The position numbers and the translations under genes were made by a program. The notes under the pieces were generated by a model. The model was given only the letters and a program-made list of their open reading frames with translations. It made no database searches and was not told where the DNA came from. Positions 1-64,000 of a stretch of DNA of 64,000 nucleotides are shown here, in pieces. Numbering within the stretch: position 1 is the stretch's first letter; each line of letters opens with the position of its first letter. The DNA comes from Pseudomonadota bacterium (GTDB lineage: Bacteria > Desulfobacterota > Desulfobacteria > Desulfobacterales > JAHIVH01): the NCBI GenBank assembly GCA_018816735.1, contig JAHIVH010000107.1, forward strand, positions 2,044-66,043, written 5' to 3'.

Positions 1-1
1 C

Positions 2-334
2 TTTTTATTTATAGAAGATCCGCTGGTCAATTATTATTTAAACAAGGATTCCATCACGGCAAACCCACGGGCAAAAGCGATTGGACATGAATTCATCTTG
101 AACAAATATATAGGACAAATTAAAAGCGATCGTTTTGTTTATGCAAAACAAACTCTGACAATAGGCCATTATTTTAATCTATCCGGTGACAGAAAAACAG
201 CGGTGTTTTATTTTTTAAAGGCCCTTTTCTCTTATCCTTTATATCTTCGCATTTATCCCTATCTGCTTGGCGCGCTTCTGACCGGCCCGTTCTACAGCAG
301 GCTGACAGCGTTTATACGCGCTTTACGCTTCTAA
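2..334 (+). CDS. 3' end of a CDS running off the left edge of the window (product unknown)
   Basis: The frame starting at nt 2 has no stop until TAA at 332-334. The ORF-track start at 98 is only an internal TTG. No family is recognisable from the ~110 aa visible. Confidence 0.45.
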   Translation, partial: FLFIEDPLVNYYLNKDSITANPRAKAIGHEFILNKYIGQIKSDRFVYAKQTLTIGHYFNLSGDRKTAVFYFLKALFSYPLYLRIYPYLLGALLTGPFYSRLTAFIRALRF

Positions 335-354
335 GAAAAGGAATAGCAGCAAGA

Positions 355-736
355 ATGAAAGATATTCGTTTTTCTATAGTAATATGCACACGTAACCGTC
401 CTTCTGAACTTGAGGCGTGTCTTGACTCAATATCGCTACAAACATATCCGCCCTATGAAACGATCACCGTGGATGCCAGTGATGATAGTAGATCTGAGGC
501 TGTCGCAAGAAATTAGGAGGCGAACGGTGCTCTGACTAAAAAGCATATTCCTTCATCTCCCTCCTGGTTTGACGAAACAGAGAAGCATTGGTGTAGCATA
601 CACCAGGGGATATGTCCTATCGTTTTTTGATGATGATGTCGTACTGAATGAGCATTACTTTCAGAAGATAGTCGAATATTTTGAACGGTTCAAAAATATT
701 TCGATTTCGGGAGCTGACCTGCACCATATGCTGTAG
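355..736 (+). pseudogene. Degraded family-2 glycosyltransferase (GT2), a broken paralogue of the next gene
   Basis: ATG at 355 gives 'MKDIRFSIVICTRNRPSELEACLDSISLQTYPPYETITVDASDDS', the GT2 N-terminus, then an in-frame TAG at 514-516. A second frame continues 'PPGLTKQRSIGVAYTRGYVLSFFDDDVVLNEHYFQKIVEYFERF..ISISGA' and stops at 734-736. Both pieces align with aa ~38-160 of the intact GT2 at 823-1761. The C-terminal half is missing. Confidence 0.75.
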
Positions 737-822
737 TTACATTTAGATTGACACACAAGCGTCAGTTTGACATACTCCCCCGCAAAAAGCAAGTTCTTAT
801 CTTATTTACAAGAGGTCCTAAA

Positions 823-1761
823 ATGCCCGACAAGAAGAATGCCAAAAATAATCTAAGTATTTCCCTAATAATATGCACCAGAAACCGTGTGCAGGATCTT
901 CGGGATTGTTTTGATTCTGTAATCCATCAAACACATTCCGTTGATGAAATTATTATTGTTGACAGTAGTGACAACCTTCTAACAAGGGAACTGTCTGAAG
1001 ACTACAAGACCAGAACAGATATTTCGTTAAAATATATTCATACATCCCCTGGCTTGACTAAACAGAGAAATATAGGGATCAGAATGGCTCATGGTGATAT
1101 TGTTACATTCTTAGATGATGATGTCATTCTCGAATCAAACTATTTCAAAGAAATAATAAATGCTTTTTGTTCATCAACTAATATAGTAGCCGTGGGAGGA
1201 AATATAACCAACAGTTCAACGCTCAGGGGCTCTAAAAAATTGTTTTTTACTATGTTTCTTTTAGAAAGGGAGAATGATGAGAAAGGATATATTCAAAAAT
1301 CCGGATTTGTAAACAACTTAGCATACAATACGATAACAAAAATGACAGAAACTAAAACTCTTTCCGGATGTAATTACAGCTTTAGAAAAGAAATTCTGGA
1401 TGATCATTTATTTGACGAGTTTTTTGATGGATATGGGCTTAGTGAAGATGTTGAGTTTTCCTATCGGGTAAGCAAAGGAAAAGGCAACAAAATGGTTATT
1501 ACACCATTTGCAAAACTTATTCATAAAGAATCTCCTGTCGCGAGAACAGGCCTCAAAAAACTGTTTGAGATGCGAATCGTTAACCATTATTATGTATTTG
1601 TAAAACATGTCAAGATGAAGAAAAGTGACTGGATTTATTTTTGGTGGAGTAACATAGGGGTGATTTTTTTAGCTATATTCTGGTCTTTAAAAATAAGAAA
1701 ATTAACGCCAATTTCTGGGATATTATCTGGGCACAAGAGAATAATCAATTTATCGGATTAA
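823..1761 (+). CDS. Family-2 glycosyltransferase (GT2)
   Basis: 'LSISLIICTRNR', 'IIIVDSSDN', 'GLTKQRNIG' and 'FLDDDVIL' (DxD). I prefer the ATG at 823 to the TTG at 748 given in the ORF track. Confidence 0.85.
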   Translation: MPDKKNAKNNLSISLIICTRNRVQDLRDCFDSVIHQTHSVDEIIIVDSSDNLLTRELSEDYKTRTDISLKYIHTSPGLTKQRNIGIRMAHGDIVTFLDDDVILESNYFKEIINAFCSSTNIVAVGGNITNSSTLRGSKKLFFTMFLLERENDEKGYIQKSGFVNNLAYNTITKMTETKTLSGCNYSFRKEILDDHLFDEFFDGYGLSEDVEFSYRVSKGKGNKMVITPFAKLIHKESPVARTGLKKLFEMRIVNHYYVFVKHVKMKKSDWIYFWWSNIGVIFLAIFWSLKIRKLTPISGILSGHKRIINLSD

Positions 1762-1771
1762 ATAATATAAT

Positions 1772-3037
1772 ATGTTGCCAGAAAAAAAAACAGCAAATTA
1801 TCCAACAGGATTTATTTTCCTAATATTGTTTTGTGCCTTCCGCCCATTAACACTTATTGATTTAAAAATTGAAATAGCAGGGTTAAATGTTCTGGAAGTG
1901 TTTGCTATTATCACATCTTATATATTGTTAATTTTTATTGTACTTAATTTAAGAAAAATAAAATTTGATTTTATTTCGTTGTCTATTTTATTGTTCTGCT
2001 CATATTGTTTTATAAGTATATTATGGGGTTCTCACGTAAGAAGCATTGCACAAGTTACTTTGCCATTTGTCCTTTTTTTTGCCATACGAGTAATGGTTAA
2101 CGAACCAAAACAGATTAAACTGTTGCTATCAGTGCTATTAATTGCTTATTGTTTTCCTTTATTCGGAAGTTTATATAAAATAATTCAAGGATTCAACGTT
2201 TTAGATGTTGATCCGATTACCGGAATTGAAAGATTTGCCGGTATGTTCAAGAGAATCCATGTATTTTCCCAGGCCATGTTCTTCATCTCTATTTTTTTTT
2301 ATATTCAAGTGAATATAAATCAGTTAAGAAACAGACAAATAAAAAGGACTTTGCTATTCTTACTCATCATTTCATTTTTTTGCCTTTTAAAAACTTATGT
2401 AAGATCTACCTCTTTAGGCTTATTTTTATTTTGGGCCATTGCTTTGTGTGGATATAATAAAAAATATTTTTTTATTTTATTAATTTCATCATTAATCATA
2501 GTAGTAATTTATATAGGTACTATCCAACAGATTTTTTTAAAATCCCAGGAAATGGACCTCAATGTCGCTTCAAGTGGAAGATTGACTCTGTGGGAACATA
2601 ACATTAGCCTTTTTTTAGAATCAAGTTTTGAAAATAAACTGTTAGGACATGGTGCTGGAGTTGGATCTACGGGTGTTTTTGGTTCAGATAATGAAATTTG
2701 GGTTTCCCATAACGATTATCTTCAGCTATTGATGGCATTAGGGGGCGTTGGCCTGGTAGCATATCTTCTCATCTTTTTTGTACTACTGAAAGATGTTTAT
2801 ATGTCTAGTATGGATGGAAGTATAAAATATTTTTATTATGCGGTAATCTTTTCTATAACATTTATAAACTTTACAGATGGAATAACTCTTTATCAGGTAG
2901 GGTCATCACAACAATTTTGGTTTGTAATGGGGTTCTTGTATGTATTTAAAGATTTCAACGCAACCTCCTCCATCAATCTAAAAAATGATAACCTGACAAA
3001 GTCGGCCTATGAAAGGACCTCTGGAATATATGCCTGA
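1772..3037 (+). CDS. O-antigen ligase / Wzy-type polymerase-like polytopic membrane protein
   Basis: 421 aa and very hydrophobic throughout. The loop 'GHGAGVGSTG...VSHNDYLQLLMALGGVGLVAYLL' is typical of the Wzy_C / O-antigen ligase family. Confidence 0.75.
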   Translation: MLPEKKTANYPTGFIFLILFCAFRPLTLIDLKIEIAGLNVLEVFAIITSYILLIFIVLNLRKIKFDFISLSILLFCSYCFISILWGSHVRSIAQVTLPFVLFFAIRVMVNEPKQIKLLLSVLLIAYCFPLFGSLYKIIQGFNVLDVDPITGIERFAGMFKRIHVFSQAMFFISIFFYIQVNINQLRNRQIKRTLLFLLIISFFCLLKTYVRSTSLGLFLFWAIALCGYNKKYFFILLISSLIIVVIYIGTIQQIFLKSQEMDLNVASSGRLTLWEHNISLFLESSFENKLLGHGAGVGSTGVFGSDNEIWVSHNDYLQLLMALGGVGLVAYLLIFFVLLKDVYMSSMDGSIKYFYYAVIFSITFINFTDGITLYQVGSSQQFWFVMGFLYVFKDFNATSSINLKNDNLTKSAYERTSGIYA

Positions 3038-3167
3038 AGCTATGGAGTGAAGAAGTTGAATCTCTATCTGCCTTCGACAATCGATTAATCGCCCTACCGG
3101 TTCATGGATAATTAATTCAAATAGTGAGGAGCTTAAAATATTGAAGCAATTAGAGACCGAGGACATA

Positions 3168-3905
3168 ATGGGTTACAGGGTATTCAGCTCGAACCAGTTC
3201 CATCTTCTGGATGCTATTACAAATTGGACAGCGAAAGGAACCTACTGCAGGTTGCTTGCCTGTATTAACCCACATTCATATGTTGTTTCATTGAGGGACT
3301 CCGAATTTTCTCTTGCTCTTCATGGATCCGACTGGCTTATTCCCGATGGGATAGGAATTCTAATAGCTTCTCGGATTCTTGGGGGACGTATCAATCAAAG
3401 GATAACAGGTAGCGATGTATTCCATGGCCTTAATTCAAAGCTCAATAATACTGGTGGTAAAGTATTTTTTCTCGGTTCCACGGAAGCTACCCTGAATGCC
3501 ATTTGCGATAAGGTCCGACTCGAATGGCCGGGTATTCGAATTGCAGGAACATATTCGCCACCATTTAAATCCGAATTTTCCGGCGAGGATAACAAAGCAA
3601 TGCTGGAAGCTATTAATGCTGTTGCGCCGGATGTACTTTGGGTAGCAATGACTGCTCCTAAACAGGAAAAATGGCTAATTAAAAATCGACAGAATTTAAA
3701 TGTTAAGTTCGCTGGAGCTGTAGGCGCTGTCTTTGATTTTTATACGGAACGAGTGAAACGATCCCACCCTAAGTTTCAGGGCTTAGGTCTTGAATGGCTG
3801 CCCCGCCTAATCCAAGAGCCGAGCAGGCTATGGAGAAGGAATTTCATTTCAACCCCGAAATTTCTTTACAGATTGGCGATTGAGCGGAAGATTAGACGGA
3901 AATAA
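3168..3905 (+). CDS. WecB/TagA/CpsF-family glycosyltransferase (GT26)
   Basis: 'INPHSYV', 'LIPDGIGILIASRILGGRINQRITGSDVF', 'FFLGSTE', 'YSPPF' and 'MTAPKQEKWL'. ATG at 3168 sits 5 nt after a GAGG; the ORF-track start at 3141 is TTG. Confidence 0.85.
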   Translation: MGYRVFSSNQFHLLDAITNWTAKGTYCRLLACINPHSYVVSLRDSEFSLALHGSDWLIPDGIGILIASRILGGRINQRITGSDVFHGLNSKLNNTGGKVFFLGSTEATLNAICDKVRLEWPGIRIAGTYSPPFKSEFSGEDNKAMLEAINAVAPDVLWVAMTAPKQEKWLIKNRQNLNVKFAGAVGAVFDFYTERVKRSHPKFQGLGLEWLPRLIQEPSRLWRRNFISTPKFLYRLAIERKIRRK

Positions 3906-4201
3906 TTTTTTTTCGGGATAAATGGGCGGGCCATTATATTGTGAGTCTAAGTCAGCTTTCATAAACTACACACACCCGTCAGCCATATAGGCTGTATGAA
4001 GATTTCCATAAATATGATCGCCGAATGATTCTACATTCTGGTGATATAACTGATGCGTGTGTATCAGTCATGAATCTCGATGATAATACAGCATCGGATT
4101 CTTTTTTCGTTGAAAAAGAAGATTTAATCAAAAGAATTCTTCGCAGTTCTTTTGCTGGGTAGTTCATTATCAAATTGAAATCAAAACGAAAGAAATAAAT
4201 T

Positions 4202-5383
4202 ATGTCCATTGATGCGATTTTTTGTGTATGTATGGATCCTTGGGAAGAGCCAAAGAATGGGCAGGCTAGATTCGCCAGACAAATGTTACATGCTTTTAGT
4301 GGACGAATTGCTGTTGCAGGTGTAACAAACGAAAAATTACCCTTGAGGAGGTGGATTGATCGTCCTTTTGAAGGAAAAATTATAAAATTTTTTAATATGG
4401 GAAAATTACATCAAGAAGACTCAATCAAACCTATTATACCACTAAGAGTAGTTGTATACTATTATGCAAAAATATCAATGCCTATAATACACTCAACATG
4501 TGTAAAAAATATATTTATTGAATCTCCAGAAGTACTATTCGCTGCAGCAAACTATAAATGGAATAGTGTTTGCTATCGTTTCGCTGGTGTAAGCAACCCG
4601 GTTGCTAATTCAAGATACAAGTGGGCTAGATTGTTTGGCGCCTTTTTTGAAAGAAAAATGTTTTTAGATTTAAATAAAATTAACGTTGATTCAATCCTTG
4701 CCTCTGCTGATCATAAGGCTATTGATGAAGTGGTTGCACGTAGCAAAGGTTTATTAAACAGAAGTTTGATACATCATTTCCCAACTAGAGTCGATAGTGA
4801 TTTATTTCAACCATTTTCAAAAATAGAAGAAAGAAAGGTACTTAATTTAGATAATGATAAGATCATAATTGTGTCCTGTGGGAGACTTAATTGGGTTAAA
4901 GGTTGGGATTTCATGCTCGACTCAATGGTTTTTTTACAGAAGGACGGTAGAGACTTTCAGGTCATTTTCGTTGGCGATGGAGAAGATCGTCTGAAATTAT
5001 TCCAAAAAGCAAAAGAACTAAAAATTGAAAAAAACATTTTCGTAACCGGGTTTATACCAAATGGCGAAGTTCAAAGTTACCTGAATGCCGCTGACCTTTG
5101 TGTAGTGACATCACACAATGAAGGGTGGTCGTTGGCAATGCTTGAGATGCTATCTTGCGGCAAAGCTATTGTATCCACCGATGTAAGCGGGGCAAATGAA
5201 ATGATACGTTCCGGACACAATGGATTCGTAGTTAAAGAAAGAAATCCAAACCTTTTTGCCGATGCAATCAGCAAAGCATTGGAGTTAAAAAATGCAAGAG
5301 ATGTCAGTTTGGAGATCGCAGCACGATATTCAACGAAAACGCTTGCACCTGATTTAGCAAGTATTTGGAATCCGCTATCCTGA
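4202..5383 (+). CDS. Group-1 glycosyltransferase (GT4)
   Basis: C-terminal GT4 signature: 'GRLNWVKGWD', 'FVGDGEDR', 'SHNEGWSLAMLEMLSCGKAIVSTDVSGANEMIRSGHNGFVV'. Confidence 0.85.
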   Translation: MSIDAIFCVCMDPWEEPKNGQARFARQMLHAFSGRIAVAGVTNEKLPLRRWIDRPFEGKIIKFFNMGKLHQEDSIKPIIPLRVVVYYYAKISMPIIHSTCVKNIFIESPEVLFAAANYKWNSVCYRFAGVSNPVANSRYKWARLFGAFFERKMFLDLNKINVDSILASADHKAIDEVVARSKGLLNRSLIHHFPTRVDSDLFQPFSKIEERKVLNLDNDKIIIVSCGRLNWVKGWDFMLDSMVFLQKDGRDFQVIFVGDGEDRLKLFQKAKELKIEKNIFVTGFIPNGEVQSYLNAADLCVVTSHNEGWSLAMLEMLSCGKAIVSTDVSGANEMIRSGHNGFVVKERNPNLFADAISKALELKNARDVSLEIAARYSTKTLAPDLASIWNPLS

Positions 5384-5603
5384 AATCCGAAAAATCCATT
5401 TTCCTTTAAATGTTTAACGTTTTGTGGTGATAGTGGTTTCGGTCCCCTTATTTATGAATATTTGCATATATTATAAAGAAGAGTCACTTGATTGCTATAA
5501 GGAAATAATAAGAGAAAATGAATATTAGTAGTGAAACCCAATTATGGAGGTTGAAACTTGAGACATAATGAATTGTGCGCGTGGTACGAAGAGGGCAATT
5601 AAA

Positions 5604-7475
5604 ATGTGCGGTATTACAGGAATAGCTTATCTTCGAGGCGATAAAAAGGTTGCTCTTAAAACCTTAAAAACAATGACCGATGTTCTTGCCCACAGGGGAC
5701 CTGATGGCGAGGGGTTTTATATAAATAACAATGTTGGTCTGGGACACAGGCGTTTGTCAATTATCGACCTTTCTACAGGAGACCAGCCAATATATAGCCG
5801 TGATAAATCGTTAGTTCTGGTATTCAATGGTGAGATATATAACTATGTTGAAATACGCGAAGATCTAAAAAAACTTGGGCACACTTTTCTCACCACGTCT
5901 GATTCTGAGGTAATCATACATGCTTATGAACAGTGGGGTTTAGATTGCCAGAAAATTTTTAATGGAATGTGGGCCTTTGCCCTCTGGGATAACAGGAATA
6001 AGTCACTTTTTATTTCTCGCGACAGAATAGGTGTCAAGCCGCTTTATTACTCTGTTTATAATAATACTTTTTCATTTGCATCTGAAATAAAAAGTATATT
6101 GAGCGTTTTCCCGGGAATGAAAATAAACCTAAGTGTAATTAGTCTTTACTTGACTTTATCATACATTCCGGCACCCCATTCTTTTTACAAAAATATACTC
6201 AAGCTTGAACCCGGTTGTTGCTTGCTGCTCAAAGACGGTAATTATAAGGTTTCCAGATATTGGGATTTGCCAGACATTGATGAACAAGATTTGATTAAGG
6301 ACAAAAGTAGTGTATATGAACAATTCGATGACTTGTTCAGGGATTCCGTGAAGTTAAGAATGAGGAGCGATGTCCCTTACGGCGCTTTTTTAAGTGGAGG
6401 TCTTGATTCAACAAGTACTGTCGCCATTATGTCCGAGTTGTCGTCGTATCCGGTAGAAACTTTTACAATCGGTTTTAAAGAAAAAACCTTTGACGAAAGC
6501 GATCTTGCCAATGAGGCTGCTAAAAAGTTTTCAACACACCACCATCAGGGAACGGTGGAACATGATTCTTTTTTACAGTCATTAGAAAAGGTAGTTAATT
6601 CTTATGATGAGCCTTTCGGGGATTCTTCAGCTATACCAACAGGTTATGTGTCTAAATTTGCTGTTAAACATGTAAAAATGGTTCTAACGGGAGATGGCGG
6701 TGATGAATGCCTTTCAGGATATCCAGGCTATCAAGCTGAAAAAATAGCATATTACTACAAAAAACTACCTAATATTATTAGGAAAAAATTTCCAAAATCT
6801 GTTGGGCTCATAAGCCCTTATTTTAAAAATGACATGCGTTATATGTTGAATAGGATGCAACGGGTTGTCCACACATCAAATTTACATTTTCCAGATAGGT
6901 TTCTTAAAAAAGCAAGTTATTTCGATACAGACTTATTAAACGACCTGTTCATAAAAACAGATGGAATTATTAATCCTAAGGATTATATTTCAGATTTTTT
7001 TATTAAGACAAGTTTACAAGAAGGGTTCTATCAACTAAATGTATTCGACTTGAAAATCTCGTTACCGGATAGGATGCTTACAAAGGTTGACAGAATGACC
7101 ATGGCTTATTCTCTTGAAGCTCGATCTCCATTTTTGGATTATCGCCTGGTTGAATTGCTTTTCAAAGTGGATATGAATGTAAAAATGGAAGGTTTCGAGC
7201 GTAAGACAGTGCTTAGGAATACTATCGGTAAAAGATTGCCCCGCCCAATATTGAAGGCAAAAAAGAGCGGTTTTGGCATTCCATTGAGAGAATGGATGAA
7301 GGAGAGCCAATTTCAAAAACATTTCAATAAGTTGAAGGCTCTGGAAGATTTCGGATTCCGATACAACACGATTAAAAAAATGATATCCGAAAATAATGGC
7401 GGCCAAAAAGATTACGGTAATCATCTATGGATGCTCTTCGTTCTGAACGAATGCTTAACAAATTTAAAGCCTTAA
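5604..7475 (+). CDS. Asparagine synthase (glutamine-hydrolysing)-family amidotransferase, of the type found in EPS loci
   Basis: 'MCGITGI' supplies the class-II amidotransferase nucleophile Cys2, which fixes the start at 5604. Also 'HRGPDGEG', 'HRRLSIIDLS', 'FNGEIYN' and the PP-loop 'FLSGGLDST'. Confidence 0.9.
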   Translation: MCGITGIAYLRGDKKVALKTLKTMTDVLAHRGPDGEGFYINNNVGLGHRRLSIIDLSTGDQPIYSRDKSLVLVFNGEIYNYVEIREDLKKLGHTFLTTSDSEVIIHAYEQWGLDCQKIFNGMWAFALWDNRNKSLFISRDRIGVKPLYYSVYNNTFSFASEIKSILSVFPGMKINLSVISLYLTLSYIPAPHSFYKNILKLEPGCCLLLKDGNYKVSRYWDLPDIDEQDLIKDKSSVYEQFDDLFRDSVKLRMRSDVPYGAFLSGGLDSTSTVAIMSELSSYPVETFTIGFKEKTFDESDLANEAAKKFSTHHHQGTVEHDSFLQSLEKVVNSYDEPFGDSSAIPTGYVSKFAVKHVKMVLTGDGGDECLSGYPGYQAEKIAYYYKKLPNIIRKKFPKSVGLISPYFKNDMRYMLNRMQRVVHTSNLHFPDRFLKKASYFDTDLLNDLFIKTDGIINPKDYISDFFIKTSLQEGFYQLNVFDLKISLPDRMLTKVDRMTMAYSLEARSPFLDYRLVELLFKVDMNVKMEGFERKTVLRNTIGKRLPRPILKAKKSGFGIPLREWMKESQFQKHFNKLKALEDFGFRYNTIKKMISENNGGQKDYGNHLWMLFVLNECLTNLKP

Positions 7476-7889
7476 TAGTTGAAGGATACAATTACTTTAT
7501 ACGGCACAATAGTTTTTTGCCCAAAAATGGTTGCCTCAAAAAGGTGGATTATGCAAAGGTCCTTTTGACTTGCTATTTGTTTAGAGTTTGCACAAAAGTG
7601 TCCAATATATGTTCAAAAATTCTCAAAATTCATGTTGTTTTGAAATTCTACTTTTTAATAACTAATTTAATTAAAGAGTTATATAGATTAAGCGTGATCG
7701 CTTTTAAACCTTGCATGGATTTTGCAATCTCCAACTGAGACATATTTGGATTGAAAAAGCCTATTGGGCTGTTTAATAGAATTCCAAAGGAAAAGTTTAT
7801 TATGTCACTTAAAAAGAGGCCAGGTCAAAAACCGGGTCATTATTTGCGAATGCATGGGCAACTTTAAAATATCAATAGGGAGATATATT

Positions 7890-9413
7890 ATGAAAGCGTC
7901 TTATAGATTAATTATGTTTATATTACTGATAATCGGGTCTTCCTTGATTTATGCTTCGGCCTATGCAGCTATCATAACGTGCAACACTTTGGTCGCTGAT
8001 AATTCGACAGACAACACCGCTGCTCTCAATACATGCCTAAATGCAGCGAAAAACGAACCCGAAAAAATCGTTAATATTCCAAGTGCTGGAGCAAGTTCCT
8101 TTAAATTTAATAGTACTATAACGGTACCTGCAGGTGTTTCAGTAGTGGGGGCTGATGGCGCAAAGTTTAATCTGAGACCAGGCCTTGTATTAAAAGATTA
8201 TAGCAAGATAACCAATATAGATTTTGTGAACACTGGTGGATATATTACAGTTCAAATAGGAACTGCCGGGGGTGGACTGGTAACAGGAGCAGAGATTAAC
8301 GATTGTTCTTTCGGAGGTTCAAACTGGTCAACCATACTCGCCTGGGTCGCGAATGAATGCATAATTAATAATAACACAATCACAAATACTGGCACAGGGC
8401 AAAACATCTGTTTTCTTGGCGGCAAGAGAAACAGAATAACAAACAACAAGACAAACGGTGGATTTACGGGGATCATCCTTAAGTACGACCGCAGGCATAA
8501 TACTTCCCCCGATGGGATGTTTGAAGACAACATCATTGCGTATAATAATGTTGGGCCGCATCAAGAAGAGGGTATCTCTCTCGACTCCAACGCTGCAATT
8601 TCTGCCAGCACCCCTGAGCTTGAATATGATACAGTTTCAGCAGTAAACGGGGCCAGCATCACTCTCTCCAACGTTAATTGGGGAGGGGGCGACGATCCCG
8701 ATTATGTCGGTTATTACATCGTACCGTGTACCGGTTCCGCTATAGGACAATATAAAAAGATCATGGCGCAATCCGGGGCTACTTTTACGGTGGAAAGCGC
8801 GTTTTCTGATCTCGTACCTGGAGACGGGGTTTCTATCAACGCGCTTTATATCGGGAATGTTATCGCACACAATACCGTAACGGGGGGGTTCAGAGCCGAC
8901 AGAATTTTGATTTATGGGAGTGCATTCCATAATCGTATTGAATATAATGACGTCGGGATTGCAAGTGAAAATGGGATTACAATCAAGTCATTAGACAGGG
9001 GGCCAGTTTCAAATATTAGTGTAACCGGCGCTGCTGGAAGAGGACCAGCTGGATATAATCTTATTCGAAACAACACAGCAAATGCTATTTATGTTCGCTA
9101 TCGCTGCAATGGTGCTGCCGGTAGTTATAGTCCTTACAATTCGTACGGCAATGCCCTTGTAAATAACACAATAACCGGTAAGGTAACAATAAATTATCAG
9201 TATTACTATTCGTCTGGAAACACAGGTGGTTTTTCTCTGTTCGAAACGGGTGCAAATGATTGTAGTGGAACCACATCCTCTTATGCTGTTGCTTTGGACA
9301 GTACACCTCTCGACACCACCGATCAAACTTATACAGACTACGTCGAAGGCATTGCCAAACTTGATCCACCAAGTGGTGTACGAATAGAAACAATCGATGA
9401 TTCTTCAAAATGA
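7890..9413 (+). CDS. Secreted right-handed parallel beta-helix repeat protein (candidate polysaccharide lyase, epimerase or depolymerase)
   Basis: Signal peptide 'MKASYRLIMFILLIIGSSLIYASAYA' after the RBS GGGAG. Repeated 'I.NN.I.N.G' / 'N.I..N.V' turns and a Gly/Asn/Thr-rich composition typical of pectate-lyase-fold proteins. Confidence 0.7.
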   Translation: MKASYRLIMFILLIIGSSLIYASAYAAIITCNTLVADNSTDNTAALNTCLNAAKNEPEKIVNIPSAGASSFKFNSTITVPAGVSVVGADGAKFNLRPGLVLKDYSKITNIDFVNTGGYITVQIGTAGGGLVTGAEINDCSFGGSNWSTILAWVANECIINNNTITNTGTGQNICFLGGKRNRITNNKTNGGFTGIILKYDRRHNTSPDGMFEDNIIAYNNVGPHQEEGISLDSNAAISASTPELEYDTVSAVNGASITLSNVNWGGGDDPDYVGYYIVPCTGSAIGQYKKIMAQSGATFTVESAFSDLVPGDGVSINALYIGNVIAHNTVTGGFRADRILIYGSAFHNRIEYNDVGIASENGITIKSLDRGPVSNISVTGAAGRGPAGYNLIRNNTANAIYVRYRCNGAAGSYSPYNSYGNALVNNTITGKVTINYQYYYSSGNTGGFSLFETGANDCSGTTSSYAVALDSTPLDTTDQTYTDYVEGIAKLDPPSGVRIETIDDSSK

Positions 9414-9677
9414 AGTGTATTTTTAATTGGAAAAAAGGACATGCGGGATTCTTTCTAAGGCCGCCAAACCGGAGGCAGGAATGGAATGATCGCATGTCCA
9501 TAAATTTTCTTCACCATGCATGACGCTAAGTAGTCGGCCCTGGAAACATCCTAAGCTATAGAAAAAACTATCATTAAGCGTAGCTTTTTGATAGAGGGTT
9601 TGCAAGTTTTTCGTTTCCAAACGCTCAAAGCCATATAAATTTTATCATGAAACCGAAGAAATACCCGCACAAGACAG

Positions 9678-10775
9678 GTGCATATTATCACTGAACAAAT
9701 TAATAAATGTCTTTCAGAACGAATAAGGATGATACGCTTCCCGCTCATCGTTGGTATCGTTTTTATTCATAGTTATGGCTATCAAGCCTCCTTTAGCAAT
9801 GGTGTCCACGGCATAAAACAAATTAACCAAATTGGTCTGTTTTTACAAATTTTATTTTCTCAAGTCCTTGGGAGGATATCTTTGCCGTTGTTCTATCTTA
9901 TCTCGGGCTACCTCTTCTTTCAAAGTTTTGATGGGTCCAAGAGAGCATATTTAAGCAAAATAAAGAAAAGGGTATCGACACTGCTGGTACCCTTTTTATT
10001 TTGGAACATATTGTTACTAACAGTTATCATTCTATTACAGAATATTTCCTTTACCGAGACATTTTTCAACTCTGGTAAAAAACCTATTCTTTCGTATAGG
10101 GCAATCGAATATGTGTGTGCGATATTCGGGATAGGCAGATCTCCGATATCCTATCAGTTCTGGTTTATAAGAGACCTGATTCTCCTTATGCTCTTTTCAC
10201 CAGTTATTTTTATTCTTGCACGGCACCTTCCAAAATTGTCATTTTTTTTGCTGTTTTTGTTATGGTTCTTTAACATAAATTCCATAATCGATAATGAGGC
10301 CATATTCTTCTTTTATTCTGGCTGTGCTATCTGCACAAACGGTATTTCAACAACCCGGGTTGACAACTATCATTGGAAGCTAACGATAACATTTCTCCCT
10401 TGTGCCCTTTTTGACACCTACAACATAATGTCCCATTCTATGATACCGCCAACAGACAGTTTTTTTCACAAGATAGTTATACTTTTGGGCATTTTATGGA
10501 TATGGTCGCTGACGAGCGAATTCATTGAAACATGGACGTCAAAAAGATTGCAATCTATTTCATATATATCTTTTTTTGTATTTGCGTTTCACGAACCATT
10601 GGTAACAGTATTAAAAAAATTATCTATCATGATATTTAAACCACAAGAAACTGTTATTATAACGTTTATTTATTTTCTTGTTCCAATTTCTGCGACAATT
10701 ATTTCAATATGTGTAGGGGTGCTATTACGAAGAATGGCACCAAGCTTATACCGGACTGCAACTGGAAATAGGTAA
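9678..10775 (+). CDS. Acyltransferase family 3 membrane protein (probable polysaccharide O-acyltransferase)
   Basis: 'RFPLIVGIVFIHSY', a polytopic hydrophobic profile and 'SYQFWFIRDLIL'. The start is uncertain; an alternative ATG lies at 9729. Confidence 0.7.
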   Translation: MHIITEQINKCLSERIRMIRFPLIVGIVFIHSYGYQASFSNGVHGIKQINQIGLFLQILFSQVLGRISLPLFYLISGYLFFQSFDGSKRAYLSKIKKRVSTLLVPFLFWNILLLTVIILLQNISFTETFFNSGKKPILSYRAIEYVCAIFGIGRSPISYQFWFIRDLILLMLFSPVIFILARHLPKLSFFLLFLLWFFNINSIIDNEAIFFFYSGCAICTNGISTTRVDNYHWKLTITFLPCALFDTYNIMSHSMIPPTDSFFHKIVILLGILWIWSLTSEFIETWTSKRLQSISYISFFVFAFHEPLVTVLKKLSIMIFKPQETVIITFIYFLVPISATIISICVGVLLRRMAPSLYRTATGNR

Positions 10776-10876
10776 TTCCAAAGATGTTTTTTAATGGGGC
10801 TTAGGAAGCAAAACGATCAAATTGGCTGCTCTCTAAGCAATTATAATAAGACCTTATAGCCCCTAAGGGTTTAAAA

Positions 10877-12007
10877 GTGAATTATAAACTTCTAATAATC
10901 GGCCAGCTACCACCTCCTCATCATGGCTCGAATGTAATGACAGAAATGTTCATCAAATCACTTAAGAATTTAGGATGTAATATTACAATTGTCGAGAAAA
11001 CATTCTCTAATAAAATTGAAGAGGTACGTAAATTATCGATCTCAAAGATATTTAAAATTCCTGTAATAACTTCACGATTGATTTATTGTTTGGTTAGAAA
11101 TAAATATGATTTGTGTTTCTACTTCCTTTCTGTAAAGCCACCCTCGATTTTTGTTGACGCTTTTTTCCTTTTTATTATCATAATGTTTCGAATTAAGTAT
11201 ATTCCATATCTACACGCCAAAGGTCTTATTGACTTAAATGAAAAAATCGGCTGGCCCCTACTATCTTTAGTTAAGAAAGCAATTTCTCTTTCCTTGGGAG
11301 CGATTGTCTTAGGTGAAAGACTAAAATTGGATTTAAGCCATTTGATTCCTGATGAATATTTATTTGTGCTTCCCAATGCTATACCCGATATAAAATCAAA
11401 CAAAAGTAATATCAATTACAATAAAAGTTGTCCTATCAAAATACTGTTTTTATCGAATCTCATGCCCGAGAAAGGTCCGATGGATTTTTTACGAATGGCA
11501 AAAAAAATAAATGAGACGAATAAAAATGTTCAATTTATTTTAGCAGGACCTATTATGTGTAGCCAGTTTTATTCTCAAATGGTTAAATTCATTCAGAATG
11601 AAAATTTTAAGGACGTTATTACTTTAACTGGGCCAGTATATGGGGCAAAAAAGGAAGCCTTATTTGCAGAATGCGATATATTTGTCTTCCCCACGCATGA
11701 TGACGCCTTTGGATTGGTTAATTTAGAAGCAATGCGCGCAGGACTCCCAATTGTTTCTTCCGATGAAGGTAGTATCCCAGAAGTTGTTATTGACGGTGTT
11801 AACGGCTTTATTATCGATCCAAAAGATGTTGATATGTTAACTGATCGTGTTTTAAAGTTGGTTATAGAGCGTAAATTAAGAATTAAAATGGGGACTGCTG
11901 GCAGAGAAATTTATGAGAAGAAATTTACAATTGAATCATACCAAAAAAGATTGGAACAAGGGGTAAATTTTTTTATCAATCTCAAAAATAAATCAGATGC
12001 CTATTAA
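10877..12007 (+). CDS. Group-1 glycosyltransferase (GT4)
   Basis: GTG start. 'LAGPI', 'FVFPTHDDAFGLVNLEAMRAGLPIVSSDEGSIPEVVIDGVNGFII'. Confidence 0.85.
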   Translation: MNYKLLIIGQLPPPHHGSNVMTEMFIKSLKNLGCNITIVEKTFSNKIEEVRKLSISKIFKIPVITSRLIYCLVRNKYDLCFYFLSVKPPSIFVDAFFLFIIIMFRIKYIPYLHAKGLIDLNEKIGWPLLSLVKKAISLSLGAIVLGERLKLDLSHLIPDEYLFVLPNAIPDIKSNKSNINYNKSCPIKILFLSNLMPEKGPMDFLRMAKKINETNKNVQFILAGPIMCSQFYSQMVKFIQNENFKDVITLTGPVYGAKKEALFAECDIFVFPTHDDAFGLVNLEAMRAGLPIVSSDEGSIPEVVIDGVNGFIIDPKDVDMLTDRVLKLVIERKLRIKMGTAGREIYEKKFTIESYQKRLEQGVNFFINLKNKSDAY

Positions 12008-12420
12008 CTATCACAAAATTTTTATAAAATTTTGTCGCTTAAAACCGGTGCGAAAATCAGTGCTAAGCGGTTGCCTAATAGTGGGTGGATTTTTAACTTT
12101 TCCTAACAAGATGGCTGATGAGCATTCAGGTGAGCAAAAAGGGGTCAAAGTTAGGGGGGAATTTATATTTCATTTCCGAAATTATTGTGTAATCTACGCC
12201 AGAATTAATTTGCCATCATCTTACCGTTTACTATTAGAACCCACTATAATATGAAGACAAATCGTGCTACCTTGATTTGCATTATCTGTTCTGGCCGCAA
12301 AGATCAGATGGCTTTTCAATACCCCTTTCAAAAAAAAGGCTGGTAATGAAAAGTATAGTTGCGTCCATTCAAATTCCCAAAAAAAATAGCTGCAGTTGAA
12401 GGCATTGAATACATAACGAG

Positions 12421-13638
12421 TTGCTACTATTGCCAATCCAGAATCACCAGTCCCGTCCAAAAGAAATAAACCAATATCGCATATTCGATCCATTTTCTAA
12501 CCTATATAAAAAATGGTTCTGGGTTTATTCGATTCTATTGGTGATTTCCGTGATATGGCCGTTTGATTTTTTTAGTGAAAATCGAGTTCAATGGCTTCAG
12601 GAAACAAATGGAATTGAATTTACAGGAAATGGTATCGTGATGACTTCGGTACCTCCGTTGGACCTGTATGAAAAGCTAACCACAGGGCAGGGCCTAACAA
12701 TTGAACTATGGCTGGAAACAGCTGATATCGGTCAAAAAGGCCCGGCAAGGATTGTATCGTATTCGCTTAACCCTGGTTCAAGGAATTTTACGCTGGGTCA
12801 GGAAAAAAATGCCTTGATAGTGAGGCTTCGTACGACTGAAACAGATATGAATGGTGTGCGTCCTCATTTGGTTGTAGAAAATGTATTTAATAAAAGAAAT
12901 GATCTGCTTCACATTGTTGTTACCTATGACTGGACCAAGCAAATTGTATTTGTGAATGGCATAATGTGCATGGCCAAGTCAATTCCCGGGGGAACTTTTT
13001 CAAATTGGGACCCAACCCATTATCTAATCCTTGGAAATGAAGGTACATGTAACCGTCCCTGGCGGGGTAAATTGCGGCATATTTCCTTTTATAACAGACC
13101 TTTAGACGCTGAGGAAGTGTATTCCCTATTTCATAAAAATGAAATATCAAGGTTAAATACACTGGATAAGAGGAAGCCAAATCGAAATGGCATCATTACA
13201 GAATATCGTTTTAGTGAAGGGAACGGAAACTCGATTCATGGGGCAAAGGATTCAGAAATAGCGTTGGATTTTTTAATCCCTAAATATGCACGCCCCTATA
13301 CAGCACCTTTTTTGCGATGGCCAAGTGATAATTTGGTATACACATTAAACCATAGAGATACGTTGCTCAATGTGCTGGGATTTATTTTGTTTGGTTTTTT
13401 GGGGCATGGGATGATGAGGAACACATATTTCTTATCATGGCGGATTTCAATTTTTGTTTTGATTACAGGGATATGCTTAAGCTTTTTTTTCGAGTCTATG
13501 CAGTATTTCTCTGTAAAAAGGGACTCCTCTGCAATCGACTTTTGTGCAAATTCTATTGGGACTGTTTTGGGAATCTATATTGATTGGGCCTATATCAGAC
13601 ATGTAAAACAATTCTGGGAAAAGAATACCAATATATAG
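12421..13638 (+). CDS. Membrane-anchored LamG/concanavalin-like domain fused to a VanZ-like membrane domain
   Basis: N-terminal TM segment 'WFWVYSILLVISVIWPF'. LamG-like block 'LTIELWLETADIGQKGPARIVSYSL...NFTLGQEKNALIVRLRT...WRGKLRHISFYNRPLDAEEV'. C-terminal VanZ-like block 'LLNVLGFILFGFLGHG...ESMQYFSVKRDSSAIDFCANSIGTVLG'. The TTG start is uncertain. Confidence 0.65.
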   Translation: MLLLPIQNHQSRPKEINQYRIFDPFSNLYKKWFWVYSILLVISVIWPFDFFSENRVQWLQETNGIEFTGNGIVMTSVPPLDLYEKLTTGQGLTIELWLETADIGQKGPARIVSYSLNPGSRNFTLGQEKNALIVRLRTTETDMNGVRPHLVVENVFNKRNDLLHIVVTYDWTKQIVFVNGIMCMAKSIPGGTFSNWDPTHYLILGNEGTCNRPWRGKLRHISFYNRPLDAEEVYSLFHKNEISRLNTLDKRKPNRNGIITEYRFSEGNGNSIHGAKDSEIALDFLIPKYARPYTAPFLRWPSDNLVYTLNHRDTLLNVLGFILFGFLGHGMMRNTYFLSWRISIFVLITGICLSFFFESMQYFSVKRDSSAIDFCANSIGTVLGIYIDWAYIRHVKQFWEKNTNI

Positions 13639-13843
13639 CGAAATACGTTTCTGCCTATTTTCTTATCCTATTATAAGGAAATAGAAAGTTGATATTAGGG
13701 AAATACCTGATTGCACCTTGGTTCTGTGTGTTATATCTGTTCATTAAATATAACCCAGTGCTTAATTATTACGGAAAACGAATATTCATAATTAATCTAA
13801 TTGAATTCTCAGGTTTTTTAATGAATTGGGGTGAAGAGTTGTT

Positions 13844-15481
13844 ATGTTGTTGCTTACAGTCTTATTAGTATCCACAAGTATTACGATTGCGCTGATGCCC
13901 TTTTTTATCAGTTTGGCTTACAGACTTCAGGCTGTGGATGAGCCGAACAGCCGTAAGGTGCATAAAAGTATTATGCCCAAATGTGGTGGTATGGCTATGG
14001 CGATAGGGGCAATGACACCTATTGTACTGTGGGGTCCGATGACACCTTTTACCAAGGCTGTATTGCTTGGAGCGATTGTGATTGTAACCTTTGGTGTGAT
14101 GGACGATATTAAAGATCTCAATCCGATGATGAAATTTAGCGGTCAGATTGCCGTGGCATTGATTGCTATATTTGTGGGGGGTATTAAAATCAGTTCATTG
14201 GGCAATATATTGCCCGTGGGTGTTGTATTGCCGGATTGGCTTGCCATCCCGCTTACGATTTTTGTAATTGTTGGCGCTACGAATGCCACAAACCTGGCAG
14301 ATGGGCTGGATGGGTTAGCCGGCGGTATTTCCCTTTTAATTTTTATTTGTATCGGGTACCTGGCGTTTTGTGAAAAATATTTTCCTATTACCATTTTTTC
14401 AATCGCCATTGGTGGGGCGATTCTTGGATTCTTAAGATTTAACACATATCCCGCAAAATTATTTATGGGAGATGCTGGAAGCCAGCTACTTGGTTTTTTG
14501 GCGATTTTATTCTCCATTAACCTGACACAGAAAGTTACTCAGCTTAATGTGTTGTTGCCATTGCTGATCATGGGTTTGCCTATATTGGATACTCTGACAG
14601 TGATGATTAAACGATTGGCAAATGGTATTTCCCCTTTTGTAGCAGACAAGAATCATTTCCATCATAAACTCACGGACATGGGACTATACCATACAGAAGC
14701 GGTACTATCCATTTATGTCATTCAGTCGGTATTTATCATTTTAGCGATTACTTTACGGCATGCAAGCGAATGGCAGGCACTGGCAACTTACCTTATATAT
14801 TCAGGTTGTGTAATCAGTTTTTTTTATGTGACGTCCATCAAAAAATATCGTCTCAATCGAAACATTTTGCTGCATCCGATTAAGATGCAGCTTCGGTCTC
14901 TTAGAGATGGTGGTACAGCAATCAAATTCTCATTTAGAATTGTAGAAGTAGGTTTCCCGACATTGTTGCTTGCGAACTGTTTGCTTGCCGCTCCTCCGTC
15001 TAAAGTATATCTGTTCGTTTTTGGCGCATTGTGCATTATTATTATGTTGATGTGGAGCTTAAAGACTCCTTTTCTGGATACCATGATTCGGTTGGGATTA
15101 TATTTAATCACGCCGTTTTTGGTTTATGCCAGCGATAGGGGTATCCATGCATATATGGACTCAATATATGTTAAACTATATCATTTTTCTTATCTGATTC
15201 TTTTTTTGTTTGTAATTCTGACCCTGAATTTGACACGCAGAGCGACACGGTTTAAGAGTTCGCCAATGGATTTTCTAACAGTATTTATTATTATGTTGAT
15301 CCCAAACTTGCCCAATACGGAATTGCATGATTACTTTTTAGGTCTTGTGGCTGCAAAAACAATTGTACTTTTTTTCAGCTATGAAGTTTTAAAAGGCGAA
15401 TTGCGTTTGAAATCAAGGAATTTATCATTTATAACTGCCATGCTGATGATTCTCCTTGCGAGTGTTAAAATTATTTTATAG
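13844..15481 (+). CDS. WecA/MraY-family (GT4-type) polyprenyl-phosphate N-acetylhexosamine-1-phosphate transferase with a long C-terminal membrane extension
   Basis: 'NSRKVHKSIMPKCGGMAM', 'GVMDDIKDL', 'NATNLADGLDGLAGG' and 'FNTYPAKLFMGDAGSQLLGF'. It is 545 aa, whereas I recall typical WecA proteins being roughly 350-370 aa. Confidence 0.85.
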   Translation: MLLLTVLLVSTSITIALMPFFISLAYRLQAVDEPNSRKVHKSIMPKCGGMAMAIGAMTPIVLWGPMTPFTKAVLLGAIVIVTFGVMDDIKDLNPMMKFSGQIAVALIAIFVGGIKISSLGNILPVGVVLPDWLAIPLTIFVIVGATNATNLADGLDGLAGGISLLIFICIGYLAFCEKYFPITIFSIAIGGAILGFLRFNTYPAKLFMGDAGSQLLGFLAILFSINLTQKVTQLNVLLPLLIMGLPILDTLTVMIKRLANGISPFVADKNHFHHKLTDMGLYHTEAVLSIYVIQSVFIILAITLRHASEWQALATYLIYSGCVISFFYVTSIKKYRLNRNILLHPIKMQLRSLRDGGTAIKFSFRIVEVGFPTLLLANCLLAAPPSKVYLFVFGALCIIIMLMWSLKTPFLDTMIRLGLYLITPFLVYASDRGIHAYMDSIYVKLYHFSYLILFLFVILTLNLTRRATRFKSSPMDFLTVFIIMLIPNLPNTELHDYFLGLVAAKTIVLFFSYEVLKGELRLKSRNLSFITAMLMILLASVKIIL

Positions 15482-15548
15482 GATTTGTATTTCAAACACT
15501 GCATATTGTAATTTTAATTAAATTAACTTAAGCTGAGACATAGGACTG

Positions 15549-15577
15549 GTCGACTTAATTGGTCGGCATTTTTTTTA
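15549..15577 (+). terminator. Candidate rho-independent terminator after the WecA-like gene
   Basis: GTCGAC (15549-15554) pairs with GTCGGC (15562-15567): 5 Watson-Crick pairs plus 1 G-U, with a 7-nt loop. The stem is followed by A and then T8. The stem is short, so support is moderate. Confidence 0.45.
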
Positions 15578-15694
15578 TTAGTGAAGGCGTGTGATCATTC
15601 CTTTATAGGTTGATTATTTTTTTATTTAGAAGCTGATATCTTAAAAAGCAAACATACTTATTTGCGTATAAATCGGCATTACGAAGGAGAATAT

Positions 15695-16246
15695 ATGTTA
15701 AAAATAAAAGGATATTTTTTTATTTTTATAATAATAGCGAGTAGTGTAACTATATCATATGGCGATACATATCGAATTGGCCCTGGTGATATCCTTGAGA
15801 TATCTGTTTGGAGGGATCAAAATTTGAGTCGTGATGTTGTTGTTCCACCAGATTGTATCATCTCCTTCCCTTTAATTGGGGATGTGGATGCAACCAATAT
15901 GTCAGTACCGGAACTACGGAAAAAGCTGTCGGAGAGACTTTTAGAATACTTACCTGATGTTTCAGTTACGGTAATGTTCAAACAGATTAACAGCCTGAAT
16001 GCATATGTCATAGGCAAGGTCAGGAGTCCTGGCGTATTCCCGATAACCATGGAAACCAGTGTGATGCAGATTTTGTCCATGGCAGGGGGGCTTACTCCTT
16101 TTGCGGCTGAACGCAACATCCATATTCTTCGTCAAAAAAAGAATAATATTGAAAAAATTGATTTTGATTACAAAATGATCCTGAAAGGGAAAGACCTTAG
16201 ACAGAATATTTTATTAAAACCCGGTGACGTGATTGTTGTGCCATAA
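15695..16246 (+). CDS. Wza-family polysaccharide export protein (Poly_export + SLBB)
   Basis: Signal/TM segment, then 'YRIGPGDILEISVWRDQNLSRDVVVPPDCIISFPLIGDV' and 'LKPGDVIVVP'. ATG at 15695 follows AAGGAG. Confidence 0.85.
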   Translation: MLKIKGYFFIFIIIASSVTISYGDTYRIGPGDILEISVWRDQNLSRDVVVPPDCIISFPLIGDVDATNMSVPELRKKLSERLLEYLPDVSVTVMFKQINSLNAYVIGKVRSPGVFPITMETSVMQILSMAGGLTPFAAERNIHILRQKKNNIEKIDFDYKMILKGKDLRQNILLKPGDVIVVP

Positions 16247-16349
16247 TGGGCATAGGAATTCACAATTAGCCATTCGGTGGAGATGTAATAGAGAATGGGT
16301 TTAGGGTTGATAGGGGTTAAGGACATTGCATTACAAAACGGAGAACAGA

Positions 16350-17963
16350 ATGAGCACATATATCACAATAATGGATTTTAAAGGGATAATCCGGCGTCGT
16401 AAAGGAATTTTTTTAGTCACTTTTTTAATGATAATTTTGATAGTATCGGCGATAGCGGTTTATCTTCCACCCATTTACAGCGCTGAAGCCACAATTGTCA
16501 TTGAAAATCAGGAGATCCCGGAAGAATATGTTAAATCGACAATTACCACTTATGTAAACGAGCGGCTTCATAATATAGAACAGCGAGTCATGAGTAGAGA
16601 TAAGCTTATGGAGATTATTCATACATATGGTCTTTATCCTGAAATGGATTCAACCGCTGAAATGGTAGATAAAATGCGGAAAGCTATTCAATTACGCCCC
16701 ATTGATATCCAGATTTCGGATAAACAAAGCGGTAGGCAAATGATGATAACAACTGCATTTATTTTATCCTATGAGGGTAGTGATCCTGTATCTGTGGAAA
16801 AAGTAACAAATTTGCTTGCTGATTTGTTTATTAAGGAAGATAAACAGGCGCGAGAGCAAATGGCGGGTACCACGACGGGATTTTTTGAAAAAGAGTTGAA
16901 AGGGCTTAAGCAAGAAGTCTTACGTCATGAGAAAAAGATCAGTGAGTTTAAAATAGAAAATATCGAAAAACTGCCAGGTTCTACAACGATTAACCTTCAG
17001 GCGATATCTCGTTTAGAATTGGACCTGGACAGAATTGATACACGTGTTCAAACATTGCGGCAAAAAAAGATTTTATTTCAAGGACAAATCGCGAATACTG
17101 AAGCATTAATGCCTGTCATGACAGAGGACGGAAAGATGGCGAGCAATCCCAGCGAGCGCTTGAAATATCTACGATTACAACTAATTCGTTTGCAAGCCAG
17201 CTTATTGCCTAAGCATCCGGATATAAAGGCACTAAAAAATGAAATAGCTGAGTTGGAAGCGCAGGTTGGTGAGACGGACGCCTCAGTTGAAAAGATTAGA
17301 TTGCTTGTTTCTTTACAAAGTCAATTGGCCCAATCCCAGGCCAAGCTCGGGAAAACTCATCCGGACGTTGTGCGTTTATCAAAAGAAGTGGAAATACTAT
17401 CCAACGAAGTCGATCAACTTGGGATGGCCAAAATAATAACGCAAATTTCGGATGAAAAACCGGACAACCCGGCGTATATGAATCTCAAAACTCAAATTTT
17501 GATTACAGAGGAAGAAATTAAAGCCGCATATAGTGAGCGCAAAAAAATAGAAGAAAAATTGGAGGATTATCGGAAAAAGCTTGAAATGGTTCCGTTGGTT
17601 GAAGAGGAATATAATAAACTGACAATGGACTATGAGAATGCTAAGCACAAGTACAATGAAATTTTAAATAAATTACTCACTGCAAAAATTTCGCGGGAAA
17701 TGGATATGGGGCAGAGTGGTGAACGGTTTACGATTACCGAACAGGCTGTAATACCTGAAGCTCCAAGCAAGCCAGATCGAATTAAGATAATCCTGTTAGG
17801 TATCGTATTGGGTTTGGGAACAGGGATAGCTTTGGCTGCCCTGAAAGAGGGATTGGACCATTCAGTTAAATCAGCGGATGATATAGAAAGTATTACCGGT
17901 GTGCCGGTCATAGGGACTATTTCAATTTTCAATCCACGTATTAAAAAGGAATCCATTGGTTGA
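16350..17963 (+). CDS. Polysaccharide co-polymerase / chain-length determinant (Wzz/GumC-like)
   Basis: N-terminal TM 'IFLVTFLMIILIVSAIAVYL' and Wzz motif 'YSAEATIVI'. A long coiled-coil middle section and a C-terminal TM 'IKIILLGIVLGLGTGIALAAL'. ATG at 16350 follows GGAG. Confidence 0.85.
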   Translation: MSTYITIMDFKGIIRRRKGIFLVTFLMIILIVSAIAVYLPPIYSAEATIVIENQEIPEEYVKSTITTYVNERLHNIEQRVMSRDKLMEIIHTYGLYPEMDSTAEMVDKMRKAIQLRPIDIQISDKQSGRQMMITTAFILSYEGSDPVSVEKVTNLLADLFIKEDKQAREQMAGTTTGFFEKELKGLKQEVLRHEKKISEFKIENIEKLPGSTTINLQAISRLELDLDRIDTRVQTLRQKKILFQGQIANTEALMPVMTEDGKMASNPSERLKYLRLQLIRLQASLLPKHPDIKALKNEIAELEAQVGETDASVEKIRLLVSLQSQLAQSQAKLGKTHPDVVRLSKEVEILSNEVDQLGMAKIITQISDEKPDNPAYMNLKTQILITEEEIKAAYSERKKIEEKLEDYRKKLEMVPLVEEEYNKLTMDYENAKHKYNEILNKLLTAKISREMDMGQSGERFTITEQAVIPEAPSKPDRIKIILLGIVLGLGTGIALAALKEGLDHSVKSADDIESITGVPVIGTISIFNPRIKKESIG

Positions 17964-18036
17964 AGAAATTACTATCTATCATTTCAAAATCCTAATGAGA
18001 TAAAATTATTATTTTAAATATAACCGGTGAACTAAA

Positions 18037-18885
18037 ATGAATAAATTATTGCAGGCGATGGATAAAGTCAGAAAAAGCGAGCATGCTAGTCCGATACGTT
18101 TTGATGAACAACGAATTGAGCGTGAATTTTCAACTCTTGGAACCTTTATTGGTAAAGAATCTTCTCCTAATCGTGAAGTGCAGGTAAAGTATTCAAAAAC
18201 AAAAGTCCAGACCAATGATCCCAAAATACTAAAGAAAAACAAAATATTATCAATAAACGACGATGATAGGGAAACAACCAATCAGTTGAGATATTTACGG
18301 ACACAGGTACTGGATAAGCTTAAAGCAATAGGGGGTAATAGTCTATTGATTACCAGTGCCAACTCGTATGAAGGTAAAACGTTTACCAGCATTAATCTTG
18401 GTGTGAGCATCGCCAAAGAATTCGATAAAACGGTTTTAATTATTGATGCAGATCTCAGAAAATCATCACATAATCACTGCGTTTTTTCAAAGGATTTTTT
18501 TGATTTAGATGTAGATAAAGGGCTTGTCGATTATTTGGAAGGAAATGCTGAAATTCCGGAAATACTGATCAATCCGGGTATACCCAAATTAACATTGATT
18601 CCAAGCGGAAAACCAACTCCGAATGCAGCTGAGCTTTTGAATTCAGCAAAGATGCAGGAAATGATGGCAGAAATTAAAAAGCGATACCCGTCAGATAGGT
18701 TAATCATTGTCGATGGCCCACCTCTAATACAATACCCTGATCCCATTATTTTATCTCGCTTCGTAGATGGCGTTTTGCTCATTGTTGAAGCAGAGAAGAC
18801 ATCAAGCGAGGATTTGAGAAAAGTAATAGCCAACTTGAAGGATATCCCCATTATTGGCACTGTTTTGAATAAGAATAAAGGATAA
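18037..18885 (+). CDS. BY-kinase-like P-loop ATPase (CpsD/CapB/EpsG-type) that partners the chain-length determinant
   Basis: Walker A-like 'SANSYEGKTFTS', Walker A' 'LIIDADLRK' and Walker B 'LIIVDGPP'. No tyrosine-rich C-terminal tail is present. Confidence 0.8.
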   Translation: MNKLLQAMDKVRKSEHASPIRFDEQRIEREFSTLGTFIGKESSPNREVQVKYSKTKVQTNDPKILKKNKILSINDDDRETTNQLRYLRTQVLDKLKAIGGNSLLITSANSYEGKTFTSINLGVSIAKEFDKTVLIIDADLRKSSHNHCVFSKDFFDLDVDKGLVDYLEGNAEIPEILINPGIPKLTLIPSGKPTPNAAELLNSAKMQEMMAEIKKRYPSDRLIIVDGPPLIQYPDPIILSRFVDGVLLIVEAEKTSSEDLRKVIANLKDIPIIGTVLNKNKG

Positions 18886-19239
18886 GCCAATTTAACCCCA
18901 AAGTATTATTTTTTGTAAGGGGTTTTGGGTAATCTGGAACCCTAAAATAAGACTTTCTCTGATTGACTCACTTTCATAAGCTTACTAATCTGTTGTAAAA
19001 AATAGTTGTAAGTTGGCCTTAGCGATTACTACATGAAAAGATATTTTATTTTAGAGGGGTTGTGTAATTTCAAAAGAGTAGCTTTATTGGCGTCTTCTAA
19101 ACACCCATTGAAGAAAAATTGAAATTTATCTTGGGTTTTTATATCAATATTGACGTATTTATCTTGATGCGATATGGATGCCCTTCGCTGACTTTATACA
19201 AGGTAGTGCGAATTTATAAACGGGCAGCTTTATCTGCCG

Positions 19240-19815
19240 ATGAATTATTTTTTTAGGTTAGAAATATTGGATCAGATCGTGAGATATTCAAAAAGAACAA
19301 AAATGACACATATGTTTCTGCCGGTATGTATTTATATTCTGGCAGTGGTTTTTATCGTGTTACTTAGGCCTTCATTTTCGACATTAAATGATCCTTCAAC
19401 GTGGTCAATACCGTTAGAAAAGAAAACTGACAATAAACAATTAAAAATAGACACGCAAATTCCGATTGAAAATTCTGGTTATATTAAGGGGAAAATAGTG
19501 AGTCCTGAAAACATAATTTTAATCAGGAAAGATAGGAAATCAGCTCTGGTTCCCCTCGCGACTGAGGGCCCAAAAAGACAGGTGGGCTCTATAAATGATT
19601 TGACTTTTGCTGGGCTATCGGATGAAACCAAAGTGGCTCAAAGAGATATAACCAATCAATCTTTTTTACGCTTTAATCAAAAAGCTGGTCAATTCCATGA
19701 CTCAAGTATGTTTTTGGGTAATTCTGATTTTTGGTCGGTATTGGAAATCAAACATGTTCTATTGGCTTTTGGATTAATCGGGTATTTTTCTATAAGAAGG
19801 AAGGGTGATACATGA
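19240..19815 (+). CDS. Hypothetical membrane/secreted protein with a C-terminal TM + RRK tail
   Basis: N-terminal TM 'FLPVCIYILAVVFIVLL'; the likely true start is the ATG at 19303. The extreme C-terminus is 'HVLLAFGLIGYFSIRRKGDT'. No recognised family. Confidence 0.5.
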   Translation: MNYFFRLEILDQIVRYSKRTKMTHMFLPVCIYILAVVFIVLLRPSFSTLNDPSTWSIPLEKKTDNKQLKIDTQIPIENSGYIKGKIVSPENIILIRKDRKSALVPLATEGPKRQVGSINDLTFAGLSDETKVAQRDITNQSFLRFNQKAGQFHDSSMFLGNSDFWSVLEIKHVLLAFGLIGYFSIRRKGDT

Positions 19816-19994
19816 AAAAGAGCAATTGCCCGGAAGCATATTTATTGCATTGATATATGTGAAGGTTGGTCTGATTTTGATAACAGTTTACGATATTGTT
19901 TGTGAAAAGATCTTTGTTTGGTCAACTTGATTTTTTAAAAGATATAGCGCTATTGAAAAGCGCGTGAATTGAAGGTTTTCTATTACTGCTATGG

Positions 19995-20474
19995 ATGGGA
20001 ATGAGTTTAATGAACAAACAAAACCGAATGTTTTCTGTGGCAATGGATGGTGAGATTAATCAGAACTTTAACAATGAAAAAAGAAAGAGTCAGAGGTTTT
20101 GTGTAAAACGTGGGCAATATTCTGTGCAGGTTTGGGGTAGTGGAGAGGTGATAGGGACAATTGTCGATATAAACACGACCGGTCTTGCCTTTTTATATCC
20201 TTTAGAGGCACTGATGATAGAGGAGAATGAAAAATTAGATATTGTTGATAGTGATCAAAACCTAATAATAGGAGATATCGCATATAAAAATTGTTATGAT
20301 TTTGAAATGAACGAGGAATTTTACCAAAGTTCAACAGGTAACAGACGCCGGGGGGTTCAATTTCAAAAGATATCAACTATAATAAAATCCAAATTGGAAA
20401 ATTTCATCCGTGATTGCGCCAATGCAGGTTGTCACGAGTATGCGGAATCAGGTTCATCATTAAGAAGTAATTGA
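19995..20474 (+). CDS. PilZ-domain (c-di-GMP-binding) protein
   Basis: 'EKRKSQRF' matches RxxxR. 'DINTTGLAF' is a near-canonical D/NxSxxG, with N in place of S. Confidence 0.65.
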   Translation: MGMSLMNKQNRMFSVAMDGEINQNFNNEKRKSQRFCVKRGQYSVQVWGSGEVIGTIVDINTTGLAFLYPLEALMIEENEKLDIVDSDQNLIIGDIAYKNCYDFEMNEEFYQSSTGNRRRGVQFQKISTIIKSKLENFIRDCANAGCHEYAESGSSLRSN

Positions 20475-20761
20475 AGTTGGAATCAGACTCATCCTGTTAG
20501 GTGATGGAAGAATAGATTGATTGACAAGTATTATTTTTTTAATAATTCTCAAGAATTAAAAATGTTATGAGAAGTTTATCTTTGATTTTGGGGTCAACCT
20601 GCAAAAAATAATTTATGAAACAATTTATTATTACTTGCCTGCCAATTAACATTTCATTAAGACCTTATTAGTTCTTTGAACAAGTCTCCTTTATTTTTTT
20701 TTGTCTTTTCCACATAATCGGTTTAAGGATAATTCTTTAAGTTAAGGAAACAGCTTTTAAT

Positions 20762-21940
20762 ATGCGATGGGTAACACTTGAAAAAAGTTTTAGGATCGTT
20801 CTTTTTGTTTTATATTTTGTTTGTTGTCCTGCCGAAAGCCTGTTTGCAAATGAATTGAAATTGGAACCTGCTCTCAGTTTGGCCGGAGGTTATAATGATA
20901 ACCTTTTTTGGGAAAAGAATGGCAAAGTCGGTGATGCGGTCGTAAAGATTCATCCGGACTTAAAGCTGGATTATCGTTCAGAAGTCTCACATATCTCATC
21001 GCTTTTTTCCTTTGATTTTTTTGGTTATGCAGATGAAAAAGAACTAAATGATATAAAAAGCGCGTATCAGTTGGCAGGCGATTTTCAGGGAAGCGAGAAA
21101 TGGAGTTCGGAGATAGAAAGTTCCTTTATTAAAGATACGACACTTGATAGTTATCTGGAAGAAACAGGTCGTGTGATACGAAGAGAAGATCATGATTTGT
21201 ATAAGATAGGTGGAACAGTTGCCTATGCAATGTTTATAAGATCCAGTATCGCGTGTAGTTATAATTATTTAAATTCCAGTTATTCTGACCCTGATTTTTT
21301 TGACTATAATCAGCATTCCGTTTTTTTGTCATACAGGCATCGTATGACAAATGAAATTGACACCCTCAGTATAGACCCCGCTTATTCTTATACAAAAACA
21401 GGTTGGAATAATACTGAAAATTTATCGCTTTCAATGGGTTGGACTCGAAAATTGACCGAAGTGTTTTATGCAAGGATGATGATAGGTTTACGGCATACCG
21501 TAGTATCTTATGATAATAGTTCAGAAGATGATGACTATCAAGGCGCTAAGGCCCTTTTTGATTTGACATGGAACAGGGCAGAGCGAATACGCATAAAAAT
21601 AAATTATTTCCATGACCTGAGAACAACGGTCGATGGTGATGTTATAAACACGGATAATGTCTATCTGAAATATGATCACAGCCTGACATACTATTGGGGA
21701 GTGGGGATATCCGGCCGGCTTATCAATTCCTATCAATTAACCAGTTCTGTGGCAGATAAATCAAGAACAATATATTATCAAATTGAACCACATGTTTATT
21801 ATCACCTGACTGAAACAAGTTCCTTAATTTTTTATTATCGATACCAAAACAGTTATGATGATTCCTTAAAAAACAACAAAGAGGTAGAGTGCAATAGTGT
21901 TTGGCTCGAATTTCAGATTGGTTTTCCAGTGGAGTTGTAA
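20762..21940 (+). CDS. Probable outer-membrane beta-barrel protein of the EPS locus
   Basis: Signal peptide 'FRIVLFVLYFVCCPAESLFA'. Rich in Y/S/D/N with alternating-residue strands throughout. Its position between the PilZ and ExeA-like genes matches the uncharacterised OM protein of PEP-CTERM-type loci. Confidence 0.5.
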   Translation: MRWVTLEKSFRIVLFVLYFVCCPAESLFANELKLEPALSLAGGYNDNLFWEKNGKVGDAVVKIHPDLKLDYRSEVSHISSLFSFDFFGYADEKELNDIKSAYQLAGDFQGSEKWSSEIESSFIKDTTLDSYLEETGRVIRREDHDLYKIGGTVAYAMFIRSSIACSYNYLNSSYSDPDFFDYNQHSVFLSYRHRMTNEIDTLSIDPAYSYTKTGWNNTENLSLSMGWTRKLTEVFYARMMIGLRHTVVSYDNSSEDDDYQGAKALFDLTWNRAERIRIKINYFHDLRTTVDGDVINTDNVYLKYDHSLTYYWGVGISGRLINSYQLTSSVADKSRTIYYQIEPHVYYHLTETSSLIFYYRYQNSYDDSLKNNKEVECNSVWLEFQIGFPVEL

Positions 21941-22013
21941 TTGAAGATATCTCTCAAAAATCAATACCAATGGATAGTATATTAAAAAAACCGGGATATA
22001 TTCTATTCATTTT

Positions 22014-22229
22014 TCAGGCATCAAATAAGAGCGCATTTAGAGATATTACGTTTTTATCCAGGGTTTGTCCTTGAAAAATTATAAAGGCTGCATTACTTTG
22101 ATCCGATAAACTATCATGCTGTGCTAAAGTGATTGGCTTGCCGTTTGATATTAACACCATAAAGTGGTTTGCATAGCTTGCAACTTCCCTATATGCTTCC
22201 TTGATAGCTTTGATAACAGGTAACTCCAT
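22014..22229 (-). CDS. Possible small hypothetical protein (71 aa)
   Basis: 'MELPVIKAIKEAYREVASYANHFMVLISNGKPITLAQHD...' has a balanced composition and fills the OMP/ExeA gap. Its ATG abuts the ExeA-like ATG within a CATATG palindrome, which leaves no promoter space, so it may be spurious. Confidence 0.25.
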   Translation of the reverse strand: MELPVIKAIKEAYREVASYANHFMVLISNGKPITLAQHDSLSDQSNAAFIIFQGQTLDKNVISLNALLFDA

Positions 22230-23321
22230 ATGTATAAAGCGTTTTATCATTTTAATAAAAATCCTTTTCAATTGGCGCCGGATTCTCATTTTTTGTATGC
22301 CAGTGTGAAGCATACCAAGGCATTAACCTATATAGAATATGGGTTGAACGAAAATTTAGGATTCATGGTTCTTTCCGGGGAGGTCGGTTCCGGGAAGACG
22401 ATTACGATTCATTTCCTTGCGAAACAGCTCAGTGAAAAATTCAAGGCAGCGCTTATTTTAAATACAAATGTAGATGTCGATCAGTTGTTATACATGATTC
22501 TCAGGGAATATGGTCTTGAAACCGTAAACAAGGATAAAGCAAACCTTATCGAAACGTTGAACGTGTTCCTGGTTAAAAATTATTCGGAAGGCAAACGCGT
22601 GGTGCTGATTATTGATGAGGCACAGAATTTATCTCTTAAGGCCCTTGAAGAAGTAAGGATGCTGTCGAATCTTCAAAGCGGAAGTCATCAGTTGCTGCAA
22701 ATTATGCTTGTGGGGCAGCCCGAGCTTCTTAGCATGCTGAAAAAGCCTGAATTACGTCAGTTGAACCAGAGAGTCGCCGTTCATTACCATTTGACGGCCC
22801 TTGATAAGGAAGAAACAGAACTTTATATTAAGCATCGTTTAAAGATTGCCGGTGCAAGCATCAATTTGTTCACACCCGCTGCCGCAGATAAAATTTATGA
22901 ATTTTCCGGGGGTATCCCCCGATTGATCAATTTGATCTGCCAGGCGGCACTTGTGTATGGGTTTGCGGATGAGGCCAAAAGAATCAGTCAGGACATTATC
23001 CAGCAGATCAAGGATGATAATCTTACCATTGGTATAGATAGCGAACCCGAGGCCTTAAGCGGCCAATCGAAAAATGTGCAAAAGCTTTCTGGTGACAGCA
23101 GTCTTGAGGCAAGGGTGCACTCTCTTGAAAAAGAGATAGTCAATTTGAAAAAGGATCTATCCGACCATACAAAGAACCTGGAACCGGAAGCTGATGAAAC
23201 AGAGTCCCCGCAGGCCGGTCAGTTGAAGCAGGAATTAGCCCAGGAGCGAAATCGCAATGCCAGGTTGATCCAGGAGTATAAGCTTTTAAAACAAAAATAT
23301 GATAAGCTTCTGAGAAATTAA
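22230..23321 (+). CDS. ExeA/GspA-like AAA ATPase (EPS-locus type)
   Basis: 'MYKAFYHFNKNPFQLAPDSHFLY' is the typical ExeA N-terminus. Walker A 'GEVGSGKT' and Walker B 'LIIDEAQNL'. The C-terminal tail is charged and coiled-coil-like. Confidence 0.85.
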   Translation: MYKAFYHFNKNPFQLAPDSHFLYASVKHTKALTYIEYGLNENLGFMVLSGEVGSGKTITIHFLAKQLSEKFKAALILNTNVDVDQLLYMILREYGLETVNKDKANLIETLNVFLVKNYSEGKRVVLIIDEAQNLSLKALEEVRMLSNLQSGSHQLLQIMLVGQPELLSMLKKPELRQLNQRVAVHYHLTALDKEETELYIKHRLKIAGASINLFTPAAADKIYEFSGGIPRLINLICQAALVYGFADEAKRISQDIIQQIKDDNLTIGIDSEPEALSGQSKNVQKLSGDSSLEARVHSLEKEIVNLKKDLSDHTKNLEPEADETESPQAGQLKQELAQERNRNARLIQEYKLLKQKYDKLLRN

Positions 23322-23328
23322 TTATTCA

Positions 23329-23979
23329 TCAGGCTTCCAAAGACGTTAACCCTTCACGAATGGCGAATTTTGTTAATTCGGCAATACTTTCTACATTCAG
23401 CTTGGTCATTATTTGTCTGCGGTGAGTGTCCACAGTTTTAATGCTGATGTGAAGCTGTGAGGCAATGCCCTTGGTTTTGTTGCCTTCAGACAGCAGTTGC
23501 AGGATTTCGCGTTCTCTTGCTGTGAGATTATTGTTGGATTCCCCTCTTATTTTCTGGCCATTCATATATGCCTTCACCACGATATCCGAAATATAAGGGC
23601 TCAGAAAAACACGACCTGCCAGGGCCCAACGCACGGCACCCGCCAGTTCCTCAAAAGCGCTACGTTTAAGAACATAACCGGAAACGTTGGCAGCAAGCAT
23701 GGCTTCCACAAAGCGTCTGTCTGTATGCATGGACAGCGCGATCATTTTAACCTCAGGGAATTCAGAGGAGATCTGCATGGCAAGATCAATGCCATTCAAT
23801 TGCGGCATGCTGATATCCAGTACCATGACATTGGGTTTCAGTTTTCTTACCAGTTGCAATGCTGTCTGGCCATTATCCGCTTCGGCGATCACTTCCATAT
23901 CCGATTGTTGTTGAAACAGAAGCCGGAGTCCGTCACGAATGATTTTGTGGTCATCTACTACAAGTATTCTTGTCTTCAT
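23329..23979 (-). CDS. NarL/LuxR-family response regulator (REC + HTH_LuxR)
   Basis: 'MKTRILVVDDHKIIRDGL', 'VMVLDISMPQLNG' and 'LTAREREILQLLSEGNKTKGIASQLHISIKTVDTHRRQIMTKL'. I prefer the start at 23979 (ORF track: 23994). It overlaps the end of the kinase gene. Confidence 0.9.
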   Translation of the reverse strand: MKTRILVVDDHKIIRDGLRLLFQQQSDMEVIAEADNGQTALQLVRKLKPNVMVLDISMPQLNGIDLAMQISSEFPEVKMIALSMHTDRRFVEAMLAANVSGYVLKRSAFEELAGAVRWALAGRVFLSPYISDIVVKAYMNGQKIRGESNNNLTAREREILQLLSEGNKTKGIASQLHISIKTVDTHRRQIMTKLNVESIAELTKFAIREGLTSLEA

Positions 23980-24859
23980 AGTTCCATTCCTCATTAACCG
24001 CTACGTCATTTTCACCTAACAGGGGCATTATCAGGGAAATATGTGTCCCTTTTCCCGGTTGAGATTGTATGTTCAAATATCCCTCATATTGTTTGACACG
24101 TTTGATCATATAATAAAGACCAAAATGACCGTTCCTTGCATATGATGAAATATCATTTGCATTAAAACCAATCCCATCATCAATGATATCAAATCGCAGC
24201 CTGCATCCTGTCTTTCGAATAGACAGTTTTATTATATTGGCACGGGCATGCTTGACGGAATTCAAAATGAATTCACGAATTGAACGATAGCAAAATGTTT
24301 GAAGATAGCCTTCAGGCAGGTTCAGTCGTCCATCGGGCGAAAAGATGATTTTAACACCGTACTGTTTGGATTTTTTATCTACTAACCACTTTAGGGCAGC
24401 TTCCAGGCCTTCTTCTTCCAGAATGGGGGGCTCAATTTTGAAGATAAGGGTTCGAATGTCGTCAATGGTTTGATCAACCTGTCCCCTGATATCATCAATA
24501 AGCGCCTTTAAATCGGTTTTGGATGTGAATTTTCGTAAAGCCCCCAGTTTTATCTGCGCGCCAGCCAGAGACTGAATCGCACTGTCATGAAGGTCAGAGG
24601 CAATTGAACGTCTTTGAAGGTCTTCCATGATTGCAAATTGGTGCGACAGGGCGCAAACCCGTTTTTCATAAATTTTGATCTGTTCTTCCGCCTGTCTTCT
24701 TCTATGAATTTCCCTTCGGAGACATTGTTTTATTTTGTATGATTCAGCTTTATTCCTGTTGGGAAGTTTGGCCAGCTCTTGATGATGCAGGCAGAGTATC
24801 TTCCTGGAAACATTCAACCTGTTGTTAGACAACATTTCGCTTATATGTTTATTCGCCAT
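23951..24859 (-). CDS. Soluble HisKA_3-type sensor histidine kinase
   Basis: H-box 'IASDLHDSAIQSL' and HATPase_c 'IIDDGIGF...GHFGLYYM...GKGTHISLIMP'. The N-terminus is coiled-coil-like. I see no TM segment and no recognisable sensor domain. Confidence 0.85.
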   Translation of the reverse strand: MANKHISEMLSNNRLNVSRKILCLHHQELAKLPNRNKAESYKIKQCLRREIHRRRQAEEQIKIYEKRVCALSHQFAIMEDLQRRSIASDLHDSAIQSLAGAQIKLGALRKFTSKTDLKALIDDIRGQVDQTIDDIRTLIFKIEPPILEEEGLEAALKWLVDKKSKQYGVKIIFSPDGRLNLPEGYLQTFCYRSIREFILNSVKHARANIIKLSIRKTGCRLRFDIIDDGIGFNANDISSYARNGHFGLYYMIKRVKQYEGYLNIQSQPGKGTHISLIMPLLGENDVAVNEEWNYEDKNTCSR

Positions 24860-24920
24860 GTGAAAATTTAATCCGTATGTTGTTTGCTAAATTATTACCC
24901 TGAGTTTAAGTCTTACTTTT

Positions 24921-24936
24921 AGCAAGATTTGTGCCG
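24921..24936 (-). promoter_or_regulatory. Candidate sigma-54 (-24/-12) promoter upstream of the kinase/regulator operon
   Basis: The minus strand reads CGGCAC-AAATC-TTGCT, with GG-N10-GC spacing matching the consensus TGGCAC-N5-TTGCW. Its 3' end lies about 62 nt upstream of the kinase ATG (24859). Confidence 0.5.
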
Positions 24937-25096
24937 ATGGTTGATTTTGAATTATTTCATAAAAAATCAATAATTTAAAAAAATATGTGATGAAAGGCTT
25001 AGATGGTATTAGGAAATGAAAGTAATAAAAAGCAGAAAACAAATTCATAGATTTATGGGAAAAATATAGCGATTGGCTGATGCAATTTTCAGTTTT

Positions 25097-26968
25097 TTAA
25101 ACGTCAATTTTACTATTTTTCGAGGATTTCCCCTCAATTTTATCATGTTCTTTTTTGTAATATGTATAATACATCGTCACAGTATCTGGCGGTTTAATGA
25201 GCCTTTGAAAAAGATATCGAAAAACAAATACCACCACCACCAATGAATTGGGGGCCCCTCTGGTCTGCCACCTCCTGGCTGAAGAAATTGTATCCCCAAA
25301 TAAAAATATCTGTCGACCGATTGTGTTCAGCCGTATACTCAGTTCCACATCCTCCATCAGGGGAATATTTGGAAAGAGATGATGTGACAGGACAGGTTCC
25401 CGCCGGAAAAACTGAATCTGATCACCAAAACTGATCTTAAGGAACACGGAACGGAAGGCATTCATCAGCTCTATCCACGTCATAAAAGGTCCTTTTTTAT
25501 CAAATTTCCCGCCAACAGAGCCACCCGCGATATCCGGATGTGCAGATAGTGTTGTAAGTATCCGGGTAAATACAGGGGATATAACTAAAGTGTCTGCGTG
25601 AACAATAGCCACAACATCCCCTGTTGCAGCCTTCACACCTGAGAAAATCTGCCCCCCCCGTCCTCCGCCGTTTTCCGGCAAATGATCGTTTAAGATAACA
25701 GTTGCCCCCTCCTTTGCTGCAATGTCCCGGGTATTATCCGATGACCCGGCATCCACAACAATAATTTCGTTTACCGCAGGATCTTGTCGAATGCTTTTGA
25801 TAGCCATTTCGATCCGTTTAGACTCATTTTTTGAAGGGATGACTACGGACAGTGTTTCAGGTGGCAAAAATGTTTCGTAGAAAATGATCCGTTTTGAAAA
25901 AAAATAGGCCTCAAACGAAAAAAGAATATAAAAGAGAAGCCATCCGGCTGTCTGGAAATACCAGGGCAAGGCCCATGCTTCTGTGGGGTGTGAGATGCCA
26001 ATGGCTGGAAAGCAAATGCATAGGAACAGGGACAGGAAAATCCATGAGCCATTCATCCTTAGTATGGCAAAGGGGAGTATCCATGATAAATACCAGAAAT
26101 GGAGGGTTGGCGAAAAAAGAATAAACGCCCCAAATGCGATAAAAATTCCCTGAACCGGATCATGGCCTAAAGGCTTTTTTTTGTCCAAATACCAGACATA
26201 AAGCGTAGCCAGAAAAAACAGACAAAAAAGTATGCCCGAAATCCTCGTGGCCGTTCGGATATCATTTACACCCAAAAGAATGAGATTGTGGATCGATCCG
26301 TTCAAGGCATCATCACTCCCGAACCCGAACAAATCCTTAAAAAAAACAGGCTGCCAGCCAAGGTGCAAAAACGGCAGGAAAGGAAGCATCACCACAATAA
26401 TCGAAATAGGCAACCATTTGCAGTTATCGCGGTTTACAAGAAACGGTAACGCGAGAAAAGAGACATCTTTGATCTGTACGGATATGCCGATTAAAATAAA
26501 CATCCGTACAAAATATTTTTTATCATGGCAGTAAACCGATGCCAGAAGAAAAAAAATCATCATGACATCAAAATGACCCTGACCTGAAAAACTATAGAGG
26601 ATGAGTGGATTAAAGGCATACAGACAGGCCCATCTGATATCGAGTTTCCTTTTTTCAAGGAGTTCAATCAGAATAAGCAGGGTGCCTATATCGAAAATAG
26701 CCATGAGTATTTTGATTTCACGGATGGGTTTGTCTTCAAACAGGAAGGGAATGATACCTTCTGACGGTAAAAAAGACAGGATGGCGCTACGGCACATGAT
26801 CGCCAACACAAAAATGACAAGGCTTGCGTTTTTAAATGATATATTCCCCGGGAAAAGAAAAAATATCATCAAGCAGGTTATCCATGTCGCTGCATATATC
26901 AAAACGAATGGGCCGGAATAAAATATGATATCCATGGAATCGCTCAGTTTATATCGTTCAATCGCCAA
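25097..26968 (-). CDS. Fusion of a polytopic membrane domain (aa 1-~370) with a C-terminal GT2 glycosyltransferase domain
   Basis: About 370 aa of consecutive hydrophobic segments, then 'LSVVIPSKNESKRIEMAIKSI...IIVVDAGSSDNTRDIAAKEGATVI...GRGGQIFSGVKAATGDVVAIVHADTLV'. The TTG start at 26968 overlaps DUF547 by 25 nt; an alternative ATG lies at 26935. Confidence 0.75.
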   Translation of the reverse strand: MAIERYKLSDSMDIIFYSGPFVLIYAATWITCLMIFFLFPGNISFKNASLVIFVLAIMCRSAILSFLPSEGIIPFLFEDKPIREIKILMAIFDIGTLLILIELLEKRKLDIRWACLYAFNPLILYSFSGQGHFDVMMIFFLLASVYCHDKKYFVRMFILIGISVQIKDVSFLALPFLVNRDNCKWLPISIIVVMLPFLPFLHLGWQPVFFKDLFGFGSDDALNGSIHNLILLGVNDIRTATRISGILFCLFFLATLYVWYLDKKKPLGHDPVQGIFIAFGAFILFSPTLHFWYLSWILPFAILRMNGSWIFLSLFLCICFPAIGISHPTEAWALPWYFQTAGWLLFYILFSFEAYFFSKRIIFYETFLPPETLSVVIPSKNESKRIEMAIKSIRQDPAVNEIIVVDAGSSDNTRDIAAKEGATVILNDHLPENGGGRGGQIFSGVKAATGDVVAIVHADTLVISPVFTRILTTLSAHPDIAGGSVGGKFDKKGPFMTWIELMNAFRSVFLKISFGDQIQFFRREPVLSHHLFPNIPLMEDVELSIRLNTIGRQIFLFGDTISSARRWQTRGAPNSLVVVVFVFRYLFQRLIKPPDTVTMYYTYYKKEHDKIEGKSSKNSKIDV

Positions 26969-27753
26969 TCGTAATCAAGATATTCGATTTTAACAGCCTG
27001 CCTTTTTATCATATCCTGCTCGCTGACGACAGTCGTAAAAAGAGTGGCATAATGGGCGAAAAATCGTTCAAGGGAGGTGAATGTCATTTCAAAATCACTG
27101 CCATACCATTTAAATATTTTTGATACTTCAAGTGTCTTTTTTTCAGGATTAAAACGGTTTCTCGATTTGTCTCCTAAAAATCGTTCAACATTGGTTTCGA
27201 GCTGTTTATCAAGCTTATCCGGTGTAAACGCTTCGTCCAGGAGTGCCGGGCATCCGATGGATGCACAGACCACGGCCATATGAATTCTGGGCTCATCAAA
27301 TGCGCCTTTTTTCCGGATCATATTGTGTTCAATGTCATCCAGAGAAACAATTTCTCCAAACAGGCTGATAAATTCGATGTTCCATGGGCCTTTGAAAAAT
27401 GTCTTAATATCCCTGATAGAGTTCACCGGATAGTGATCAAGAATCAGTTTGACGGTAAAGGCATTATAGGCATTGATCAGAAAGGATAGCTTTTCGTCTG
27501 AAGACCAGCCGTTAAATTCCGCATGCGTTATCCGGGACAGGCCTGACAGGTATGTATCCAGTGGGGCTATATCCTTTTTAAACGCCTGATAATCGACCTG
27601 GGATATACGATTTTCATTTTTCATGACAACATGTTTTTTAAGAAGCTCAGTCCAGATGGCGTGCTGCTGATCGAACGGCTGTGACAATACCGGTTGAACC
27701 ATAAGTAAAATGAGTGTGACGAAAACTGTGGATTTTTTTATCTGGCTTACCAT
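26944..27753 (-). CDS. DUF547-domain protein with a signal peptide
   Basis: 'STVFVTLILLMVQPVLSQP', 'FLINAYNAFTVKLILDHYPVNSIRDI' and 'EPRIHMAVVCASIGCPAL'. Confidence 0.8.
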   Translation of the reverse strand: MVSQIKKSTVFVTLILLMVQPVLSQPFDQQHAIWTELLKKHVVMKNENRISQVDYQAFKKDIAPLDTYLSGLSRITHAEFNGWSSDEKLSFLINAYNAFTVKLILDHYPVNSIRDIKTFFKGPWNIEFISLFGEIVSLDDIEHNMIRKKGAFDEPRIHMAVVCASIGCPALLDEAFTPDKLDKQLETNVERFLGDKSRNRFNPEKKTLEVSKIFKWYGSDFEMTFTSLERFFAHYATLFTTVVSEQDMIKRQAVKIEYLDYDWRLNDIN

Positions 27754-28000
27754 TTTTCCCTCACTTCATGTCTGTTTGTGATGTGTAACTTTGGGTTATC
27801 GTTTGACACATGACCTGTATTTGGATATATTTGGGTTTAAAAAAAAGGGCTTATAAAAATATACACCTGAATAAGCCTGTCTTGAGTCCTGGAAACTGCA
27901 AATGTTATACCTTTCATTCAAGCAAGATTCAGATAAAAGCATGTTTTTTTTCAATTAACAAGATAACTATAGCCAGTCTTATTTTAAATGGAGCACATTT

Positions 28001-30145
28001 ATGAGATCAGCGTATCACGCACGGGTCATTTTTCTTTTAATATTTATATTTTCGGTTTTTGTAAATCAGGAACTGCTTGCTGCACCGAAAATAATATTGG
28101 AACGGGGAATAAGCAGTTATCCATTGGGGGCAGGCCTGGCGTATCTGGAAGATAAAAATGGCGATTTGGCCATAGCGGATGTGGATACACCGGAGATGGC
28201 GGAAAGTTTTGTCAGGAATGAGACCGGGGTGATCAATTTTGGATTTACGTCTTCTGTTTACTGGATAAAATTCAATGTTGAAAATGAAAATCCTGAAGTC
28301 AAAAACTGGTTAATAGAGATAGGGTATCCTCATCTGGATTCATTGAAATTCTTTTTTCCAGATGGGAATGGGGGGTATCATATTAAAAAATCAGGAGATC
28401 TGCTGCCATTCACCGAAAGGGAAATCAATCACAGACTGTTTCTTTTTAAGCTTCACATTGAAACCGGGCAAAGTCAGGAAGTATTTTTAAGGGTCAAGAC
28501 ACAAAGCTCCTTTCAGGTACCGCTGACCATATGGGAACCGATAAAATTTTCCGAGAAAGTGTACAGGGAGGAGCTGGGCTACGGGATCTATTATGGCATC
28601 ATGATTGTCATGGTCCTGTATAACCTCTTTTTGTTTTTCAGCATCCGGGATAAAGCCACCTTATATTACGTGCTCTATATCGGCACATTCGGGTTTGGCA
28701 TCATGTCTTTAAATGGTGTGACAGCACAATATCTCTGGTATAACTTGCCGGTATTTGCAAACAAGATCCTTCTGGTAAGTCTTTATCTTGCCATGTCCAT
28801 GCTATGCCTGTTCAGCAGGACATACCTGAATACAAAGCAAAATGCCCCCCGCCTTGATAAAAGTATCGTTTTTCTGATGATTTTCGGGTTTGCCGGTTCA
28901 GTATTATCCTTATTTATCAAATACGAGCTGGGGGTTAAAATGGTGGCTCTCTTTGGTGTAAGCTGCCCCATTCCCACCTTCATCGCAGGTATTGTCTGCT
29001 GGCGAAAAGGAATTGCCGCAGCCAGATATTATCTGATTGCCTGGATATTCCTTTTACTGGGGATTTTCGTATTGGCCCTTAGAAATTTTGGTGTGCTCCC
29101 AAGCATCTTTTTTACGGAATATGCGGTTCAAATCGGTTCAGCCATGGAAGTGATCCTGCTTTCACTGGGTCTTGCAGACAGAATCAATATTATGAAAAAG
29201 GAGCGGTTTCTTGCCCAGCAGGAAGCACTTTCGGCTCAGGAAAAAATGCTGAAACAGCTTCAGGAGATGGACAGGCTGAAAGATGAGATGAACAGAAACT
29301 TGGAGGACAAGGTTCGGGAACGCACAGAAGAACTCAGCCAGGCCATGCAAGAAACGGAAAAGATAAACCGTCAGTTGACAGAGACCACCGAGGCGCTCTG
29401 GGGAGAAATGGAACTGGCGAAACGGATTCAGACGATTCTTTTGCCCAAGAATCCTGAAATACCGGGATATGAGATCTCTGTTTTTATGGAACCGGCCGAA
29501 GAAGTCGGTGGGGATTATTATGATATCATTCATTCCCATGGAAAAAACTGGATCGTCATAGGCGATGTGTCCGGCCATGGCGTACCAGCAGGATTGATCA
29601 TGATGATGGTTCAGACGGCCATTCACGTGACAGTCAGTCAGAATCCGGATCTTGAACCGTCAAAACTCCTTTCGATCATCAATCAAACAATTACCAAAAA
29701 TATCCAGATGATGGGTGACGATAAATACATGACGATCACCGTAATGGCCGCATACGAAGACGGACATTTCGTTTTTTCCGGTCTGCATCAGGATATCCTG
29801 ATCTACCGTAACCAGGACCGCGAGATTGAAGTGATTGAAACAAACGGTCTCTGGTTGGGTGTTGCTGAAGATATTCGCGGTTTTTTAAAAGACGAGCAGT
29901 TTGAGCTGGATCAGGATGATATGGTTCTCGTGTTTACAGATGGGCTGACCGAGTCTTGGGAAAAAGGGGTCGATCCGGAAAAGAGATCCCCTGATATAAA
30001 CATGTTTGGCCAGGACAGACTCAAACAAGCGCTAAAAGAATTGGGGGATGTGTCCACCGACCACGTTCTGAGGGGGATTATTGCAACGCTGAAAGCCTAT
30101 GAAACCACCGATGACATCACAATGGTGGCCTTGAAGCGGCTTTAG
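28001..30145 (+). CDS. 7TMR-DISM receptor (extracellular DISMED2 + 7TM) fused to a PP2C/SpoIIE phosphatase
   Basis: Signal peptide; 'FGFTSSVYWIKFNVEN' and 'FLRVKTQSSFQVPLTIW'. Seven hydrophobic segments, then a coiled coil. SpoIIE motifs 'GGDYYDII', 'GDVSGHGVPAGLIMMM', 'FTDGLTE' and 'DDITMVALKRL'. Confidence 0.85.
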   Translation: MRSAYHARVIFLLIFIFSVFVNQELLAAPKIILERGISSYPLGAGLAYLEDKNGDLAIADVDTPEMAESFVRNETGVINFGFTSSVYWIKFNVENENPEVKNWLIEIGYPHLDSLKFFFPDGNGGYHIKKSGDLLPFTEREINHRLFLFKLHIETGQSQEVFLRVKTQSSFQVPLTIWEPIKFSEKVYREELGYGIYYGIMIVMVLYNLFLFFSIRDKATLYYVLYIGTFGFGIMSLNGVTAQYLWYNLPVFANKILLVSLYLAMSMLCLFSRTYLNTKQNAPRLDKSIVFLMIFGFAGSVLSLFIKYELGVKMVALFGVSCPIPTFIAGIVCWRKGIAAARYYLIAWIFLLLGIFVLALRNFGVLPSIFFTEYAVQIGSAMEVILLSLGLADRINIMKKERFLAQQEALSAQEKMLKQLQEMDRLKDEMNRNLEDKVRERTEELSQAMQETEKINRQLTETTEALWGEMELAKRIQTILLPKNPEIPGYEISVFMEPAEEVGGDYYDIIHSHGKNWIVIGDVSGHGVPAGLIMMMVQTAIHVTVSQNPDLEPSKLLSIINQTITKNIQMMGDDKYMTITVMAAYEDGHFVFSGLHQDILIYRNQDREIEVIETNGLWLGVAEDIRGFLKDEQFELDQDDMVLVFTDGLTESWEKGVDPEKRSPDINMFGQDRLKQALKELGDVSTDHVLRGIIATLKAYETTDDITMVALKRL

Positions 30146-30154
30146 GCGACAGCA

Positions 30155-30976
30155 TCAAGGCTCACAGAGAAGCTGTCGTATTCTTTCGCTTAAAAACATG
30201 ATGGATTCGATATCCAGATGTTCGGTAATCGTTTCGTCAAAGGAGAGTTTCACTTCTGCCTCGATTCCCTCCTCTGTGGCTTTATCCCAGAACATCAGCC
30301 TTACTGGCACTTTGGGAAGTGGCTGAAATAACACAGCCACATCTGCGGAATCAATGTTGTCCCCTATATCCTGTCCACCAATGGCCAGGGCTTTTTCAAG
30401 AAGGGCACGCGTGTGCCCCCTGAATTTTTCGATCAACGGTGTTTCCACATGGGCAATCATCGATTTCATTTTGGATACGGTATTTGGAAATTCCACCAAT
30501 CCTTTCCAGTTACCTGCAGGCAGTCTTCTGCCACCCTGAGCCACATGGTTGTATAGAAATACCTTTTCCCACCGGGTCAGCGCCTCTCCATTTTTTTTCA
30601 CCATGCCATCTTTTGAAATCAACACGGCATCGTTAAAGTAACGCAGTTCAAGATGCATGTCCCCGTTTTTTTCCACGAGCATCCCGCCTATTCGTTCCGG
30701 CAGATCCTTTATATCTGTTGAAGCTGCCTTTTCTTTTGCCCATTTCAGAGCATCCTGGGCCATATCCTTCTTGAGCCATTTCCCTTCAGCATATTGCGCT
30801 TCCAGTTCAACCGTGCATCGATTGAGTGTTTCCTTGTCAAGATGGGGACAGTTGGCAAGCGGGTATTTTTCAGACACGACCATGCTTGCAAATGCCATAC
30901 ATGTGGAAAATCCACAATCCCTGCAATTTGTTTTTGGAAGAACATCTCTATACAGATCCACAACTGAAAGCGCCAT
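30155..30976 (-). CDS. DUF3786-family protein with an N-terminal putative Fe-S binding motif
   Basis: 'LPKTNCRDCGFSTCMAFASMVVSEKYPLANCPHL', a CO-dehydrogenase/ACS-type FeS motif, is followed by a DUF3786-like body. Confidence 0.65.
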   Translation of the reverse strand: MALSVVDLYRDVLPKTNCRDCGFSTCMAFASMVVSEKYPLANCPHLDKETLNRCTVELEAQYAEGKWLKKDMAQDALKWAKEKAASTDIKDLPERIGGMLVEKNGDMHLELRYFNDAVLISKDGMVKKNGEALTRWEKVFLYNHVAQGGRRLPAGNWKGLVEFPNTVSKMKSMIAHVETPLIEKFRGHTRALLEKALAIGGQDIGDNIDSADVAVLFQPLPKVPVRLMFWDKATEEGIEAEVKLSFDETITEHLDIESIMFLSERIRQLLCEP

Positions 30977-31004
30977 TTCGATGAATCCCTTTGTCTATAA
31001 AAGT

Positions 31005-31190
31005 TTATGCTTTGCCGTCAAGATGGCATGCGGACGTGTCCAGCTTCTTGCCGCAGGCCGTGCATGTGTGTTTTTTGTTTAACTCATCACTGAAAATTTC
31101 GTTTTCCTTGCCGCATGACGGGCATTTGCATGAAAGGGTTTGGACACTCTTGTTCAGTTCGTTTCCCGGACATCTTGCTGTGGTTGTCAT
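31005..31190 (-). CDS. Small zinc-ribbon protein (61 aa)
   Basis: 'CKCPSCGKE...TCTACGKK' gives two CxxC pairs. ATG at 31190 lies 8 nt after GGAGG; the ORF-track start at 31205 contains that RBS. The gene is 28 nt upstream of the DUF3786 gene on the same strand. Confidence 0.55.
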   Translation of the reverse strand: MTTTARCPGNELNKSVQTLSCKCPSCGKENEIFSDELNKKHTCTACGKKLDTSACHLDGKA

Positions 31191-31688
31191 GGCGTTTACC
31201 TCCATTTTTTATGATTTAAGTTAACTGCTTTTCAAATATCTTTGACAAACAGGTTAATCAAGTTCCATGCCAGATTCAAACAATAGTTTCATGCCCTTTT
31301 TAGGAGATGTGATGATCGGGTGGAATTAAAACCAATTGCCGGGCATTTTCAGACTATTTGAATGATACGTTGTGCTTAAGATGTTGCACTTTGGTCAATG
31401 ATCAGCATGACGGTTCGATAATGATAGTATTCCTTTTCTTGAGACAGACCTGTCTCATTTACTATCAAATACCTGCCCCTGAAATCAATGCTTTTGTTGT
31501 AAAAAAGGATTTGATGTTTTTTTTGGGTAATGACATATTAGACATCGGAAAATGGGTATATTCTTTTACAAATTGTCAATTCCAATCTTGTCGGACAAAT
31601 GTTTAATCCCATTATGGATAACAATCAGTTACATAGCAATACGCTCATAAATCTTATAAATTCCAGTTTGTAAAAGGTAACCGTTACC

Positions 31689-34600
31689 ATGGCTCAGGCA
31701 AAAAAATTCGGTACGTTTGCTGGCGTGTTCACGCCGTCTATTTTGACGATTCTAGGCGTGATCATGTATTTGAGGCTCCCCTGGATTGTAGGGCAGGCAG
31801 GCCTTTATATGACCATAGGTATCATTCTTGTGGCCCATGTGATTTCTGTCACCACCGGAATGAGTGTTTCATCCATTGCCACAGACAAACGGGTAAAAGC
31901 AGGCGGCACATATTATATGATTTCGCGAAGCTTGGGGCTTCCTATCGGGGGAACACTGGGCCTGGCCCTTTTTGTGGGGCTTTCATTTTCCGTCAGCCTG
32001 TATCTGATCGGTTTTTCAGAGAGCCTGCTGGGCTTTTTTAACATGGAAATCACCAAAAACACCATTCGGATAGCCGGAACGATTGCCCTTGTCTGCGTGA
32101 CAACGATCACATTAATCAGTACCAGCCTGGCCATTAAAACCCAGTTTCTGATTATGGCAGCCATTCTGGTGTCTTTGGGGTCGATTTTTTTGGGAAACCA
32201 CGAGTACTCGCCGACAGCCCCTCTTTTATTGCCTCTTAAAGACAGTGCCCCCTTTATTGTCTTGTTTGGCATATTCTTTCCTGCAGTGACCGGATTTGAG
32301 TCAGGGGTTTCCATGTCCGGTGATCTTAAAGATCCTAAAAAATCGATTCTTCTTGGCACGATTATAGCGATTGTCGTGGGGCTTTTCGTATATTTGGGGC
32401 TGGCTTTTTATTTTGCATTCAGCGTGAATTCTGACCAGTTGACCGGGAATTCAAAAGTGCTTCTTGATATTTCCCTGAACCCCCATCTCGTGGTGGCTGG
32501 CATCTGGGGGGCGACCATCTCATCCGCATTAGGAAGCATTTTAGGTGCACCAAGAATCCTTCAGGCAACAAGCCATGACCATATTACGCCCGGTTTTTTT
32601 GGTGTGGGATACGGAAAAGAAAATGAACCCAGAAATGCACTTCTATTGACCTTTGTCATTGCAGAAGCCGGTATTTTGATTGGTGAACTGGATGTGATCG
32701 CCCGCGTCGTTTCCATGTTTTTTATCACGACCTATGGATTTTTAAATTTGAGCTGTGCGGCTGAGAGCTGGGCAAGTCCGGATTTCAGACCTGAGTTTAA
32801 AACGCCAAAAACCGTCAGTATCATAGGCTCTGTCACTTGCTTCATCGTTATGGTTGAGCTTGATATTCTGGCCATGATCGGTGCGACTATCATTCTTCTT
32901 AGCGTTTTTTTCTATTTAAAGCGAAAGGAACTGACCCTTGAAACCGGCGATACATGGGAGGGCATTTGGTCATCCATGATTCGAAGCGGGCTTCATCGTT
33001 TAAACCAGCGGGAGACGCATCAACGGAACTGGCGTCCCAATATTATCCTGTTCAGCGGGGGAACGAGCGCCCGCCCCCATCTCATAGAAACAGGGAAATG
33101 GCTTGTGGATAAACGGGGACTTTTATCTAACTTTGATCTCAACGAAAACCCTGACCTGAATGTCCTTTTCAGAAAAACAGACCAGAGTATCAGAGATGAT
33201 GTTGATGATGGCATATTTGCCAGACGGATCGAATGCAGTGACAAATTCGAATGCATGGAGACAATTTCAAAATATTATGGATTTTCCGGCATCGAACCCA
33301 ATACGGTCCTGATTGGCTGGGGGCATAATACAGAGAAACCGGACAAATTCCTGAAGGTCTTAACAAGTGTAATCAGTCTTGACCTGAATCTGATGCTGTT
33401 AAACTATGTGGATGGAAGAGGATTTGGCAACCATGAAACCATTGACGTATGGTGGCGAGGATCAGGAAACAATATCAGCCTCGCGCTTGCCTTGATCCGT
33501 TTTTTAACCGCATCCCAGACCTGGCAAGATGTGACGATCCGTTTTCTTACGGTGACCGAAGAGAGTGCCTCTGTTGACCGATTGTTTGATGAAATGAACA
33601 AACTCCTTTTGGACTACCGGTTGGAAGGGGTCGTAAAAATCATCAACAACGCGGCTGAAAAGAAACCATTTGCGGAAATTTTGGCAAGAGAATCAGGAAA
33701 AGCTGACCTGGTGGTCATAGGTATTCCAGATATTCATATTGAGGCGCCCGCAAATTATATCAACAAAGTCAACACGATTATCGATCCTCTGGGAACGGCC
33801 CTTCTTATTTATGCGTCGTCATTTTTTGAACCGGTTCATATGTCGGACACCGTGTCATATGCACTATCACCTAAAATGGTGCCGGAAGATACAGGCAAGG
33901 ATGCTGCGATTTACACGCTTGCAATCCCTTCAGCCGTTAATGACGTCCCTTCAGGCCTCAAGCCGGTTGTCCTGAAATTGTTTAACAAGCTTCAGGAAAT
34001 CGGCCAGAAAGTGGATCAGTCTTGCGTTGCGGTGATTTTGAATCATCACCAGGGGTTGTCAAATACAATTCATGATCTGATGCAGGGAAGTTTTACGACT
34101 CTGGAAAAAAAGCTTTCCGCGAACGAGAAACAGAGAAATCATCGGTTGATCCTTCGTGTCCAGAGTGAGTTTTTGTTTCATGTCAGGAAGATTTTTTCCG
34201 ATTTCACAAAAGAGACACTCGCTGCTATTGAAAAAAATCTTTCAGTAAGTATTGAAAAGCTTTACGGTGAATTGCCGGGCGTGGCTTCCGGTTTCCCAAA
34301 AACAGTCATGGTAAACTGCACCATTGATGCACTCCTTTCCTGTAAGACGGAAACAGTCAAATTCTCTTTCTATAAACGTACCAAAACAGTCTTATCCCGC
34401 TTTAACAATGGCAATGTGCGGTATCATATTCACTTCAGAGAAATCATAGATAACGCACTAAAAAGCAATATGGCGCCATCTTTCAGGGGACTTTATACGG
34501 CGCTTGCTATCAATAATTATCTTCTGATAAGGGATTTGAACCGGTTTATCGATATGTTCATGGATATGCTTCGGAATATAGAAAACAGGCAACTGACAGA

Positions 34601-36848
34601 TCCTTTGTTTTTGTCTGACATGATACGCCCCGAAAAGGAGAAGATCGCCGAAGAATTCAAAAAAATTGAGAGTTCATTTAATAGTGATTTTAAAAATATA
34701 TCAGATGTGTTCATGAGTTCTCCCTGGGTGCTGGTCAGTGCCTTGTCAGATGAACTGAAACAGCCGGACATTGGTTTTAAAAAGTCAACCATCTTTAAGG
34801 GGAAGGTTAAATGGATATCCTTTTTTGAAAAAGAGCTTTTTCCCGTACCGTCCGCATGGTCTGAAAACATGACACACGCACTCAATTTCACGTCGTTGGA
34901 CTTGACTCTCCTTTCTTTTCAGAATCGTCTGCGGACGATTATTGAGCGTGCAAAAGTCAACTACAAACTGATCGTTCAGAATCATTACCGGGAAAAACTA
35001 AACGGGTTTCAAAAGTGTCTTCAAACCTATCTTGAAGAAAGTCAGGATGCGTCATGCGATAAGCTGAAAATTCCTTATACATTCAAGGAAACCGTGGATG
35101 TCCGGTCTACTTTTGAATCCATGAAAACAGAAATTCATGCGGCGATCATTGATTTGCCTGAAAGCATGGATGTGCTTGACTATGATCAGATCGGAAGGAT
35201 TTCAGAAAAACCGTTTGATCCACTGGAAACGCGAATTCTTTCTTTGCAGCAGTTGATCGAATACCTGATCGAAACAGAATTATTAAGCCCTCTTGAGGAC
35301 AAAACAGCAGATATTTTCGGATTGATGACACATGCCAACACTACCGGGATGGAAGTCGTGCGCCTGATTACACTTCATCAAAAAGAGATGGAAGGTTTAA
35401 GTGGCGCCACAGAATCTCAATCCTTGGACAACTTTAAATCTGTTTTAAAAATGGGCGTCGAGCGTATCCAGGACGAACATCGCGTTTTTGAAACCATGGA
35501 TCAAAATCTTTCAGACGATTTTACGAAATTTTCGAATAGCGTATTTGAACGTCTGAACCCTTCCTCAATCGCAAAAGATGTGGAAACATTGCCCCATTAC
35601 TTTCGAAAGCTGCAAAGTGCCAAGGTAATGACCCACTTTGAAACGGTGAGGGCATCCACTCTGGCCCGGGTGAATGAATTGAATATCCGCTTTCTCTATT
35701 ACAGGCACAAGAAGCATCTTGAAAAAATCGAGATTGACAACAGGCCGCTTCAGTTTGATTTATTTGAGAAGCTCCTTGACTTTGTGGAATCTGTGTCGCC
35801 GGACAGAAGTGCGTTAAATGCCATTCCCTTTTATTACAGGCACCTTTTTCTTGGAAAACCACCCGTGACCAAAGAGTTCTGGCTGGGCCGGAAAAAAGAG
35901 ATTGCCCAGGCTGAAAAAACGGTTCTGAGATACCGGAATATGTATAAAGGGGCGCTGATGATAGTCGGAGAGAGTTTCTCCGGAAAGACAGCCCTGTCAC
36001 AATATATTGCGTCCAAGTATTTCGCCGGCAGGAACATCTATCAGATTAACCCTCCGGATGAAGGGTCTATTGACCCGTTTGTATTCAATATTCATTTGAG
36101 AGACGCGTTTCAGGATGCCGGAGATGTGGCAGACAATTTTTCTGCACTGGAAAATGAGAGCGTCATTATTTTTAACGATTGCGAACTCTGGTGGGAGAGA
36201 AGCACGCGCGGTTTTGCGGTGATTGATCGTATCCTTGGTATTATCGATCAGTATAGTCATCGTTTTTTCTTCATTTTAAACGCGAATGTATGCGCATACC
36301 GGTATATGAGCCGGATAAATAAAAAATTCAAAAATTATTTTCTGGATATTCTGAATTGTTCTCCTTTTGATGTGGAAACCATGAAGCAGGTTATTCTTCT
36401 GAGGCACCGGTCTACCGGTCTTAAATTCAGCTGGTTGGAAAAGGACGAGGAGATGCTGACCGATCTGAAGATGGTCCGGTTTTTTATCTTTCTTTCTAAA
36501 AGAAGTGGGGGAAATATAGGTGTTGCGCTTCAAAACTGGATATGGTGCATCGAAAAGGTCACCCGGGAAAGAATTGTGATTGATATCAAGCCAGAGCCTG
36601 ACATTGGCATTTTCAGAAACATGGAGCCTGTTCATCTCGTTCTTCTGGGGCAGTTTCATATCCACAAACGGTTAAGCCTGATGCGATTGATCCGGGTGAC
36701 AAAAATGGTGCCGGAAGAATTGGCGCATCATATAAGAACACTGAAAAGATGCGGCCTCCTTGTTGAAACCGTTGCCAATATCTTTGAAATCAATTCATTT
36801 GTAAAACCTTATCTGGCAGACTATCTGGAAGACAGGGGGATTTTATGA
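31689..36848 (+). CDS. 1,719-aa fusion of an SLC12/cation-chloride-cotransporter-like permease and its cytoplasmic domain with a ~1,000-aa extension ending in a STAND/AAA_16-like P-loop NTPase and a probable winged helix
   Basis: One uninterrupted ORF. 'FGTFAGVFTPSILTILGVIMYLRLPWIVGQAG' and 'AGGTYYMISRSLGLPIGG' are SLC12 hallmarks. 'NWRPNIILFSG' and 'IDVWWRGSGNNISLALALIRFL' match the SLC12 C-terminal domain. 'FWLGRKKEIAQAE...MIVGESFSGKTAL' includes a Walker A at nt 35967-35990, and 'VIIFNDCE' (36162-36185) is Walker B-like. Confidence 0.8.
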   Translation: MAQAKKFGTFAGVFTPSILTILGVIMYLRLPWIVGQAGLYMTIGIILVAHVISVTTGMSVSSIATDKRVKAGGTYYMISRSLGLPIGGTLGLALFVGLSFSVSLYLIGFSESLLGFFNMEITKNTIRIAGTIALVCVTTITLISTSLAIKTQFLIMAAILVSLGSIFLGNHEYSPTAPLLLPLKDSAPFIVLFGIFFPAVTGFESGVSMSGDLKDPKKSILLGTIIAIVVGLFVYLGLAFYFAFSVNSDQLTGNSKVLLDISLNPHLVVAGIWGATISSALGSILGAPRILQATSHDHITPGFFGVGYGKENEPRNALLLTFVIAEAGILIGELDVIARVVSMFFITTYGFLNLSCAAESWASPDFRPEFKTPKTVSIIGSVTCFIVMVELDILAMIGATIILLSVFFYLKRKELTLETGDTWEGIWSSMIRSGLHRLNQRETHQRNWRPNIILFSGGTSARPHLIETGKWLVDKRGLLSNFDLNENPDLNVLFRKTDQSIRDDVDDGIFARRIECSDKFECMETISKYYGFSGIEPNTVLIGWGHNTEKPDKFLKVLTSVISLDLNLMLLNYVDGRGFGNHETIDVWWRGSGNNISLALALIRFLTASQTWQDVTIRFLTVTEESASVDRLFDEMNKLLLDYRLEGVVKIINNAAEKKPFAEILARESGKADLVVIGIPDIHIEAPANYINKVNTIIDPLGTALLIYASSFFEPVHMSDTVSYALSPKMVPEDTGKDAAIYTLAIPSAVNDVPSGLKPVVLKLFNKLQEIGQKVDQSCVAVILNHHQGLSNTIHDLMQGSFTTLEKKLSANEKQRNHRLILRVQSEFLFHVRKIFSDFTKETLAAIEKNLSVSIEKLYGELPGVASGFPKTVMVNCTIDALLSCKTETVKFSFYKRTKTVLSRFNNGNVRYHIHFREIIDNALKSNMAPSFRGLYTALAINNYLLIRDLNRFIDMFMDMLRNIENRQLTDPLFLSDMIRPEKEKIAEEFKKIESSFNSDFKNISDVFMSSPWVLVSALSDELKQPDIGFKKSTIFKGKVKWISFFEKELFPVPSAWSENMTHALNFTSLDLTLLSFQNRLRTIIERAKVNYKLIVQNHYREKLNGFQKCLQTYLEESQDASCDKLKIPYTFKETVDVRSTFESMKTEIHAAIIDLPESMDVLDYDQIGRISEKPFDPLETRILSLQQLIEYLIETELLSPLEDKTADIFGLMTHANTTGMEVVRLITLHQKEMEGLSGATESQSLDNFKSVLKMGVERIQDEHRVFETMDQNLSDDFTKFSNSVFERLNPSSIAKDVETLPHYFRKLQSAKVMTHFETVRASTLARVNELNIRFLYYRHKKHLEKIEIDNRPLQFDLFEKLLDFVESVSPDRSALNAIPFYYRHLFLGKPPVTKEFWLGRKKEIAQAEKTVLRYRNMYKGALMIVGESFSGKTALSQYIASKYFAGRNIYQINPPDEGSIDPFVFNIHLRDAFQDAGDVADNFSALENESVIIFNDCELWWERSTRGFAVIDRILGIIDQYSHRFFFILNANVCAYRYMSRINKKFKNYFLDILNCSPFDVETMKQVILLRHRSTGLKFSWLEKDEEMLTDLKMVRFFIFLSKRSGGNIGVALQNWIWCIEKVTRERIVIDIKPEPDIGIFRNMEPVHLVLLGQFHIHKRLSLMRLIRVTKMVPEELAHHIRTLKRCGLLVETVANIFEINSFVKPYLADYLEDRGIL

Positions 36849-36905
36849 AGACCGTATTTCTATATGGCAGGCGTTTTTTTTATATACTCGAAGGCGGAGG
36901 GACGT

Positions 36906-37508
36906 ATGAAAGATAGGAACCGGTTTTCGGGTTTTTTAAGGTTCACAATATGCGTCTTCTTCCTGGCGTTATCCGTTTATCTGTTGTCCGGTAAGTATTC
37001 GGGCCATGTCCTGGCTCTATTTGCCGTGTTTGCGGTCATTCTGGTTGCCGGAGGGTGGTCTTCCATGAGGGATGTGCTTGCCGGGATTTTCCTGAGAATT
37101 GAAAACCAGATCTCGGTGGGTGACTATATCCTTTTGAACAATCTGTCAGGACGGGTTCAGCTTTTAGGGTTGAGATGCCTTTCTCTTAAAAAGGATGATG
37201 GGCCGTATGTATTTGTTCCGTATTCGACTGTCGCAAAGGAAATCGTGACACGTCTTCCTCCATCAGAGCAGACGGATCCGTATACATTTTCACTGGTCGT
37301 TCCCAAAATTGCCAAACCCGGGGCCATGAGGGAAATTATCCGGAAAGCGGCACTTAACCTGATATGGGTGTCTTTAAAAACTGATCCCCGCATTCAGTTT
37401 CTGGAAGAAAAAGAGGATGGCTTTTTATTTGAAGTGACCGTGTATCCGGTCATCTCAGAATATGGCGCGCGTATAGAAGACTTCCTTAAAGCCGAGCTGG
37501 CCGCTTGA
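36906..37508 (+). CDS. Minimal MscS-like mechanosensitive-channel-family protein (200 aa)
   Basis: Two hydrophobic helices, then 'DVLAGIFLRIENQISVGDYILLNNLSGRVQLLGLRCLSLKKDDGPYVFVPYSTVAKEIV', which is the pore helix plus beta-domain pattern. ATG at 36906 follows GGAGGG. Confidence 0.65.
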   Translation: MKDRNRFSGFLRFTICVFFLALSVYLLSGKYSGHVLALFAVFAVILVAGGWSSMRDVLAGIFLRIENQISVGDYILLNNLSGRVQLLGLRCLSLKKDDGPYVFVPYSTVAKEIVTRLPPSEQTDPYTFSLVVPKIAKPGAMREIIRKAALNLIWVSLKTDPRIQFLEEKEDGFLFEVTVYPVISEYGARIEDFLKAELAA

Positions 37509-37531
37509 TAGCATATCGAACGGTCTATTCC

Positions 37532-37714
37532 TTATAGATTGACTATCCGCTCGGTATTTTTGCTCCGTATGACCTTGTGGCCGGTATTATCCAGGTCCGG
37601 CATCTTATCCAACAGATCTTCGATGTCATAAACATCTATATCAAATGGATAGTCGGTTCCCAAAACGATCTGCCCGACACCGGCAGTGCCGATGCCAATT
37701 TTGTGTCCACCCAG
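37532..37714 (-). pseudogene. 3' remnant (~60 codons) of an amidohydrolase-family gene
   Basis: The minus strand translates to 'LGGHKIGIGTAGVGQIVLGTDYPFDIDVYDIEDLLDKMPDLDNTGHKVIRSKNTERIVNL*'. The 'G(S/T)DYPF ... N..R(I/L)..L' ending is typical of amidohydrolase_2 C-termini. An in-frame TGA lies immediately upstream and there is no start codon. Confidence 0.5.
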
Positions 37715-37734
37715 TCAAAAATGTTTTAAAACCC

Positions 37735-37763
37735 TTGACAGAGATTCATTCGGTCTATATTAT
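37735..37763 (+). promoter_or_regulatory. Candidate sigma-70 promoter of the tetR-efflux operon
   Basis: TTGACA (37735-37740), a 17-nt spacer, then TATTAT (37758-37763). It lies 53 nt upstream of the tetR ATG. Confidence 0.6.
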
Positions 37764-37764
37764 A

Positions 37765-37792
37765 CCAAAAAGTTTAACCAAAAAGTTTAACC
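37765..37792 (+). repeat. Tandem 13-bp direct repeat (CCAAAAAGTTTAA x2, plus CC) between the promoter and the tetR start; candidate operator
   Basis: Exact copies at 37765-37777 and 37778-37790, immediately followed by the short inverted repeat AACCG-TT-CGGTT (37789-37800). Confidence 0.7.
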
Positions 37793-37815
37793 GTTCGGTT
37801 TAAAATGAGGCGACC

Positions 37816-38430
37816 ATGGATCAGAAACAGGATAAATTGAACCAGATACTCGAGGCGGCAACGATTGTCTTTGCCGAATCCGGTTATGCCGGGGCAAGAA
37901 TGGATATGATCGCCGAAAGGGCAGGGGTGAACAAGGCGACCATTTATTATAATATTGGCAACAAAGAAAAACTGTATGAAAAAGTGCTCCAGTCCATATT
38001 TGGAAATGAACTCTCAAATACTGAAGAAAAAATGAGAAGCATATCCTCTCCAGTAGAGAAGCTTGAACTGTATATCACAAGCATTGCCGAGGCTATAGAC
38101 AGAAATCCGGCGATCCCAAATATCGTCATGTGGGAGCATGCCTCAGGTGGCATGAGCCTGCCTGAAATTATCGCACAAGAAATTGCAGGAATGATTGAAA
38201 ATCTGGCACTGATACTGGATGCAGGCGAGAAACAGGGGCTCTTTAAAAAAATAAACCCCATGCTGGTGCAATTTATGATCATTCCGGCCTTGATGTTTTA
38301 TAAAACAAGTTCCCCCATAAGAGATAAACACCATGCATTTCCGGAAATAGCCAGGAACCTGCCTTTGGCGGTTTCCGGAAAATTTGCAAATGAAATGGTC
38401 AGATTTATTCTGGAAGGTCTTAAAAAATGA
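37816..38430 (+). CDS. TetR/AcrR-family transcriptional regulator
   Basis: 'ILEAATIVFAESGYAGARMDMIAERAGVNKATIYYNIGNKEKLYEKVL' is the TetR_N HTH. Confidence 0.9.
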   Translation: MDQKQDKLNQILEAATIVFAESGYAGARMDMIAERAGVNKATIYYNIGNKEKLYEKVLQSIFGNELSNTEEKMRSISSPVEKLELYITSIAEAIDRNPAIPNIVMWEHASGGMSLPEIIAQEIAGMIENLALILDAGEKQGLFKKINPMLVQFMIIPALMFYKTSSPIRDKHHAFPEIARNLPLAVSGKFANEMVRFILEGLKK

Positions 38431-38475
38431 GAGAAACGAAATCAAAAGAGAATGAGTTTTAGAGAGGGATCGATT

Positions 38476-39888
38476 ATGAAATGGATTCAGTTTTTAATGG
38501 ACAGAAGACGTATTATAAGTGCGATTGTCTGGGCATTTGCAATTATCATTCCTTTAAGCGGGTATCAAAAACAGGCATTTTCAGAAGAGAACGCCCTTTC
38601 CTTAAATGATTGCCTTGATATTGCCTTTAAACACAATCAGGATATTGAAGGTGCCCGACTCATGAAAAATGAAGCCGGCTCCAAACTGGCCCAGGCAAAA
38701 TCAAAAAGGTTTCCTGAAGTGAAAGCAGAGGCAAGCGCCGGTTACATTTCGGAACTGAATCGAATCGGGCTTGGTGACATGACGGTTGACATACCGGGAC
38801 TTTCAACGGTTACCATACCTGGAAGAGAAATGGAAATGGGCGAAAATGAGAAAGCAGACCTTGCGCTTTCCCTGATTCAGCCGATTTATACCGGAGGCCG
38901 GATTGAAAGTGGCATAAAGATGGCGCAGGCAGGTTTTGAAATTGCCTGTCATCAGATATCTTTGGAAGAAAACAGGATCAGAAATGAAGTAACAACCCTC
39001 TTTTATCAGCTTGCCAAGTCCGTGGAATACAAAAAAGTGACGATAATGAGCCGTGATCAGATCGAAAGACATCTTAAAGACGCCAAAAACATGGTGGATC
39101 AGGGAATGCTTCTTCAAAGTGATATTTACCCGATAGATATCAGACGGCTTGATACGGAGCTGATGATTGTGAAAGCAGACAATGCCATATCACGGGCAAA
39201 AGCTGCTCTTTCCGAGCGGCTGGGCTTTCCGCCGGAAAAAGAGCTGGCCATTTTGGTTGACTGGGGCCTTGTCCCGCCATGGCCGATTCCTGAAAACCTG
39301 ATCCGAAAAAGTGGAGACAGGCAAGAGCAGCGTATCGCAAGAAAACAAATCGAGGTCGCCTCGGCTGAGATTGATATGGCCAAAGGTGCATTAAAACCGG
39401 AAGTCGGTTTTATGGCCTCCGGGCATTATGGATATCCGGGGTTCAATACCACGGACCCGGACTGGGATACATGGTGGCAGGCAGGTGTGAATGTCTCTTT
39501 CACTATTTTTGATATGGACAGAAAAAGAAAGGAAAGAGAGGCGGCTGTGATAAAAAAAGCGCGTTTTGAAAAGATGAAGGAATCCGTGGACCACAAGATT
39601 TCGCTGGATCAGATCAATGCGAGGCTTGCCTATGAGGAATCCTATCGAAATATGAAGATTACCCGTGAAAAGGTTCTGGCTGCTGAAGAAAATTACAGGC
39701 TGAAAAACGATAATTTTAAAGTGGGCATGACGACCAACACCGATTTTCTGGATGCCCATATGGAGCTTGTAAAAGCCCAGGCAGACCAGGTGGTGGTGTC
39801 TGCTGAAATGAGGATTGCATGGTCTGAATTTTTACGAGCCATGGGAGAAGAAAACTGGACTGCTAAATCAGAAAGAGGAGAAAATTAA
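38476..39888 (+). CDS. TolC-family outer-membrane efflux protein
   Basis: Signal peptide; 'LSLNDCLDIAFKHNQDIEGARL'. Two OEP repeats with 'LDAHMELVKAQADQV'. ATG at 38476 follows GAGGGA. Confidence 0.85.
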   Translation: MKWIQFLMDRRRIISAIVWAFAIIIPLSGYQKQAFSEENALSLNDCLDIAFKHNQDIEGARLMKNEAGSKLAQAKSKRFPEVKAEASAGYISELNRIGLGDMTVDIPGLSTVTIPGREMEMGENEKADLALSLIQPIYTGGRIESGIKMAQAGFEIACHQISLEENRIRNEVTTLFYQLAKSVEYKKVTIMSRDQIERHLKDAKNMVDQGMLLQSDIYPIDIRRLDTELMIVKADNAISRAKAALSERLGFPPEKELAILVDWGLVPPWPIPENLIRKSGDRQEQRIARKQIEVASAEIDMAKGALKPEVGFMASGHYGYPGFNTTDPDWDTWWQAGVNVSFTIFDMDRKRKEREAAVIKKARFEKMKESVDHKISLDQINARLAYEESYRNMKITREKVLAAEENYRLKNDNFKVGMTTNTDFLDAHMELVKAQADQVVVSAEMRIAWSEFLRAMGEENWTAKSERGEN

Positions 39889-39889
39889 A

Positions 39890-40798
39890 ATGAAATCATT
39901 TATAGACCGTCCTGCATTTTTTCTTGTCATCATGACATTTATATTTTCAGGATGCACGGATAAGCTGCCGGAAGGGTTTGCCGGATCAGGCGTTCTTGAG
40001 GCAACAACAGTTACCATAAGTTCTTTATCCACCGGTGTTATTTTAAAACTTTTGAAAGAAGAAGGTGATCCGGTGGCCAAGAAAGAATGCCTTGCTGTCA
40101 TTGATGTGGAAAAACTGACGCTGCAGAAAGCGCAAATTGAGGCAAGCCTGAAAGAAATTGATGCAGGGAGAATCAGCGCAAAAGCAGCTATTGACCAGGC
40201 ATCGGAAAATTTTGAAAATGTGGAAACCCGGTACAAAAGAATAAAGCAACTACATGGCAAAGGTTCTGCGACTCAGCAGCAGTTTGATGATATTTCAACG
40301 CAGCTTAGCGTGGCACGGAACCAGCTGGTGGCTGCGAAATCCCAGCAACCCATACTCGACGCCAAGCAAGCCCAGGCCGAGGCCACGATTCATGTTCTGG
40401 AGAGTCAGATTGAGGATGCCACTGTCCTGTCTCCGCTTTCAGGCGTCATCGTTGAAAAATATATGGAAGAAGGTGAGGTGGCTGTTCAGGGCAGTGCATT
40501 ATATAAAATAGCGAATATGGATGTTTTCTGGATAAAAGTGTATGCGGCTGAGCAGGATATGGGACGGTTTAAGCTGGGTGAGGCAGTCTCTGTCCGGGTT
40601 GATTCGCTGGAGGCCCCCATTTCTGGAATCGTGACATGGACATCTCCGGAAGCGGAGTTTACGCCGAAAAATGTGCAGACACGACAGGCCAGGGCGGAAC
40701 TGGTCTATGCTGTAAAGATTACGTTAAGAGAACATGTGTCTGCATTAAAGATCGGTATGCCGGCAGAAGTATATTTTACGGAGCAGAAAAAGGGATGA
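39890..40798 (+). CDS. HlyD/YbhG-like periplasmic adaptor (lipoprotein)
   Basis: Lipobox 'IFSGC'. Barrel-sandwich and coiled-coil pattern; 'VLSPLSGVIVEKYMEEGEVA' and 'FTPKNVQTRQARAELVYAVKI'. The ATG lies 1 nt after the TolC stop. Confidence 0.85.
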   Translation: MKSFIDRPAFFLVIMTFIFSGCTDKLPEGFAGSGVLEATTVTISSLSTGVILKLLKEEGDPVAKKECLAVIDVEKLTLQKAQIEASLKEIDAGRISAKAAIDQASENFENVETRYKRIKQLHGKGSATQQQFDDISTQLSVARNQLVAAKSQQPILDAKQAQAEATIHVLESQIEDATVLSPLSGVIVEKYMEEGEVAVQGSALYKIANMDVFWIKVYAAEQDMGRFKLGEAVSVRVDSLEAPISGIVTWTSPEAEFTPKNVQTRQARAELVYAVKITLREHVSALKIGMPAEVYFTEQKKG

Positions 40799-41751
40799 GT
40801 GACAAGGCAATTCAGGTGACAGGTTTAAAAAAACGGTATGACAGTACTTCAGCCCTGTCGTCGGTGACATTTTCCGTGGAAAAGGGAGAAATGTTCGGGC
40901 TCATTGGTCCTGATGGCGCTGGCAAGACCACCTTGATCCGGATTTTGACCTCTCTTCTGGACCCGGATGAGGGAACGTGCCGTCTCCTTGGTATTTCCGT
41001 CCATGAAGATCCTAAAAGCATTCGAAAAATTATTGGATATATGCCCCAGCGATTTTCATTGTATCCGGACTTGACGGTAGGTGAAAATTTGAGGTTTTTT
41101 GCGGATCTGTTCAGGGTGCCACGAAAAGAAAGGTTGAAGAAAACAGAAGAACTTCTTGAATTCAGCCGTCTTGAACCTTTTGTCAAAAGACGGGCAGGGG
41201 CTCTCTCAGGTGGTATGAAACAGAAACTGGCCCTGTCATGCGCGTTGATTCATACTCCGGAAATTCTGGTTTTGGATGAACCCACAACCGGTGTGGACCC
41301 GGTATCCAGGCGCGAATTCTGGTCAATTTTAAAATCCCTTAAGAAAAGCGGGGTGAGCATCCTTATTACGACACCTTATATGGATGAGGCGGAACGCTGT
41401 GATCGCATTGCGCTGATTCATCACGGTGAAATTCTTGCCATGGGAACGGCAAGAAGTGTGATCGATCAATTTTCAGGTTCTATTTTTTCTGTATCCGGTC
41501 CTGATCTGTTGGGGCTTTCAAGATGGTTCAAAAGGCAGCTGCGATCCGATCAGGTGAGAATTCTGGGAGACAGGGTTCAGCTCAATCTGTTTTCTTCAAC
41601 AGAAAAAAATGTATCTGATCTGGTGAAAGATGCAAAAGCGTCCGGACAGGTTATTGATGCGTTTGGCAGAGAAAATCCGGAACTTGAGGATACATTTATC
41701 ACATTGATCGCAGAAAGGGAAAAACGAAATGACCAGACCATCTCCTCCTGA
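40795..41751 (+). CDS. ABC transporter ATP-binding protein (first of two)
   Basis: ATGA overlap with the adaptor stop. Walker A 'GPDGAGKTT', signature 'LSGGMKQKL', Walker B 'LVLDEPTTGVD'. Confidence 0.9.
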   Translation: MSDKAIQVTGLKKRYDSTSALSSVTFSVEKGEMFGLIGPDGAGKTTLIRILTSLLDPDEGTCRLLGISVHEDPKSIRKIIGYMPQRFSLYPDLTVGENLRFFADLFRVPRKERLKKTEELLEFSRLEPFVKRRAGALSGGMKQKLALSCALIHTPEILVLDEPTTGVDPVSRREFWSILKSLKKSGVSILITTPYMDEAERCDRIALIHHGEILAMGTARSVIDQFSGSIFSVSGPDLLGLSRWFKRQLRSDQVRILGDRVQLNLFSSTEKNVSDLVKDAKASGQVIDAFGRENPELEDTFITLIAEREKRNDQTISS

Positions 41752-42496
41752 TCCGTCCGTTGATCTCACAAAGAACGGACTTGCCGTAACCGTCAGGAAC
41801 CTTTCCCGCCGTTTTGGTGAATTTGTGGCTGTGGATGACATTTCATTTGATGTGAAAAAAGGAGAAATTTTCGGATTTCTGGGTGCAAACGGTGCGGGCA
41901 AGACAACCACCATCAGAATGCTTACAGGGCTTTTGGAACCGTCGTCAGGTGAAGGGCAGGTCGGTGGGTTTGATATCCATAAGGATTATGAGAAAATTAA
42001 AACGCGTATCGGATACATGTCCCAGAAATTTTCCCTGTATGACGATCTGAAGGTAGTGGAAAATCTTTATTTTTTCGGAGGGATTTATGGCCTGAGCAGG
42101 GAACATATCCGGATGCGTGTGGCAGAACTGGATCAGTCCCTGAACCTGTTGGCGGTAGCGGACAGAAAAACCATGTCTTTGCCCTTGGGGTTCAAACAGC
42201 GCCTGGCCCTGGCATGTGCCATTCTTCATAAACCGCCTATTTTGTTTCTTGATGAGCCCACAGGCGGTGTGGATCCGATTGCCAGAAGATACTTCTGGGA
42301 TCTGATTTCCACCCTGGCTGGAGACGGCACAACGGTTTTTGTCACCACCCATTACATGGATGAGGCCGAGTATTGTCACCGGCTTTCGATCATGTATAAA
42401 GGCAAGATCATCGAGATGGATTCCCCTTCAGCCATCAAGAAAAAATATAACAGCGTCTCCATTGAGGACATTTTTATCAAACTGGTAGACAGGTAG
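41729..42496 (+). CDS. ABC transporter ATP-binding protein (second of two)
   Basis: Walker A 'GANGAGKTTT', a degenerate signature 'LPLGFKQRL', Walker B 'LFLDEPTGGVD'. It overlaps the upstream gene by 23 nt. Confidence 0.9.
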   Translation: MTRPSPPDPSVDLTKNGLAVTVRNLSRRFGEFVAVDDISFDVKKGEIFGFLGANGAGKTTTIRMLTGLLEPSSGEGQVGGFDIHKDYEKIKTRIGYMSQKFSLYDDLKVVENLYFFGGIYGLSREHIRMRVAELDQSLNLLAVADRKTMSLPLGFKQRLALACAILHKPPILFLDEPTGGVDPIARRYFWDLISTLAGDGTTVFVTTHYMDEAEYCHRLSIMYKGKIIEMDSPSAIKKKYNSVSIEDIFIKLVDR

Positions 42497-42514
42497 AAGA
42501 AAGGAAAACCTTTA

Positions 42515-43624
42515 ATGATCAATACAAGGATTCTTCCCCTTATCAGAAAAGAATTCATCCATATCAGAAGGGATCCGCGATCGCTTGTGATTCTTCTATT
42601 GATGCCTTTAATCATGATGTTTATTTTCGGATACGCCATCAATATGGATCTTAAACATATTCGAATCGGCATATGTGATTTAAACAGAACACCTTCAAGC
42701 AGGGAATTGATTGAAACGATTCGAATGAGCCCCTATTTTGAAATTGTGACATATTATAATAACCCGAACAGAACCGAAGCCCTTTTTACGAAGCGTCTGG
42801 TCAGAGCAGTTATTATCATTCCGGCTGATTTCGGTAAAAGCCATGCCCGTTCCAGATTTGCGAATATTGGCGTAATTACAGATGGAACAGATGCCAATAG
42901 CGCCACTCTTGTCCAGAATTATCTGGATGGACTTTTTATGGGGAAATCGATTTCTTCTGCAACAAACGGAAGTGGCCCGCTGGTTTCAGTCAAATCCCGG
43001 ATGCTCTACAATCCGGATATGACATCATCCCACTTTGTCGTACCCGGTATTGTGGCGATTCTTTTGATTATGATTGGTGCCCTTTTGACTTCGGTTACCA
43101 TTGCCCGTGAAAAGGAAACCGGAACCATGGAGCAGATCCTGGTGAGCCCCATAAGGCCCTACGAGGTCGTGCTGGGAAAAGCCATACCTTACCTTGTACT
43201 GTCATTTACCATTGCGGTTTTTATTCTTGTGTTCGGCCACCTGTGGTTCAAGGTTCCCATGCTGGGCAAATGGGGATTTCTCCTTCTTTTTTGCGTATTT
43301 TACGTGTTTACGGCACTTGCCATAGGACTTCTTATTTCAACGGTTGTGGCCACACAACAGGTGGCCATGATGCTGTCTTTGGTCATTACCATGCTGCCTT
43401 CCGTGATGCTCTCGGGATTTGTTTTTCCGGTGGCATCCATGCCAAGACCCTTGCAGGTGGTGTCCCAGATTATTCCGGCCACCCATTTCTTAAAAATTAT
43501 CCGTGGCGTGATGCTGAAAGGAAACGGTCCCCTTGAACTTTGGCCATCAGTTGCGGCAATGAGTGCTGTGGGGCTGTTTTTTATCTTGCTTGCGGTCAGA
43601 CGGTTTAAACTGAAGCTCAAGTGA
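42515..43624 (+). CDS. ABC-2 type permease (YbhS/YbhR-like)
   Basis: 'LIRKEFIHIRRDPRSL', a large periplasmic loop, then 'REKETGTMEQILVSPIRPYEVVLGK' and 5 further TM segments. Confidence 0.85.
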   Translation: MINTRILPLIRKEFIHIRRDPRSLVILLLMPLIMMFIFGYAINMDLKHIRIGICDLNRTPSSRELIETIRMSPYFEIVTYYNNPNRTEALFTKRLVRAVIIIPADFGKSHARSRFANIGVITDGTDANSATLVQNYLDGLFMGKSISSATNGSGPLVSVKSRMLYNPDMTSSHFVVPGIVAILLIMIGALLTSVTIAREKETGTMEQILVSPIRPYEVVLGKAIPYLVLSFTIAVFILVFGHLWFKVPMLGKWGFLLLFCVFYVFTALAIGLLISTVVATQQVAMMLSLVITMLPSVMLSGFVFPVASMPRPLQVVSQIIPATHFLKIIRGVMLKGNGPLELWPSVAAMSAVGLFFILLAVRRFKLKLK

Positions 43625-43634
43625 ATCGGGGGGG

Positions 43635-44765
43635 ATGATGGGAAAAGTATTTCATCTGGTGAAAAAGGAATTGAAGCAGGTTATGCGAGATCCCAACATG
43701 CTCAGGGTCATTTTTATTGTTCCTATGATTCAGCTGCTTGTTTTGGGATATGCCATTACAACGGATATTAAAAATCTGAATATTCTGATTTGTGATTTTG
43801 ACAGATCCGAAATCAGCCGGGATCTGGTTGACCGGTTTTCTCACACCGAGTATTTCACCCTGAAAGAATACGCTGCAAGCCATGGAAATATTGAGTCATA
43901 TCTTTTCAGGGGAAAGGTAGTGCTGGCCCTGGTTATTCCTGAAAATTTCGGAAAGGATCTGGAAACCTTAAAACAGCCTGAGGTCCAGGTGCTTTTAGAT
44001 GGCCAGAATTCCAATACCAGTGCGGTGGCTCTTGGATACGCAAACCGGATTTTTTTGCAGTTCATGCAGGATACGCTTGAGAAAAAAATCGCCAGATCGC
44101 CATATCTGGCCAGATCTGTTCATTTTATCGAACCGGTCACAAGAACCTGGTATAACCCTGAACTGAAAAGCGTCTATTACATGATACCGGGAATCATATC
44201 GATTCTCCTTACGATTATCACCATGCTGTTAACGAGTCTTGCCATTGTCAAGGAACGGGAGATCGGTACCCTGGAACAGCTCATGGTAACGCCGATTACC
44301 TCAGGTCAGATTATTGCCGGAAAGACCATTCCTTTTGCCTGTCTGGGATTTATTGAGATGAGTGTGGCCATGACATTTGGCGTATTGTGGTTCAAGATTC
44401 CTATCGTGGGCAGTCTGCCACTATTAGTATTTCTCGCCGCTACATTTATTCTGGCCACGTTAGGCCTTGGTATTTTTATTTCAACGTTGGTGAACACCCA
44501 GCAACAGGCGCTTTTTATGTCCTGGTCTTTTCTGGTCACATTTATTCTGCTAAGCGGCTTTTTTTATCCCATTGAAAACATGCCTGAATGGGTCAAAACG
44601 ATTACCTTGTTCAATCCATTAAGGTATTTTATTGAGATTTTAAGGGAACTTTTTCTGAAAGGCGCAGGAATAAATGTCCTGTGGCCGGAACTCGCCTCGC
44701 TTCTGACAATCGGTGTGAGTATATTTATACTGGCAACCCTTCGTTTTCACAAGAGGAACACCTGA
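43635..44765 (+). CDS. ABC-2 type permease (YbhS/YbhR-like), paralogue of the preceding gene
   Basis: 'LVKKELKQVMRDPNML' and 'REREIGTLEQLMVTPITSGQIIAGK', with the same architecture as 42515-43624. Confidence 0.85.
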   Translation: MMGKVFHLVKKELKQVMRDPNMLRVIFIVPMIQLLVLGYAITTDIKNLNILICDFDRSEISRDLVDRFSHTEYFTLKEYAASHGNIESYLFRGKVVLALVIPENFGKDLETLKQPEVQVLLDGQNSNTSAVALGYANRIFLQFMQDTLEKKIARSPYLARSVHFIEPVTRTWYNPELKSVYYMIPGIISILLTIITMLLTSLAIVKEREIGTLEQLMVTPITSGQIIAGKTIPFACLGFIEMSVAMTFGVLWFKIPIVGSLPLLVFLAATFILATLGLGIFISTLVNTQQQALFMSWSFLVTFILLSGFFYPIENMPEWVKTITLFNPLRYFIEILRELFLKGAGINVLWPELASLLTIGVSIFILATLRFHKRNT

Positions 44766-44767
44766 CT

Positions 44768-45574
44768 TCAATTCAGATTTTTTTTCTGTTTGCTATGGAC
44801 ATTGCGGTACTGGATGGGGGTCATGTCCATGAACCTGGGGAATACCCGGTTGAATGTCCACAGGCTTTCAAATCCGGCATCAAAGGCAATATCGATAATA
44901 TTGCTGTCATCTTCCCGAAGCCTTTGGGCTGCATAGTTCACCCGGAGTTCATAAAAATAATCCCCCAGTTTTTTACCTGTATATTGTTTAAACTGTTTTC
45001 CCAGATTGTCCGGATGGACTTTCACCGTTTCTGCAAGCCCTTCCCTTGACAATTTTTCCCAGTAATCCATATCCACAACCATCAGTTTGCCGACAATATC
45101 GCCAAACGTATAGTAGGATATTCTGATGGCGATAGTATTTGGCGTGTCTTTTTTGATTAAAGATGCCAGTATCTGATATTTCTCCTGTGATTCCATGTGG
45201 ATAGTTCGTTTGGTGGGAATCAGCCCAGGCCGCCGATATTTTTCGCCATTCAAGTGTGTTTCATCAGCATTGGCGATTCTGCCCAGACAAAGCCCAAGAG
45301 GCAAATATATATTGTCAAGATCAACGGTCTTCCGGAGCCAACAGACACTTTTCAGGGCATTTTTTGTTTTTATTGAATAATTAATAATACTTCCGGGAAG
45401 TTGAATAGATTCCCATCCTGAGTCATCATAATCTGAAGACGCAAACCGATGATTATCTTCGAGCGCTATCTTCCATTTGCCTTCTAACGGTATGTTAATT
45501 CTTGGAGTCGCGAACGGATAAATGGCATATACCAGCCAGCCGATTATTGGAATTTGCACGATAACCTGAATCAC
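44768..45574 (-). CDS. AraC-family regulator with an N-terminal TM helix and a galactose-binding-like sensor domain
   Basis: TM 'IPIIGWLVYAIYPF'. Jelly-roll-type opening 'LEGKWKIALEDNHRFASSDYDDSGWESIQLPGSI'. C-terminal HTH_AraC 'NIIDIAFDAGFESLWTFNRVFPRFMDMTPIQYRN'. GTG start with no obvious RBS. Confidence 0.65.
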   Translation of the reverse strand: MIQVIVQIPIIGWLVYAIYPFATPRINIPLEGKWKIALEDNHRFASSDYDDSGWESIQLPGSIINYSIKTKNALKSVCWLRKTVDLDNIYLPLGLCLGRIANADETHLNGEKYRRPGLIPTKRTIHMESQEKYQILASLIKKDTPNTIAIRISYYTFGDIVGKLMVVDMDYWEKLSREGLAETVKVHPDNLGKQFKQYTGKKLGDYFYELRVNYAAQRLREDDSNIIDIAFDAGFESLWTFNRVFPRFMDMTPIQYRNVHSKQKKNLN

Positions 45575-46410
45575 CCGAATGGTAATTTAAATATATCGAT
45601 CGATGGCAGCACTTGCAAAGACCATCATTGTTTGCTATTTTTTCCCTGCGTTACATAAATTATCCTCATAAAATTGACCAGGAATTGATTTTGATGTCAA
45701 TCAGAATTTTTCGCACTTTCATGGCATGCCAATCAATACGTCTTGAAATGGTGAAATCGTGTAGTTTAATATATTGAACTTGTTTAAATTTTTACTAAAT
45801 ATCCAGATAGTTTATAAATACAACAAAATTTGAAGATAGTATATCCTGCATGGAAACAACCTTTTTTAAAAAAAAATTATCGTCAATTTTGGAAGTTGGA
45901 GAAATTGGCGAGACATATGAGAAATAAAATGCGATAAAATCGGAAAAAATCACGTTTTTAAAAAGGAATTATGTTTGTTAATATAAATGGCAAGCACTCG
46001 TGTGCACATCGTGAAAAAATATGCCTTTTTTCTGTACCTGGTTTACGAAAAGGCCATCCATTACGATGCCATTTTTTGAAAGAAAGGGGGTGATGTGTTA
46101 ACGAGATAATACAATTTTTTTCTTGAAGGTGAAGTATGATATAGAAAACCGTGTGGTATTCTGCCGGGCCTGTGACAAAGCATTGGGAAACATATGATGT
46201 ATATGGCATAAGTAATGACTTATATTCATCATAGCTTTTCTCAGTGCCTGGCAGGATATTAAATATCAACAGCAATGCCGCTCTGAATATCCAAATATCA
46301 AAGTGCATGATAGCAAAAACCTTGAATTATTTTCCTTTTTCTTTTATTTATTTGAATCAAACATTCTTATTTTATTTGTATAATTTTGTTTATGGAATAG
46401 AAGAAACAAA

Positions 46411-46596
46411 ATGACCTATTTTAAATTTATCCTGATATTTGCGATTTTTCTTTTTTTGGGGCTGATAATAACCGTTTTTTCCCAGATCAAGTATGAGAAC
46501 AGGATAAAAAATTTGTACAGATCATCTGCCAACAGCATGGAAAATGAGTTGAAATGGCTGAATGCCTTGCTGGGAAAAAGAAAAACAGACGAATAG
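46411..46596 (+). CDS. Possible small membrane protein (61 aa)
   Basis: One clear TM segment, 'FKFILIFAIFLFLGLIITVF', then a charged tail. No family recognised. Confidence 0.3.
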   Translation: MTYFKFILIFAIFLFLGLIITVFSQIKYENRIKNLYRSSANSMENELKWLNALLGKRKTDE

Positions 46597-46790
46597 TGTT
46601 TTGCCACGATTCTCTCCGGATATCCCTCATTACGTGATGGTTTTATTTCCTTAGGGTGAATACACTGATATCATAAGATAATTATCTTATAGACATGGGT
46701 AAGCAACACCTGATAATATAAATACGGTTCGAATCAAGAAAGATTTGAAGAATTTCAATGTGAATTTATTATTCAGGCATGTATTGAAAA

Positions 46791-47516
46791 ATGAGAATTG
46801 CGGTAATTTCAGATATTCACAGCAATGCGGATGCACTTGATGCCGTATTAAAAGATATAGACGTTTCTTTGGTGGACGGAATAATGAGCCTTGGAGATAA
46901 TATAGGCTATGGCCCGGACCCGGAATCCGTTATCCGGAAGATACGTGAAAGGGAAGTTCCAAGCGTTCTCGGAAATCATGAGCTCGCTGCCCTGGATCAA
47001 TCTTACCTCAGCTGTCTTAATCCTCATGCCCGAAAAGCCCTTTTGAAGAATTTCTCCATGATGTCAGAAGAATCTATCAATTACATTAAAAGACTAAAAA
47101 GCCATTTTCAGATAGGTAATTTTTATTTTGTTCATGGTTTTCCGCCTGATGCGGTCACCACATACTTTTATTTTGTTAAAGATGATTCGATGATGTCGAT
47201 TTTAAATCACATGACATCGCGTGTGTGTTTTATCGGTCATACCCATGATTTGAATATCGCATATATTGGCCAGGATAAAATGATCCGGAAAAGTCTTGGG
47301 AAAGGTATCACCTATCTGGATGATTCCAGAAAATATATTGTTAATGTGGGAAGCGTCGGGCAACCCAGATGTAGCGACAAAAGTGCCAAATACGTGATTC
47401 TGGATGAAGAAAAAAATACCCTCGAAGTCCGGTCTGTGCTCTACGACCCATCAAACACCGTTCAAAGAATTCAGGAACTGGGACTCCCTTATCAATACGC
47501 TGAACGTCTTTTATAG
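46791..47516 (+). CDS. Metallophosphoesterase (calcineurin-like, YfcE/MJ0936-type)
   Basis: 'MRIAVISDIHSN', 'LGDNIGYGPDP', 'GNHE', 'VHGF', 'GHTH' and 'NVGSVGQPR'. Confidence 0.85.
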   Translation: MRIAVISDIHSNADALDAVLKDIDVSLVDGIMSLGDNIGYGPDPESVIRKIREREVPSVLGNHELAALDQSYLSCLNPHARKALLKNFSMMSEESINYIKRLKSHFQIGNFYFVHGFPPDAVTTYFYFVKDDSMMSILNHMTSRVCFIGHTHDLNIAYIGQDKMIRKSLGKGITYLDDSRKYIVNVGSVGQPRCSDKSAKYVILDEEKNTLEVRSVLYDPSNTVQRIQELGLPYQYAERLL

Positions 47517-47526
47517 AGAAATGGTG

Positions 47527-48204
47527 TCATTGTTTTACGATGAGCCTTTGACCGGGATAAATGGTGTCCCCTTTTTTTAGGTTGTTCATTTTTTGAAGGG
47601 TCTCGACCGCTACATCATATTTTTTACTGATACTGTAAAATGTTTCTCCTTTTTTGATCGTGTGATAGACGACTTTGGAGATTGCGGTTGTTTTCTTTTC
47701 AGCAGTTGGGGGAGTGGGCGTTGCTGAAGGTGAAAGTACCTTTTTCTGGGAAACTTCCGGAACAACATTTCCGGATATCTGTTCAGGCTTAATCTGTTCG
47801 AGTTTTTTTTCAATAACACTCAGTTTAAGCGCCACTGTTGCCTCAACGCGGTCCAGACGGCTGACGATATCGTCAAGATTGTGCGTATTATCATAAATAA
47901 TGGCACCGGATGCACTCAATCGATTGACCTGTTCTTCCAGATGAGCCATACGTTCTTCTATATTGCCTGTCACCCCACCTCCTGATTTGCCGCCGGATAT
48001 GAAACTCGATCCGATATAGACAGCGACAAAGGCAATAAGACCGATACCCAAAAGTATGAAGGGCGTCTCAATTTTGCTGAATATGCCTGCGGCGCTTTTA
48101 TTTTTAAGGTGGGCTGCCAATGATTTTTTTTTGGTGCTTGTGCTTTGATCGTCATCCGGGCTGATTTTAATGTTTGCGGTATCAAAATCGATTTTATCAT
48201 TCAT
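47527..48204 (-). CDS. Membrane-anchored LysM-domain protein
   Basis: TM 'FILLGIGLIAFVAVYIG', a coiled-coil segment, and a C-terminal LysM 'YHTIKKGETFYSISKKYDVAVETLQKMNNLKKGDTIYPGQRLIV'. Confidence 0.8.
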   Translation of the reverse strand: MNDKIDFDTANIKISPDDDQSTSTKKKSLAAHLKNKSAAGIFSKIETPFILLGIGLIAFVAVYIGSSFISGGKSGGGVTGNIEERMAHLEEQVNRLSASGAIIYDNTHNLDDIVSRLDRVEATVALKLSVIEKKLEQIKPEQISGNVVPEVSQKKVLSPSATPTPPTAEKKTTAISKVVYHTIKKGETFYSISKKYDVAVETLQKMNNLKKGDTIYPGQRLIVKQ

Positions 48205-48533
48205 GAGCTTTCCTCCAGTGGGTCATCCATTTAAAATCAATTTTCTTTTAAGGAAATAAAGATTAAGCATGTTAATTAGAACCAATGCCGATTCCAGTGA
48301 AACGTGATCCGGCAATTTTTTTTTGGCGAACGCTTGAGAATTCCTATACCGGATTTTGTTGCGTTGCAAGAGAGAAATGATTGTTTTTCTAAAAACCGTT
48401 TAAGAAAGAATCCGGTTTTGTATTTGACGATCCACGCTAAAGGATGTTAGTAAGTCAGCAACTGTGCAACACAGTCATTACTGTCGCAATCGGGTTGAGC
48501 CTTTAACCATTTAACCGCTAACGGAATCACCAG

Positions 48534-49424
48534 ATGAAACGGATGAACACTAAAACGATATCGTTGATGGCAATCAGGTCATGCTTGATGATGATGCTCA
48601 TATCAGCAGGTACATTTCTGCATCCGGATGAATCAACAGGCGCATCATCCGCCTTTACCAATAAGCTGGGGATTCGATTCATTTACGCAAAGCCGGGCAT
48701 GTTTATCATGGGAAGCCCGGAAGAAGAGAGTGGCCATGAATGGGACGAAAAACAGCATGAAGTAAATATTACAGAAGGTTTTTACATTTCCGTGACAGAA
48801 ATTACCCAGGGACAATATGAAAAACTCATGGGGGTTAATCCATCTGCATTTAAGGCATGTGGAAACAACTGCCCTGTGGATACCGTGTCATGGAATGATT
48901 GCCAGGAATTTCTAAAAAAGCTCAATCATCTGGAAAATACCAGTCAGTACCGGTTACCGACAGAGGCGGAATGGGAATATGCCTGCCGGGCTGGCAGTCA
49001 GTCGGCCTTTACAGTTGGTGACGTCAGTGAAAAAAACTGTGAATTCTCAAAACTTCTTGACATGGTGGCTTGGTATTGCGGAAATTCAGGCAAGGCGGAA
49101 AACGTGATTTACGATCTGAAACCCCATGGCGTGGGTGTGAAAAAACCAAATGCCTGGGGCATTTATGATATGCATGGCAATGTTCAGGAATGGTGCCTGG
49201 ACCAGTGCGGCTGGAGAAACTGGACCGGACTTCCGGGTGTGATGACAGAGACGTATAAGGATGGCGCGGTTAATCCATTGTCAAGTGAAGGGAAAAATTG
49301 CGTTATTCGTGGCGGAAGCTGGAACGCCAAGATCGACCGGCTGAGATCGGCTGAACGGACGTCGTACAAGCCGGTTGCCAAAAAGAACAACCTGGGATTT
49401 CGTATTGTAAAAACGACAAAGTAA
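48534..49424 (+). CDS. Secreted formylglycine-generating-enzyme (SUMF1/EgtB/PvdO) family protein
   Basis: Signal peptide; 'FIMGSPEEE', 'ITQGQYEKLMGVNPS', 'PVDTVSWNDCQEFLKKLN', 'YRLPTEAEWEYACRAGS', 'GIYDMHGNVQEW', 'RGGSW' and 'LGFRIV'. Confidence 0.85.
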   Translation: MKRMNTKTISLMAIRSCLMMMLISAGTFLHPDESTGASSAFTNKLGIRFIYAKPGMFIMGSPEEESGHEWDEKQHEVNITEGFYISVTEITQGQYEKLMGVNPSAFKACGNNCPVDTVSWNDCQEFLKKLNHLENTSQYRLPTEAEWEYACRAGSQSAFTVGDVSEKNCEFSKLLDMVAWYCGNSGKAENVIYDLKPHGVGVKKPNAWGIYDMHGNVQEWCLDQCGWRNWTGLPGVMTETYKDGAVNPLSSEGKNCVIRGGSWNAKIDRLRSAERTSYKPVAKKNNLGFRIVKTTK

Positions 49425-49440
49425 CAAGGCTTTTTTTAAG

Positions 49441-49701
49441 ATGACAACACACACACATCAATTTGTAGAGACATATGACGGTATCGGGGCTTTTGGATGG
49501 GACAGAAAAACGGATGAAGAAACAATCATGTTTTATCTTCAGAAATTTTCCGATGACACGCTTCTGAAAAATCTGGTCCACAAACTGTCTGGAGAAGATC
49601 TTGAAGAAATATTTACACTTATAAGCAGGTTGCTTAAAACCCACCTGACTGAAGCAGAATATCACACCTTGTTTCTTAAAGATAATAGCCATAAGGAATA
49701 A
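49441..49701 (+). CDS. Hypothetical cytoplasmic protein (86 aa)
   Basis: Compact ORF 17 nt after the FGE-like gene, with a balanced composition. No family recognised. Confidence 0.4.
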   Translation: MTTHTHQFVETYDGIGAFGWDRKTDEETIMFYLQKFSDDTLLKNLVHKLSGEDLEEIFTLISRLLKTHLTEAEYHTLFLKDNSHKE

Positions 49702-49719
49702 TTCCCCAAGGAGTTTTTT

Positions 49720-50037
49720 ATGAAAAGAATCCTTTATTTGACGGTTACTTTTTTTATTTTATCCTTTCCTTTTGCTTTTGCTGAGGATAAACCGCCTGTT
49801 GAGAACAGGCCGGGCGATTCTCAAATCAATGAAGAAATGAAACAAATGGCGCCTATTTTCGGTAATGTTTCAAAGGGCATGATTATGGGGCGGTTTGCCG
49901 TGCTATCTGAGCCGGATACCGTAAAAATGCTGGCCAGGTTTGCGAAAAATTATTATGACGCGTTGGTAGAGGCCGGTTTTACCAAAGAACAGGCATTTCA
50001 AATTGTTTTGTCAACAGGCATTCCCGGCATGAAATAG
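49720..50037 (+). CDS. Hypothetical small secreted protein (105 aa)
   Basis: Signal peptide 'MKRILYLTVTFFILSFPFAFA' after the RBS AAGGAG. No family recognised. Confidence 0.5.
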   Translation: MKRILYLTVTFFILSFPFAFAEDKPPVENRPGDSQINEEMKQMAPIFGNVSKGMIMGRFAVLSEPDTVKMLARFAKNYYDALVEAGFTKEQAFQIVLSTGIPGMK

Positions 50038-50085
50038 CTATCCGGTTTTTTTAATCCTTTAGAAATAGCGGAATATACAAGATTG

Positions 50086-51105
50086 ATGACATCAGGAAAT
50101 GCTACAGTTGAAGCGATTCAGTATGAATTGGCCCCCTGCGTGGTTACCTCAAAAGAGATAGAAGAAGAAATAAATGAAACCATGGCGCGGCTGCGGCTTC
50201 CCATGGGACTTCTTGGCATGTTGACCGGTATACGAGAAAGAAGACTTTGGTCCGCCGGAGAAATGCCCAGTGACGTGGCTACACGAGCTGCCCGGAAGGT
50301 GATTGATTCATACGGTATCGACCCGGAAGACATCGGATGCATCATCAACACGTCTGTGTGCAGGGATTACATCGAACCTTCTGTGGCCTGCCTGGTACAT
50401 GGCAACTTGAAGTTATCTTCCCGGTGTCTCAATTTTGATATCAGCAATGCCTGTCTGGGGTTTATCAATGCCATGCGGACAATGATGCTCATGATAGATG
50501 CCGGGCAGATCAAGTACGGTTTAATCGTGGATGGTGAAGGATCAAGGGAAATTCTGGAGGCTACGATAAAACGGCTCAGGAAACCGGACACGACAATGGA
50601 TATATACCGGGAGAACTTTGCCACATTGACACTTGGCAGTGGGGCTGTGGCCATGATCATCGGTCATAAAGATCATTCCCGGACAAATCACACGATTAAT
50701 GGAATTGCAAACCTGGCAGATACGCGATACAACAGGCTATGTGTGGGGCAAAGGGATTTCATGACTGCAGATGCATCGGAAATCATGAATCAGGGTGTCA
50801 AGCTTGCCCAAAAAACATGGGCGCTTGCTGAAACCATTCTGCCGAAATGGCGTGATGACATGATTGATGTTTACATCCCCCATCAGGTCAGTGCAAAAAA
50901 CATTCAATTGTTAAATAAGACCCTTGGTATTACTCCTGAAAAACATTACCTGAATTTTATGACCCAGGGGAATATGGGGCCCGCGGCTGTTCCGGTGACT
51001 CTTAAGATGGCCGAAGAGGAAGGACGCATTAAATCAGGAGATCATGTCGCCCTGATGGGAATTGGAAGCGGCCTGAATTGCTCGATGGTGAGCATAACCT
51101 GGTAG
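50086..51105 (+). CDS. 3-oxoacyl-ACP synthase III (FabH-like KAS III) family protein
   Basis: Catalytic-triad contexts 'DISNACLGF' (Cys), 'YIPHQVSAKN' (His) and 'QGNMGPAAVP' (Asn). C-terminus 'GIGSGLNCSMVSITW'. Confidence 0.8.
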   Translation: MTSGNATVEAIQYELAPCVVTSKEIEEEINETMARLRLPMGLLGMLTGIRERRLWSAGEMPSDVATRAARKVIDSYGIDPEDIGCIINTSVCRDYIEPSVACLVHGNLKLSSRCLNFDISNACLGFINAMRTMMLMIDAGQIKYGLIVDGEGSREILEATIKRLRKPDTTMDIYRENFATLTLGSGAVAMIIGHKDHSRTNHTINGIANLADTRYNRLCVGQRDFMTADASEIMNQGVKLAQKTWALAETILPKWRDDMIDVYIPHQVSAKNIQLLNKTLGITPEKHYLNFMTQGNMGPAAVPVTLKMAEEEGRIKSGDHVALMGIGSGLNCSMVSITW

Positions 51106-51140
51106 AAATTCTGTTGAAAAAAGCATAAATTAGGAATGAT

Positions 51141-51494
51141 ATGGAACGTTCATCTGAATTCAAGCTGAGATTTTTTGCCTTCTATCGGATATTTATTCCT
51201 TTTTTTGGTATATGTGTGGGACTGGTGAAAGTCGTTGGCGTAAAAGGCGAAGTCGAGCTCTTTCGGGCTTTTGGGGTATCGGATATGTTTCGTGTGATTT
51301 TCGGTCTGGTTCAGGCCGGTGGGGCATCCATGCTTTTTTTCCCAAAACTGATACGGCCCGGGGCCTATATCTGCATCACCACCCTTGTGGCTGCCTCATG
51401 TTTCATGATCTATCATGGTATCTTGAATGTACTCGCGATTCCGGTTGTGGGAATATTTCTTTTGTGGGGGTACACCCGTATTTTTACAAAATAA
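51141..51494 (+). CDS. DoxX-like small membrane protein
   Basis: 117 aa with four hydrophobic segments; 'GLVKVVGVKGEVELFRAFGV' resembles the DoxX_2 family. Confidence 0.5.
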   Translation: MERSSEFKLRFFAFYRIFIPFFGICVGLVKVVGVKGEVELFRAFGVSDMFRVIFGLVQAGGASMLFFPKLIRPGAYICITTLVAASCFMIYHGILNVLAIPVVGIFLLWGYTRIFTK

Positions 51495-51559
51495 ACCCAT
51501 AAGGGTAATATCAGGCTTGTTTTTTCTTGCTCAATCCGTGCATCCTGGGCATAGGCGTA

Positions 51560-52120
51560 CTAAGGATTTAATCCTTTCCCATGCTGCCTGATGTATTCAT
51601 ACATGACGATAGATGCGACATTGCTTACGTTCAGGCTTTCTACATGCCCGTATTGGGGAATATGAATGGCTTCTATTCCGTTGATTTTCTCCCAGTTGAA
51701 GCTGACGCCGTCCCTTTCATTTCCGAAGATAAAAGCGCTTTTTAAGGGCATTTTAAGGGTATAAAGCGATTCGCCTTTTGAGGGCTCCATAGTGAAGATC
51801 GTGTATCCCCGATCCATGAGATTGTTATAACTGTCGTCAAAATCCACATAAAATTTTGCAGGCACATATTTGAATGATCCCTTGGACGGGGCAGGATCAA
51901 AGAACTCAGTGGCAATCACGTGGACTTCATGAGCGCCAAAGGCTTCCGCGCTTCTGAAGATTTTTCCGATATTGAAAAGTGGGCTCAGGTTGTCGAGCAC
52001 AATGATGAATTCATTTGCACCGGGCTTGGCCAGTATATTTCTTCTTCTCTGCTTGATGAACCGTTGAATGATATACTTTCGTTCTTTTTCGATTTTTCTT
52101 CTGAGTTCCCTGATTCCCAT
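51560..52120 (-). CDS. SpoU/TrmH-family RNA 2'-O-methyltransferase
   Basis: 'IIVLDNLSPLFNIGKIFRSAEAFG', 'FIFGNERDGVS' and 'IHIPQYGHVESLNVSNVASIVMYEY'. Confidence 0.85.
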   Translation of the reverse strand: MGIRELRRKIEKERKYIIQRFIKQRRRNILAKPGANEFIIVLDNLSPLFNIGKIFRSAEAFGAHEVHVIATEFFDPAPSKGSFKYVPAKFYVDFDDSYNNLMDRGYTIFTMEPSKGESLYTLKMPLKSAFIFGNERDGVSFNWEKINGIEAIHIPQYGHVESLNVSNVASIVMYEYIRQHGKGLNP

Positions 52121-52433
52121 ATTTTATTCAGATCCATAATGCGGTTAAATGAAAGCCATGTTGGCATTGATAGCATGACCTATAACAAATTCAGACGGTT
52201 GTAATAAAAAGGTTCGGATGTGTCAAACGAAATGAGCTTGAGATTTGATGCAGCCTCTGTGACGGATCACTCAGAGTACAACGGAAGCACGTGCTGAGAG
52301 ATTATACTTTTACTATTGACGGGGGGTGTTCAAAGAAGGTATTGTTAGTCCGTTCAATATGAGAAAAATCTATTTTTCGTCTTTCCGGCAGCACGTCTTT
52401 TAGTGGTACAACCAAACGATATGGAGATTCATC

Positions 52434-53339
52434 ATGATCAATATTAATAACGCTATTCTTTTGGTTATCGTTATTGCTGTGATTGTTACCTTGTTTTTTG
52501 TCGGCTCTGCCATTTCTCTGTGGATACAGGCTCTTGTTTCAGGGGCGCGTGTGGGACTTCTCAATATTGTATTCATGAGATTCAGAAAAGTGCCTCCCAA
52601 ATTGATTGTTGAATCCAAAATAATGGCAACAAAGGCAGGACTATCCATTACATCGGACGAATTTGAGACCCATTATCTGGCAGGGGGTGATGTGGGCCGG
52701 GTTACACAGGCACTTATTGCGGCAGGCAAAGCAAACATGGAATTGGAATTCAACCGGGCGGCTGCTATTGATCTCGCCGGGAGAGATGTGCTGGAGGCTG
52801 TCCGGATGAGTGTTAATCCAAAGGTTATTGAAACTCCCATGGTAACCGCCATGGCAAAAGACGGGATTCAACTGCGGGCGATTACGCGGGTCACCGTTCG
52901 CGCAAATCTCGACAGGCTGGTTGGCGGTGCTGGTGAAGAAACGATTCTTGCAAGGGTGGGGGAAGGCATCGTCTCTACCATCGGTTCATCCAATACCCAT
53001 AAACAGGTTCTTGAAAATCCGGATACGATTTCAAAAACCGTTCTGGCAAAAGGGCTTGATTCCGGTACTGCATATGAAATTTTATCCATCGATATCGCGG
53101 ATGTGGATGTGGGAACAAATATCGGCGCGGTTTTAGAGACAGATAGAGCGGAAGCTGACAAGAAAATCGCCCAGGCCAAAGCCGAAGAACGTCGAGCCAT
53201 GGCATTTGCCGAAGAGCAGGAGATGAAGGCAAAGGTGGTGGAAATGAAGGCCAAGGTTGTTGAGGCAGAAGCGCAAGTCCCCATGGCCATGGCCGATGCA
53301 TTCAGAAAAGGAAATATTTTTTCCGTTGCAAAGCATTAG
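52434..53339 (+). CDS. floA: Flotillin-like protein FloA (UPF0365/YqfA family)
   Basis: '[28 protein letters not shown]', '[21 protein letters not shown]', '[13 protein letters not shown]', '[29 protein letters not shown]' and '[13 protein letters not shown]'. Confidence 0.9.
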
Positions 53340-53382
53340 GACCTTTTTTAAATAGCAGTGACGTTATTTTTTTTAAGGCCCT

Positions 53383-54192
53383 TTAATTACGGATCAGATT
53401 GAGTATCGCGGGAAGGGCTTCCCCTGTTTTCATGGGAATATAGATATCTGATTCCCGCACAAAGGCATTGACAGTCGGGTTTATTACAATAATTTTTGCA
53501 CCATTCTGTTTGGCCTCAACCGGAAAGTAGGCTGCCGGGTATACAACGCCGGAAGTGCCTAAAATAATCATGACATCGCAGTTTCTTGCCGCTTCAAACG
53601 CATTTTGCAGATCATGAACCTGTTCACCAAACATGACAACATCCGGCCGCATCATTGATCCGCATTTATCGCATATCATCACCAGTGACAACAGATTCTC
53701 CAGGTTGAATGACATGAGTCTGTCGATTTTTTCCTTGAGTTCTCTGATATATATTTTCCGATCAACCGTTACCCGATGACTGCAATTAATGCATCTGGAT
53801 CTGAAGACATTTCCGTGGACTTCAACGACGTTTGTATTTCCGGCCTCCTGATGGAGATTATCCACATTCTGGGTGATGATTGTTTTCAGAATACCCATTT
53901 TTTCCATATCCGAAAGGGCCATATGACCCGGATTGGGTTCGGCGTATTGAAAGGCATCGAGAATATTGATGAAGAGCGGAAAAAGTGTTTCTGCGTTTCT
54001 TTCAATGGCGTTCACAAATCCACTGGCTGTTCCGACCTCAAGCATGTCCATATGATCCCATATTCCTCCCGGATCCCTGAATGTGGGAATGCCGCTTTCA
54101 GCAGATATGCCGGCCCCTGAAGCTGCTGTCATACGGTGTGCTTTTTTAATGATCAGGGCGGCTTGGGTGATTTTTTCCTCATGGTGTTTCAT
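53383..54192 (-). CDS. cobB: NAD-dependent protein deacylase (Sir2/CobB family)
   Basis: 'GAGISAESGIPTFRDPGGIW', 'TQNVDNLHQEAG' and 'HGN'. Zinc-ribbon cysteines at 'CINC...CDKCG'. Also 'GTSGVVYPAA'. Confidence 0.9.
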   Translation of the reverse strand: MKHHEEKITQAALIIKKAHRMTAASGAGISAESGIPTFRDPGGIWDHMDMLEVGTASGFVNAIERNAETLFPLFINILDAFQYAEPNPGHMALSDMEKMGILKTIITQNVDNLHQEAGNTNVVEVHGNVFRSRCINCSHRVTVDRKIYIRELKEKIDRLMSFNLENLLSLVMICDKCGSMMRPDVVMFGEQVHDLQNAFEAARNCDVMIILGTSGVVYPAAYFPVEAKQNGAKIIVINPTVNAFVRESDIYIPMKTGEALPAILNLIRN

Positions 54193-54421
54193 AGGCTCTC
54201 CGGGGCATGCTTATTCATTTTAAAAAAAAATGTTTTTAGAAAATCGACCTGAAAATACTATATATTGTGCAGTTTTAGAGTTGACATACAAGATGTTATA
54301 GCTTATGAATTCCAACATCAGGCTCTTTCATTTCTATCTCAAAGAGTCCTTTTGAATATATCATATTAAAATGAATACCGGAACAACAGAATCATAAAAA
54401 AACACCATAAAAGGAGAGCAA

Positions 54422-54718
54422 ATGAGACCATTATTGACCCTTGTTTTTATGTGTTTCGCCATGCTGGCATTTTTTTCAGGAACCAGCGTTGCAGATAATT
54501 CAGAAGAGGATTATTCCAGCCTTTCCGAACAGGTGATTTTAAAACACATTAATATTCCAAAAGGGTTGACCTGTCGTATTGTTGCCAAACAGAAAATTTT
54601 TGATGGCAACTATAAAGTGTATTACATCACAACCCTGCCTGACGGTACTGAGGAACTGGACAGCATTAACTTGCTTCAGGTGGAACAGGATGACTGGATC
54701 GTCAGTGATGCCGGTTAG
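54422..54718 (+). CDS. Hypothetical small secreted protein (98 aa)
   Basis: RBS AAGGAG and signal peptide 'MRPLLTLVFMCFAMLAFFSGTSVA'. Confidence 0.5.
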   Translation: MRPLLTLVFMCFAMLAFFSGTSVADNSEEDYSSLSEQVILKHINIPKGLTCRIVAKQKIFDGNYKVYYITTLPDGTEELDSINLLQVEQDDWIVSDAG

Positions 54719-54879
54719 CAGTTAGGATTTTAGAAAAAATCTCTTCCTTTTTTAAAAAGCGGGCAATGGGTTCAGCTTTTCCGGTTTTGTCTTTTTTTTC
54801 ATCATGCTTCCTTGACGTTTTTATATTGAAATCAGAATATTTTGTCATATACTGTTTGAAAAATAGAAGGAGAATGTTC

Positions 54880-55392
54880 ATGAGATATTTATCTGTTATC
54901 ATCTTGATTCTGGCTCTGACCGGTTTCGTGGCTCAGGCCTCTGCAGACCGCAGCGGGGAGTTTATTCTGAATGACGGCAGCAAAATCGTCGGCAAGGTGA
55001 TTTCACTGGATAATGGGATATATAAAATTCGATCAGACACACTGGGTATGATCAGCATCGAAGAATCCAAGATTCGTTCCTTTAATTACAATGGGGGAGA
55101 ACCCCAGGCACAGGAAAATGGGCAGGGCATAAATTCCGGTCTGCCGGATACCATACAAGGCATAGATGTTAGAGCCATTGAGAACAACATCCTTGAAAAT
55201 GAAAATATCCTTCAAATGGTTATGGCCCTTCAGAACGATCCTGCCATTCAATCCATCATCAATGATCCAAACCTGAAAAACGCCATTGAAACAGGAGATA
55301 TTAATGCGCTCATGAATAATCCGGCCTTTTTGGAACTTTTAAACAACACCAGGATAAAAGAAATCCAGAAAGAAATTATCCCGGGAAAATGA
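54880..55392 (+). CDS. Secreted protein: N-terminal beta-rich module plus a C-terminal STI1/DP-repeat-like helical region
   Basis: ATG at 54880 lies 7 nt after AAGGAG. Signal peptide 'MRYLSVIILILALTGFVAQASA'. The module 'EFILNDGSKIVGKVISLDNGIYKIRSDTLGM' is shared with the next gene. Tail: 'LQNDPAIQSIINDPNLKNAIETGDINALMNNPAFLELLNN'. Confidence 0.6.
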   Translation: MRYLSVIILILALTGFVAQASADRSGEFILNDGSKIVGKVISLDNGIYKIRSDTLGMISIEESKIRSFNYNGGEPQAQENGQGINSGLPDTIQGIDVRAIENNILENENILQMVMALQNDPAIQSIINDPNLKNAIETGDINALMNNPAFLELLNNTRIKEIQKEIIPGK

Positions 55393-55417
55393 ATGACACA
55401 GGGGAATATCGTTTAAA

Positions 55418-55762
55418 ATGAAAACAGGTATAAAGGTCTTTTTTTTCATCGCGATACTGACTTGCATGCCTGCATTTTCAGGACAGGAAGTCGAAATAAT
55501 CCTGAATGATGGTACACGGATAGAAGGTGAAATCATGTATTATGCAGAAGGCGTTTATGAAATCAAGTCCAGTGATCGGGGAATGCAGAAGATCCATGAT
55601 AACACCATATTTTCCGTCAAGCGCCTTGCGCCGGAATCGCAAAAAGAAATTGCCGGTGACAAGGTGATAACCACTTCTGATGAAGATAAGCTGAATCAAA
55701 TCATGGAAAATTCAATCGGTGAGGAAAAAATTCTCAAGATACACGAATATATCAAAGAATGA
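55418..55762 (+). CDS. Small secreted protein, paralogue of the N-terminal module of 54880-55392
   Basis: Signal peptide 'IKVFFFIAILTCMPAFS', then 'EIILNDGTRIEGEIMYYAEGVYEIKSSDRGM'. Confidence 0.6.
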   Translation: MKTGIKVFFFIAILTCMPAFSGQEVEIILNDGTRIEGEIMYYAEGVYEIKSSDRGMQKIHDNTIFSVKRLAPESQKEIAGDKVITTSDEDKLNQIMENSIGEEKILKIHEYIKE

Positions 55763-55804
55763 TGTCCGGTTCTGCTTTTTTTGTTTGAAGGAAAAAGGCC
55801 TATC

Positions 55805-56698
55805 ATGATTCGACTCGGGTTATGCTGTATTTTTAAAAATCAACCCATCCGTTTCAGAAGGACGACTGCCAGATATATGAAAGGCTTTACCCGAAAGGGT
55901 CAGATAGATAGGCTTTCAGATATTTGTCTTGAGAATGCCAGGTCATTGTCGAAAGCACTCCGTTTTTGTGATGAAAACAGCATCGGGAGCTTTAGGGTGA
56001 ACAGTCAGATTTTGCCCTTAATGACCCATCCGGAGGTTGGATACGATATTGATGACCTCCCTTTATCCGATGCCATAAAGAGCCATTTTCGGACTTGTGG
56101 TGAATTTGCCTCAACCAGGGATATCAGATTGACCTTTCATCCGGATCAGTTTGTACTCCTTTCTTCTAAAACCCTTTCCGTGACCCGGAATTCAATTGCA
56201 GAACTTGAATATCAGGCCCAGATCGCCGAATGGATCAATGCCGATGTCATCAATATTCACGGGGGCGGCATGTATGGCAACAAAAAGGATGCGCTTGTCC
56301 GGCTTGAAAAAGAGATCTTGAAATTGTCTGAGCCTGTCCGGTCCCGATTGACTCTTGAAAATGACGATCGCATCTATACACCGTCTGATCTGTTGCCAGT
56401 TTGCCTGAAAACCCGAACCCCTCTTGTCTATGATGTCCACCATCACCGGGTGAATCCGGACGATCTTGCTGTTTGTGATGTAACGCCTCTTGTATTAAAG
56501 ACCTGGAACCGGGAACCCTTATTCCATATATCAAGCTCTAAAAACGGCCGGAACAGGAATGATCAGCGAAAACATCATGATTTTATTGAGCCAGGTGATT
56601 TTCCTGAATGCTGGCGAAATCTTGATATTACCTTGGAGGTTGAAGCCAAGGCAAAGGAAGAGGCTGTTCTCAAATTTAAAAAGGATATCGGTATATAG
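55805..56698 (+). CDS. uvsE: UV damage endonuclease (UvdE/UvsE family)
   Basis: 'MIRLGLCCIF.NQPIRFRRTTA', 'FRVNSQILPL', 'RLTFHPDQFVLL', 'INIHGGG', 'LTLENDD', 'VYDVHHH' and 'HISS'. Confidence 0.85.
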   Translation: MIRLGLCCIFKNQPIRFRRTTARYMKGFTRKGQIDRLSDICLENARSLSKALRFCDENSIGSFRVNSQILPLMTHPEVGYDIDDLPLSDAIKSHFRTCGEFASTRDIRLTFHPDQFVLLSSKTLSVTRNSIAELEYQAQIAEWINADVINIHGGGMYGNKKDALVRLEKEILKLSEPVRSRLTLENDDRIYTPSDLLPVCLKTRTPLVYDVHHHRVNPDDLAVCDVTPLVLKTWNREPLFHISSSKNGRNRNDQRKHHDFIEPGDFPECWRNLDITLEVEAKAKEEAVLKFKKDIGI

Positions 56699-56760
56699 GC
56701 ATTCTCTCCGGATATATATTGAAGAATATCCATTCACTAAACGCGCTTGACAAGTGCATC

Positions 56761-56785
56761 GGTTTGGACGTATCGATAACAAACC
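56761..56785 (+). promoter_or_regulatory. Inverted repeat GGTTTG-N13-CAAACC just downstream of a TTGACA (56747-56752), upstream of bioB; candidate operator
   Basis: The arms are exact 6-mers and enclose the palindrome TATCGATA. It lies 47-71 nt upstream of the bioB ATG. Confidence 0.3.
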
Positions 56786-56831
56786 AAAACCGGCATGTTC
56801 GGGTGATTTATATTTACAGGAGTTTATCAGT

Positions 56832-57821
56832 ATGAAGGATGACATGATTCAAAAAATAGCAGAGAATATTATCACCAATTCATCTTATCGTCTTTTGTCT
56901 GAAGATGCTGTAAAATTGGCACTGCTGCCAACCGAATATGATCTGGACCTTATTTACCATGCCGGGAAAATCCGGGAACATTATCTGGGCAATACGATTT
57001 TCACCTGTTCGATCACCAATGCAAAGTCCGGTCACTGTACGGAAGATTGCGCATTTTGCGCCCAGTCATCCTACAACACAACCGATATTAAAACCTACCC
57101 GCTTTTGGATGAGGATATCCTTGTAAAAAAGGCTCTTGAATACCGGCGACAGGGTGCATCCCGTTATTCAATGGTGACTTCCGGATTCAAACTGAAACAG
57201 GAAGAAATGGATATCATTTGCCGGGCCGCAGAACGGGTCCGGAAAGAAACAGACATGATTGTATGTGCATCCGTAGGCGTCATCGATATTCCGTATATCC
57301 GTCAGATGAAATCGAGCGGCATTACCCGTTATCACCACAATCTTGAGACATCCAGGAGTTATTTTGATGCCATCTGCACCACCCATCGCTATGAGGATGA
57401 TATTGATGCGGTTTTGCTTGCAAAACAGGAAGGCATGGATGTTTGCAGCGGTGGGATCTTTGGTCTGGGTGAAACCTGGGAGCAGCGGGTGGAGCTGGCC
57501 TGCGATTTGAGAGAACTGGATGTGGATGCCATCCCTCTTAACTTTTTAAACCCTATCAAGGGCACACGGCTTGAAAAAAGAAATCCCTTAAAACCGTTTG
57601 ACGGTCTCAAGGCTATCGCAATAACACGTTTTTTGAATCCCGGAAGGCATATCACCATCTGTGGGGGACGGGAGATTACACTCTCTGATTTTCAGTCCTA
57701 TCTGTTTCAGGCCGGTGCAGATGGCTTGATGATCGGAAATTATCTGACGACCCTTGGGCGGGCCGCAGAAAACGATATAGAGATGATCCGGCAGCTTTCA
57801 CTTAAAATCGAAAACAGATAA
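56832..57821 (+). CDS. bioB: Biotin synthase (radical SAM)
   Basis: 'GHCTEDCAFCAQS' is the CxxxCxxC motif. Also 'YSMVTSG', 'HHNLETS' and 'CSGGIFGLGE'. ATG at 56832 follows AGGAG. Confidence 0.9.
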   Translation: MKDDMIQKIAENIITNSSYRLLSEDAVKLALLPTEYDLDLIYHAGKIREHYLGNTIFTCSITNAKSGHCTEDCAFCAQSSYNTTDIKTYPLLDEDILVKKALEYRRQGASRYSMVTSGFKLKQEEMDIICRAAERVRKETDMIVCASVGVIDIPYIRQMKSSGITRYHHNLETSRSYFDAICTTHRYEDDIDAVLLAKQEGMDVCSGGIFGLGETWEQRVELACDLRELDVDAIPLNFLNPIKGTRLEKRNPLKPFDGLKAIAITRFLNPGRHITICGGREITLSDFQSYLFQAGADGLMIGNYLTTLGRAAENDIEMIRQLSLKIENR

Positions 57822-57955
57822 TATCTTCTTTTCAGATTGACATCCTGTAAAAAAAATCGACAGACCGTTGTTTGGCAATAATGCCATCATTTTGCATCTG
57901 ACCTTATATTTTTAATATAATCAACTGGATACAAGCAGATCTCAAATACCGAGGA

Positions 57956-57971
57956 TGGCATATTCCTTGCT
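57956..57971 (+). promoter_or_regulatory. Candidate sigma-54 (-24/-12) promoter upstream of the crotonase-family gene
   Basis: TGGCAT-ATTCC-TTGCT with GG-N10-GC spacing, ending 32 nt before the ATG at 58003. The RBS AGGAGG lies in between. Confidence 0.55.
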
Positions 57972-58002
57972 CTGTAACCATTAACTCATGAAAGGAGGGG
58001 AT

Positions 58003-58788
58003 ATGTTATATTCATCAGATTACGAGACCGATGGCAATACGTTTAAAAGTCAGAAAAAAGACCATATTGTTATCGTGACATTCAAGGATGATTTTATGCT
58101 GCGTTCAACAGATTTAAGTGTCCGGGACCGTCTTCTGGATTTTTTAAGCATGGTCAACAAGGATGATGATGTCCGAAGTCTGATCATCATGGGGTCTTCT
58201 GAAAAAAAAGGGTGTAGTGAATATTATGATTTTTTCAAAAAAATTTTAAAGAAGGAACTGGGACACCTTGCCCTCCTGCGCATGTATAACGTCATCAACC
58301 AGTTGATTCTGAAACTGGTATCCCTTGATAAACTGGTTGTCCATGGAAACCGGGGGGCAGTGATTTCCCTGTTCCTCAATTTAAGTCTTGCCTGTGACTA
58401 TCGCATTGTCAGCGAAAATACGGTTTTCAGTAATCCCTGTCTTGATCTGGAGCTGTTGCCAAAAGGTGGCGGCCCGTTTTTTCTTTCAAAAATGGTTGGC
58501 ACTGGAAAAGCATTGGACATTCTTCTGAGTGATAAAGGGGTGACTGCAGACGAAGCCCTTGACGCAGGTATCGTCAATCAGGTGGTGCCTGATGACGAGC
58601 TCGAAGACGCACTTTTTGAACAGGCAATCACGTTTGCTGAAAAACCGTTGAGATCCGTTATCGGCATAAAGCGTCTCTTGAATTATAACTACAAGGGCCT
58701 CAAAGAGTATCTGGAGTTTGAAAACGAAGAACTGATTAAAGTGTTTTTTACCTCAGAAGGATGGAAAGAACTTCTGGTGTGCAGGTAG
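58003..58788 (+). CDS. Enoyl-CoA hydratase/isomerase (crotonase) superfamily protein
   Basis: 'VRSLIIMGS', 'LSLACDYRIVSENTVFSNP', 'ELLPKGGGPFFLSKMVG' and 'ADEALDAGIVNQVV'. The usual GGG oxyanion-hole stretch is divergent ('GNRGAVISLFLNLSLACD'). Confidence 0.7.
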   Translation: MLYSSDYETDGNTFKSQKKDHIVIVTFKDDFMLRSTDLSVRDRLLDFLSMVNKDDDVRSLIIMGSSEKKGCSEYYDFFKKILKKELGHLALLRMYNVINQLILKLVSLDKLVVHGNRGAVISLFLNLSLACDYRIVSENTVFSNPCLDLELLPKGGGPFFLSKMVGTGKALDILLSDKGVTADEALDAGIVNQVVPDDELEDALFEQAITFAEKPLRSVIGIKRLLNYNYKGLKEYLEFENEELIKVFFTSEGWKELLVCR

Positions 58789-58864
58789 TTCCGTATTACT
58801 CAAGCCCTTCTTTATGGATGCTGTCATGGACATAGTGTATATGATTTGCATCCATACCATATAA

Positions 58865-58912
58865 AAGGCAAAGAGGCTGCTGGTACGGGCCCCTTTGCCT
58901 TTCTTTCTTTTT
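58865..58912. terminator. Bidirectional hairpin terminator between convergent genes
   Basis: AAGGCAAAG (58865-58873) pairs perfectly with CTTTGCCTT (58893-58901) around a 19-nt loop. A T-rich run follows (TCTTTCTTTTT), and an A-run precedes it for the minus strand. Confidence 0.6.
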
Positions 58913-58920
58913 CCATTAAC

Positions 58921-59670
58921 CTATCCGCAAAGCTCGGATTGGAATTTCTGCATGAATGCTGTTTTAATGATTTTGGCAGCAGATGCCGGTTCTTTTAAAA
59001 GGTCAAAATTGAGGACCAGATCGAATTCATGGGATTCCACAGAAGTTTTGCCGAATGTTTTTTTAAAGAATTCCTGCTGTTCCTTATCGATTTGCGCCAG
59101 TTTGGCTGCAGCTTCTTTTTCGGATACCTCAAGCATTCTGGAAAGACGTTTGCTTCGGTATTCATCCGAACAGGTACACCTTACCGCCAATGTTCTGTTT
59201 TTGGGTAATATCAGGTGGGTTCCTCTGCCTACAAAAATGGTCGAGGCCGTTCCTCCCAGTGAAAGAACCACACTGAACAAGTGTCTGGAATAGTCGCTTT
59301 TGATGAATGCCTTTTCTCCAAAAAGATATTTCATAAATTCGTTCAACATACCTGGATAGCGTTCATCAAAGTATTTTACGGTTTTTTCACTTAAATTCGC
59401 CTCGCATGCAATATGAGTGAGAATTTCCCTGTCCATCACCGGATATCCCAGGTCTTCACCCAGTATATCGGCAACTTCAAGCGCTCCCACACCGATTTTT
59501 CGTGAAAATGAAATACAGGGGTGAATTTCAGGCCGCTTTAGCGCCTTTTGTTTTTCAATGAGTTTCTTTTCCACATCACTGAAATATTTATCAGCCAGTT
59601 GGGCGCCCGTAAATTTTTTATGGGAATACATTCCAGGAACGTAATTTTTTCCGCCTATTTTTATTGTCAT
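58921..59670 (-). CDS. Cytidylate-kinase-like family (Cytidylate_kin2) protein
   Basis: 'ISFSRKIGVGALEVADILGEDLGYPVMDREILTHIA'. I prefer the ATG at 59670, which lies 7 nt after GGAGG, to the ORF-track start at 59727. Confidence 0.65.
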   Translation of the reverse strand: MTIKIGGKNYVPGMYSHKKFTGAQLADKYFSDVEKKLIEKQKALKRPEIHPCISFSRKIGVGALEVADILGEDLGYPVMDREILTHIACEANLSEKTVKYFDERYPGMLNEFMKYLFGEKAFIKSDYSRHLFSVVLSLGGTASTIFVGRGTHLILPKNRTLAVRCTCSDEYRSKRLSRMLEVSEKEAAAKLAQIDKEQQEFFKKTFGKTSVESHEFDLVLNFDLLKEPASAAKIIKTAFMQKFQSELCG

Positions 59671-59744
59671 ATCAAGCCTCCATTTCTGATGTTTAAACGG
59701 TTTGGTCAAATATCCTTTGGAAAACATTTCCTGATCAATTGGAG

Positions 59745-59760
59745 GGCAACTTTCATGCCA
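59745..59760 (-). promoter_or_regulatory. Candidate sigma-54 (-24/-12) promoter upstream of the cytidylate-kinase-like gene
   Basis: The minus strand reads TGGCAT-GAAAG-TTGCC with GG-N10-GC spacing, ending 75 nt upstream of the ATG at 59670. A sigma-70-like TTGACA-N17-TAAATA (minus strand, 59818-59790) lies just upstream of it. Confidence 0.45.
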
Positions 59761-59945
59761 TGTGAAGCGCAGAGGAGTTTGTTATCATCTATTTAAAATA
59801 ACATATAATTCTTGTCAAGATTCTTTAGCCTGACGGTTTTGAAAACAACGGCGTGTCGATGTTTTTTACAGTGTGTAAATATAAAAGCAGGAAATAAAGA
59901 CAGGGGGGAAGGGTAAAGGATCATTAGGGAAAGGGAGGTTTCTTT

Positions 59946-61190
59946 TTAGCTTACTTTTTCCAGGATGTGAATGCACATGGACGCTTCTTCAACACCAATC
60001 ATACCGCCGTCATTTTCAGCAAGAGCGATACGGGCGTTTTCGACCTGACGATTGCAGGCCATCCCCCTTAACTGGCTGCATAATTCAGCAATCTGTGCCA
60101 GGCCTGTTGCGCCGATAGGATTGCTCCGGCATTCCAGCCCACCACTGGTATTTATCGGTTTTTCACCTCCCAGCCGGGTCGCACCGGATTCGGCATACAA
60201 GCCGCCTTCTCCGATGGGGCAGAATCCCATTGCCTCTGTTTGATGAAGTTCTCCGTAAGATGTGGCATCATGAAGTTCGGCCAGATCGATATCTGATGGT
60301 CCGACACCGGCCATATTATAGGCCACTTTTGAAAGGCGTTCTCCCATGCTTTCATCATCGATATCCCTTTCCCTGCCTGAACCCACTACTGAAGCCAAAA
60401 GTTTTACACAAGGTCTGCTGCTGATTTTTTTCAGATAGCCTCCGGAACATACAATAACTGCGGCCGCACCGTCTCCTTCTGTTGTGCACATTGATTTTGT
60501 AAGCGGATAGAACATCGGATCCTCTTGCATCACATCTTCCGCTGTGAGGAACGACCTGTATCGGGCCATGGGGTTTAAGGAACCATGAAAATAATTTTTG
60601 GCGCATATTGAAGCAAGCTGTTTTACAGTGGAGCCAAACCGGCTCATATGCCATCTCGCCCACAGTGCAAACGTATTCATCAGCAAATCATGACGTTTCT
60701 GTTGACCGGGTGCCTGGTATTCGGGTACGTCATTATGAAACTCTCTGGTGTATGTTTCCATGCGTTTAAGATATCCGTCAATATCATGGGTGTCCATAAG
60801 GGCTAAAGACACATCGGCCAATCCAATTTTTGTTTCAGGGTTGTTTTTTTCCGATCCCACCACAAGAACCACATCATGCATATCTGCCTTAATGGCCGTG
60901 TAGGCCAGATGCAGTGCGGTTGCGCCACCGGCACAGGCATTTTCCACGTTGATGACCGGTATGGCATCAATGCCCATTTTTCGCATGGCGACCTGGCCCC
61001 TGATGGCATGCTGATTTGAGTAAAGTCCCCAGAACGTGTTCGAAAAAAATACGGACTGTAAGGCTTTTTTTTCTATCTTAGCGTCTTTCAGTGCAAGGTA
61101 TGTTGCTTCCTGGGCCATGTCACTGACATTCCGGCCAGGGTAGTTGCCAAACCTTATCATGCCCGTGCCGATGATGTATACTTCTGTCAT
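59946..61190 (-). CDS. Thiolase-superfamily protein (SCP-x / nonspecific lipid-transfer-type thiolase)
   Basis: 'VYIIGTGMIRFG' and 'INVENACAGGATALHLAY' (active-site Cys context); C-terminal 'NTSGGLECRSNPIGATGLAQI'. Confidence 0.8.
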   Translation of the reverse strand: MTEVYIIGTGMIRFGNYPGRNVSDMAQEATYLALKDAKIEKKALQSVFFSNTFWGLYSNQHAIRGQVAMRKMGIDAIPVINVENACAGGATALHLAYTAIKADMHDVVLVVGSEKNNPETKIGLADVSLALMDTHDIDGYLKRMETYTREFHNDVPEYQAPGQQKRHDLLMNTFALWARWHMSRFGSTVKQLASICAKNYFHGSLNPMARYRSFLTAEDVMQEDPMFYPLTKSMCTTEGDGAAAVIVCSGGYLKKISSRPCVKLLASVVGSGRERDIDDESMGERLSKVAYNMAGVGPSDIDLAELHDATSYGELHQTEAMGFCPIGEGGLYAESGATRLGGEKPINTSGGLECRSNPIGATGLAQIAELCSQLRGMACNRQVENARIALAENDGGMIGVEEASMCIHILEKVS

Positions 61191-61218
61191 GGATGGCTAC
61201 CTGCTTTATGCATTTATG

Positions 61219-61264
61219 AAAAAGCCCGGTCGTTGTTGCGGGAGCAATAGCGACCGGGCTTTTT
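61219..61264 (-). terminator. Strong hairpin between the 372-aa ACAD gene and the thiolase gene (intrinsic terminator/attenuator or processing-protective stem)
   Basis: AAAAAGCCCGGTCG (61219-61232) and CGACCGGGCTTTTT (61251-61264) form an exact 14-nt inverted repeat with an 18-nt loop. On the minus strand the GC-rich stem is followed by U5. Confidence 0.65.
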
Positions 61265-61268
61265 AAAA

Positions 61269-62387
61269 TCAGAGAAGTTCTTCGAAATGTTTTATTTTTT
61301 TAACAGGTGTGATGCCAAATACAGCCTGGATATGCTTGGCATCACGGAATCGTTTTTCCTGACCAAAATCTTTCATGAATCCCACACCGCCCATGACCTG
61401 GATGCCGTCTGTTGTAATATCACAGGCTGTTTCCTGAGTGAGGAGCGCTGCGGCTCTCGAACATTCCTTCCATCCGGATTCCTTGGTATCTAAAGCCTGA
61501 CAGGCTTTTGCCACCGACATTTCCGCGTTTTTAATTTTTATCGACATATTGGCAAGCATCAGTTTGACTTCAGACCAGTTAATGATTTTTCTCCCCCCCT
61601 GGGATCGTTCTTTGGTATAGTCCATGGCTTCCTTAAAAGAACCTTTCATGATGCCAGTGGCCATGGATGCGGCTGCTACAGAAAGCCTGTCTACCATTTT
61701 TTTGAAATAGGTCTGGCCCTGTCCTTCCTGTCCGAGCAATTTTCCGGGTGTATTTGAGAGTGTCAGGTCAACAGCAGGACACGAATGAAGGCCCAAACTG
61801 TGGATGGGACTGCTCACCTTGACGCCTTTTCCCTTCAGGTCGACAAGGAAGAACGAATAGCTGTCCGTTCCCTGAATACGTGCAGGCACAATCGCCTGAT
61901 TGGCAATACTTCCAAGCACAAGATACTCCATTGAACCGGAAAGTTCATAGCCATCATTTCCTTTTGTTGCCTTCAGCATATGGCGGACCTGTGAGGGATC
62001 ACTGAAAACCGGAAAGGCGATAAGGAATTTATTGACCTGATCCGCCGATTCAGTAAGCTTTTTAAGAATTTCTTCACTTCCGGATTCAATGAGGATTTCA
62101 TAGGCAGCAGAATTTGTGAATATGATGCCGCCAAGGCTTGAGTCTTCCCTGCAGATGTTTTCAAGAATAACGCAAAGTGTACTGATGCCCTGTCCGATAC
62201 CGCCATAGGTTTCAGGAAGAATCGAATGAAAAAAGTCAAGGTCATATGCTTTTTTCAACGAAGCGTCAAAAAATGGACCAAAGGGGAATTTGTCATTTTC
62301 TTCTCTTTCAGGCCAGAGTTCTTTTCTTGAAAAATCATAGGCTGCTTTTTCTATGAGTTTTAATTCTTTATTGGTGTTTGCAATCAT
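61269..62387 (-). CDS. Acyl-CoA dehydrogenase-family protein lacking the canonical C-terminal catalytic Glu
   Basis: Overall ACAD layout, including 'GGVGFMKDFGQEKRFRDAKHIQ'. However, the 'IYEGT' position reads 'AVFGI'. Confidence 0.75.
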   Translation of the reverse strand: MIANTNKELKLIEKAAYDFSRKELWPEREENDKFPFGPFFDASLKKAYDLDFFHSILPETYGGIGQGISTLCVILENICREDSSLGGIIFTNSAAYEILIESGSEEILKKLTESADQVNKFLIAFPVFSDPSQVRHMLKATKGNDGYELSGSMEYLVLGSIANQAIVPARIQGTDSYSFFLVDLKGKGVKVSSPIHSLGLHSCPAVDLTLSNTPGKLLGQEGQGQTYFKKMVDRLSVAAASMATGIMKGSFKEAMDYTKERSQGGRKIINWSEVKLMLANMSIKIKNAEMSVAKACQALDTKESGWKECSRAAALLTQETACDITTDGIQVMGGVGFMKDFGQEKRFRDAKHIQAVFGITPVKKIKHFEELL

Positions 62388-62417
62388 GGTCTCCTCCGTA
62401 TTTCCAAAAATAATCGT

Positions 62418-63929
62418 TTAGATGTTGTTTTGTGAAAACGCCTCAGCCTGACTGGAGGAACGTTTGATCAGTCGTTTAAAAACATTGACCCGGTTTACCT
62501 GATTGGTTCCTTCATAAATCTGGAGGAGTTTGGCGTCTCTTAAAATCTTCTCGGCCCGGTTTGAATGGCGAAGTCCGGCCTGTCCCATGATTTCAAGGGC
62601 TATCTGGCAGTTTTTATTGCCAGCATCCGTGCCGGTAATTTTGGCGATCGATCCCCACCCGTCAATACGGTCTATTTCCTCCTCAGTCTGACCATCAAGA
62701 CACAGTTTTCTGAAAATGGTTGTGGCGATGGGTTTTTCGGCGACCCAGCCGACCAGTTTTTCCATCAGCCTGGCAGGGGTGAATTTCGTTATATAATAAA
62801 GGGACTTCCTGTTCATGGGTTTCCATAAACCGTGCATGGCGTTGGCTTGTGTGGCTTCAAGATAGGTCGCTCTTGAGACGGCGACATTTCTATACATCTC
62901 TGCAAGCATGCACTGGCACCATTCATGATTGATCAATAACTGCCCGTCAAGTTCATTTTCAGATGCGAATTTAAGGGCCTCTTCATAAGCGTTCCTTGCT
63001 GCAGCGGTCCCGAAACTGCCCACACCCATTCTGGAGGCGCCCCAGATATAAGCAAAAATCTGCTCATTGGTTCCGGCGATATTTCTTTTCAGGCGTATGG
63101 CATCCCGATTGTCCAGACAGACATTTTCATCCGGAACAAAACAGTCGCTAAAAATCAGTTCGCTGGCCGGACACCCTTGCTGACCCATCTTTTTTTCTTT
63201 TTTTCCAAAGGAAAACCCTTTTGTGCCGGTTCGAACAGCAATCATCACCGTATTGTCAGACGCCCTTTTCAAATCCGTATAGGCATGAACGATATGCCAT
63301 TGGGACAGATGACCACAGGATATGAAAATTTTGGTACCATTTAAAATATATCCGCCATCCACTTTTTTGGCGTGGCATCTCAGGTTTCCGGTATCCATCA
63401 TCTCCAGGTTCTGGGAATCTGTACCTGCATCCGGTTCGGTCATGGCAAGAGTGAGAAGGCAGGGCTCTCCTTTTTTTTGTCCGTCAACGATGTCCAGGGA
63501 AATTTTATTCAGCATGCGAACATTCCACGACGCTGTGAGCATGGTATATCCCAGATAGTGAACCCCCACAAGATTCGCCATGGCCAGACAGGCCGAGCCG
63601 AGTTCTTCAAAGAAAACACCACAGCAGGACAGGTTATAGCCTTGGCCGCCAAACATTTTTGGCACAAAAAGGGTATATAGTCCCCATTCATTGGCTTTTT
63701 TTATAAATTCCCAGGGAAGATAGGCCGGGTTTTTTGTCAGCTCCAGATCAAGCTCCAGTACATAAGGTCTGACCACTTCATCCGTAAATTTTCTGGCAAT
63801 TGCCATGACCTCACGGATCTCGTTTGTAATCCATTTGGGTTGATTCCCAACGGCACGGACACTTGACGTCATGTCGTCAAACCGGGGCTCTCTTTCTGTC
63901 AATGCTTTTATCTCTTTTCGGGTCACCAT
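62418..63929 (-). CDS. Acyl-CoA dehydrogenase-family protein (long form, 503 aa) with the canonical catalytic Glu
   Basis: 'LAMTEPDAGTDS', 'GTKIFISCG' and 'RDAKLLQIYEGTNQVNRV'. RBS AGGAGG upstream on the minus strand. Confidence 0.8.
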   Translation of the reverse strand: MVTRKEIKALTEREPRFDDMTSSVRAVGNQPKWITNEIREVMAIARKFTDEVVRPYVLELDLELTKNPAYLPWEFIKKANEWGLYTLFVPKMFGGQGYNLSCCGVFFEELGSACLAMANLVGVHYLGYTMLTASWNVRMLNKISLDIVDGQKKGEPCLLTLAMTEPDAGTDSQNLEMMDTGNLRCHAKKVDGGYILNGTKIFISCGHLSQWHIVHAYTDLKRASDNTVMIAVRTGTKGFSFGKKEKKMGQQGCPASELIFSDCFVPDENVCLDNRDAIRLKRNIAGTNEQIFAYIWGASRMGVGSFGTAAARNAYEEALKFASENELDGQLLINHEWCQCMLAEMYRNVAVSRATYLEATQANAMHGLWKPMNRKSLYYITKFTPARLMEKLVGWVAEKPIATTIFRKLCLDGQTEEEIDRIDGWGSIAKITGTDAGNKNCQIALEIMGQAGLRHSNRAEKILRDAKLLQIYEGTNQVNRVNVFKRLIKRSSSQAEAFSQNNI

Positions 63930-64000
63930 CTAAGGCCTCCTTTATGGGTATTAACTTGGGTATAGCGTTGGGGTGTTTCATTTTTATGAATATCCATTTG

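Follow-up and report, generated by a model that had tools for sequence, protein, structure and literature searches.

It is not obvious whether a bacterial gene that begins as a cation-chloride cotransporter (CCC) and runs on for about 1,000 further codons into an NTPase is a genuine gene, what its extension consists of, and what it might do together with the MscS-like gene that follows it. The window analyzed here, a stretch of DNA of 64,000 nucleotides, carries such a gene on its forward strand as a single 1719-aa ORF (31689..36848, +), in which a CCC permease, an SLC12 C-terminal domain (CTD), a helical region termed MID, an AAA+ NTPase and a winged helix follow one another. Coordinates are window positions throughout, and residue numbers are those of the 1719-aa protein.

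The fused open reading frame and its cotransporter core

The ORF listing gives an ATG start and zero in-frame stops, in agreement with the uninterrupted 5,160-nt frame described in a first-pass annotation made from the sequence alone, and each motif quoted there is present in the translation at its place. That annotation had raised the possibility of an assembly fusion and had asked whether conserved full-length homologs exist. Such homologs are abundant: the same colinear layout of transmembrane domain, CTD, MID and NTPase was recovered in 63 full-length homologous loci from many phyla (Marinimicrobia, Calditrichia, Gemmatimonadota, Myxococcota, Bacteroidota, Ignavibacteria, Rhodothermia and Leptospiraceae), with proteins of about 1,670-1,840 aa (1,672-1,833 aa as measured). 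With colinear ORFs in dozens of separate genomes, an assembly fusion is excluded; the giant ORF is a genuine gene and the permease-NTPase fusion is real and old. The contrary reading, in which a normal CCC gene became joined to an unrelated one behind it through an assembly chimera or sequencing error, found no supporting evidence beyond the background that stand-alone prokaryotic CCCs typically end after their C-terminal domain, near aa 720 of the window protein. It retains practically no probability, being refuted by the colinear ORFs of 63 independent genomes and MAGs, which include complete chromosomes as well as a cultured strain, and by a 50%-identity cluster search, in which most of the 150 top-ranking representatives show this layout. 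The GC content, too, stays even over the whole gene (0.42-0.46).

The SLC12/CCC transmembrane permease of the LeuT/APC fold occupies aa 1-455 (31689..33053, +) and was identified by Pfam, NCBIfam and KCC/NKCC structure matches. A hydropathy scan placed all hydrophobic segments of the giant protein before aa 413, and the permease motifs VIMYLRLPWIVGQAG and AGGTYYMISRSLG lie at aa 24-38 and 71-83, respectively. The permease matched Pfam AA_permease (PF00324) at 1.8e-46 (159 bits against a cut-off of 24.6) and TIGR00930 at an E-value of 1e-118 (397.9 bits, under the 953-bit full-length cut-off of that model). In phmmer searches, KCC4 and NKCC1 structure chains were matched at 1e-74 to 1e-76, the NKCC1/KCC structure matches as a whole spanning 1e-37 to 1e-76. 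Residues T20, I21, G23-I25, Y75, P198, T201, S278, S279 and Y349 are identical in 63/63 family members, and the last six of them match human NKCC1 in the alignment. We take Y75, P198 and T201, by alignment to NKCC1, to form the K+ site, S278/S279 to be the serine pair of the Na+ site in TM8, and Y349 to be a Cl- site residue; these assignments follow published NKCC1 and KCC structures. With the sites so assigned, the predicted Na+, K+ and Cl- site residues, in TM1, TM3, TM6, TM8 and TM10, are all conserved. As far as can be judged from sequence, the permease is a bona fide CCC (SLC12, TC 2.A.30), its electroneutral cation-Cl- cotransport activity and its substrate being inferred only.

The SLC12 cytoplasmic C-terminal domain follows at aa 456-714 (33054..33830, +), on the evidence of KCC alignments and family-wide matches. 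The motif NWRPNIILFSG spans aa 447-457, IDVWWRGSGNN begins at aa 585, and phmmer alignments to KCC structure chains reach aa 653-703. The domain matched the KCC CTD crystal structures 6vw9/6vwa at 8e-4 and Pfam SLC12 (PF03522) weakly (0.0017, 17.9 bits, below the cut-off of 27), and every family member has the region, with matches at 1e-28 to 1e-99. The proposal of a CCC permease with an SLC12 C-terminal domain, made in the first-pass annotation, is thus upheld by concordant Pfam, TIGR00930 and KCC/NKCC structure matches.

The MID region and the nucleotide-binding module

The MID region (aa 715-1365; 33831..35783, +) was delimited by profile searches and an AF2 model as an all-alpha segment of about 650 residues that lacks TM segments and belongs to no known family. 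It had been described as helical sequence without a recognizable motif, and the description holds: MID has no Pfam or NCBIfam match, and a Foldseek comparison of its model with the PDB returned nothing at E<=0.001. The model consists of long helices (~50 residues) at low confidence (pLDDT 55.8). When the region was compared with itself (self-hhalign), aa 789-1024 aligned with aa 1076-1290 at a probability of 75%, and MID may contain an internal duplication of these segments. We found neither a Pfam or NCBIfam model for the extension nor a paper on it; it is not a known annotated domain set, and only such a set, among the outcomes of profile searches, would have removed its novelty in the terms of the first-pass annotation.

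The most conserved element of the extension is the LPFYYxxLF motif (IPFYYRHLF in the window; aa 1379-1387; 35823..35849, +), in which P1380, Y1383, L1386 and F1387 are identical in 63/63 aligned members and remain invariant in an alignment that takes in the non-CCC subfamily. It is followed by a predicted AAA+ domain (AAA_16-type, Orc1/Cdc6-like) with an alpha/beta base and a helical lid at aa 1397-1638 (35877..36602, +), assigned from Pfam, AF2 and Foldseek. The Walker A sequence GESFSGKT (aa 1427-1434; 35967..35990, +) with K1433 and the Walker B strand VIIFNDCE (aa 1492-1499; 36162..36185, +), followed by LWWER, were both located correctly in the earlier work. In the alignment of 63 members, G1427 and G1432 are present in all, position 1434 is T or S in all, and position 1433 is K in 58/63 and R in 5/63; in the Walker B region, D1497 is kept in 58/63, E1499 in 57/63 and W1502 in 63/63, the strand itself corresponding to residues 143-146 of the AF2 model. 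The Walker B Asp is followed by Cys or Leu where a catalytic Glu would be usual, and the Glu comes one residue later, so that hydrolysis may be slow or may not occur at all. On conservation alone, R1572-H1573 and R1504 are candidates for an arginine finger or sensor.

Pfam AAA_16 matched 18/21 family members at E<=0.01 (best 1.5e-11), the window protein itself reaching 14.4 bits against a gathering cut-off of 32.6, and nSTAND3 matched 9/21 (best 6.6e-7). The AF2 model of the module (pLDDT 79, pTM 0.77) shows the alpha/beta base, helical lid and winged helix, and its best Foldseek matches were archaeal Orc1/Cdc6 (2qby, 5.8e-8; 1w5t; 2v1u), then RFC and PAB2304 (2qen, 1.4e-6), with TM of about 0.4-0.5. 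The C-terminal winged helix (aa 1639-1719; 36603..36845, +), defined by the AF2 model and the alignment, is modeled as a helix-turn-helix with a beta hairpin; the C-terminal motif of the giant protein is LMRLIRVTKMVPEELAHHIRTLKRCGLLVE. Its only invariant residue is H1659 (nt 36663-36665), found in 63/63 members and invariant over both the CCC and the non-CCC subfamilies. The window protein ends at aa 1719, 60 residues past this His, so that no C-terminal sensor or repeat domain follows the winged helix. Profiles and model together support the assignment of aa 1366-1719 as an AAA_16 / Orc1-Cdc6-like AAA+ module with a winged helix, in line with the AAA_16/Arch_ATPase/STAND-like NTPase and winged helix first suggested; whether it is STAND proper or ORC-clade AAA+ remains unresolved, and its nucleotide dependence is inferred.

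The MscS-like partner gene and other architectures

On the same strand, directly downstream, lies an MscS-like gene (36906..37508, +) recognized by Pfam and by neighborhood conservation, whose product has two TM segments, TM3b, a beta domain and an alpha-beta domain. It encodes 200 aa if translation starts at ATG 36906 and 214 aa if it starts at ATG 36864 (the full downstream ORF, 36864..37508). A GGAGG Shine-Dalgarno sequence just 5' of ATG 36906 favors the 200-aa form, the one given in the first-pass annotation, which starts 57 nt past the giant-gene stop. The product matched Pfam MS_channel_2nd (PF00924) at 2.4e-11 (44 bits against a cut-off of 20.2), which confirms the MscS-like identity given in the first-pass annotation, and NCBIfam MscS models at 1e-10, far below cut-off. 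The epithet 'minimal' used there suits the window copy, a shortened one without TM1 (200 aa, 2 TM), but not the family, whose consensus is 245 aa with 3 TM. In that consensus TM3a is rich in Leu, unlike the Gly/Ala-rich pore helix of E. coli MscS, and channel activity is thus not assured.

The stretch between the two genes (36845..36905, +) is read, from the sequence and its homologs, as what remains of the overlapping start that is usual in the family: ATG 36845 overlaps the giant-gene stop (ATGA), but it opens a different frame from that of the MscS-like ORF, which ends after 23 codons; a T8 run lies at 36873-36880. Among homologs, the partner starts at -3 relative to the giant-gene stop, with the same ATGA overlap, in 36/69 loci, and the partners carry an additional N-terminal TM helix. 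With a partner HMM, an MscS-like gene was found directly downstream on the same strand in 70/80 loci and within 1.4 kb in 2 more, so the neighbor whose conservation had been in question is kept in 72/80. It is the only widely conserved neighbor of the giant gene; no others were found. Around the window gene, Pfam recognizes a TetR/TolC/HlyD/ABC-2 efflux operon, a 7TMR-DISM phosphatase and a DUF3786 protein. The remaining 8/80 CCC-fused loci (Bacteroidales, Flavobacteriales, Chlorobiota) have no adjacent downstream MscS-like gene, so the transporter does not strictly require the partner.

A search of GTDB with one genome per species gave 367 tblastn-confirmed stretches, and the 50%-identity clusters numbered 2,726 at E<=1e-3 and 666 at E<=1e-30. 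CCC domains are present in 112/159 retrieved sequences and the shorter ones are mostly N-terminal truncations, so the CCC fusion dominates. Two other architectures were recovered, with only one example each. At locus L003, MID and NTPase are fused to a Na+/H+ exchanger (P0004), followed by an MS_channel_2nd protein, TrkH and TrkA; at locus L019, a free-standing 1056-aa MID+NTPase protein lies directly upstream of a 394-aa MscS homolog. The partners in both loci also match PF00924. The MID region is homologous to the matching part of P0004 (prob 96.4, E 1e-9) and, with prob 86, to that of the L019 protein; the CCC fusion, the Na+/H+-exchanger fusion and the stand-alone protein thus have homologous MID and NTPase parts, and an MscS-like gene accompanies them in all three. 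By these homologies, the MID+NTPase module is independent of any one transporter type. The domain identities, the conserved transport-site and nucleotide-binding residues, the conserved fusion and the conserved partner gene are matters of observation, and the pair of CCC-MID-NTPase and MscS-like genes is real, widespread in bacteria and apparently undescribed.

Proposed function and known systems

We propose, with about even confidence for and against, that the protein is a Na-K-Cl cotransporter regulated by a nucleotide switch and acting together with an MscS-type channel in osmotic and ion homeostasis. The locus would be a two-gene unit of ion and volume homeostasis, and the gene pair looks like a self-contained control system for cell salt and volume. 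The first gene would encode a secondary Na+/K+/Cl- cotransporter (SLC12/CCC) whose CTD runs into a helical arm of ~650 residues with the AAA+ module and winged helix at its end, and the second a compact MscS-fold membrane protein, usually translationally coupled to the first. The terminal NTPase would act as a slow nucleotide switch that differs in conformation or oligomerization between its ATP- and ADP-bound forms; the arm would relay this change to the CCC C-terminal domain, so that salt uptake is gated or tuned, and the same module would also touch the MscS-like partner at its cytoplasmic portion. Under osmotic or ionic stress, uptake of solutes through the cotransporter and their release through the channel could thereby be coordinated. 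Substrate, nucleotide dependence, physical coupling (including contact between the module and the MscS-like protein) and physiological role are inferred only, there being no functional data for the family. Points against the proposal are the atypical residue after the Walker B Asp, the 8/80 loci without partner, the Leu-rich TM3a and the lack of TM1 in the window partner; in addition, the model of MID is of low confidence (pLDDT 55.8), and any signal path along the arm is conjectural.

A bolder version, which we hold only tentatively and consider doubtful, is that the MID+NTPase module and the MscS-fold partner form an unrecognized, widespread nucleotide-driven complex for osmo- or ion sensing, with an AAA+/STAND-like ring under an MscS-type heptamer, that can be plugged onto a CCC or a Na+/H+ exchanger or stand alone. 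If true, solute uptake would here be coupled to emergency solute release by a new principle, and the complex would provide the first self-contained, genetically tractable model for cell-state switching of a cation-chloride cotransporter.

Somewhat less probable again is the reading that the NTPase regulates the channel and not the cotransporter. The conserved core would then be the module and the MscS-like protein, the module serving as a regulatory or assembly subunit of a specialized MscS channel, perhaps as an NTPase ring docked beneath the heptamer, and the fused CCC or Na+/H+ exchanger would be an optional extra, bringing a cation carrier next to the channel. The presence of the MscS-like gene in all three architectures (72/80 loci for the CCC fusion, L003 and L019), the homology of MID and NTPase across them, and the overlapping start and stop codons, which suggest stoichiometric co-production, all speak for this; the dominance of the CCC fusion (112/159, most shorter sequences being truncations), the single example of each other architecture and the 8 CCC-fused loci without an adjacent MscS-like gene speak against it. 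It and the homeostasis proposal are not mutually exclusive.

The resemblance of the module to DNA-binding initiators, its best fold matches with the same order of AAA+, lid and winged helix, would also allow membrane-tethered one-component signaling, in which the winged helix binds DNA as in Orc1/Cdc6 or MarR/ArsR and the NTPase couples transporter state or ion levels to transcription. The last ~65 residues of the family profile do match ArsR/MarR-type wHTH chains, but weakly (2d1h 0.001, 1uly 0.02, 4mnu 0.03), the winged helix past the lid is also a structural, non-DNA-binding element in AAA_16/STAND cores, the sole invariant residue of the domain is a His with no recognition-helix pattern, and the context hints at no regulated target except the co-transcribed partner. 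We regard this as improbable.

A STAND-type conflict or abortive-infection system, in which the NTPase senses an invader and oligomerizes while transporter and channel break down ion gradients, which kills or arrests the cell, is if anything a shade more improbable. It accords with the STAND-like order of an N-terminal membrane part before the NTPase and winged helix, with weak Pfam similarities to nSTAND3, nSTAND1 and NACHT, with Apaf-1 among the Foldseek matches (1.8e-5), and with the invariant winged-helix His, which recalls that of the STAND MHD motif. However, Orc1/Cdc6 and RFC, not STAND proteins, head the structural matches, and the protein stops about 60 residues past the His without a sensor domain. 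PADLOC gave no hit for the window giant protein or its homologs, P0002, P0003 and the window partner showing only scattered weak matches (E 0.008-0.04) to unrelated defense models, and no defense genes were recognized among the Pfam-annotated neighbors of the examined loci, L003 having Trk and a Na+/H+ exchanger instead. The ion-coordinating residues are 100% conserved across phyla, as expected of a working housekeeping transporter. Of the two ideas in the first-pass annotation, homeostasis fits the context better than a STAND switch with the transporter as a defense-type effector, because of the absence of PADLOC hits, the complete conservation of the transport-site residues and the Trk and Na+/H+ exchanger neighbors in one related locus (L003); the function itself is inferred.

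The systems nearest to the homeostasis proposal each share part of its design. Like the MscS family, the partner has TM3b, a beta domain (PF00924 above cut-off), a C-terminal alpha-beta-like domain and, in consensus, 3 TM; unlike E. coli MscS, which has 286 aa, it is shorter (245 aa in consensus, 200-214 aa in the window), with a Leu-rich TM3a and a gene strictly linked to the MID+NTPase module. RCK/KTN-regulated transport (TrkAH, KtrAB, Kef) is a functional analogy only: cation transport is likewise placed under a cytoplasmic nucleotide-binding module, and Trk genes occur within the same operon-like array in L003, but the Rossmann-type RCK and the AAA+ folds are unrelated and no homology is implied. 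With AAA_16/Arch_ATPase (PF13191, PF01637), Orc1/Cdc6 AAA+ and STAND proteins (MalT, NB-ARC, NACHT), the module shares the F-x-G-R-type lead-in, Walker A, Walker B, helical lid and winged helix, together with switch-like features such as the non-canonical residue after the Walker B Asp and an invariant winged-helix His that may correspond to the STAND one. It differs from them in being fused to the C-terminus of a membrane transporter via a 650-residue helical region and in its own invariant LPFYYxxLF and LWWER motifs, and from STAND NTPases in lacking C-terminal sensor repeats.

Stand-alone prokaryotic CCCs, of which we take that of Methanosarcina acetivorans to be an example, have the same core of permease and C-terminal domain, whereas the window family runs ~1,000 residues further and has a dedicated partner gene. 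Eukaryotic SLC12 proteins (NKCC1, NCC, KCC1-4) likewise combine a 12-TM LeuT-fold permease with an SLC12 CTD (E 1e-76 to solved structures), and residues aligning with the presumed NKCC1 Na+, K+ and Cl- site positions are kept, including the Ser-Ser pair of TM8. In contrast to them, the window family is without the long N-terminal phospho-regulatory region, adds about 1,000 C-terminal residues (MID, AAA+ NTPase and winged helix), and is represented in the window by a bacterial gene in an operon with an MscS-like gene. Where eukaryotic SLC12 transporters use WNK-SPAK kinases, the window family is presumably regulated by its fused nucleotide switch.

Domain organization of the giant protein

The ORF listing of the window confirmed that the giant gene (31689..36848, plus strand) is a single 1719-aa reading frame with an ATG start and no interruption, as proposed in the first-pass annotation, whose quoted motifs, including GESFSGKT and VIIFNDCE, were all recovered at the residues and nucleotides assigned to them. 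The GC content is even along the gene (0.42-0.46). The N-terminal part of the protein (aa 1-455) is a permease of the SLC12 cation-chloride cotransporter (CCC) type, matched by Pfam AA_permease (1.8e-46) and by TIGR00930 'K-Cl cotransporter' (1e-118), and KCC and NKCC cryo-EM chains match the giant protein at about 1e-74 to 1e-76. Residue-level alignments against human NKCC1 demonstrated that Y75, P198/T201, S278/S279 and Y349 are kept in the window protein, and the same positions are identical in 63/63 family members; we take these residues to be the TM3 Tyr, the TM6 Pro/Thr, the TM8 Ser-Ser pair of the Na+ site and the TM10 Tyr, respectively. The SLC12 C-terminal domain follows at aa 456-714, where KCC-chain alignments reach aa 653-703 and crystal chains of the KCC C-terminal domain match at 8e-4. 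The Pfam SLC12 match to this part is weak; the KCC/NKCC chains, together with the Pfam and TIGR00930 matches, support the previously suggested CCC permease and C-terminal domain. In a hydropathy scan, all TM-like hydrophobic segments were located N-terminal of aa 413, and since CCCs have a cytoplasmic C-terminus, we infer by analogy that the protein past this point is cytoplasmic as well.

The next ~650 conserved residues (aa 715-1365; nt 33831-35783, plus strand), termed here MID, had been described as a helical stretch without a recognised motif, and this description was upheld. Profile searches found no Pfam or NCBIfam match for MID and no model of either collection that covers the extension, i.e., MID and the NTPase module together. 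AlphaFold2, run with three sequences, predicted ~50-residue helices with low confidence (pLDDT 55.8); a Foldseek search with this low-confidence model returned no PDB match at E<=0.001, and no fold is claimed. Self-alignment of the family profile by hhalign paired aa 789-1024 with aa 1076-1290 as a ~230-residue unit (probability 75%, E 2.5e-5), a weak signal that hints at an internal tandem duplication.

The NTPase module (aa 1366-1719, plus strand) opens with the invariant motif LPFYYxxLF, followed in the translation by FW[VI]G, the Walker A motif GESFSGKT (nt 35967-35990), the Walker B strand VIIFNDCE (nt 36162-36185) and a winged helix. The Walker A glycines are present in 63/63 family members. 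The Walker A Lys occurs in 58/63, the remaining 5 carrying Arg at this position, and the Walker B Asp is likewise found in 58/63 members. The position next to this Asp is occupied by Cys or Leu and the following one by a Glu, and the residue pattern, judged from sequence alone, looks more like that of a switch than that of a motor. The AlphaFold2 model of the module was usable (pLDDT 79, pTM 0.77), and its best PDB matches by Foldseek were archaeal Orc1/Cdc6 proteins (2qby at 5.8e-8, 1w5t, 2v1u and 1fnn), with further matches to RFC subunits, to the Arch_ATPase PAB2304 (2qen) and, lower down, to Apaf-1. The extension sequence profile gave only P-loop-level matches against the PDB. Among Pfam models, AAA_16 matched 18/21 family members (best 1.5e-11), nSTAND3 9/21 and ATPase_2 6/21. 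In the AlphaFold2 model, the C-terminal ~80 residues fold as a winged helix, which carries an invariant His1659 and shows a weak likeness to ArsR/MarR-type domains in profile comparison with the PDB; no sensor domain lies C-terminal of it in the giant protein. The NTPase domain is an AAA_16/Orc1-Cdc6-like AAA+ domain. The initial assignment to AAA_16/Arch_ATPase/STAND NTPases with a winged helix is retained for its AAA_16-like and winged-helix parts, while membership in STAND proper is not settled.

Distribution of the fusion and its MscS-like partner

The family size was determined by an exhaustive HMMER profile search and counted as 50%-identity clusters, yielding 2,726 clusters at E<=1e-3, 1,839 at E<=1e-10 and 666 at E<=1e-30. 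An apparent rarity of the family was rejected: word-index searches with the extension, its 3-sequence profile and a second-subfamily profile had returned 3, 4 and 5 matches, respectively, versus the 2,726 found by HMMER. Most of the best 150 of the 2,726 cluster representatives are ~1,700 aa long. Short proteins in the representative list were considered as stand-alone forms and rejected, most being fragments that carry CCC C-terminal domain remnants or lack a start Met. A sole match from a metagenome contig scan with a 2-sequence alignment, a ClpB-like protein, proved unrelated, and the scan patterns were uninformative.

Scanning one genome per species gave 367 confirmed stretches, and locus-level counts rest on 80 loci of these. 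They originate from Marinimicrobia, Calditrichia, Gemmatimonadota, Myxococcota, many Bacteroidota orders, Ignavibacteria/Chlorobiota, Rhodothermia and Leptospiraceae, and include a cultured strain, Rapidithrix thailandica JCM 23209; the CCC-fusion family spans hundreds of species in at least eight phyla. The permease, C-terminal domain, MID and NTPase module lie within one ORF of 1,672-1,833 aa in 63 cases among the 80 loci, the shorter cases being mostly contig-end fragments or split reading frames. Since this four-part layout recurs in many genomes, an assembly chimera is excluded, which answers the initial concern over an assembly fusion. The permease is the most conserved part and MID the least, with conservation increasing again in the NTPase module. 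The closest species-level relative of the giant protein shares 44% identity with it. One of the four database homologues with a source field is named, as an 'amino acid permease'.

The MscS-like gene noticed downstream (36906..37508, alternative start 36864, plus strand; MS_channel_2nd above the Pfam cut-off) is a conserved neighbour: a homologue is located directly downstream on the same strand in 70/80 loci, and two other loci have one within 1.4 kb. No other neighbour of the giant gene is widely conserved. The partner start overlaps the giant-gene stop codon (ATGA) in 36/69 cases and lies within 12 nt in 58/69. An MscS-like gene is absent downstream in 8/80 loci (L050, L053, L058, L060, L065, L067, L077 and L082), all from Bacteroidales, Flavobacteriales or Chlorobiota MAGs with unrelated genes in its place. 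The 245-aa family consensus comprises three TM helices, with a Leu-rich TM3a and a TM3b, a beta domain and an alpha-beta-like domain, and by its predicted beta domain the partner is assigned to the MscS family. The window partner is shortened and lacks the first TM helix of the consensus. An ATG at 36845 overlaps the giant-gene stop (ATGA); the reading frame that it opens is not that of the MscS-like ORF and ends after 23 codons. A run of eight T residues (T8) is located at 36873-36880, between this ATG and the partner start at 36906. A small deletion or frameshift, or an indel introduced by sequencing, could account for this 5' region (36845-36905).

No Rfam match, and hence no riboswitch, was found in the upstream region (nt 30900-31800), and promoter and terminator scans did not exceed shuffled background. 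The best sigma-70-like match of the scanned region (11/12, at 37735-37763) lies just before a separate operon (37816-44765, plus strand) that starts 308 nt past the MscS-like gene and encodes a TetR regulator, a TolC-like OEP, an HlyD-family adaptor, two ABC ATPases and two ABC-2 permeases. Upstream, a gene (28001-30145, plus strand) for a membrane protein of 714 aa, which combines 7TMR-DISMED2 and 7TMR-DISM_7TM with a SpoIIE-type PP2C phosphatase domain, stops about 1.5 kb before the giant gene; no conserved linkage between the two was seen in other loci. On the minus strand are a DUF3786/Fe-S gene (30155-30976) and, just upstream of it, a 66-aa Cys-rich ORF (31005-31205; 61 aa from an internal ATG at 31190-31192 preceded by GGAGG) with CxxC...CxxC pairs, which looks like a zinc-ribbon protein. 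A stand-alone 363-aa AAA_22/AAA_16 ATPase (22230-23321, plus strand; AAA_22 1.3e-25) adjoins an opposite-strand HisKA_3 histidine kinase, and no relation to the giant gene was found. A long same-strand polysaccharide-biosynthesis cluster (748-21940) has a GC content of 0.34-0.39 versus 0.40-0.48 in the rest of the window and includes GT2, GT1 and GT4 glycosyltransferases, a Wzy-like ligase, asparagine synthase, acyltransferase_3 and a GNVR chain-length protein.

The module apart from CCCs and its proposed function

Two loci harbor the module in a form not fused to a CCC. The 1506-aa protein P0004 (locus L003) has a Na+/H+ exchanger domain where the CCC would be, and its NTPase module and helical region are homologous to those of the CCC fusions (hhalign probability 99.1, and 96.4 with E 1e-9, respectively). 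The gene order at this locus (4760-14052) is Na+/H+ exchanger, P0004, a 346-aa MS_channel_2nd protein, TrkH and TrkA, so that the module sits within a cation-homeostasis gene array. At locus L019 (13203-17740, minus strand), a transporter-less 1056-aa MID-NTPase protein (AAA_16 7.5e-7; MID homology probability 86) is encoded immediately before a canonical MscS homologue of 394 aa, and this pair adjoins, in convergent orientation, the CCC-fusion pair of the same genome. Because MscS-like genes accompany P0004, the L019 protein and the CCC fusions, the link between module and MscS-like gene extends to all three architectures, with a single example for each of the two that lack a CCC.

The most economical reading, with all function inferred, is that the locus encodes an ion and volume homeostasis unit, in which a slow nucleotide switch of the AAA_16 type would act through a helical arm to control the cytoplasmic domain of a Na-K-Cl-type cotransporter, and this cotransporter would work together with the MscS-fold partner. 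A close variant places the channel at the centre, with the MscS-like partner as the real client of the module. DNA binding by the terminal winged helix cannot be excluded, given Orc1/Cdc6 as the best fold matches and the weak ArsR/MarR-type likeness. A STAND-type defence system is disfavoured because there was no meaningful PADLOC match, the annotated neighbours form a housekeeping and ion-transport context, a C-terminal sensor domain is lacking and the transport-site residues are perfectly conserved.

Comparison with known systems

In animals, CCCs play a central part in regulating cell volume and chloride, and they serve as drug targets; the way in which they sense cell state is still under debate, and to our knowledge their bacterial members are almost unstudied. 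In this family, one operon encodes a complete CCC core together with a putative nucleotide switch and a partner of the MscS type, and regulation of a CCC by a built-in switch would become directly testable in bacteria by genetics, flux assays and cryo-EM. The analysis also defines about 650 conserved residues whose fold is unknown, and an MscS subfamily whose partner looks obligate. The full-text literature searched (subscription journals excluded) yielded no account of a CCC fused to an AAA+ domain, nor of an NTPase associated with MscS, the candidate papers mentioning CCCs merely in passing. The combination of parts, the conserved 650-residue MID, the LPFYYxxLF and LWWER motifs and the strict MscS linkage were not found described for known systems. 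The permease itself is a member of SLC12, and we regard the giant protein, its function being inferred, as a variant form of regulated secondary cation transporter.
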